IMG/VR virus record: IMGVR_UViG_3300025575_000036
Span: 1-31,413 of that record
Direction: 5' to 3' (one strand)
Source of the DNA: a virus
Lineage: Duplodnaviria; Caudoviricetes
Length of the DNA: 31,413 nt
Shown here: positions 1 through 31,413 of the stretch, in pieces
How the letters are laid out: each line of letters opens with the position of its first letter
How positions within the stretch are numbered: position 1 is the stretch's first letter
Program-made: the position numbers and the translations under genes
Notes under the pieces: model-generated
Database searches by the model: none
Told to the model about the DNA's origin: nothing
The model's input: the letters and a program-made list of their open reading frames with translations, nothing else

Positions 1-1
1 T

Positions 2-391
2 AAGATAATTACCATATTCATCATCGTTTGTAACATCTTCATTAAGTCTGAAGTCATCAACACTATCAATTGCTTCTTGAATACCATTAGCACCGTAGTA
101 ACTCCATTCTATAACAGCATTAACTACTTTTTGATCATATTCATCAAGGTTATCATAAGCTTCAGCCATATCATTTAATTCTTCTATATTGTCATATTCT
201 CCTATAGTTAATCCTTCGATATCACTTTCATAATCATGTATTGCAATTTCTTCATATTTTTGTCCATCTATTTGTATTGATGGTAAAAAGTTTTCTTTGA
301 AGTTATCCATATCCATTGGAAGTGATATCCATTTTCCTACTAATTCGCCCTCATTGTATTTACCTAAGTTAGCTATATATAATTTTATCAT
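2..391 (-). CDS. ardA: Antirestriction protein ArdA (DNA mimic), 3'-truncated by window edge
   Basis: Not in ORF track. Manual translation MIKLYIANLGKYNEGELVGKWISLP...YEEIAIHDYE...IGEYDNIEELN matches ArdA signature motifs; very acidic; RBS GAGGAG upstream. Confidence 0.92.
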   Translation of the reverse strand, partial: MIKLYIANLGKYNEGELVGKWISLPMDMDNFKENFLPSIQIDGQKYEEIAIHDYESDIEGLTIGEYDNIEELNDMAEAYDNLDEYDQKVVNAVIEWSYYGANGIQEAIDSVDDFRLNEDVTNDDEYGNYL

Positions 392-490
392 TATTAAACA
401 CTCCTCTTTTAATTATTATTATTGAATTGTAATATTAGTATGTGTAAGTTTTATAATATTATTCTTTAATTGTATCTAAAAATTTAAATA

Positions 491-598
491 TCAGTTTTGC
501 AGCATTTTTGTCTTAATTAAATTTATAGAAGTCTTTCTAAGTTCTAACGGTTTTATAGTTCTCTTTTTTAAATTAATTTTCTTTCTTAAATTTATCAT
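491..598 (-). CDS. Small basic hypothetical protein (35 aa)
   Basis: ATG at 598 with GGAG RBS; MINLRKKINLKKRTIKPLELRKTSINLIKTKMLQN*; co-oriented with neighbours. Confidence 0.45.
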   Translation of the reverse strand: MINLRKKINLKKRTIKPLELRKTSINLIKTKMLQN

Positions 599-653
599 TT
601 TTACACGCTCCATTAATTTATTTTTGTTACCATAAAAGAAGGCTTTTAATATA

Positions 654-869
654 TCATAGTTGATCTTCTATTAACTTATAAGTAAACTTGATTTCTTTTA
701 TAGTATCTGTATGAAATATTACTGATTCATTATATAATGCTATTATTTGAGTCATTAAATATAATACATTATCGCTAACTTTATTCTTTATATCATCCCA
801 TTTTATAAAATCATTACCACCTAATTTAATTGATTCAGCGATCCATTTTTTAATTTCTTTGATATTCAT
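654..869 (-). CDS. Hypothetical phage protein (71 aa)
   Basis: ORF track; AAGGA RBS; part of the minus-strand small-gene cluster. Confidence 0.7.
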   Translation of the reverse strand: MNIKEIKKWIAESIKLGGNDFIKWDDIKNKVSDNVLYLMTQIIALYNESVIFHTDTIKEIKFTYKLIEDQL

Positions 870-945
870 ATTATTACACGTCCTTCTTAATTTATTTTGT
901 ATTGTTAATCACTGTTAACATTAATACAATATGATTATTGAATTC

Positions 946-1308
946 TTATTCAATTGTTAATGTGATTGTATTAACTCGATTCCACATAGTACATTTTTTA
1001 TGAAAAAACTTAAACTCTATATATTGTTGTCCTCCACCACATGGATAATATTCACATGTTATTTTATTATTTCTACGATCAAACTTTATTAAATCTTTAT
1101 ACGCATGACCATCTATAATTTTATTAATTTGATCCTCAGCATATGTTTTACATAGTTCACGTTGATCCTTAACTGTCATTTTCTCATTGTCTCTAGCTTC
1201 ATCATAGAATTTTAATAGTCTCTTTAATTCTCTTAATTCATTCATTATTACACCAGCCTTTTCAATTATTTTAAATGGAGTATATCTTGTTAAAGTACAA
1301 ACTACCAA
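946..1308 (-). CDS. Hypothetical phage protein (true start probably the internal MNELREL)
   Basis: ORF track; the internal Met is preceded by AAGGCTGGTG. Confidence 0.65.
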   Translation of the reverse strand: MVVCTLTRYTPFKIIEKAGVIMNELRELKRLLKFYDEARDNEKMTVKDQRELCKTYAEDQINKIIDGHAYKDLIKFDRRNNKITCEYYPCGGGQQYIEFKFFHKKCTMWNRVNTITLTIE

Positions 1309-1498
1309 GAAAACTATATTGTATCATTCAGAATTTATATATTTTAGTAACATTTTTAACACTCCTTTCTTTCAATCTCAACTTCTATATTAAAACGTTT
1401 ATAAAACTCTTTTATTTCATTATCTGTATAATTTTTTAACATGTTAGGGTTGCCAATTCCAATATATTTGTTATTTTTATAAAGATTGAATATGTTAA

Positions 1499-1912
1499 TC
1501 ATAATTCACATACTATATTTTGAAGTCTGTTTTGATAGTCAATATATAATTGAGTATTTTCTGGAGTTTCTGTTTTTGACTCCTCTATCCAAATTGGGAA
1601 AACTTCTAATATAAGATAATTTATATAACCTCTAATATTTCCATGTTGTTCGATTATTTCCTCAGTGTTTTCTAATAAATCACCTTTAAAGTCATTCTCC
1701 CAGTTATTGCAAATAGTTTGTAAATTATCATTAATAATCAATTCTAAATTTATAAAATTCTCTAATAAACAAATCCTATCATCCATTGCATTATTTATTA
1801 TTTCCATTTTATTCTCAACATTTTCTAATTCTTCACAATTCATTAAAGCCTCTTTAATTTGTGCCTGTTCATTTACTGATAATTGACATATAAATCTAGT
1901 ACGATTATTCAT
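1499..1912 (-). CDS. Acidic hypothetical phage protein (137 aa)
   Basis: ORF track; AAGGATG RBS; rich in E/N/I. Confidence 0.75.
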   Translation of the reverse strand: MNNRTRFICQLSVNEQAQIKEALMNCEELENVENKMEIINNAMDDRICLLENFINLELIINDNLQTICNNWENDFKGDLLENTEEIIEQHGNIRGYINYLILEVFPIWIEESKTETPENTQLYIDYQNRLQNIVCEL

Positions 1913-1939
1913 TTATATACACATCCTTTTTATTTAATT

Positions 1940-1981
1940 TACTTTTATAAAACATACTCTAAAATATGCTTTATAAAAGTA
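1940..1981 (-). other. Long hairpin upstream of the 1499-1912 gene
   Basis: TACTTTTATAAA (1940-1951) and TTTATAAAAGTA (1970-1981) are an inverted repeat, extended by G-U pairs on the minus strand. Confidence 0.6.
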
Positions 1982-3137
1982 TGAAAGTTATAAATCGTTA
2001 CTCATAAAAGGTTACTTAGTCAATGAAACATAATGATTTACACATACTATTCCTTTATTCCTTTTATTTTTACTTATCGCTAGTCAATTTTAAATTTCTA
2101 TTTCACAATGTTACTTTATACTTTTTAAAATTATTCCTGTTGTCAGCTTATAACTTTCAATTATAATTTGTATTATTATCATTTAATTGTTAGTCATTGT
2201 AATACATCTCCACTTTATGTTAGTATGGAGTATGATTTTTTTATGTTTGTTATTTATATTTTTAGATCATTTTATTATTATTATTGATTTATGATTGATG
2301 CAATAAAATGTGAGTCATCCTTTCTCGTATTTGATACGTTACGAGTCATACTCATATTATCCACTTTACTGGTTACATAAATTTGTTATTACTGATTAAT
2401 AACTACCACTTAGTTTACAAGTACTAAGCAACTTTCAAGTTGTCAAGGATCGTTTATTTGTTTCTGTTAATATAGTATATGTTATTATCCTTTAATTGTT
2501 ACACTATATTAAAGATTTAAGAAAGTTTTGTGTGAGTTTAAGTTGTTTTGTTTTGCTAACTTTCTATAGTCTTATTATACAATTAAAAGATAATGTTGTA
2601 TAGCTTTATTTAAGGTTGTTTAGGATGATTATAATAGATTAAGTTGTTAATACTCCTATATGCTAAGTTTTACATAGTATATTATTATTATTTAATTAGA
2701 GTTAATATTTATTTGATTATTAATAGTATTGTTTAATTAGTAATGATATAGAGTATATAAGAGTCTGCAAAGGGTTGGTGTGTAGTGATAGTGTTATTAT
2801 ATAGGATGTTATATAGATTGATTGTAAAGGTTATTGTGATGTCCTGTTGTGTTAGATAGTTATTATATTGATAGTAGATATAGTTAGCTAAGTGCTATAT
2901 ACTACGATATACTACATGATACTATGATGTTTGATTATAGAGTTAATATTGATGATATTAGTCACGTTTATATGAATACAGTTGATATAGTGTTTAATAG
3001 AGTTATAGCGACGTTATAGAGTTAATAGGTAATAATGTTAGAGTATGTATGTTAATGTTGCTTAGAGAGGATGTGAGAGAGTTGTTATTTGTATTATGAT
3101 TGATTAATTAGTTAAAAAAATAGTAGTCAATTAATGA

Positions 3138-3323
3138 CTACTTAGATGTTAATATATTTTTAGTGAGTAAAAATTCTTTTATTTCATTATAGGATATATT
3201 AGAGTTATTATAAGTAATTGAGGTTATTCTATTATATCTTACAACAACTCTAATATCTATATTATCATAATCAGATATAAAATATATACTTTTACTTATT
3301 TGGTTAATTCTCATAATTATCAC
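3138..3323 (-). CDS. Hypothetical protein (61 aa)
   Basis: ORF track; AAGGAG RBS upstream. Confidence 0.55.
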   Translation of the reverse strand: MIIMRINQISKSIYFISDYDNIDIRVVVRYNRITSITYNNSNISYNEIKEFLLTKNILTSK

Positions 3324-3339
3324 TCCTTAATTTTTATAA

Positions 3340-3361
3340 ATAAGAGGCTTTCACCTCTTAT
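3340..3361 (-). terminator. Hairpin, possible intrinsic terminator
   Basis: ATAAGAGG-CTTTCA-CCTCTTAT immediately after the stop of 3364-3630. Confidence 0.5.
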
Positions 3362-3363
3362 AA

Positions 3364-3630
3364 TTATTCATATATATTCAATGATACATAGCATACATTT
3401 TCAAACTGCCAATCTACATCTATGCAAGCCCCACAATCCTTTATAACATCTAATTTTATTACTGGATCATCTGTTATCCAATTCATGAAGTCCTTATCAT
3501 TTGTAGCTAATAATATTTTGTTCCATTTTTTAGTGATAGTTCCAATTGTTTTTCCTTTGATTAATACATCAATAGTTTTGATAAGTTTCATGTTTAACAA
3601 CTCCCCTTTATTTGTTTTCCTTAATACCAT
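3364..3630 (-). CDS. Hypothetical phage protein (true start probably MKLIKT)
   Basis: ORF track; AAGGGGAG RBS precedes the second Met; the first ATG overlaps the -10 box. Confidence 0.7.
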   Translation of the reverse strand: MVLRKTNKGELLNMKLIKTIDVLIKGKTIGTITKKWNKILLATNDKDFMNWITDDPVIKLDVIKDCGACIDVDWQFENVCYVSLNIYE

Positions 3631-3657
3631 TATATAATATTATCCTTTAATTAGCAA
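3629..3657 (-). promoter_or_regulatory. sigmaA-type promoter with the repeated 20-bp motif in its spacer
   Basis: Minus strand TTGCTA-N17(ATTAAAGGATAATATTA)-TATAAT; a second motif copy lies at 3660-3679. Confidence 0.8.
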
Positions 3658-3981
3658 TGTATTATTATCATTTAATTGTAAACAGTTTGTTAATAGTATT
3701 ATTTAATTAGATGTATATTGATTATCATATTAGATATTATTTATAGTGCGTTATATGGATTGTAATAGAGTGTTATATATGATAGGTAGTATTAACCTAT
3801 ATGATAGTGTTAACAGTTATGATGCGTGTATTGTTATGTGTAATAGATGCGTTAATGCGATACCAGTTAGTGCATCATGTTAGTTGTGTATTGTAAACCT
3901 ATTATGTATATGTAGTTGACAATAAGATAGATGATATGAGTTGGTTGTAAACTTATTTATTAAATATAGTTTACAATACAT

Positions 3982-4022
3982 TGTGGATAACTTGTGGATA
4001 AAGATTGTCAACCTGTGAATAA
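3982..4022. promoter_or_regulatory. DnaA-box cluster
   Basis: TGTGGATAA twice in tandem (reverse complement of TTATCCACA) plus the variant TGTGAATAA. Confidence 0.7.
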
Positions 4023-4960
4023 ATTTTAGTTGACGATACTTGATTTCTAAAAATGCATTCTTTATAAGGTCGACATATAGAACTATACCGTTCAGTAAGT
4101 AATGCCTAGATGCTGATCAACAGGAATTATGCAATTTACATCTAATTTAATAAATTACTAATTATATCCATTACTTATCGTAAAATATGTAAATTACGCA
4201 ATGTTTTTATTGGATATACTGCAAACATAGACACACAAACGGATGACAGTACCTCAAAATATAAGTAAAAACAGGCAAAATGTATATAAATGAGGCTATT
4301 GGCACATAAGATTACAGGATTGCAGCATGGCCGGGTATATTCCGTTTAAAGGGTTTGCTGGCTCACACCAAAATCGGGTGCCTGTCTCATCCAAGCAATC
4401 TGAAACAAATTCACATTCCGTATATCCCTCTCTGCACGATATTATAGCGATAATCCTAACTCTCACATACTATTATCTTCCATTTACTCCATATTCATAT
4501 CTTTACCGTCTCACTATATCGTAATAAATCCCTCATACTCCGTAGCGATATACTACCTATTCTAACCATTTTACCATATCCACAACTAATTACACCTAAA
4601 TGCATAAACTATCACTCTACGACTCTCTCAGACTTACACAATACACCTACCGGGGGATACTTTTCATTTGTAATATATTTCATCATATATACAAGTACCC
4701 TTTTACAAAATTAACTCAAACTAATATTACAGACATAATATACATAAATATATAATAGTTTAAATTCTAATATTAATCAGTAAATTTTGTAGAGCCTATA
4801 GGGGCGACTGAACGAATATAACATTTACAATTACTTAATATACTAATGATTACCATATCATAATCTTACTTATATTCATCCATTCTCACCTATTTAATAA
4901 TCATTCTTATCTAATCATATACAATATTCATCATATCCTACTCAATCTCATTTTACATAA

Positions 4961-5053
4961 AACTTAGTAAAAATTATAAATACTTCATAAATAATATTCA
5001 CAATCTCATAACTCTACCATAATATATTATTAAGAACTTAGTAAAAATTATAA
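4961..5053 (+). repeat. 19-bp direct repeat flanking the parM promoter (parC-like / ParR operator)
   Basis: AACTTAGTAAAAATTATAA at 4961-4979 and 5035-5053; the second copy abuts the parM RBS. Confidence 0.7.
4999..5026 (+). promoter_or_regulatory. sigmaK-like promoter for parM
   Basis: CACA-N15-CATAATATA; close to the sigmaK consensus mACm-N16-CATAnnnTA. Confidence 0.5.
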
Positions 5054-5067
5054 GGAGTTGTATAAAT

Positions 5068-5940
5068 TTGAAACGTGGCTTGGATGTTGGAAATTATTCC
5101 CTTAAAGAATACCCTGGAACAAATATCAAATCTTTAGTATCAACAGAGGAAAATATATTAGGATCTAAACTTCACTTAGAATATGAGAATAAACATTATT
5201 ATATTGGAGAAGGAAACTTTGAAACTGAATTAAACAAATCTAATAAAGAAAATTTCTTACCACTTCTTCTCACAGGAATTGCATTAAACTCAAATAAGAA
5301 CGATATATTCCAAAGCATAATTTGCGGCCTTCCAATTAATCAATATAAAACTAATCATGAATCCCTAGAAGATTTAATCCTATCCAATAAAGTAAAAGAA
5401 ATTAAATTTAATGGAGAACCTAGAAAGATTATAATATCAGATTTCAAGGTGTATCCTGAAGCCATAGGAGCCTATTACAGCCTTAATACACAAGAGGATG
5501 TAATAATTATAGACATTGGAGGACGTACCTGTGACGTAGCTTATATAGTTAATAAAAAGGTAGTTACATCATCCACTATTGCCGTAGGAACTTTAAATAT
5601 CTATAAAGATATATCAGATAAACTTAACTCAACTTATGGATTAGATTTAGGATTACAAGAAGCTGAAAGAATTATAGAGAAAGGATTCCTAGAACTTGAT
5701 GGATTAAAAGTAAATTTAAGTTTTGTAACAGATATATTAAAACGAAACTTTATGAAGATTAATGATGATTTAACTATGAAATATCCTATTAGAACAGAAA
5801 AGATAATATTAGTTGGTGGAGGTAATATTCTATTTAAACAAGCTTTTAAGAATAGATATAGTAATTCCTCTGTAGCAGATAATCCTATATATGCAAATTC
5901 AATTGGTTTCAGAAAGGTTGCTGATACACTTTGGAATTAA
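5068..5940 (+). CDS. parM: ParM/StbA-family actin-like partition ATPase
   Basis: Actin-fold motifs GLDVGN, PEAIGA, IDIGGRT, LVGGG and ANSIGF; TTG start with AAGGAG RBS. Confidence 0.92.
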   Translation: MKRGLDVGNYSLKEYPGTNIKSLVSTEENILGSKLHLEYENKHYYIGEGNFETELNKSNKENFLPLLLTGIALNSNKNDIFQSIICGLPINQYKTNHESLEDLILSNKVKEIKFNGEPRKIIISDFKVYPEAIGAYYSLNTQEDVIIIDIGGRTCDVAYIVNKKVVTSSTIAVGTLNIYKDISDKLNSTYGLDLGLQEAERIIEKGFLELDGLKVNLSFVTDILKRNFMKINDDLTMKYPIRTEKIILVGGGNILFKQAFKNRYSNSSVADNPIYANSIGFRKVADTLWN

Positions 5941-6074
5941 AAGTAATAGGATTGAGCTTTAAAAATACCCCAGAAGATATAGAATTATATAAATGGATAA
6001 TTTCTCATAGTAATAAAAGTGGATTTATAAAAGATACATTAAGAGCTATGGTATGTGAGGTGTCGAGACACTGA
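5931..6074 (+). CDS. Small ribbon-helix-helix protein, ParR-like adaptor (47 aa)
   Basis: Not in ORF track. TTG overlapping the end of parM; MELKVIGLSFKNTPEDIELYKWIISHSNKSGFIKDTLRAMVCEVSRH* has a strand-helix-helix pattern and the canonical ParR position. Confidence 0.7.
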   Translation: MELKVIGLSFKNTPEDIELYKWIISHSNKSGFIKDTLRAMVCEVSRH

Positions 6075-6204
6075 GGTAAGGGCTTGTGGTATATCCTTAA
6101 AGTTACACTCTACCGTATTCTATGTAGTACACTTGAAATCCACCTATAAATAATATCAGCTTATAGTCATCCACCTGTCTCACAAATACATTGATCTATA
6201 ACAT

Positions 6205-6232
6205 AATAAAAGAGTAGCATCTCTACTACTCT
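6205..6232 (-). terminator. Intrinsic terminator for the minus-strand cassette genes
   Basis: AGAGTAG/CTACTCT stem followed by a T-rich tract on the minus strand, downstream of 6255. Confidence 0.55.
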
Positions 6233-6254
6233 AGTTTAACCTATTCTATTTATA

Positions 6255-6503
6255 TTATCCAATCATCCAACCTGCGAATTTACCCATTCCTTTGCCTGCC
6301 ATAATCATTATAAAAAACTCTTTACTAAGAAATCCTGCTGCAAACATTGCTAAAACAATTCCTATACTAATTACTCCATTTACTTTTTTAAGTTTAGCCT
6401 GTTTAATATCCCACTCCATTTTACATTGCCCAAGAGGAGTTAAAGAATAACCTTTATCTAATTTCTTCTGAAACAACTTAGGAATTTTTATAACTTTAAT
6501 CAT
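6255..6503 (-). CDS. Small membrane protein (82 aa)
   Basis: Basic N-terminus and hydrophobic C-terminal segments; AGGAG RBS. Confidence 0.75.
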   Translation of the reverse strand: MIKVIKIPKLFQKKLDKGYSLTPLGQCKMEWDIKQAKLKKVNGVISIGIVLAMFAAGFLSKEFFIMIMAGKGMGKFAGWMIG

Positions 6504-6513
6504 AATTTCACTC

Positions 6514-6807
6514 CTATTTAATTAATGCACTTTTTATAGATTCTAATAATCCAGGTACTAATCCTTTTGTAGTTCCAGTAGTTCCATCAAAACTTGATTC
6601 TGATATCTTTTTAAGTAATTTAGCAAACTCACTAACAGTTAAAGCAGATCCACCTAAACCCACTAGATCAGCATTATCTTTATCTCCTGTTTTCTTTGCT
6701 AATATTCTTATCACAACTGTAGCTGCAAATGTTAATCCTATGTTGGCATATTGTTCTTTATAAGCTACCAGATGAGCTAATAACACTCCATATAATATAA
6801 CTCCCAT
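6514..6807 (-). CDS. Membrane protein, SpoIIIAC/SpoIIIAD-like
   Basis: Hydrophobic helices around ILAKKTGDKDNADLVGLGG resemble the helix-G(K/D)xxxA-helix hairpin of SpoIIIAC/AD (recognised by eye). Confidence 0.5.
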   Translation of the reverse strand: MGVILYGVLLAHLVAYKEQYANIGLTFAATVVIRILAKKTGDKDNADLVGLGGSALTVSEFAKLLKKISESSFDGTTGTTKGLVPGLLESIKSALIK

Positions 6808-6808
6808 A

Positions 6809-7006
6809 TTACTTACCTAACTTCCCTATTTCTACAAATGCCTTTCCTACACATGCTACAACTGTAGTAATTAACATTGTAGAAGTCACAACTCCTACGT
6901 ATCCTGCTTCTTCTATTTTCCCTAATTTCCCTAATACTTTTTCAACCAATACTCCTCCTACGGTTACTGTACCCATACCTATTAAAAGTCCTATACTTAA
7001 TCCCAT
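6809..7006 (-). CDS. Two-TM membrane protein, SpoIIIAC-like (65 aa)
   Basis: Same size and pattern as SpoIIIAC: TM1-VLGKLGKIEEAGYV-TM2-amphipathic tail; AGGAGG RBS. Confidence 0.6.
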   Translation of the reverse strand: MGLSIGLLIGMGTVTVGGVLVEKVLGKLGKIEEAGYVGVVTSTMLITTVVACVGKAFVEIGKLGK

Positions 7007-7109
7007 AATATATTCCTCCTTATGAGGTGCTTCTATATAATCCGAAATCTACAATCCATTTATAGACTTTGAATTACATAGAAGTTGCCCTCTATATAAT
7101 ATTTACTCA

Positions 7110-7301
7110 TTAAAAGCTATCAGCGTATCCTGATTCTTCACCATTTACAATATAATCAGTAGCCATTACAATTTCCTGACTATCATATATTCCAAAAGCA
7201 TCCTCTAATAATTCTAATATTTCCTTTGCTTGATTTTTATTAATTTCATAATCATAATCCTTTGCAAGAGTTATTAATTTTCTAGTGGTTAAATTTATCA
7301 T
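7110..7301 (-). CDS. Acidic hypothetical protein (63 aa)
   Basis: ORF track; AAGGAG RBS. Confidence 0.7.
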   Translation of the reverse strand: MINLTTRKLITLAKDYDYEINKNQAKEILELLEDAFGIYDSQEIVMATDYIVNGEESGYADSF

Positions 7302-7352
7302 AATCCACTTCTCCTTTAGTTTATTTAGTAGGAATATCCGGAATTCATACTA

Positions 7353-7598
7353 TTATTCAGCTTTCTTAAGTTTATATTCTTTAAAATCAACTACCTTATC
7401 ATTCTTAACTTCAACAACTGTCTCTTGACAGATTTCTTTCTTAGTAATTGATAATAATTTTATAAATACATACTTAAGAATAATGTATATAATCTGAATC
7501 AGATCACTTATTATTCTGATAGGAAGTTTAGTCTCTTTTTTAATTGATTTAACTATTCTTCTAGGACTTAACTTTCTTATTGATAATAAATTTTTCAT
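7353..7598 (-). CDS. Small protein with one hydrophobic segment (81 aa)
   Basis: ORF track; AAGGAG RBS; ends in VVDFKEYKLKK. Confidence 0.7.
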   Translation of the reverse strand: MKNLLSIRKLSPRRIVKSIKKETKLPIRIISDLIQIIYIILKYVFIKLLSITKKEICQETVVEVKNDKVVDFKEYKLKKAE

Positions 7599-7609
7599 AA
7601 TGATTTCTC

Positions 7610-8056
7610 CTTTGTTTTCTTTATATTTTTCTTTTGAGACTATAGATACTTTTGTGAAATTTTTATTTACATTGATATCATCAAACTATAAAATCATAAT
7701 TAATAAATTATTTCTAAATATCCCTATATAAACTAAAAGATAAATCTTAACTTCATACAATAATTTCTACTTACCTACTACATAATAAAATCCTAAAAGT
7801 AGTATAAATCTACTACGACTTCAACTAGCCTTTAGGCTTTTACTTATAATAGATAAGCGAACTATTATAGGAGTAAAATTTATCTTTAGTTTACAGGGCA
7901 ATTAGAATAATTATTAGTTACTATTACAATTCTCAAATATCTAGTAAATAAAATTATGCTTAAGTGTTATAGCTGTGTGAGAGCTATGTAACTGGCAAGT
8001 ATTACTAATTACCAGTATCAGGTTAATGATTGTTCTATGTCATATTTTCATTTGGG
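7610..8056 (-). ncRNA. Candidate large structured non-coding RNA/5' leader (or ssDNA structure)
   Basis: No ORF of 60 aa or more; about 60-bp imperfect duplex between 7691-7752 and 7872-7933 enclosing three hairpins; starts just after a sigmaK-like promoter. Confidence 0.5.
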
Positions 8057-8063
8057 ATTACTA

Positions 8064-8092
8064 CATACTATGGGGTGTGAGGTCGAGGTGTT
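8064..8092 (-). promoter_or_regulatory. sigmaK-like promoter
   Basis: Minus strand gtAACA-N16-CATAGTATG. Confidence 0.6.
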
Positions 8093-8099
8093 ACTATTA

Positions 8100-8729
8100 T
8101 TATAAAAATACTCTAGTGAAATCATTTAACTGGAAATCTAATTGAATAATCTTAATTTCATCATTTATAAATATCTCATTCTTATGCTGAATATCATCAA
8201 TTATAATTAACCTGGGGAATATATTTATCTTATCACCGCTCAATTGATTATATAGATCATTAGATAAGGCCTGAGCTTCCCCTGATTCATAAATAGTAAT
8301 ATATTTATCTACTTCTACACTTTTAGTTCTAACAACTTCTATAATATTAAAGAATACTTTATCTCCAATAGTATAAACACAATAGGCATCAGACATATAT
8401 TTTCTTTTCATCCAAGGCTGCTCTTGATTAAAATAATTAATAACTGCTCCATTTTTAACTAACTTAGCTAAATAGTCTAATGCCAATATCCCATGATATG
8501 ATGGTTTCTTTGACATATAATATACATTTTTATTAGTTAACTTTTCCTTGAATACATTTAATTTAGAGAACTTAACTAATTTAGATAAATGTAACCTAGC
8601 CATCTCATACCCTCTTCCTTGCCTGTTATAAAACATATTCTGACATTGTGTAATACTAATTGATCCATACATTTCTACAAATAATAATATCTCTCTGTCC
8701 TCACTTGTTAAAAATAATCTACAAGTCAT
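8100..8729 (-). CDS. Replication-relaxation family protein (wHTH + PD-(D/E)XK-like nuclease)
   Basis: N-terminal LTSEDREILLFV...ARLHLSKLV wHTH, a His in SYHGIL, SDAY...IIEV nuclease-like motif; overlaps the FtsK stop, a pairing seen in Firmicutes phages. Confidence 0.7.
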   Translation of the reverse strand: MTCRLFLTSEDREILLFVEMYGSISITQCQNMFYNRQGRGYEMARLHLSKLVKFSKLNVFKEKLTNKNVYYMSKKPSYHGILALDYLAKLVKNGAVINYFNQEQPWMKRKYMSDAYCVYTIGDKVFFNIIEVVRTKSVEVDKYITIYESGEAQALSNDLYNQLSGDKINIFPRLIIIDDIQHKNEIFINDEIKIIQLDFQLNDFTRVFL

Positions 8730-10389
8730 TTATATCCTCCTTATTATCTAATTTAGGAAGTACCGGATTATAAGGTACAAAATTAGGAATTAGCTTTATA
8801 TTTTTTGAAACATTCTTATTATTAGGATCTACATTATCAAATTCTAATGATATAGATGGTTTAACCTGCTGCGTAAACTTAGGTTTCACTGTGATAATAT
8901 CCTTAGTTTCTACATTAATAATTGTTTCTGGTTCTGTATTAATTATTGCTATGCTAGTAGGAGGACTATCTTTTATATTAGGATTTACTATTATCTCCTC
9001 TTCTACAGGAGGTTTAATAGGATTATTACCTTTGCTTGTAGGTCGTGGGGCTGTTCCTACATTTTGTTTTGATTTGAAATCAAGGACATTATCTATAGGA
9101 TTAGTAAATTGTATCTCTGGTATAGTTTTTAATTTCTTTAAGTCAGCAAATAGGTTTCTATGCCCTCTTTTACTTTTAGATAATATATATTTCTTTATTA
9201 CTTGGTCATCTATATATGGGGTTTTAATAAAGTCAAATCCTCTAGCTCTACAACTATATACGGCCACCCTATCATCTAACCCTATTGCAATATTTGGATC
9301 ATCTGTAGCCACTTCACTCGATTTAATATTATTCTGTGCAAAACTTATCCTAAGATTAGTCTGAGATTTAACTAATGGACTTAACATATTGACGGTACAC
9401 CTTTGAAGACAAACTCCTAAAAATACTCCTAGTGCTCTACCAACCTTTGCTATTTCTTCAATCATGGCTATAATTCTATTTTTCTGTTTTGCTATATCTC
9501 TATCATTACCAGTAGTTTCCATAATACTTGATATTTCATCAAAGATAACCCAACATACTGTCATTTTATTATTGGGATGTAATTTATTGTAATCGTATAT
9601 ATCACTCCCTAAAAAATCCTTATGCATAGGCTTTATTAATTTAGATCTCGCTACCATTTTTTCTGATATATGAATAAGCATAGTTTCTACTTCATTTAGA
9701 GTCTCACAAAACGCTCTGCAACATAAGGCATCTTCATATACAACTAAATCTGTTTTTGCTATTTGTCCAAGATATAATTCAAGTTCTGTTTCATCACAGT
9801 TATGAATTAATGTAGTTATTAAAATGTCTAATAGTCTTGATTTACCTCCACCGTTACTACCACTAAGTAAAAAATGAGACACATCTTTTGCTGATATTAT
9901 TACAGGAGAACCTTCTATTGAATTCCCTATGCATAACTCAAATTGAGTTGTCTTTGGAGGCATAAATTCCATATCACTACCCCCAAATCCTTCTATTACA
10001 AATTTAGCTTCAGCAGTTTTTGATCCTTTCCTTTTGATATAGAATAAAAATATGCATCCTATACCTGTCTCAATGAATGGTTTTGCCTTTTCTAATTCTG
10101 ATAAATTCAATCCTTTCGTAGCATATATATTGCAATGATATCCATAAGATGTCTTTTTTATATTAATTAAAGTATACGTTCCACCATAACTAGTTTTATA
10201 GTTTAGTTCAAACATAATGTCTCCCCAATCCTCAACTAATCTATATATTTCTTTATTTATATCTGATTCTATTTTTCTGTTTTTCATGGTAGTATTAATC
10301 TTTTGTTTTAGACTTTTAATATTTAGTTTTTTTATTAATCCTCCCTTTTTATTTGATTTCTGAGTTATGGCTACTTTAACCATATCCAT
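8719..10389 (-). CDS. FtsK/SpoIIIE-family DNA translocase / coupling ATPase
   Basis: HFLLSGSNGGGKS Walker A, VIFDE Walker B, GRALGV...LQR; Pro-rich tail; no obvious TM segment; AAGGAGG favours the ATG at 10383. Confidence 0.9.
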   Translation of the reverse strand: MDMVKVAITQKSNKKGGLIKKLNIKSLKQKINTTMKNRKIESDINKEIYRLVEDWGDIMFELNYKTSYGGTYTLINIKKTSYGYHCNIYATKGLNLSELEKAKPFIETGIGCIFLFYIKRKGSKTAEAKFVIEGFGGSDMEFMPPKTTQFELCIGNSIEGSPVIISAKDVSHFLLSGSNGGGKSRLLDILITTLIHNCDETELELYLGQIAKTDLVVYEDALCCRAFCETLNEVETMLIHISEKMVARSKLIKPMHKDFLGSDIYDYNKLHPNNKMTVCWVIFDEISSIMETTGNDRDIAKQKNRIIAMIEEIAKVGRALGVFLGVCLQRCTVNMLSPLVKSQTNLRISFAQNNIKSSEVATDDPNIAIGLDDRVAVYSCRARGFDFIKTPYIDDQVIKKYILSKSKRGHRNLFADLKKLKTIPEIQFTNPIDNVLDFKSKQNVGTAPRPTSKGNNPIKPPVEEEIIVNPNIKDSPPTSIAIINTEPETIINVETKDIITVKPKFTQQVKPSISLEFDNVDPNNKNVSKNIKLIPNFVPYNPVLPKLDNKEDINDL

Positions 10390-10397
10390 TCCTCCTT

Positions 10398-10577
10398 TTA
10401 TTTAAATGTTGCTGGCTTACTCCTTTCACTTAATGTATTTAAATATTTTTTATTTTTAATTATTCTATTACTAATATTGTAAACTCTTATTTTACGCTGT
10501 TTCCTACTTTTCTTAGAAATAAAAATCCTTAAAAGACCTATACTCAATCCAGTTCCTATAATAAGTACTACTTCCAT
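10398..10577 (-). CDS. Small single-TM basic protein (59 aa)
   Basis: Not in ORF track. MEVVLIIGTGLSIGLLRIFISKKSRKQRK...PATFK*; GGGAG RBS; first gene of the FtsK operon. Confidence 0.65.
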   Translation of the reverse strand: MEVVLIIGTGLSIGLLRIFISKKSRKQRKIRVYNISNRIIKNKKYLNTLSERSKPATFK

Positions 10578-10616
10578 TTTGATTCTCTCCCTTATTATTT
10601 GTGCTGCTTATATTTA

Positions 10617-10645
10617 TATGATATGGCGGTATACCTCAATGTGTT
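10617..10645 (-). promoter_or_regulatory. sigmaK-like promoter for the FtsK operon
   Basis: Minus strand gtAACA-N16-CATATCATA, an exact fit to mACm-N16-CATAnnnTA. Confidence 0.65.
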
Positions 10646-10662
10646 ACCACTAATTATTATGG

Positions 10663-10690
10663 ATAACAATTAAGATTAATGACATACTAC
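10663..10690 (+). promoter_or_regulatory. sigmaE/sigmaK-like promoter for the Mrr-like gene
   Basis: ATA-N17-CATACTAC, divergent from the promoter at 10617-10645. Confidence 0.4.
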
Positions 10691-10705
10691 TATTGAGGTG
10701 GTTCC

Positions 10706-11332
10706 ATGAGTAGAAGACATAGTAGTATTCAATTATTTAGTAAAAATGAGAAGAAAGCTTTCTATATAATATGTAAATTAATAAATACTTTTGTAATTAT
10801 AATAATAGCTATATTAAAAGCTATCCCTGAGATAATTAATCATATAAAGAAAATAGTAAAAACAAATAAAGTTCTAAAAGGTATAGGATATAATTTTAAT
10901 GATCTTATGGATATGATTGATAAGATAAGTCCAAGACAGTTTGAAATATTCTGTGGTGAGTTATTTAAAAGTACAGGAAAATACTCCAAAGTTGAAATAA
11001 CTGCTGCTAGTTGTGATTACGGCAGAGATATTATATTAACTAGAAATGTTAATGGTTTTGAGGAAGTTACTTTTGTAGAAGTTAAGCATTATGCTAGAAA
11101 TAATATGGTTGGCCGGGAGATTTGCCAGAAATTATTAGGATCATGTCAAATGTTTGATGTTCAAAATGCAATTGTCATTACTACTGGAACATATCATAGG
11201 AATGCATATGAAATTGCTGGTAGAGTTGATAATTTGAAGCTTATGGATATAAATGATATTCAGAAAATGATATTAGATATGAAACCCGAACAAATTAGTA
11301 GAGTTATGATGAGGACACAGAATGCATGTTAA
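10706..11332 (+). CDS. Membrane-anchored Mrr-family (Mrr_cat) endonuclease
   Basis: N-terminal hydrophobic helix; ISPRQFEIFCGELF, DYGRDII, VEVKHY and VITTG motifs. Confidence 0.85.
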   Translation: MSRRHSSIQLFSKNEKKAFYIICKLINTFVIIIIAILKAIPEIINHIKKIVKTNKVLKGIGYNFNDLMDMIDKISPRQFEIFCGELFKSTGKYSKVEITAASCDYGRDIILTRNVNGFEEVTFVEVKHYARNNMVGREICQKLLGSCQMFDVQNAIVITTGTYHRNAYEIAGRVDNLKLMDINDIQKMILDMKPEQISRVMMRTQNAC

Positions 11333-11337
11333 ATATG

Positions 11338-11372
11338 ATATACCTTGAGATAAATTCTTAGGGTATATTTTT
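11338..11372 (+). terminator. Intrinsic terminator
   Basis: ATATACCTTGAGA/TCTTAGGGTATAT stem plus T tract right after the stop. Confidence 0.8.
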
Positions 11373-11399
11373 GTTTATAAAATAATATTTAAATTAGTA

Positions 11400-11428
11400 T
11401 TGACAATTCAAGGATAATATTATAGAAT
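11400..11428 (+). promoter_or_regulatory. sigmaA promoter with the repeated motif as spacer
   Basis: TTGACA-N17(ATTCAAGGATAATATTA)-TAGAAT. Confidence 0.85.
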
Positions 11429-11546
11429 ACATGTAAGATATATTTCAAAGGAGGCTGTAGGATAATAAAATATAATAAGGAGGACGAGCTATGTGAAATA
11501 TAATTATAGACAATTCAATAATAATATTACAGGAGGGATTATTAAA

Positions 11547-11864
11547 ATGAATTTAAATGAATGTATTGTTGTACCTAGAAAAATTGTTATAGAAATAGGA
11601 TTTAATGCAACTGGAATGCTTGTAGAATTATTCAATAAATATAATTTCAATAAGAAAAACTCAACTTTAAATCAATATGGGGAATTTTCTTACAAGATTG
11701 CAGATTGCAAAAGTGATAATGGATTAACTAAATCTGAACAAGCTTCTACTATTAAGAAATTAATTGAAGCTGGATATATTGAATATACAATTTCAAGAGG
11801 ATTACCAAAATTAAGATATTTTAAATTAACAGATAAAGGCATTGAGATATATTCGCTTAAATAA
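11547..11864 (+). CDS. Winged-helix DNA-binding protein resembling the N-terminal domain of phage replication initiators
   Basis: GLTKSEQASTIKKLIEAGYIE...GLPKLRYFKL pattern; AGGAGG RBS supports ATG 11547 over GTG 11493. Confidence 0.65.
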   Translation: MNLNECIVVPRKIVIEIGFNATGMLVELFNKYNFNKKNSTLNQYGEFSYKIADCKSDNGLTKSEQASTIKKLIEAGYIEYTISRGLPKLRYFKLTDKGIEIYSLK

Positions 11865-11888
11865 TAATGTTAAAGGAGGTTTATATTA

Positions 11889-12797
11889 ATGAAAGAATTA
11901 GGAACTTATGATTTAGACACTTTGGAACCCAAAGGTACTATTTTTATTCCTGGACTTGAAGAAAAACAAAGGAATAAAATATATTCAGATAAGAAGACCT
12001 CTGAGGAAGAATTTAATAGATGGATAGCAGAGAAATATGGTAAGTTCTATTTTATATTCCACAGAGTATTAAAGAAAGATTTAAAAAAACAATATATTAT
12101 TAGATTCATATACCTATGTATCTTTATGAATTATTCAGGTGAATTATTATACGGGAACGCTCATGTGCAATTAAGAAAAGCTACTAAAAAGGAGATAGAG
12201 AATAATATACAACCACCTTCAAGGTATATGTTAGAAAAAGATTTGCAGGAAGTATTGAAATTAAGTAGAACAGAAACTATTAAAACTAAAACTGCATTTT
12301 TTGAAAAAGAGTTGATATTTGTTAATAAAAAAGGTAATTTACAGATTAATGATAAATATTGTTTTAAAGGTATAACAGCATATAAGGATAAAAAGACTAG
12401 TAGGACTAGAATATTTGAAAATGCTATAAGGTATATATATGAAAGAGCTAAACCTACCGAACATAAGAAACTTACTCTGCTTATTACCATACTCCCCTAT
12501 ATAAATATACACAATAATATCCTTTGCCATAATATATTATGTGATTCCAATTTCCAATTAAATATTATAGATCTAAAGGAATTATGTAGACTCGTTGAGT
12601 ATTCCGAATCAAACAAAGGCAGACTTAAAAGAGAATTATTAGATTTAAGAGTTGGAGAAGAAATGGTAATTATGTTTAATGAAACTGATACCTCTAAATC
12701 TATAACTGTAAATCCTAGAATTTATTATGGTGGAAGTATTGAAGATTTTGATACTCTTAAAGGAGTTGCTGCTTACTTCGATTTGAGCAACATGTAG
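11889..12797 (+). CDS. Phage DNA-binding/replication protein (RepL-like HTH, tentative)
   Basis: Two HTH-like segments and a C-terminal VNPRIYYGG reminiscent of RepL-type proteins; strong RBS. Confidence 0.5.
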   Translation: MKELGTYDLDTLEPKGTIFIPGLEEKQRNKIYSDKKTSEEEFNRWIAEKYGKFYFIFHRVLKKDLKKQYIIRFIYLCIFMNYSGELLYGNAHVQLRKATKKEIENNIQPPSRYMLEKDLQEVLKLSRTETIKTKTAFFEKELIFVNKKGNLQINDKYCFKGITAYKDKKTSRTRIFENAIRYIYERAKPTEHKKLTLLITILPYINIHNNILCHNILCDSNFQLNIIDLKELCRLVEYSESNKGRLKRELLDLRVGEEMVIMFNETDTSKSITVNPRIYYGGSIEDFDTLKGVAAYFDLSNM

Positions 12798-13065
12798 AAT
12801 TGACTGATGTAATTATCTTGTACTATACCGGAGCAAATTTAAAGTGCAAAATTTACTCTTTGCTACGCAGTATTATATTTTATAATTATAAAGAGTTAGA
12901 TTACGTTTTTTCATATTATTACGTTACTTAGTAATAATATATGCTCAGAATACCTTGTATACTAGTCATATAGCTAATCGCTTGAAACAAACTGACACGA
13001 TTTTATATATTTTTTGTTCACAAAATGACATCGGATATACATTTTAGATTTATTTCCCAAAAGAC

Positions 13066-13094
13066 TTGCTAATTAAAGGATAATGTTATATAAT
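13066..13094 (+). promoter_or_regulatory. sigmaA promoter with the repeated motif as spacer
   Basis: TTGCTA-N17(ATTAAAGGATAATGTTA)-TATAAT; near-identical to the promoter at 3629-3657. Confidence 0.85.
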
Positions 13095-13178
13095 ATAGGC
13101 AAAGGTATCTTTAAGAAGTTGATCGACTCTTATATTTATTAATTGTAATTAAAGGATAATATTAAGGAGGAATGTAAA

Positions 13179-13379
13179 ATGAAGATATATGAGTATATGG
13201 TGACTTATAATGCAGATGGTATCACTGGACGAACTAGAATAATAATGGGTAAAAAGATTAAAAGTTATGAGGATGTAGTAAATATAGATCCGGTAATAGC
13301 TAAACTTAATGACTATAAACTTATTAATCCAACAGTAATGAATTTTATATTGTTAAGAACTTACAGAGGTAAGATGTAA
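13179..13379 (+). CDS. Hypothetical phage protein (66 aa)
   Basis: ORF track; AAGGAGG RBS. Confidence 0.75.
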   Translation: MKIYEYMVTYNADGITGRTRIIMGKKIKSYEDVVNIDPVIAKLNDYKLINPTVMNFILLRTYRGKM

Positions 13380-13547
13380 GAAGTTTTATTGATAATTAAA
13401 GGATAATATTACATTGAAATGTTATTTTGGGAGTCGTAATAGGCTCTCAGAACGATGCTAGTAGATTTTAGGAGTAATTGTATAGGTGGAAGTTAAAGTC
13501 TCTGTATCAAAGGATTAAACACAATAAAATACGAGGAGGAATTATTA

Positions 13548-13850
13548 ATGAATATTGAATTTAAAAATGGGTATAAAGTGGTTACGGACAGTTTACAATT
13601 TATTGTACAGAAAAGAAAAGTGGTTCAAGCCGGGGTTAAAACTAAATCTGAGAATATAGGCAATGTGGTGTTTGAGAATATTGCATATTGCAGCACTTTA
13701 GATTTTGCATTGAAGACAATTGGACAGAAACTAGTATTAGATATAGACGGATTACAGGATATCAAGATAGCTTTGAATAGTTTAGAAAGAGAAATATATG
13801 CTATGACAAAATTATTACAAGTTGAGGTAAAATTCAATGAAGAAAATTAA
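13548..13850 (+). CDS. Hypothetical phage protein (100 aa)
   Basis: ORF track; GAGGAGG RBS. Confidence 0.8.
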   Translation: MNIEFKNGYKVVTDSLQFIVQKRKVVQAGVKTKSENIGNVVFENIAYCSTLDFALKTIGQKLVLDIDGLQDIKIALNSLEREIYAMTKLLQVEVKFNEEN

Positions 13851-14097
13851 TATTAAGGGTGTTAAAAATTGCAGTAACTGTGAATATAGTGATGTTGATG
13901 AGAATGAGGTAAAGATATGTAATAGACCTTTAAAAACAGAAAATAGAGTTGCTACTAATTTAGGAAATGTGGAATTAGCGTGTCCTTGTCATTCTTCTAG
14001 AGATAAGGTTAAAAAAGAAGGTAAATATTTAGGAATGAGAGAGTTTTATTTGAGTAAAGGCAGATTGATACAATTGGAGAAGCTATTATTTGGATAA
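13837..14097 (+). CDS. Small Cys-rich hypothetical protein
   Basis: CxxC...C...CPC; overlaps the upstream gene; GAGGT RBS. Confidence 0.7.
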   Translation: MKKINIKGVKNCSNCEYSDVDENEVKICNRPLKTENRVATNLGNVELACPCHSSRDKVKKEGKYLGMREFYLSKGRLIQLEKLLFG

Positions 14098-14140
14098 GGG
14101 TAATTAAAGGATAATATTATAAATACAAGGAGGATTATTA

Positions 14141-16168
14141 TTGAAGAAAGTATTTTTAGATGATTTGCCAAGAGGCGGAAAGAATATCGGAAGAAACGGT
14201 ATTAATTGGGTTAAGAGTGTAGGATATAGAGTTAAATTTATTTATAAGGACATTAAAGGAGAGGTTGAAATCATTGGTTACAATAGAGACAAAATAAAGA
14301 AAAGAGGATTTGTTGATGTAAGATATAAAGATGATGTAGTATCTTTATTCACTGGTAGTTTTACAGATTGTTGTTTAGGAAAACTAATAAAGAAAATTGG
14401 AACGGGTAATTACTTGCATAATATAAATGAAATTTTAGAAGTAAGTACTGGTAGTATAAAATTAACTAAACAAATATATATAGATAACGGAAAAGAGAGT
14501 AGGAAGGGATATGAATACAAATGTTTAGTATGTGGTGATGAAAACACAATAACTGAAGCTTATTTAAAAAGAGATTGTTGTGGGTGTTCTACTTGTTCAA
14601 ATAAAAAAGTGAGCAAAGGTATAAATGACATTGCAACAACACATCCACATTTAGTGAAATATTTTTTACACATTGAAGATACTCATAAATATAGTTTTGG
14701 AAGTAATGTTATATGTCTTATGATATGTCCGGATTGTGGGTTTGAGAAAGAAACTCAAATTTCAGATTTAAGCACATATGGATATAGTTGCCCAAAATGC
14801 GGCGATGGAATCTCATATCCAAATAAGTTCGTTTTTAATGTTTTAGAACAGTTAGATATTAAGTTTAACACTGAGAATACATTTACTTGGAGTGAGAATA
14901 AGAGATATGATTTTTATATTCATGACAGTAATTGTGTTATAGAGGCAAATGGACAACAACATTACACCAGTTGTTTTGAAAGATTAGGAGGCAGGTCATT
15001 AGAAGATGAGCAAATAAATGATAAATTAAAAGAAAAATTAGCAAAAGAAAACAATATTGAAAATTATATAACTATTGATTGCAGAAGAAGTGAAATGAAT
15101 TTTATAAAAAATAAAGTAATAAACAGTAAATTAAATGAGCTATATGACTTAAGTAAAATAGATTTTATGAAATGTCACGAATATGCCTGTAAAAACTTAG
15201 TAAAAATTATTTGTGACCTATGGAATAATGATAGCACCATAGAAAGTATGGCAAATAAATTCAAACTTGCTAGGCAAACAATTACAAGATATTTAAAACA
15301 AGGTAATTTAGTAAATTGGTGTGATTATAAACCTTTTTCAAGGAAACCTACCGCAATATTTAAAAAAGATATATATAATAAAACAATTAAAAATAAAGCA
15401 ATAAAAATTAAAAATATAATACAATATAAAAAGGGTATAAAATATAAAAAAGTGATATGTTTAAATAATAATCAAACATACTGTTCTCTAACTAAAGCTA
15501 CCGAATTATCTGGTGCAACTAATATTTGTAATTGTTGCAAAAATAATTCTATATATAGTGGAATAAATACCAACGGAGAATATTTACAGTGGCAATATTA
15601 TAACGAATTCTTAATTGAGCCAAAGCAATTGTTAACCAATAAACAAATAGATGTAATTCTATTCAAGAATAAACAAAGAACAAAGATAATATGTTTAAAT
15701 ACAATGATGATATTTAATTCAATAACAGAAGCAGGCGAAAGATATAATATAAAATGGATAGGTAATATAGTTTCAAATTGTAGAAACAAAAGAAATCATA
15801 CAGGGGTAGATGAAGAAACTGGAGAGTATCTACAGTGGCAATATTATAATGATTTTTTAATAAAACCCAAACTTGTTTTGAGTAATGAAGAAATTGATAA
15901 ATGTCTTTTAGAAAAACAAAAAATAGTTGGACTCAAAAATGGAGGAAAAGGAAAAAAGAAAGTGATTTGTATAAATACAAGAGAAATATTCAATTCAATA
16001 AGAGAAGCAAATGATTTTTACAAATTAAGTGGTATAGGTGTGTCCGCTTGTTGTAATCCTAAAAATAGACATAAATCAGCAGGGAAACATTCAGTAACAG
16101 GAGAGAAATTAATATGGATGTATTATGATGAATATTTAAAATTACAAACTAAAACGGTAATTCAATAA
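14141..16168 (+). CDS. Putative free-standing homing endonuclease (zinc ribbons + Vsr/EDxHD-like nuclease + three NUMOD1-like repeats)
   Basis: Multiple CxxC; SYPNKF...RYDFYI...IEANGQQHY...NDKLK; three K(V/I)IC(L/I)N...W(Q/M)YY repeats. Confidence 0.75.
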   Translation: MKKVFLDDLPRGGKNIGRNGINWVKSVGYRVKFIYKDIKGEVEIIGYNRDKIKKRGFVDVRYKDDVVSLFTGSFTDCCLGKLIKKIGTGNYLHNINEILEVSTGSIKLTKQIYIDNGKESRKGYEYKCLVCGDENTITEAYLKRDCCGCSTCSNKKVSKGINDIATTHPHLVKYFLHIEDTHKYSFGSNVICLMICPDCGFEKETQISDLSTYGYSCPKCGDGISYPNKFVFNVLEQLDIKFNTENTFTWSENKRYDFYIHDSNCVIEANGQQHYTSCFERLGGRSLEDEQINDKLKEKLAKENNIENYITIDCRRSEMNFIKNKVINSKLNELYDLSKIDFMKCHEYACKNLVKIICDLWNNDSTIESMANKFKLARQTITRYLKQGNLVNWCDYKPFSRKPTAIFKKDIYNKTIKNKAIKIKNIIQYKKGIKYKKVICLNNNQTYCSLTKATELSGATNICNCCKNNSIYSGINTNGEYLQWQYYNEFLIEPKQLLTNKQIDVILFKNKQRTKIICLNTMMIFNSITEAGERYNIKWIGNIVSNCRNKRNHTGVDEETGEYLQWQYYNDFLIKPKLVLSNEEIDKCLLEKQKIVGLKNGGKGKKKVICINTREIFNSIREANDFYKLSGIGVSACCNPKNRHKSAGKHSVTGEKLIWMYYDEYLKLQTKTVIQ

Positions 16169-16191
16169 TAATATTACGAAGGAGTGATTAT

Positions 16192-18903
16192 ATGGCTTTA
16201 AATTCACAGATTTTTTTATACAGTGTAGATACAAGTTCTTTTTATAATGATAAAGAAATGATGTTTCATAGATACCTGAGTAGACAGTATAATATTAGAA
16301 AAGATATTATTAAACGTAAAACTAAAAATCAAAAATTAGATAATATGCCATTTGTAGAAAGGTTAGATAAATTTATATCTAACCTAAATAAAAAAATTAA
16401 GAATACTAAAGCTATGCTATATAAAGAATTTGACAAAAATATAACAGTAAGAGAACTAAGAGAACCCTCGATGAATAAATATAACATAATATCTATGTTT
16501 GATTCCAGTTTAACCAGAATTATAGGTGCAAAGAAGAATACTGTTATAAAGGATATTTTAGTAGTACAAACTTACTTTTTTGAAGTTTTGGAACAACTGA
16601 TTTTAAATGGATTCATGTATAAAAATGAAAAATACTGTTGTTTTACTGCGAGTGCAGGACAAATCAGAACTAAAAAAACTGTATTTATAAAAGAGGACGT
16701 TCTAAAAAAGCATATTAATACTATTACTTGTGGATTAACTATAGAGGAGATAAATAAGCATGGAGGTATAAACATCAATAAATATTTAGCATACTTAGCT
16801 CTCTGTAATTCAGCAACTGATAAATGGGAAAATTATAGTAGTGATATAAATGATATTAAAGACTTTGATATAACTAAAACGATAGTTATACCTGATATGG
16901 AAACAGATGTGAAAGGTATTGTAGATTTTATGGATGATAAAACTTATTCAATTAAAAGAAGACCTGATAAAATTCCAATTGCTCATACAGATGGCTGCGG
17001 TATGATGTTATTGTCTAAGAGTAAGAAATCTATGATGGTGAGATTACCTTGGGTAAAAGGGTTGCTAGTACCCTTTCCTTTTGATAAATTTATACGTGAG
17101 AAAAATAAAGAAACAGGAGTTAATTGTGGAATAGTCAAAGATATTTATGGAAAAGAACATGATATATTAAAAGAAAAAATTGAAATCATATTCACACAAA
17201 GCCAGTTCAAAATGTATAAGTTCTATAATAATACATTAGATACAGAAGGAAATATACTTGAGTCGGGATGGGATTTATATATAAGATACTTCTTGGAGTT
17301 TGAATGTCAAGTGGGTAAATGCAATGAGGAAGAAGATATTTTTAGTCATGCAAAATTAAACTATCAGATGTTACAAACGCTAACAACTATTAGTGATACG
17401 GATTTAAGAACTTTATGTAAAAAAACTAAAAACAATATTACTAGGATTGGTAAGGATAGAAAAACAATGCTGAAAGTTCTAGGAGTAGTGGATTCCAATA
17501 CTAACAAAAATTACGTTCAACAGGCACTAGAAATATATCCCGAATTACTAAATGATACTTATAGTAAAGAAATATTAAAACAAGTAAAGAAAAGTCTAGT
17601 TAAAGCAGGAAGGTCAGGTAAATTAGATTTAGGAGGTACTGGAGTATACACATTTTTAATTCCGGATTTATATGCTTTTTGTGAATATACTTTTTTAAAG
17701 GAGGATGATCCTAAAGGGCTATTAGATGATAAATATGTATATTGTGCATTATATAAAGACTCACCTAAGTTAGACTGTCTAAGATCTCCGCATTTGTACA
17801 AGGAACACGCTGTAAGGAATAATGTTGTAGATAAAGAAAGAGGCAGATGGTTTGTAACAAATGGACTATATACAAGTTGCAAAGATTTAATTAGTAAAGT
17901 GCTAATGTTCGATAATGATGGCGATAAAAGTCTAATTTGGTCAGATAAAGTCGCAATTAAGGTTGCAGAAAGCAACATGGAAAATATAGTACCCTTATAT
18001 TACAATATGGCTAAAGCCGAAGCTGTTTTAATTACTAATGAAAATATATACGCTGGCTTAAAATCCGCCTACACTGGAGGTAATATTGGATTATATAGTA
18101 ATAATATATCGAAAATATTTAATAGTGATAATATAAATTTAGAAGCTATTAAATTACTTTGTATGGAGAATAATTTTACAATAGATTTTGCTAAAACTCT
18201 TTATAAACCTAAGAGGCCGAAAGATAAACAAAAGTTAATTTCTGCATACACCAACGCCAAGGTTCCTAATTTTTTTATTTACGCAAAAGATAAAGACAAG
18301 CATAAAGTGGAAGAAATTAATACAAGCACAGTAAATAAGCTGCAAAAAATAATTCCTAATCCTAATATAAATTTCAAAGGTCTAAAATTAGGAGAATTTG
18401 ATTATAAAATGCTTATGAAAAATAATGCAATAGAGATTGACAATGAAATAGTATCTAAATATACTAAGTTAGATTTAAAAAAACATTTCATGATTAACTC
18501 TAATGATGAAGAATGTAATAATATTGTTTTTCTATATCAAGATATTAAGAAACAGATATTAGAGATAAATGATGATATAGATTATGTAACAGATGTTTTA
18601 GTTAAGTATTTATATGTAGAAAAGAATTCTAGTTTTAAAACTACCTTATGGGAATGTTTTGGTGAGATCATAGTTAACAATTTGAAAAACAATATACCTA
18701 ACAGTTTAGATAATGGGTTTATGTTATGTGAGATTTGCGGAGAAAGAATTGAAGTAACTAATAATAAAACCAAGTATTGTAAGACTTGTGCTGATAAAAT
18801 AAAAGTGCAGCAAGATAGGATTGCAGACAAAAAATATAAAGAAAGGAAGAAAAGCGAGAAAATAGAAAAATCCTTGAATATCGTTGGTATAACTAGTGTG
18901 TAG
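16192..18903 (+). CDS. yonO: YonO-like single-subunit two-barrel DNA-dependent RNA polymerase
   Basis: Catalytic LMFDNDGD (DxDGD), HTDGCGM, RLPWVKG, LNYQMLQTL, RSPHLY; C-terminal zinc ribbon; SPbeta-like position upstream of head genes. Confidence 0.92.
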   Translation: MALNSQIFLYSVDTSSFYNDKEMMFHRYLSRQYNIRKDIIKRKTKNQKLDNMPFVERLDKFISNLNKKIKNTKAMLYKEFDKNITVRELREPSMNKYNIISMFDSSLTRIIGAKKNTVIKDILVVQTYFFEVLEQLILNGFMYKNEKYCCFTASAGQIRTKKTVFIKEDVLKKHINTITCGLTIEEINKHGGININKYLAYLALCNSATDKWENYSSDINDIKDFDITKTIVIPDMETDVKGIVDFMDDKTYSIKRRPDKIPIAHTDGCGMMLLSKSKKSMMVRLPWVKGLLVPFPFDKFIREKNKETGVNCGIVKDIYGKEHDILKEKIEIIFTQSQFKMYKFYNNTLDTEGNILESGWDLYIRYFLEFECQVGKCNEEEDIFSHAKLNYQMLQTLTTISDTDLRTLCKKTKNNITRIGKDRKTMLKVLGVVDSNTNKNYVQQALEIYPELLNDTYSKEILKQVKKSLVKAGRSGKLDLGGTGVYTFLIPDLYAFCEYTFLKEDDPKGLLDDKYVYCALYKDSPKLDCLRSPHLYKEHAVRNNVVDKERGRWFVTNGLYTSCKDLISKVLMFDNDGDKSLIWSDKVAIKVAESNMENIVPLYYNMAKAEAVLITNENIYAGLKSAYTGGNIGLYSNNISKIFNSDNINLEAIKLLCMENNFTIDFAKTLYKPKRPKDKQKLISAYTNAKVPNFFIYAKDKDKHKVEEINTSTVNKLQKIIPNPNINFKGLKLGEFDYKMLMKNNAIEIDNEIVSKYTKLDLKKHFMINSNDEECNNIVFLYQDIKKQILEINDDIDYVTDVLVKYLYVEKNSSFKTTLWECFGEIIVNNLKNNIPNSLDNGFMLCEICGERIEVTNNKTKYCKTCADKIKVQQDRIADKKYKERKKSEKIEKSLNIVGITSV

Positions 18904-19100
18904 AGTTATTATGTATTTATTATAATTTCCTAAACCCACTCATATAGCCATTCCTATAATAATATCTTAAAAATGGATGGTCTATAAGGGAGAATGGACT
19001 ATATGTACACAAAGAAAGAGATTTATTTTTCCCCGTAATTAAAGGATAATATTACAAGCCTGTAGAATCTCGGCTCTAAACGGATTCATAATAATTTAGA

Positions 19101-19146
19101 GGTGGTTAATGTGGCAGATTTATTTCTGTCCAACCACAATTTTTTT
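19101..19146 (+). terminator. Hairpin with T tract (possible terminator/attenuator)
   Basis: GTGGT...TGG-CAGA/TCTG-CCA-ACCAC followed by AATTTTTTT. Confidence 0.45.
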
Positions 19147-19203
19147 AAAGACAATTCAATAATAATATTACGAATATAAAATAAGGATGGAAGGGAAGTA
19201 GTT

Positions 19204-20658
19204 ATGAATATCTATTATAGAAACTTAAATGAGAATTGTAATGGCGATGGAGTAACTGGTTCAATGTCATTATTAACAGTTAAAAGAAATAATATGAATG
19301 ATTATAATTGCATAGTAGATTTTGGAATGGTACAAAGTTCTAAACTTAAATCATATCAATTACATAAATTAAACAGCAGAGAAATACCAATTGATATGAA
19401 TATTGATGATATCCTAATTACTCATTCTCATGCAGATCATATTGCTTTGTTAGGGAGGGTTCCGGGTATATCTCAATTAGATAATGCTCATATAAGAATG
19501 ACTGAACTGAGTGCTAAGATTGCTAATATCATATTGCAAGATACTTGCCATTTGCATATGAAGGAATGTGAGAAATCAGCTAAGAATAAGGGTAAACCTA
19601 TGACTTCTTATATTACACAAAAGAGTACAGACGAAGTTATAGAGAGAATACAGTCATACTCATTTGACCAGGAGATTAGGTTAACTGAAGGTATTGTAAT
19701 GACGTTTTTATCTAACGGACATTTAAGCGGTTCAGCTTCTATATTGATAGAAATTAGAGAAGGATTATATGAAAAGAAAACTATATTATTTAGTGGAGAT
19801 ACTTCAGGGACTAAACCTATTATATTTACGAAACCTTTAGACATTAAAGAACGTAAAATAGATTTTATAGTTTCAGAAGCTACTTATAATAACAAGTTGA
19901 TAGAAAAGGATAATTTTGAAAGTGAGTTTACAAAGTATATTCAAGAAACGTGTATAGAAAAGAAAGGAAGAATTATTTGTCCGGTATTTTCTGTAGGACG
20001 TTCGAGTAATTGCTTAGTAAAATTAAGAAATGTATATAAATTACATCCAGAGTTTAAGGATATTAAGATTTATCTAGCGTCACCAATGGCATGTAAATCT
20101 CACCATTTATTATGTAGCAAGACTAATTTAGAGTTCTATGCTGATGAATGGCAAGAGGAAATAGATATCGTTGATTGGAACCAGGTGGAGTATATCGAGT
20201 CATTTAAAGCATTGTTGAAGATGTTAAATAATCCTGATAGTTGTGTGATTCTAGCTTCAGCTGGGATGGTTAAAGCTTATAGTGAGTATGTTATAGGTCA
20301 ATTAATATCTGCAAAGAAGAATAGAGTTGTATTTTGCGGATATCAGGCTGAAGGAACTAAAGGCAGATTATTGTTAGATGGTATTCAGAAAACAATGACA
20401 GTAGAAGATCAAGACGGTAATCGGAAAAGTGTTGGAATAAATGCTAAGATTTCTAACGTGGTTGGACAGTCGGGACATTTGGACTATAAAGATTTATGCA
20501 AATTATGGAGTTCTGTTGAAAAGAAGAAATTAAAAACCATTCTATTAAATCATGGAAATCCTGATGGGATGCATTTCTTTAAGAAAGAATTAGAAAAAGT
20601 CTTACCAAATGTGGACGTAAGAATTACTAAATATAACGAGGTTGTAAGGCTTTGTTAA
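19204..20658 (+). CDS. Metallo-beta-lactamase-fold beta-CASP nuclease (CPSF73/Ysh1-like)
   Basis: THSHADH, NGHLSGS, FSGD, SEATY, PVFSVGR, ASAGM, GYQAEGTKGR, SGHLD and NHG motifs. Confidence 0.92.
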   Translation: MNIYYRNLNENCNGDGVTGSMSLLTVKRNNMNDYNCIVDFGMVQSSKLKSYQLHKLNSREIPIDMNIDDILITHSHADHIALLGRVPGISQLDNAHIRMTELSAKIANIILQDTCHLHMKECEKSAKNKGKPMTSYITQKSTDEVIERIQSYSFDQEIRLTEGIVMTFLSNGHLSGSASILIEIREGLYEKKTILFSGDTSGTKPIIFTKPLDIKERKIDFIVSEATYNNKLIEKDNFESEFTKYIQETCIEKKGRIICPVFSVGRSSNCLVKLRNVYKLHPEFKDIKIYLASPMACKSHHLLCSKTNLEFYADEWQEEIDIVDWNQVEYIESFKALLKMLNNPDSCVILASAGMVKAYSEYVIGQLISAKKNRVVFCGYQAEGTKGRLLLDGIQKTMTVEDQDGNRKSVGINAKISNVVGQSGHLDYKDLCKLWSSVEKKKLKTILLNHGNPDGMHFFKKELEKVLPNVDVRITKYNEVVRLC

Positions 20659-20690
20659 AAAAATAAAAAGGATATAAGGAGGAATTATTA

Positions 20691-20882
20691 ATGGCAGTTT
20701 CAAGAACAAAAACAAATGGGTATGATATCAAAGGTGCTGGAGAATTAATATCTGTAACAAGTGGTGAACTTATATTTAGAGATAAAAATGGTGATTCAAC
20801 AATTACTCTTGATGAAATATCAGCATTGATAGGTAAAGAAATTACATTTACTGTGAAAGTTTCAGAAAAAGAAGTGCTTTAA
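20691..20882 (+). CDS. YonK-like small phage protein
   Basis: 63 aa; C-terminal ISALIGKEITFTVK pattern and position before the phosphoesterase, as in SPbeta. Confidence 0.55.
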   Translation: MAVSRTKTNGYDIKGAGELISVTSGELIFRDKNGDSTITLDEISALIGKEITFTVKVSEKEVL

Positions 20883-20911
20883 TTTAAAATAGGATATAAG
20901 GTGGTTAGAAG

Positions 20912-22423
20912 GTGATAGAGGAAGCAAATTTAACAGATAGATTAGAAGGAGAACATTTCTTAGTTTATTTAAACAGATTATTAAAATTGAAAGAAAACAA
21001 AGAGATTGATATAGATAAAATTGAAATTTATGAATTAGTCTTTGGAGAAAAATTAAGTTCTTCTGAAGCAAGGAAAAGATTATACAATTGGAGAGATATA
21101 CTTTCAAAAGGAGAAGAAGAAGGTCAGAGTGTAGGAGATATAATCGAAACAATATCTAGTATTTCAAATCCTAAACCTGAGAATATAATTCATTTATCAG
21201 AAGAGGAAGATAATGTCCAAGTTATTGATATGGGAGATAAATTTCATATTTATAATAAGAAACGTAGTATAGTAATTGATAAGGAAAAGGTTAAGAAAAT
21301 CAAAGAAGTATATTGTGATAAAACTCCTTTAACTATCAATGAATTATGCAGGAAATTAGATATTGCTAGAAGAGACTTTATGTTATTGAAACAAGGCCTA
21401 TCAATATGCCACTCAGATGTTCCTTACCTTGATGAAGATATCCAAGATGATAATTTAGGAGATCTAGTTGTAGAAACATTAGAGAGGCGTAAGGAAAAGT
21501 ATTTTTTAAAATTACAGCAAGAAGAAATTAAGCAAATGGAAGTTGAGTTAAATAAGTATAGAAGTAAAGATTATTTATTTGATAAGATTACAAATGCCAT
21601 AAATGATATTAAGATTGAACCAGTGAAATATTCAGTAGATATAATTAGGAAGTCTAAAGTTAGAGAAGCTTTACTTGATACAATGGATCAACATTTAGGT
21701 CTTAAAAGTGATAACTATTGGAATAAATATTCAGTAGCAGAAGCCGAAAGAAGATTTGAAGTATTAACTAAAGAAACTATTGAATTTTGTGCTGAAACAG
21801 GAGTAAGTATATTACATGTAAGTTCTCTTGGTGATGTTATAAATGGTTTAATTCATACGTCTCTAAGATTAGAATCTGAAATTAACGTACTAGAACAAGT
21901 TAAATTAGCTACTAGGTTAATGGGTAAAATGCTAATTGAATTTGCATTGGTATTCGACAAAGTTATCTATACAGATGTAGCTGGAAATCATGGTAGAATG
22001 ATGCCTTCAAAATCAGAGTCTGATGAAAAAGAAAATTTTGATTATCTTATTAGTTTTGCATTAGAGCTTATGCTTCAAAACGAAAAGAAAATAGTGTTTG
22101 AAGATAATTTTTATGATGAAGGAATTATTGTAAAACATATTGCTGGAGTTACTGTTATAGAAGCTCATGGTGATTCAGATAAAATGGAGAAAGCTGCTAG
22201 CACATTACCCTTAATGACTGAAGCATCAAGTGAGATACATTTAGGCCACACGCATTCAAATAAGAGTATTGAACAAAATTGTATTGAAGTATTTGTTGGA
22301 AGAAGTTTCTCAGGAACAGATTCATATGCTAAGAATTTGAGATTAACTTCTAAAGCAGGACAGAAATTATTTGTTTATGAAGATGGTAAAAGATTAATGA
22401 TTCATGACATAGTTTTTAATTGA
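20912..22423 (+). CDS. Calcineurin-like metallophosphoesterase with N-terminal HTH/coiled coil (YonJ-like)
   Basis: DQH, LGD, GNHGR, AHGD and GHTH metallophosphoesterase motifs. Confidence 0.85.
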   Translation: MIEEANLTDRLEGEHFLVYLNRLLKLKENKEIDIDKIEIYELVFGEKLSSSEARKRLYNWRDILSKGEEEGQSVGDIIETISSISNPKPENIIHLSEEEDNVQVIDMGDKFHIYNKKRSIVIDKEKVKKIKEVYCDKTPLTINELCRKLDIARRDFMLLKQGLSICHSDVPYLDEDIQDDNLGDLVVETLERRKEKYFLKLQQEEIKQMEVELNKYRSKDYLFDKITNAINDIKIEPVKYSVDIIRKSKVREALLDTMDQHLGLKSDNYWNKYSVAEAERRFEVLTKETIEFCAETGVSILHVSSLGDVINGLIHTSLRLESEINVLEQVKLATRLMGKMLIEFALVFDKVIYTDVAGNHGRMMPSKSESDEKENFDYLISFALELMLQNEKKIVFEDNFYDEGIIVKHIAGVTVIEAHGDSDKMEKAASTLPLMTEASSEIHLGHTHSNKSIEQNCIEVFVGRSFSGTDSYAKNLRLTSKAGQKLFVYEDGKRLMIHDIVFN

Positions 22424-22465
22424 CAATTCAATAATCATATTACAAGGAATGAAGGAGGAATTATT

Positions 22466-23080
22466 ATGGAAAAAGAAGTTGAAGGAATGAAAGAAGTGGT
22501 TAGTTATTATTATAATGACATTGTTTATTTAGATCACCTTAAACAGAGGAAAATTATAATTAATGACCAAATAGATGATGGCTTAATCGAGGAAGCAGTA
22601 TTAAGAATTATGACATTCAATCAAGAGGATAAAGGAATCGCAGAAAAAGATAGAAAACCAATAATTATATACATTAATAGTCCAGGTGGAGTGATTACCG
22701 CAGGATTTAGTTTAATTGATACAATTTTAGCGTCTGTAACTCCTGTCTATACAGTAAATCTAGGAATAGAATACTCAATGGGATTTCTTATTGGCCTAGC
22801 AGGAAAGAAAAGATTTACTCAAAGTTTCTCAACATTTTTACTTCATGATGGTAGCGGATTTCTATATAACAGTATGTCAAAGATTCGTGATACTGCTATA
22901 TTCTATGAGGAATTAGAAAAGAAGATTAAAGCTTTTATTTTAGCTCATAGTACATTAACTTCAAAAATGTATGACAAAAAATATGGTTCTGAATGGTATA
23001 TGTTCGCAAAAGAAGCTAAAGCAAATGGATTTACTGATTTTATAATTGGAGAAGATTGTACCTTAGACGACATAATATAA
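22466..23080 (+). CDS. clpP: ClpP-family serine protease
   Basis: IYINSPGG, catalytic Ser in YSMG, His in LLHD, EAKANGFTD. Confidence 0.9.
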   Translation: MEKEVEGMKEVVSYYYNDIVYLDHLKQRKIIINDQIDDGLIEEAVLRIMTFNQEDKGIAEKDRKPIIIYINSPGGVITAGFSLIDTILASVTPVYTVNLGIEYSMGFLIGLAGKKRFTQSFSTFLLHDGSGFLYNSMSKIRDTAIFYEELEKKIKAFILAHSTLTSKMYDKKYGSEWYMFAKEAKANGFTDFIIGEDCTLDDII

Positions 23081-23291
23081 CAATTAAATAATAATATTAT
23101 ACCGTTATTCTACGCTAGTGAGAAAAAGTTATCTCTTTGAAAATTAAATTGCTGCCCAATAGCCCCGATATGGGAGAAAGTGTAGGTGATCTTAGTTTCT
23201 GTTTTATCAATGTGTTTATCTGACACAAGACATGCACTCTCTGTCTATAAATCGAGAGTTTCTAATTAGGATTATAAGGAGGTTTTTATTA

Positions 23292-23504
23292 ATGTGTGAA
23301 AGTAAAGAATGTTGTGGTTGTGAAGAAGATATAAGGGTACTTACAAAAGAGGATTTAGTGGAATCAGCTATAGATAATATATCTGAAGGTGGCTGTTTAG
23401 GCTGTACACTTTCCCAGATATTTGATATAGGATATTCCCAAGGCCAGAAAGATACTGCCATGATGTTCAAAACTATTTCGGAGAATGTATTAGAAGAGGA
23501 ATAA
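23292..23504 (+). CDS. Small acidic Cys-containing hypothetical protein
   Basis: AAGGAGG RBS supports start 23292 rather than 23232. Confidence 0.7.
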   Translation: MCESKECCGCEEDIRVLTKEDLVESAIDNISEGGCLGCTLSQIFDIGYSQGQKDTAMMFKTISENVLEEE

Positions 23505-23616
23505 ATTTGACAAAATATGCAATTCACGAGTGGGATTGTAGTATAAAGGTTCACTGAACCCGTAATCAGTGCCGCCTCGATTCAGGGCAAGTTCGCAATA
23601 CTGGATCATTTAATAT

Positions 23617-23693
23617 GGGGTAGATAGCTTAATGATAGAGCCTTTTCCTATAAGATTATAAGGTGTGGGTTCAAATCCCATTCTATTCCGCCA
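23617..23693 (+). tRNA. Atypical or degenerate tRNA (anticodon undetermined)
   Basis: D arm GCTT-AATGATA-GAGC, T arm GTGGG-TTCAAAT-CCCAT, acceptor stem and encoded CCA; anticodon arm non-canonical. Confidence 0.65.
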
Positions 23694-23741
23694 ACATAGG
23701 GTTCGGAAGGTGGACTTCATGCAAAGGAACCTTCTTATATC

Positions 23742-23777
23742 AGATTATGGCTGATAGGATATCGGTTGTAATCTTTT
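23742..23777 (+). terminator. 14-bp G-U-rich hairpin with T tract
   Basis: AGATTATGGCTGAT-AGGAT-ATCGGTTGTAATCT-TTT. Confidence 0.55.
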
Positions 23778-23903
23778 ATACAATTAAAGGATAATATTTA
23801 GATTTATGAATATCGTAATTGATATTTATATATGTGGATATTTGATGTTCACAGGATAGAAGAAAGATAGGATTAATTACCTTATCTTAGTGCATTCCCC
23901 TCG

Positions 23904-24824
23904 ATGCCTCTTCTATTTGTTTTACATATTGAGGGAAATAAATTAAGTATAAAGGATGTGGTAATTATTATTACGAGCAAGGAATGTACAAGTTGTCATA
24001 AAACTAAGAAGGTAAGTAATTATTACATTCATAGAGATAACAAACCAGGACATAATTTAGATTTTACATGTAAAGAGTGTAATAAAAAAATCGTGGTTGA
24101 CTTAGAAGGATTAAAAAGATATTGTGATTTAAATTCGAGACCTTTTGTTCAAGATTTATATGATGTAGCTTTAAAAACTTCTACTGATAAATATGAAAAT
24201 AATGTTGATTACAATTCACTCCCTGAAGAAAAAAGGGAGTCTTTTTTATTTGAAAAGATAAGAAATATCTATTTTAGCAGAATGGGTGCAACACAATATT
24301 ATTCATACTTAGATACTGATCAAAGTCCTGTTTTTGTAGAAACAATAGAAGATGAGTCAGAAGTTGAAAATGTTAATGATGCAGAACCTGTAAAAGAAAA
24401 GAAAATCCATTCAGAAAAATGGTCTGGAACCTACAGTCATAGTCAAATTTCCTGGCTTGATGCTTACTACGCTGACACCTGCGAGGACTTTAATGTTGTC
24501 AGTCGTATTCATAAGGATTATGCAAAAAAAATAGCTAAGGCCAGTTTGAATATGGATGAATCTTTCTCAGACATGATGAATGGAGTTTCTGGAGCGGACA
24601 AGAGGTACAAAGATTCTAAGGCTGTCTTCGATACACTTTCGATTTCTGCTAAGTTCTCTGAGAAGACACGCGGCCAAAATGATACAGCTGGATTAGGATC
24701 TCTAGCTGAAATAACTGCCTGGTTAGAACAGAATGGATTTCTACAGGAAAAAATCGTGTTTGAAGACGATGATATAAGTAAAATAAATAAAGATTTACGT
24801 CATGTCTTAAGCAGTTTGGATTAG
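23904..24824 (+). CDS. Zinc-finger phage protein upstream of terL, probable terminase small subunit (start uncertain)
   Basis: N-terminal CxxC...CxxC; position directly before terL; the best RBS points to ATT codons at 23964-23970. Confidence 0.6.
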   Translation: MPLLFVLHIEGNKLSIKDVVIIITSKECTSCHKTKKVSNYYIHRDNKPGHNLDFTCKECNKKIVVDLEGLKRYCDLNSRPFVQDLYDVALKTSTDKYENNVDYNSLPEEKRESFLFEKIRNIYFSRMGATQYYSYLDTDQSPVFVETIEDESEVENVNDAEPVKEKKIHSEKWSGTYSHSQISWLDAYYADTCEDFNVVSRIHKDYAKKIAKASLNMDESFSDMMNGVSGADKRYKDSKAVFDTLSISAKFSEKTRGQNDTAGLGSLAEITAWLEQNGFLQEKIVFEDDDISKINKDLRHVLSSLD

Positions 24825-24835
24825 GTGATGACAAT

Positions 24836-26590
24836 ATGGCAGTAAACTTTTCACATAAAAAGAATGGAAATCAAAATCAAACTCAAATAAACGGTGATAG
24901 CCCAGATAGTCATAGTGTAGTTAAACAAGGTGGAGTTGAGAATCCAAAAGAGTGGGAGAAATTGATCAGTTTTTATAGAAGCCACTTGGATATTTTTATA
25001 GAAAGCTATTTTTCAACGCCAGAAAGACCTGTTGAATTTAAGGATGTTCAAAAAATTGTTGTAAGAAACTGTGGAAATTGCACCAATGTAATTGATATAG
25101 AATCTCGTTCTTTTGGTAAGACATGGAAAATGGCATGGATACTAAGTGCATTAGCAATTTTGTATAGTGATAACAGAATTTTGGTGGTCTCCGGAAACGT
25201 GAGCCAAGCTATGTTAGTGGCAAATTATATTAGAGATATCGCTGCTAAAAATGTTAATTTTGCGAGAGAAATAAACTTGCCTGTAAAAATAAGTAAGGAT
25301 GGAGCAACAGTTAATTTCAAAAATAATTCTACTATAATATGCAAAGCAATGGAAAAAGATGGAAGTAACATTGTAGGTTTGAGAGAGAAAATTATCTACA
25401 TTGATGAAAGTTGGATAATAAAGTCTAAAGTAATACAAAAGGCATTACGTCCAATGTTATCGTATACTAGAGATGTTGCTAGAGAACAGAAATTTGAAGA
25501 TTTTGATTCAAAGTTATTTGAAACATCCTCTGCATATTTAAAAACGTGTGATTTATATGCAAGATTCGTAAGTGCTATTGATGATATGAAAAAAGGCAAT
25601 ATGAATAAGTTTGTATGTGCTTTAGATTATGAAGCAGGAATTAGAACTGGTATTATCAAGAAAGAATTTGTAGCAGAAGAAAAGGGTAATATGCTTGAAA
25701 GTGTATTTAGCATGGAATGGGGGGCTACCTTCATAGGAAATCAAAATGGTTCATTTTTTCCGTACGATCTGACTGAGCCTTGTAGAGATATTAAATTCAT
25801 AGAATTAAAACAACCTTCTCGTTCAAAATCAAGATATATATTATCCCTAGACGTGGCAACTTCTGAAGCCGATGGAGCCGATAATGCGAGTTTAATGGTA
25901 ATAAAATTCATTGAAAAGAATGATGGCACATTTCATAAATATGTTGTTTACATGGTAACATTTCATGGATATGCACAAGAAAAACTTGCAGAAGAAGTAA
26001 GAAAAGCTTGCCTTAGATTTCCTAATATAGAGTCTACCATAATAGACGGAAACGCTATAGGTGAAGGTGTCGTAAGTTTATTAAATTTCCCTTATGTATG
26101 TGAAGGAGTAGAATATAAACCATTTGTAAGAGACGATATTGGATATACAGGCAATAATGCGATTCCTATTGTTAGGTTCTTTCGTGGAAGCAATGATATC
26201 AATAATAGAATGATTGCCAAAACTAAATTATATTTTGAAAATGGAACGCTACACATTCCTATTCCTTCTTCTGAAGCAAGAAGGTTACAACAAGATACTC
26301 ATGATAATTCAAGCAAAGCTGATAAATTAAAACCAAGAGAATTATTACTTGAAGAGTTAGCAGTATATTTTGAAGCTGATAAACTACAATTTGAATCTAG
26401 TACGATTGTACCTAAACTTACCACGAAAGGTAACACTTTTTATGATACAGCATTAACTACTCAACATAAAGATCGTTGCTCATCACTTTGGATGGCTATG
26501 GATTATATATCACAATTAGAAGATATAAACAGAGAAAATTATAATAACGGCAATGGTGATTCATGTTGGGGAAAAGCATCTAAATTTTAA
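24836..26590 (+). CDS. terL: Terminase large subunit (YonF-like)
   Basis: SRSFGKT Walker A, IYIDES Walker B, SLDVA and HKDR RNase H-like nuclease motifs. Confidence 0.92.
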   Translation: MAVNFSHKKNGNQNQTQINGDSPDSHSVVKQGGVENPKEWEKLISFYRSHLDIFIESYFSTPERPVEFKDVQKIVVRNCGNCTNVIDIESRSFGKTWKMAWILSALAILYSDNRILVVSGNVSQAMLVANYIRDIAAKNVNFAREINLPVKISKDGATVNFKNNSTIICKAMEKDGSNIVGLREKIIYIDESWIIKSKVIQKALRPMLSYTRDVAREQKFEDFDSKLFETSSAYLKTCDLYARFVSAIDDMKKGNMNKFVCALDYEAGIRTGIIKKEFVAEEKGNMLESVFSMEWGATFIGNQNGSFFPYDLTEPCRDIKFIELKQPSRSKSRYILSLDVATSEADGADNASLMVIKFIEKNDGTFHKYVVYMVTFHGYAQEKLAEEVRKACLRFPNIESTIIDGNAIGEGVVSLLNFPYVCEGVEYKPFVRDDIGYTGNNAIPIVRFFRGSNDINNRMIAKTKLYFENGTLHIPIPSSEARRLQQDTHDNSSKADKLKPRELLLEELAVYFEADKLQFESSTIVPKLTTKGNTFYDTALTTQHKDRCSSLWMAMDYISQLEDINRENYNNGNGDSCWGKASKF

Positions 26591-26617
26591 CAACAATTAA
26601 ATAGAGGAGGTGAATAT

Positions 26618-28135
26618 ATGTCTAGAACTAAAAGAAGAAAGCAAATATCAACTATCACAGCTAACAAATTATCAGAAGATAAGCCATATTCATTTGGTGC
26701 TAATCCTCAAGCCTCTAATGGAAATACTATGGGTATCAGTACATTTGAAAATAGAACTTTTAATACACAAGGTTGCTTAAAGGGCTATGATACAGATAAA
26801 CTATTAATGAATAAAGAAGTGAATATAAATCGTATTTTTGAATTATGTACTTATTATTATTCATCTGAACCACTCTTAAGCAATAGTGTAAATAATGTTT
26901 TAATCCCATTTAGTATGTCTGGTTGGAAACTACAAGGAGCTAGTGAAGTTGTCAAGAAAAAATACATGGATTTCTATAATGAAATTGATTTGAATTGTTT
27001 GATACGTGATGGTTTCTATGATTTTTATGTTTATCAAAATGTATTTGGATATAAAAGGGATGGGTGGATGGATATATTTGCACCTTGGAGAATTAGGATA
27101 GCAAGTATATCCCAAAATGGAAATCCGATATTGGAGTTTTGTGTAACAGAAATGCTTAATAGAAATTATACAACTGCGAGTGAAAGTTTTTTAGATACCC
27201 TAGCTCTTTCATATACCGGATATCCTAAAGAAGTCATAGAAGGCATTCATAAAGGTCAATGCTACATCCAATTAGATCCCACTCGTACATTTTGTATTCA
27301 ATCAACTAAATCAAGATGGGAAAAATTTTCTACCCCTATAATCTGTGAAGCTCTAAAGCCTTTAGGTAAGAAACAGTTGATTTCTGATTTTGAAAATTCA
27401 CAGCTTCTAAATGGAGCTAAGAGCTTCCTAGAAGTAAGAGTAGGTTCAAAAGATAATAAAAAAACTGTTAACAGTAATGATCTTGATGCAGTTGAAGGAA
27501 TATACAAGCAGGCTTTAAATAATTTTCCACTTGCAACAGTTTCTTGGGAAGTTAATTCTGAATGGAAAAACTTGGATACTAAAACTTTATTTGATCAAAA
27601 TAAATATTTAGCTTGTAATACAGAAATTTTAAGTGCCATAGGAATTTCAAATGCTATTGTAACAGGTGACGGTGGTTCAGGATCATATGCGCAAGCATCC
27701 CTAAATTTATCTACTTTGGCTAAAAGAATTGAAGATGCTCAGGCTAAATTTGCTGAATTTGTGAATAAGTTAAATAAAGAGAAAGCAATAGAATGGCGTA
27801 TAGCTGAAAATCGGATACCTCAATTCGTATTTTCTCCATTAAATCTACAAACAGATAAAGATTTTAGAGATGAAGTTATGAAAATTTATGCTCAAGGATT
27901 ATTATCAAAAGAAACGGTTTTGACTACCTTGGATTATTGTTTCGAGGAAGAAAAATCTAAGAAAGAAAAAGAGAATAAGGATGGTTTAGATGAGATATTT
28001 AAATTGCCACCTTCCCCAAATACACAAGCAGCAGGAGAAAATGGTGTAGGGGCTCCAGAAGGTAATCCTGCAATGGTTGACAAGAATAAGTCAGCTACTG
28101 GGAAACAACCCAAACCGGGAAACTCTAAAGCTTAG
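26618..28135 (+). CDS. Portal protein (YonE-like)
   Basis: Follows terL; 505 aa; ILSAIGIS...GSYA...GLLSKET portal-like C-terminal pattern. Confidence 0.82.
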   Translation: MSRTKRRKQISTITANKLSEDKPYSFGANPQASNGNTMGISTFENRTFNTQGCLKGYDTDKLLMNKEVNINRIFELCTYYYSSEPLLSNSVNNVLIPFSMSGWKLQGASEVVKKKYMDFYNEIDLNCLIRDGFYDFYVYQNVFGYKRDGWMDIFAPWRIRIASISQNGNPILEFCVTEMLNRNYTTASESFLDTLALSYTGYPKEVIEGIHKGQCYIQLDPTRTFCIQSTKSRWEKFSTPIICEALKPLGKKQLISDFENSQLLNGAKSFLEVRVGSKDNKKTVNSNDLDAVEGIYKQALNNFPLATVSWEVNSEWKNLDTKTLFDQNKYLACNTEILSAIGISNAIVTGDGGSGSYAQASLNLSTLAKRIEDAQAKFAEFVNKLNKEKAIEWRIAENRIPQFVFSPLNLQTDKDFRDEVMKIYAQGLLSKETVLTTLDYCFEEEKSKKEKENKDGLDEIFKLPPSPNTQAAGENGVGAPEGNPAMVDKNKSATGKQPKPGNSKA

Positions 28136-28157
28136 TATAATTAAATAATAATATTAC

Positions 28158-28186
28158 TAGACAATTAAGGGATAATATTATATAAT
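28158..28186 (+). promoter_or_regulatory. sigmaA promoter with the repeated motif as spacer
   Basis: TAGACA-N17(ATTAAGGGATAATATTA)-TATAAT; tandem motif copy at 28137-28156. Confidence 0.75.
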
Positions 28187-28356
28187 ATATGTACAGAGAA
28201 AATTTTAGTAACACCTCTGAAATATATAAATATAATACCAAATGGGATAGGAATGAATTAAAGTTGCAACTTTAATTGTTCTGATAAACAAAGTTTTCCG
28301 AGCTTCTGCTTCCTAATTTACATAATCGGATAATAATTACTACGGAGGTAATAAAA

Positions 28357-29709
28357 ATGTTAATAACTGAGGAAGTTGAAATAGGCTTAAAGCCACAAAC
28401 AATTAAATATTACGAAGATTTAGGGTACATAATACCCAGAGAAAAAGATAAATGGGACAGACTAAGAGTTCCAAGAGGGACTAAAATAATTGTCAAAGTT
28501 AAGGATTTATCTATATGCAGCAAAGCAGAAATAAAAATAAAGTGTGATGGATTTTGTAATAAAACGATACCCGCTAAATATGCTGACTACAAGAAGTGTG
28601 TTCATTCAGATGGTAAATATTATTGCCATTCCTGTGCTCATAAGTTATTTGCAGGAGAATCTATAAGAAAAGCATCACTAAAAAAGAGCATTACCTTTGA
28701 GGAATGGTGTTATATAAACTTAGAAGAGTCAGAAGCTAAAATACTGCTTTCCAGATGGAACTATGATTTAAATATATATAAACCAAATGAAATTAGTTTT
28801 AGTTCGTGTAAAAAGATGTGGTTTAATTGTGAGAGAGGAATTCATAAACCTGAACTAAAAGACATTCATAACTTTACTAGAAATGGTGAAACTAAAAGAA
28901 TGAGTTGTAATGTTTGTGATTCATTTGGACAATATTTGGTTGATACTTATGGTAAGGATGCTTTTGAAAAATACTGGGACTATGAAAAGAACATTGGTAT
29001 TGACGCTTGGAGTTTTGGTAAAAGTACAGATAAACAAAAGGTGTGGATAAAATGTCAAAATCCAGACAAACAATATCATGGAAGTTTTGAAGTTAATTGT
29101 AATAACTTTACTCTTCATAAAAGTAAATGTCCTTATTGTGATAACCATAAAACACACCCACTAGATAGTCTAGGAACATTATTTCCTCAAGTTTTAGAAA
29201 TATGGTCAGATAAAAATGAAAAATCTCCTTATGAATATTCCCCGAGTAGTAGTCAAGAAGTTTGGTGGAAGTGTCCAGATGGGAAACATGAAGATTTCCA
29301 AAGAGTAATCCACAAATCAAAAAGATTTGGATTTAGATGCCCTGAATGCTCTGTTGTTTCTGTAGGAGAATTAAAGATAACTGAATATCTAATAAATAAT
29401 AATATTCCATATATACCACAACAGAGTTTTAAAGAATTACTAGGAATTAATAAAGGAACACTTTCTTACGATTTTAATATAACTAACCGTAATATTTTTA
29501 TAGAATATCAAGGAATTCAACATTTTGAACCAGTTGAATATTTTGGAGGAGAAAAAGCCTTTAGAAAGCAATTACTAAATGACAAAATAAAAAGAGAATA
29601 TTGTATTCGAAATGATATAAAATTATTAGAAATATCTTATTTAAATTATGATAACATTGAAAGTATTTTAGATAAACAACTAAATATTTCAGTTCAAGAA
29701 GCTATTTAA
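28357..29709 (+). CDS. Putative homing endonuclease (zinc-ribbon repeats + Vsr/DUF2726-like nuclease)
   Basis: Repeated W...N....S...VW.KC...H...CPxC units; GE...LSYDF...IEYQGIQHF...NDKIKREYC. Confidence 0.78.
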   Translation: MLITEEVEIGLKPQTIKYYEDLGYIIPREKDKWDRLRVPRGTKIIVKVKDLSICSKAEIKIKCDGFCNKTIPAKYADYKKCVHSDGKYYCHSCAHKLFAGESIRKASLKKSITFEEWCYINLEESEAKILLSRWNYDLNIYKPNEISFSSCKKMWFNCERGIHKPELKDIHNFTRNGETKRMSCNVCDSFGQYLVDTYGKDAFEKYWDYEKNIGIDAWSFGKSTDKQKVWIKCQNPDKQYHGSFEVNCNNFTLHKSKCPYCDNHKTHPLDSLGTLFPQVLEIWSDKNEKSPYEYSPSSSQEVWWKCPDGKHEDFQRVIHKSKRFGFRCPECSVVSVGELKITEYLINNNIPYIPQQSFKELLGINKGTLSYDFNITNRNIFIEYQGIQHFEPVEYFGGEKAFRKQLLNDKIKREYCIRNDIKLLEISYLNYDNIESILDKQLNISVQEAI

Positions 29710-29726
29710 ATTATAGCTTCTTTTTA
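29696..29726 (+). terminator. Intrinsic terminator
   Basis: AAGAAGCTAT-N7-ATAGCTTCTT-TTT overlapping the endonuclease stop. Confidence 0.75.
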
Positions 29727-29755
29727 TTTATGCATTAAAGGAGGTGATATTCAAA

Positions 29756-30988
29756 ATGCAAGAAAAGATTCAATTCACATCAAAAGTAATATCTCTTGGT
29801 TCAGAAGAAAATAGTCTGTATATGGAATTATCTATGGTTTTTCTTGATGATATTCAAAACCTCAATGATATTAAATTTACTAAAAATTTTCTAACTGATG
29901 TGGAAATGAATAAAGATAAGTATATTGGCTTGCCATTAGTAGGTGACGTGAATGCTCTGACTAGTGGCAAATATCAAGGTTTAACACATTTATTCAATAA
30001 AAAAACAGGAGAATTCTTAACGCAAGCATTAGGAAGTTTTGTAGATTTTAAAACAGAACTCAATGATGGTGTTAATCAATTAATTGCAACTAGTCGTGTA
30101 TGGAAGAGATATCCAAAAGTATGTTTAGCTATGCAAGAACTATTCAATAGTGAGCAAGGACTTTCTTTCTCGTATGAAGTTTTAGTAGGCAAATACACTG
30201 TTGAAGATGGTTGCAAAATAATAGATAAAGATGATCTAAACACTATTGCAAGTAGCTGTGTCGTTTCTAATCCCGCAAATCCAGCCTCTATTGCCTTAAC
30301 ATTATGTGCCGCAGTAGAAGAAGATTTAAAGGATCAAGAGGATATTGCTCAAGAAATAGGAGATACTGCTTCAAAAAATAATAAAGAGATTCATGAGGAG
30401 GATAATACAATGGCAAAAACAGTCGCAGAATTAGAGGTAGAATTAGCTGCACAGAATTTATTCATTAAAGAAAAGGATGCAAAGTTAAAAGAAAAAGATG
30501 CAAAACTCAAGGAAAAAGATACAGAAATTGACACATCCAAGAAAGACGCAAAAGCTAAAGATGAAGAAGTAGCAGCAAAAGATAAAGAAGTAAAAACTAA
30601 GTGTGCAGAGATTGCAGAAATTAATGAGAAACTTACAACTTTATCTGCAAGCATACTAGAGAAGGATAAATTAATTGCTGAATTAGAGCCAATTAAGAAA
30701 GCATATGGGATAGCCGAAGCTGCAAAAGTTGCCGAAAAACTCGTAGCTGATAAAGTTGCTTTAAAAGAAAAATATTCTAAACTTTTAGATGAAAAAGTAA
30801 TGGCAGAAGTAGAAATTGCAGAGGCTTTGGATAAATTAGATGAAGCAAAACTTAATTCTAAAATAGTAGAACTAGCTATGGCAGCTGCAACAAAAGAGAC
30901 ACCAAAAGTTGAAGCAGGTTCCCGCATAACGGATTCTGTAAACATAGGCAAAAACGATCTTACTTCAAAATATATCACAATTCAATAA
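29756..30988 (+). CDS. Prohead protease/scaffold fusion (YonD-like)
   Basis: Globular N-domain with H, SFSYEV and NPA (HK97/herpes-type protease pattern) followed by an A/E/K coiled coil; position after portal; GGAGGTG RBS favours ATG 29756. Confidence 0.72.
   Translation: MQEKIQFTSKVISLGSEENSLYMELSMVFLDDIQNLNDIKFTKNFLTDVEMNKDKYIGLPLVGDVNALTSGKYQGLTHLFNKKTGEFLTQALGSFVDFKTELNDGVNQLIATSRVWKRYPKVCLAMQELFNSEQGLSFSYEVLVGKYTVEDGCKIIDKDDLNTIASSCVVSNPANPASIALTLCAAVEEDLKDQEDIAQEIGDTASKNNKEIHEEDNTMAKTVAELEVELAAQNLFIKEKDAKLKEKDAKLKEKDTEIDTSKKDAKAKDEEVAAKDKEVKTKCAEIAEINEKLTTLSASILEKDKLIAELEPIKKAYGIAEAAKVAEKLVADKVALKEKYSKLLDEKVMAEVEIAEALDKLDEAKLNSKIVELAMAAATKETPKVEAGSRITDSVNIGKNDLTSKYITIQ
30467..30520 (+). 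repeat. Imperfect 21-bp tandem repeat encoding KEKDAKL heptads
   Basis: KEKDAKL-KEKDAKL-KEKD in the coiled coil. Confidence 0.7.
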
Positions 30989-31023
30989 TAATAACTAAAA
31001 ATAAAAATTAGGAGGAATTAACA

Positions 31024-31413
31024 ATGGCTGGATTTGTAAAAATAGGTGACCACAGATATTTAGGAACAATAAAATTAGCAACATCTGTAACTGCGGGTGT
31101 GGAAAATGGCTCATTTGTAACAGTAAACTTCGCATTAGGAACTGCCGTACCATGTACTGCTAATACAGGAGTAGCTTACTTTGTAGAAAATGAAATAGAT
31201 TTAATTGAGGAAGATTATCTTAATGGTAATAACCTTGACTATGTAGTAAAACCTGGTAAATATCTTAAATTAAAAGCATTCAATCCAATGAATGTATTTG
31301 TAACTACTAAGGTAACTGGAACTGCGCCTGTAGTTGGAGATATCGTAGATGTAGGAACAACTGGGTTTATAACTAAAACTACTGGAACACCTGGACAAAC
31401 TTTCACAGTAATA
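31024..31413 (+). CDS. Virion head protein (decoration/cement-like), truncated by window edge
   Basis: Not in ORF track. AGGAGG RBS; MAGFVKIGDHRYLG...VENGSFV..., open to the window end; position after scaffold. Confidence 0.7.
   Translation, partial: MAGFVKIGDHRYLGTIKLATSVTAGVENGSFVTVNFALGTAVPCTANTGVAYFVENEIDLIEEDYLNGNNLDYVVKPGKYLKLKAFNPMNVFVTTKVTGTAPVVGDIVDVGTTGFITKTTGTPGQTFTVI

Follow-up and report, generated by a model that had tools for sequence, protein, structure and literature searches.

The cassette at positions 4961..11372 of the window (the whole stretch of 31,413 nucleotides that was analysed, from a clostridial phage) has as its core an FtsK-type ATPase and a MobC-like protein, a pair of an already published kind, the 'DNA translocation operon' of Bacillus phages (PMC3357382). 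In this variant the core is accompanied by two SpoIIIAC homologues, a sigma-K-type motif and a long rod spacer; sequence comparison supports the gene set and its conserved order, the SpoIIIAC homology, the sigma-K-type motif and a single-stranded state of the rod. The reading that we favour, tentatively, is that the cassette would be a mobilisation module docking onto the SpoIIIA-SpoIIQ channel to bring phage DNA into the engulfed forespore. That it acts in the late mother cell, by whatever route, we consider probable.

The ATPase (8719..10389, minus strand) belongs to the FtsK/SpoIIIE family, as initially annotated (PF01580; phrog_17074/1358), and Walker A, Walker B and arginine-finger motifs are visible. 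The N-terminal membrane domain and the gamma domain of chromosomal FtsK/SpoIIIE give no Pfam rows in the window protein, and it contains no N-terminal hydrophobic segment. Next to it lies o59 (10398..10577, minus strand), a 59-residue single-helix membrane protein (KD 2.15). A small hydrophobic ORF is found upstream of ftsK in most loci, and o59 is likely the anchor of the ATPase. The window FtsK is 29-42% identical to the FtsK of six relatives, while the five close ones among these six are 46-72% identical to each other, and its tail is 76-93% identical to that of the relative L083. The core of the protein (about 1-420) was swapped in from another lineage.

The relaxase-like gene (8100..8729, minus strand) encodes a Replic_Relax/MobC-like protein with a winged helix (1-75) and a putative restriction-type domain. 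The AlphaFold model is confident (pLDDT 90.5) and the winged helix has a fold match with Z about 9.7, while the restriction-type domain gives weak Foldseek rows to FokI, NucS and McrC, all with E above 0.005 when the whole protein is the query. The initial annotation called it a replication-relaxation nuclease. It is indeed a winged-helix protein with a probable restriction-type domain, but the Replic_Relax cut-off is passed by only one of the seven members scanned (L094, 33.4 bits against PF13814, cut-off 25.3) and not by the window protein. The L094 score, and an iterative profile that reaches BtCS33 gp23, tie the family to PF13814. The residues H79, D114, E131 and Y143 are kept, the last three being invariant in the alignment. 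The MobC relaxase motif consists of a metal-binding DEE and an essential tyrosine (PMC6736028), and here it is incomplete: the third acidic site is Val133 in the window and D/E/Q/A/N in other lineages. That DEE is D-E-V in this clade counts against the favoured reading.

The ftsK gene is immediately upstream of the relaxase-like gene, and in L110 the two form a single fused gene, which upholds a conjugation-like ancestry for the machine proposed earlier. The translocase gene thus adjoins a MobC/Replic_Relax-like gene, as in the published operon (0305phi8-36 orf200/201/203/207; SPO1, GBSV1, Gamma; Pathria et al. 2012, PMC3357382), which also shares membrane proteins, an actin-like gene and an occurrence in phages of spore-formers. 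That operon has VirB6 where the cassette has two SpoIIIAC homologues; further, the sigma-K motif and the 120-bp rod are conserved here, while 'sporulation' is absent from the main text of that paper. It is dispensable for plaque growth in the lytic phage 0305phi8-36 (PMC3357382) and a related module is present in DLc1, a phi29-like linear phage, so a role outside both lytic growth and plasmid upkeep fits. The B. subtilis phages 268TH007 and phi18-2 also carry the related module.

The pair also resembles the MOBC modules and TcpA-type coupling proteins of IMEs (PMC5357655, PMC6736028), where the coupling gene lies upstream of a restriction-fold relaxase, the element has no pore of its own and coupling proteins are swapped. 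Proteins with PF13814 class as MobC, and IME relaxases that are nearly identical have exchanged their coupling proteins (PMC5357655). Both the coupling and fusion of ftsK with the relaxase-like gene and the swap of the ATPase, which parallels these exchanges, favour our reading. However, streptococcal MobC IMEs have a VirD4 partner while the cassette pairs with an FtsK-type protein, the DEE motif is incomplete in the cassette, and the presumed helper would be a sporulation channel and not a T4SS.

The two SpoIIIAC homologues are o65 (6809..7006, minus strand) and o97 (6514..6807, minus strand). In hhalign comparisons with host SpoIIIAC, o65 reaches P 96.5 and E 8e-10 over 62 columns and o97 reaches P 94.4 and E 9e-8, while three other small ORF families used as control stay at P < 2. 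The corresponding scores are 48.6 and 42.3, and column shuffles reach at most 17.8. The homology covers the whole two-helix domain and is reciprocal: 142 clusters were retrieved from 1.84 billion proteins, 22 of them are host-type SpoIIIAC, with higher scores against the host profile, and a match in G006 falls at the coordinates of a host spoIIIAC. PF06686 is the sole recurring Pfam family among the clusters (55/142 at E 0.05). Against PF06686 itself the window proteins give no row, and five homologues score 16-19 bits, below the cut-off of 24. The resemblance is to SpoIIIAC and far less to the AD halves, which narrows the earlier description of two SpoIIIAC/AD-like membrane proteins. In P0112, which has two matched stretches, the o97 homologue is apparently fused to that of o65.

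The genes lie outside any spoIIIA operon, and the other seven SpoIIIA proteins are all absent beside them. A tree of 66 columns does not put the phage genes within the sampled host SpoIIIAC group, which counts against the favoured reading and lends no support to capture from the host; naming a donor from the tree was dropped because the alignment is too short. A more specific version, in which a captured SpoIIIAC would graft the FtsK-relaxase pair onto SpoIIIA-SpoIIQ and DNA would be injected into the sealed forespore, with sigma-K and the 120-bp rod RNA in control, is doubtful. Among other phages, a two-helix gene of BtCS33, DLc1, PfEFR-4, PK2 and SP-15 shows a weak likeness to the phage SpoIIIAC family (P 72), and against host SpoIIIAC it reaches P 34. 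Literature searches brought up neither a phage SpoIIIAC nor, for the operon, a sigma-K promoter or this RNA; the first of these searches missed PMC3357382 as well, which makes this absence weak.

The small proteins also bear on whether the DNA goes outwards. In such a scheme phage DNA would be exported late from the mother cell before lysis, to a neighbour or via a co-resident conjugative pore, with the SpoIIIAC-like proteins as pilin-like parts. A coupling pair of MobC-like and FtsK-type proteins would serve this well, sigma-K timing suits a doomed cell, and VirB2-like or VirB6-like genes occupy the same place in other phages (PMC9658697; PMC3357382), a likeness to pilins being seen by eye. 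However, the small proteins match SpoIIIAC and give no TrbC/VirB2 row at E up to 1, nor do any of the 142 relatives. Pfam and PHROG scans found no VirB4, VirB6 or other pore genes among the cassette ORFs, and no cell-wall hydrolase. Without a mating-pore set in the cassette the transfer to a neighbour proposed earlier is not upheld, and outward export in general is rather unlikely.

A sigma-K-type motif, AC-N17-CATA-N3-T, precedes the o59-ftsK-relaxase operon (10618..10645, minus strand). Of the 31 related loci, 18 have it before their operon, spread over 8 of 11 lineages, while 200 shuffles give a mean of 2.1 and a maximum of 7. With AC at -35, CATA-N3-T at -10 and a conserved position, it has the same shape as mapped SigK promoters of C. 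difficile. Other motifs before the operon are not enriched (sigma-E 2, sigma-G 0, sigma-A 12 with 14.9 expected), and readings of the promoter as sigma-E, -G or -A were rejected on that ground; a sigma-70 scan was uninformative (67 sites, 58.5 expected). The sporulation link drawn initially therefore holds for sigma-K, with controls, and for true SpoIIIAC homology, but not for sigma-E, whose sites number 5 against 4.1 expected. The mother-cell factor sigma-K is the likely activator of the module.

A second sigma-K-type motif (8065..8092, minus strand) is directly 3' of the relaxase-like stop codon. Such a motif occurs within 70 nt of this stop in 8/34 loci, mostly close relatives, with a background of 1.5%. 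A third, at 4999-5025, lies before parM, as does a strict motif in two of the six parM loci. A promoter for each unit had been claimed; sites are indeed found at 10645-10618, 8092-8065 and 4999-5025, but there is none directly before the SpoIIIAC pair, and no strict motif precedes mrr in the window (1/12 mrr rows overall).

The timing is a difficulty for the favoured reading. The cassette promoter is of sigma-K and not sigma-E type, while in the B. subtilis scheme sigma-K acts after engulfment and in C. difficile spoIIIA is sigma-E-driven and SpoIIID-repressed (PMC3789822), so by then the channel may no longer serve. This problem disappears if, in clostridia where sigma-K is active early, phage DNA is driven through the new polar septum by the ATPase, as SpoIIIE drives the chromosome, with the SpoIIIAC copies as address tags only. 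The motor is FtsK-family, but it lacks SpoIIIE's membrane and gamma domains. In Bacillus hosts sigma-K is known only as a late factor, and Bacillus-type modules would need another account. Even with a C. perfringens sigK mutant that is blocked earlier than the sigE mutant (PMC3789822), we regard early action at the septum as quite improbable.

After the relaxase-like gene, a spacer (7661..7953, minus strand) contains a 290-base fold-back element, a long imperfect, G-U rich hairpin of 122 bp. The structured non-coding element seen initially is thus confirmed, with a fold z-score of -8.4 as RNA, compared with -2.1 for the opposite strand and -2.5 as DNA. The rod is kept in 16/16 SpoIIIAC-bearing loci at lengths of 69-132 bp, and compensatory pairs make up 18 of 146 in five sequences. 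The apical 110 nt of the 16 rods have a column identity of 39%, too low for a sequence model, and Rfam 15 has no match, whether the window is scanned at E up to 1 or 10 related loci are scanned at the gathering score. A DNA cruciform was ruled out by the 209 G-T against 44 A-C pairs on one strand. We rank first an RNA leader that would time or process the message of the SpoIIIAC pair, which is fairly probable; a single-strand origin ranks below it and is possible but unlikely. In the conserved non-coding region 4040-4960 structure is not beyond that of shuffles (z 0.15).

The partition genes are of a different standing. The ParM-type actin (5068..5940, plus strand; ALP_N 4e-15, phrog_691) was correctly identified, but it is an interchangeable neighbour, replaced by a tubulin-type motor in c-st and others. 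The 47-residue ParR-like RHH protein (5931..6074, plus strand) has no Pfam hit, and its fold is assigned from its resemblance to parM-linked relatives. It ends in flank-derived sequence at a junction near 6046 and is missing the tail that five parM-linked relatives (56-134 aa) have. The C-terminal tail of ParR binds ParM. The proposed parC-like repeats are two 17-nt direct copies (4964..5054, plus strand) flanking the sigma-K-like motif; no 10-mer family with three copies exists upstream of parM, and the repeats are likely an operator and not a parC array.

A partition motor is close by in 9/16 SpoIIIAC-bearing loci, which suits upkeep of a plasmid prophage: alongside ParMR or TubZR, Replic_Relax and FtsK proteins would aid replication or segregation while cells grow, and the rod would be a replication element and the sporulation look secondary. 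Clusters of TrbC/VirB2, Replic_Relax, FtsK/SpoIIIE and RHH genes in Bacillus phages (PMC9658697, PMC11526630) share the ATPase-relaxase pair by partition genes, and the sections on these clusters interpret them as plasmid replication or segregation aids and do not note SpoIIIAC, promoter class or RNA. The related ftsK of phage Fah, which a review (PMC4113786) places among the delayed genes in lytic infection, is also consistent with upkeep and counts against the favoured reading. Still, sigma-K and not sigma-A motifs are enriched, the SpoIIIAC homologues are not accounted for and linear lytic phages carry the module, so we consider upkeep unlikely.

The Mrr-family nuclease (10706..11332, plus strand; PF04471 2.9e-23) has an N-terminal hydrophobic stretch (KD 2.54), in agreement with its description as membrane-anchored. 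Its gene is divergent from the operon, has a terminator-like hairpin at 11337-11369 and lies beside the module in 9/16 SpoIIIAC-bearing loci. This frequent neighbour could point to sabotage or selection during sporulation: the SpoIIIAC copies would block or gate the channel while host DNA is cut by the two nucleases, with the result that phage-free spores fail or the mother cell makes phage. Diverged paralogues could be dominant negatives, the fast exchange of ATPase alleles hints at conflict, and phages are known to alter sporulation (PMC10294663). However, the fixed coupling and fusion of ATPase and relaxase are left unexplained, sigma-K is late for a channel block and mrr has no conserved sporulation motif, which makes such sabotage an unlikely account.

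The remaining genes are small. The basic protein o81 (7353..7598, minus strand) has one hydrophobic stretch, occurs in 10 loci of the close clade and has no Pfam or PHROG family. The DUF2624 protein o63 (7110..7301, minus strand; PF11116 2.8e-6) is a variable insert, found in the window and L005 only. The membrane protein o82 (6255..6503, minus strand) is restricted to the close clade and followed by a terminator-like hairpin at 6232-6211. Among the membrane anchor genes of the operon, o59, o81, o65 and o82 have KD19 values of 2.0-2.2 and o97 1.3. Single-protein locus scans gave no yield.

The 6.4 kb had been described as one unit with ParM/ParR and Mrr as fixed parts; these are variable neighbours, and L083, a relative with 98% identity, lacks parMR at this position. 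Clostridium phage c-st (CST191-197) has the same order of mrr, anchor, ftsK, relaxase-like gene, spacer with rod, small ORF and SpoIIIAC pair, with a promoter motif identical in type, but a tubulin-type partition set instead of ParMR, and its genes are mostly annotated as hypothetical. The absence of the phage's own motif from the cassette is confirmed: of the 27 matches to this 18-nt motif in the window, not one falls between 3692 and 11404.

Delivery into the forespore would then proceed as follows. Sigma-K would activate the operon inside the mother cell; the MobC-like protein would bind, and perhaps nick, a site in the spacer before passing the DNA to the ATPase, presumably tethered by o59. 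The SpoIIIAC pair may enter the host channel and recruit the motor, following the pattern by which mobilisable elements apply their own coupling protein to a helper's pore. Phage DNA would be pumped through the host SpoIIIA-SpoIIQ channel (PMC2703783), to whose SpoIIIAC o65 and o97 are homologous, into the engulfed forespore, and ParMR or the neighbouring tubulin system would be an optional positioning aid.

In favour of this reading are the SpoIIIAC homology together with the sigma-K promoter enrichment, the avoidance of the cassette by the phage's own motif, and the hosts: 59 of the 69 phage records matched by the window FtsK are named for spore-forming genera, a count of names only that is biased by the kinship of the query. 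Against it, the channel is proposed to carry metabolites and not DNA (PMC2703783), the strict motif is absent in 13/31 loci and the SpoIIIAC pair is undetected in 15/31. Further, many relatives of the module sit in chromosomal prophages or small integrated elements, which would reach the spore with the chromosome anyway.

The analysis addresses two open questions, how phage DNA enters spores and what range of cargo the SpoIIIA-SpoIIQ channel has. An operon known since 2012 to be dispensable on plates gains a testable stage (sigma-K, mother cell) and a partner, the SpoIIIA complex. The rod is an undescribed structured element in a widespread phage operon, and about 120 diverged phage-type SpoIIIAC clusters offer a means to probe the channel subunit that is least understood. 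If the more specific version with captured SpoIIIAC is true, virospores could be formed actively even after septation, and DNA would for the first time be a cargo of the SpoIIIA-SpoIIQ channel; as the same cassette is present in c-st, it may bear on the persistence of clostridial phages in spores.

The centre of the cassette is a minus-strand operon that reads, in order, o59 (10398-10577), ftsK (8719-10389), a 209-residue relaxase-like gene (8100-8729), a 500-nt spacer, o81 (7353-7598), o63 (7110-7301), o65 (6809-7006), o97 (6514-6807), o82 (6255-6503) and a terminator-like hairpin. The divergent mrr (10706-11332) lies upstream, and parM-parR (5068-5940 and 5931-6074) converges on the operon from the left. 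The 31.4-kb window further encodes a terminase, a portal and a single-subunit RNA polymerase. Its host is probably a clostridium, judging from the named sources whose cassettes come nearest to this one: a Clostridium rectalis prophage (57% identity in the relaxase-like protein) and phage c-st (32% identity). A profile of the relaxase-like protein matched 40 of the 294 Clostridiaceae genomes scored, and 20 of the 40 regions were retrieved for comparison; locus counts leave out the window's own contig (L082) and the duplicates L006, L084, L010 and L011. Ahead of the packaging genes the window also carries a tRNA gene (23618-23689, plus strand), a beta-CASP ribonuclease (19204-20658) and a ClpP-type protease (22466-23080), and two large zinc-finger, homing-endonuclease-like ORFs were seen by eye (14141-16168, with a NUMOD1 match below cut-off, and 28357-29709).

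The o65/o97 pair is found in 16 non-duplicate loci, always preceded by ftsK, the relaxase-like gene and the spacer. What adjoins this core varies: mrr in 9/16, ParM in 3/16 and a tubulin-type gene in 6/16, the last two counts coming without scanned flanks for L009 and L015. The tubulin-type calls are an annotation in c-st, a PhuZ match in L007 and L093, and shared phrog_17961 only in L013, L014 and L089. The 6.4-kb unit of the initial annotation is therefore better described as a constant core with exchangeable neighbours. ParM and the ParR-like RHH protein are indeed present in the window, but parMR is absent from the cassette site of L083, a locus whose relaxase-like protein is 98% identical, and the window's ParR stops at the junction of insert and conserved flank, lacking the tail of its relatives; the supposed parC-like repeats amount to two 17-nt copies. 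About 1 kb of non-coding DNA (4038-4983 and 6046-6250), 80% identical in L083 and C-rich on the plus strand, is not structured as RNA; it may be a genome end, a packaging region or an origin. The cassette of c-st is 1.7 kb away from the terminal repeat. In two lytic Herelleviridae (L004, L134) a partition protein, a metallo-endopeptidase, membrane genes and ftsK form a single run. Among loci without the SpoIIIAC pair, phrog_20704 adjoins ftsK or the relaxase-like gene in L095, L096, L098, L099, L103 and L105, several of which are small integrase-bearing elements, not full prophages.

Two small membrane proteins had been called SpoIIIAC/AD-like. Against host SpoIIIA profiles built from 20 spoIIIA loci (hhalign), the o65 family matched SpoIIIAC at 96.5% over 62 columns and the o97 family at 94.4%, and the AD halves reached at most 18.6%; the two are SpoIIIAC homologues, with much less likeness to AD. 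As controls, the o59, o81 and o82 families stayed below 2%, column shuffles (40 each) gave a top score of 17.8, and a reversed alignment 0.1%. The phage SpoIIIAC profile found a match in 54 of the 401 whole genomes searched, and the one match checked (G006) was host spoIIIAC. From 1.84 billion proteins it retrieved 142 clusters, 22 favouring the host profile by score and 120 the phage profile; 55 match PF06686, any other family is matched by at most 2, and in one cluster o65-type and o97-type genes are seemingly fused. The window's own o65 and o97 proteins fall short of the PF06686 Pfam cut-off, and in a short tree of SpoIIIAC-like proteins the phage genes do not fall within the host SpoIIIAC group sampled. 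Bacillus phages, phi29-like DLc1 and SP-15 among them, have a two-helix gene 5' of ftsK that is weakly SpoIIIAC-like, with P 72 to the phage family (L133:2920-3159, L003:3235-3555, L136:2395-2721, L137:2758-3150, L135:3167-3430); repeated short palindromes upstream were noticed by eye in BtCS33, DLc1 and PfEFR-4.

The structured non-coding element that had been proposed is borne out: positions 7661-7953 are predicted to fold into a single 122-bp stem, with a z of -8.4 as sense-strand RNA against -2.1 for the opposite strand and -2.5 for DNA. A stem of 69-132 bp occupies the spacer in 16/16 SpoIIIAC-bearing loci (in L089 and L093 only at a 1000-nt span, adopted after a shorter one failed), and in 17 full-length loci without the pair the downstream stems are 50 bp or less. 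As background, a stem of 69 bp is attained in 1 of 96 tiles of the window and one of 100 bp in none, the tiling having cut the rod itself in two. Stems upstream of ftsK occur in 2 of 15 loci without the pair (L045, 85 bp; L098, 69 bp). Among loci the shape of the rod is preserved but its sequence is not. When the arms of the 16 rods are aligned and wobble pairs earn no bonus, G-T outnumbers A-C by 209 to 44, and in five alignable sequences both-sided changes in 18 of 146 pairs, exceeding all 500 shuffles, lend the pairing modest support. An RNA is the likeliest identity of the rod, since a promoter motif lies about 110 nt upstream; a strand-specific single-stranded DNA origin is a less likely alternative.

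Mapped C. difficile SigK promoters carry AC in the -35 element and either CATA-N3-T or AATA-N3-T in the -10 element (PMC7438776). Before ftsK, a strict sigma-K pattern has a site in 18 of 31 loci, spread over 8 of 11 lineages, with an antisense count of 4 and a shuffle mean of 2.1 (maximum 7, 200 shuffles). The search spanned 40-340 nt 5' of ftsK (40-600 for L002, with two leading ORFs), and the count omits L003 (Bacillus) and L012 and L087 (short upstream). In their consensus forms, the other patterns were not enriched at this position in the 31 loci (sigma-E 2, sigma-G 0, sigma-A 12 with 14.9 expected); of the sigma-K/sigma-E-like promoters claimed initially, the sigma-K part is thus upheld but the sigma-E part is not. 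In 8 of 34 loci a second sigma-K-type site lies 3' of the stop codon that ends the relaxase-like gene, and the window's cassette holds 5 matches at 4 sites against 1.8 expected. A promoter before each unit had also been proposed, but there is no conserved site at mrr. The phage's own motif is, as stated earlier, missing from the cassette (none in 3692-11404), although the packaging operon also has a gap, of 4.4 kb. This 18-nt AT-rich motif, with 27 copies before phage genes (411-3691, minus strand; 11405-28163, plus strand), probably serves as promoter for the single-subunit RNA polymerase that the phage itself encodes (16192-18903, RdRP fold), an enzyme that resembles YonO.

The assignment of the ATPase to FtsK/SpoIIIE agrees with its retained Walker A, Walker B and arginine-finger motifs; it has neither a membrane nor a gamma domain. 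Its core has been exchanged relative to L083: identity is 42% overall, 21-38% by block at residues 1-424 and 76-93% beyond. At the DNA level a distant allele replaces o59 and the FtsK core (9162-10500) between flanks that are 92-94% identical. In the related locus L110 (4713-6602) a single 629-residue frame, 3' of parM-parR, fuses FtsK and the relaxase-like protein. The 209-residue protein has a confidently predicted fold, a winged helix and a second domain that in structure comparison weakly resembles restriction-type nucleases. The replication-relaxation nuclease of the initial annotation has the winged helix and a Replic_Relax link through relatives (1 of 7 family members scanned exceeds the cut-off, 4 others match below it), but the window's protein itself has no Pfam match and the nuclease likeness is weak. 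H79, D114, E131 and Y143 are invariant across 20 close homologues; where the MOBC motif has its third acidic residue, the window's protein has Val and other lineages vary.

Pathria et al. describe a MobC-like and translocase operon in phages that is dispensable for plaques (PMC3357382). Other papers annotate the operon as an aid to replication, segregation or injection (PMC9658697, PMC11526630, PMC3853050, PMC4113786), the last of which also raises a connection with sporulation as a possibility and puts the Fah ftsK in the delayed class, and phage entrapment has been proposed to proceed via segregation genes at asymmetric division (PMC10294663, PMC12991052). The window's cassette is a previously undescribed version of this known phage operon. 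The best single mechanism, at somewhat under an even chance, would be delivery into the forespore via the SpoIIIA-SpoIIQ channel, a reading that faces the problem of sigma-K timing (post-engulfment in the B. subtilis scheme, with spoIIIA driven by sigma-E in C. difficile) and the incomplete MOBC catalytic motif. As far as sequence can tell, the cassette would quite probably be active in the late mother cell.
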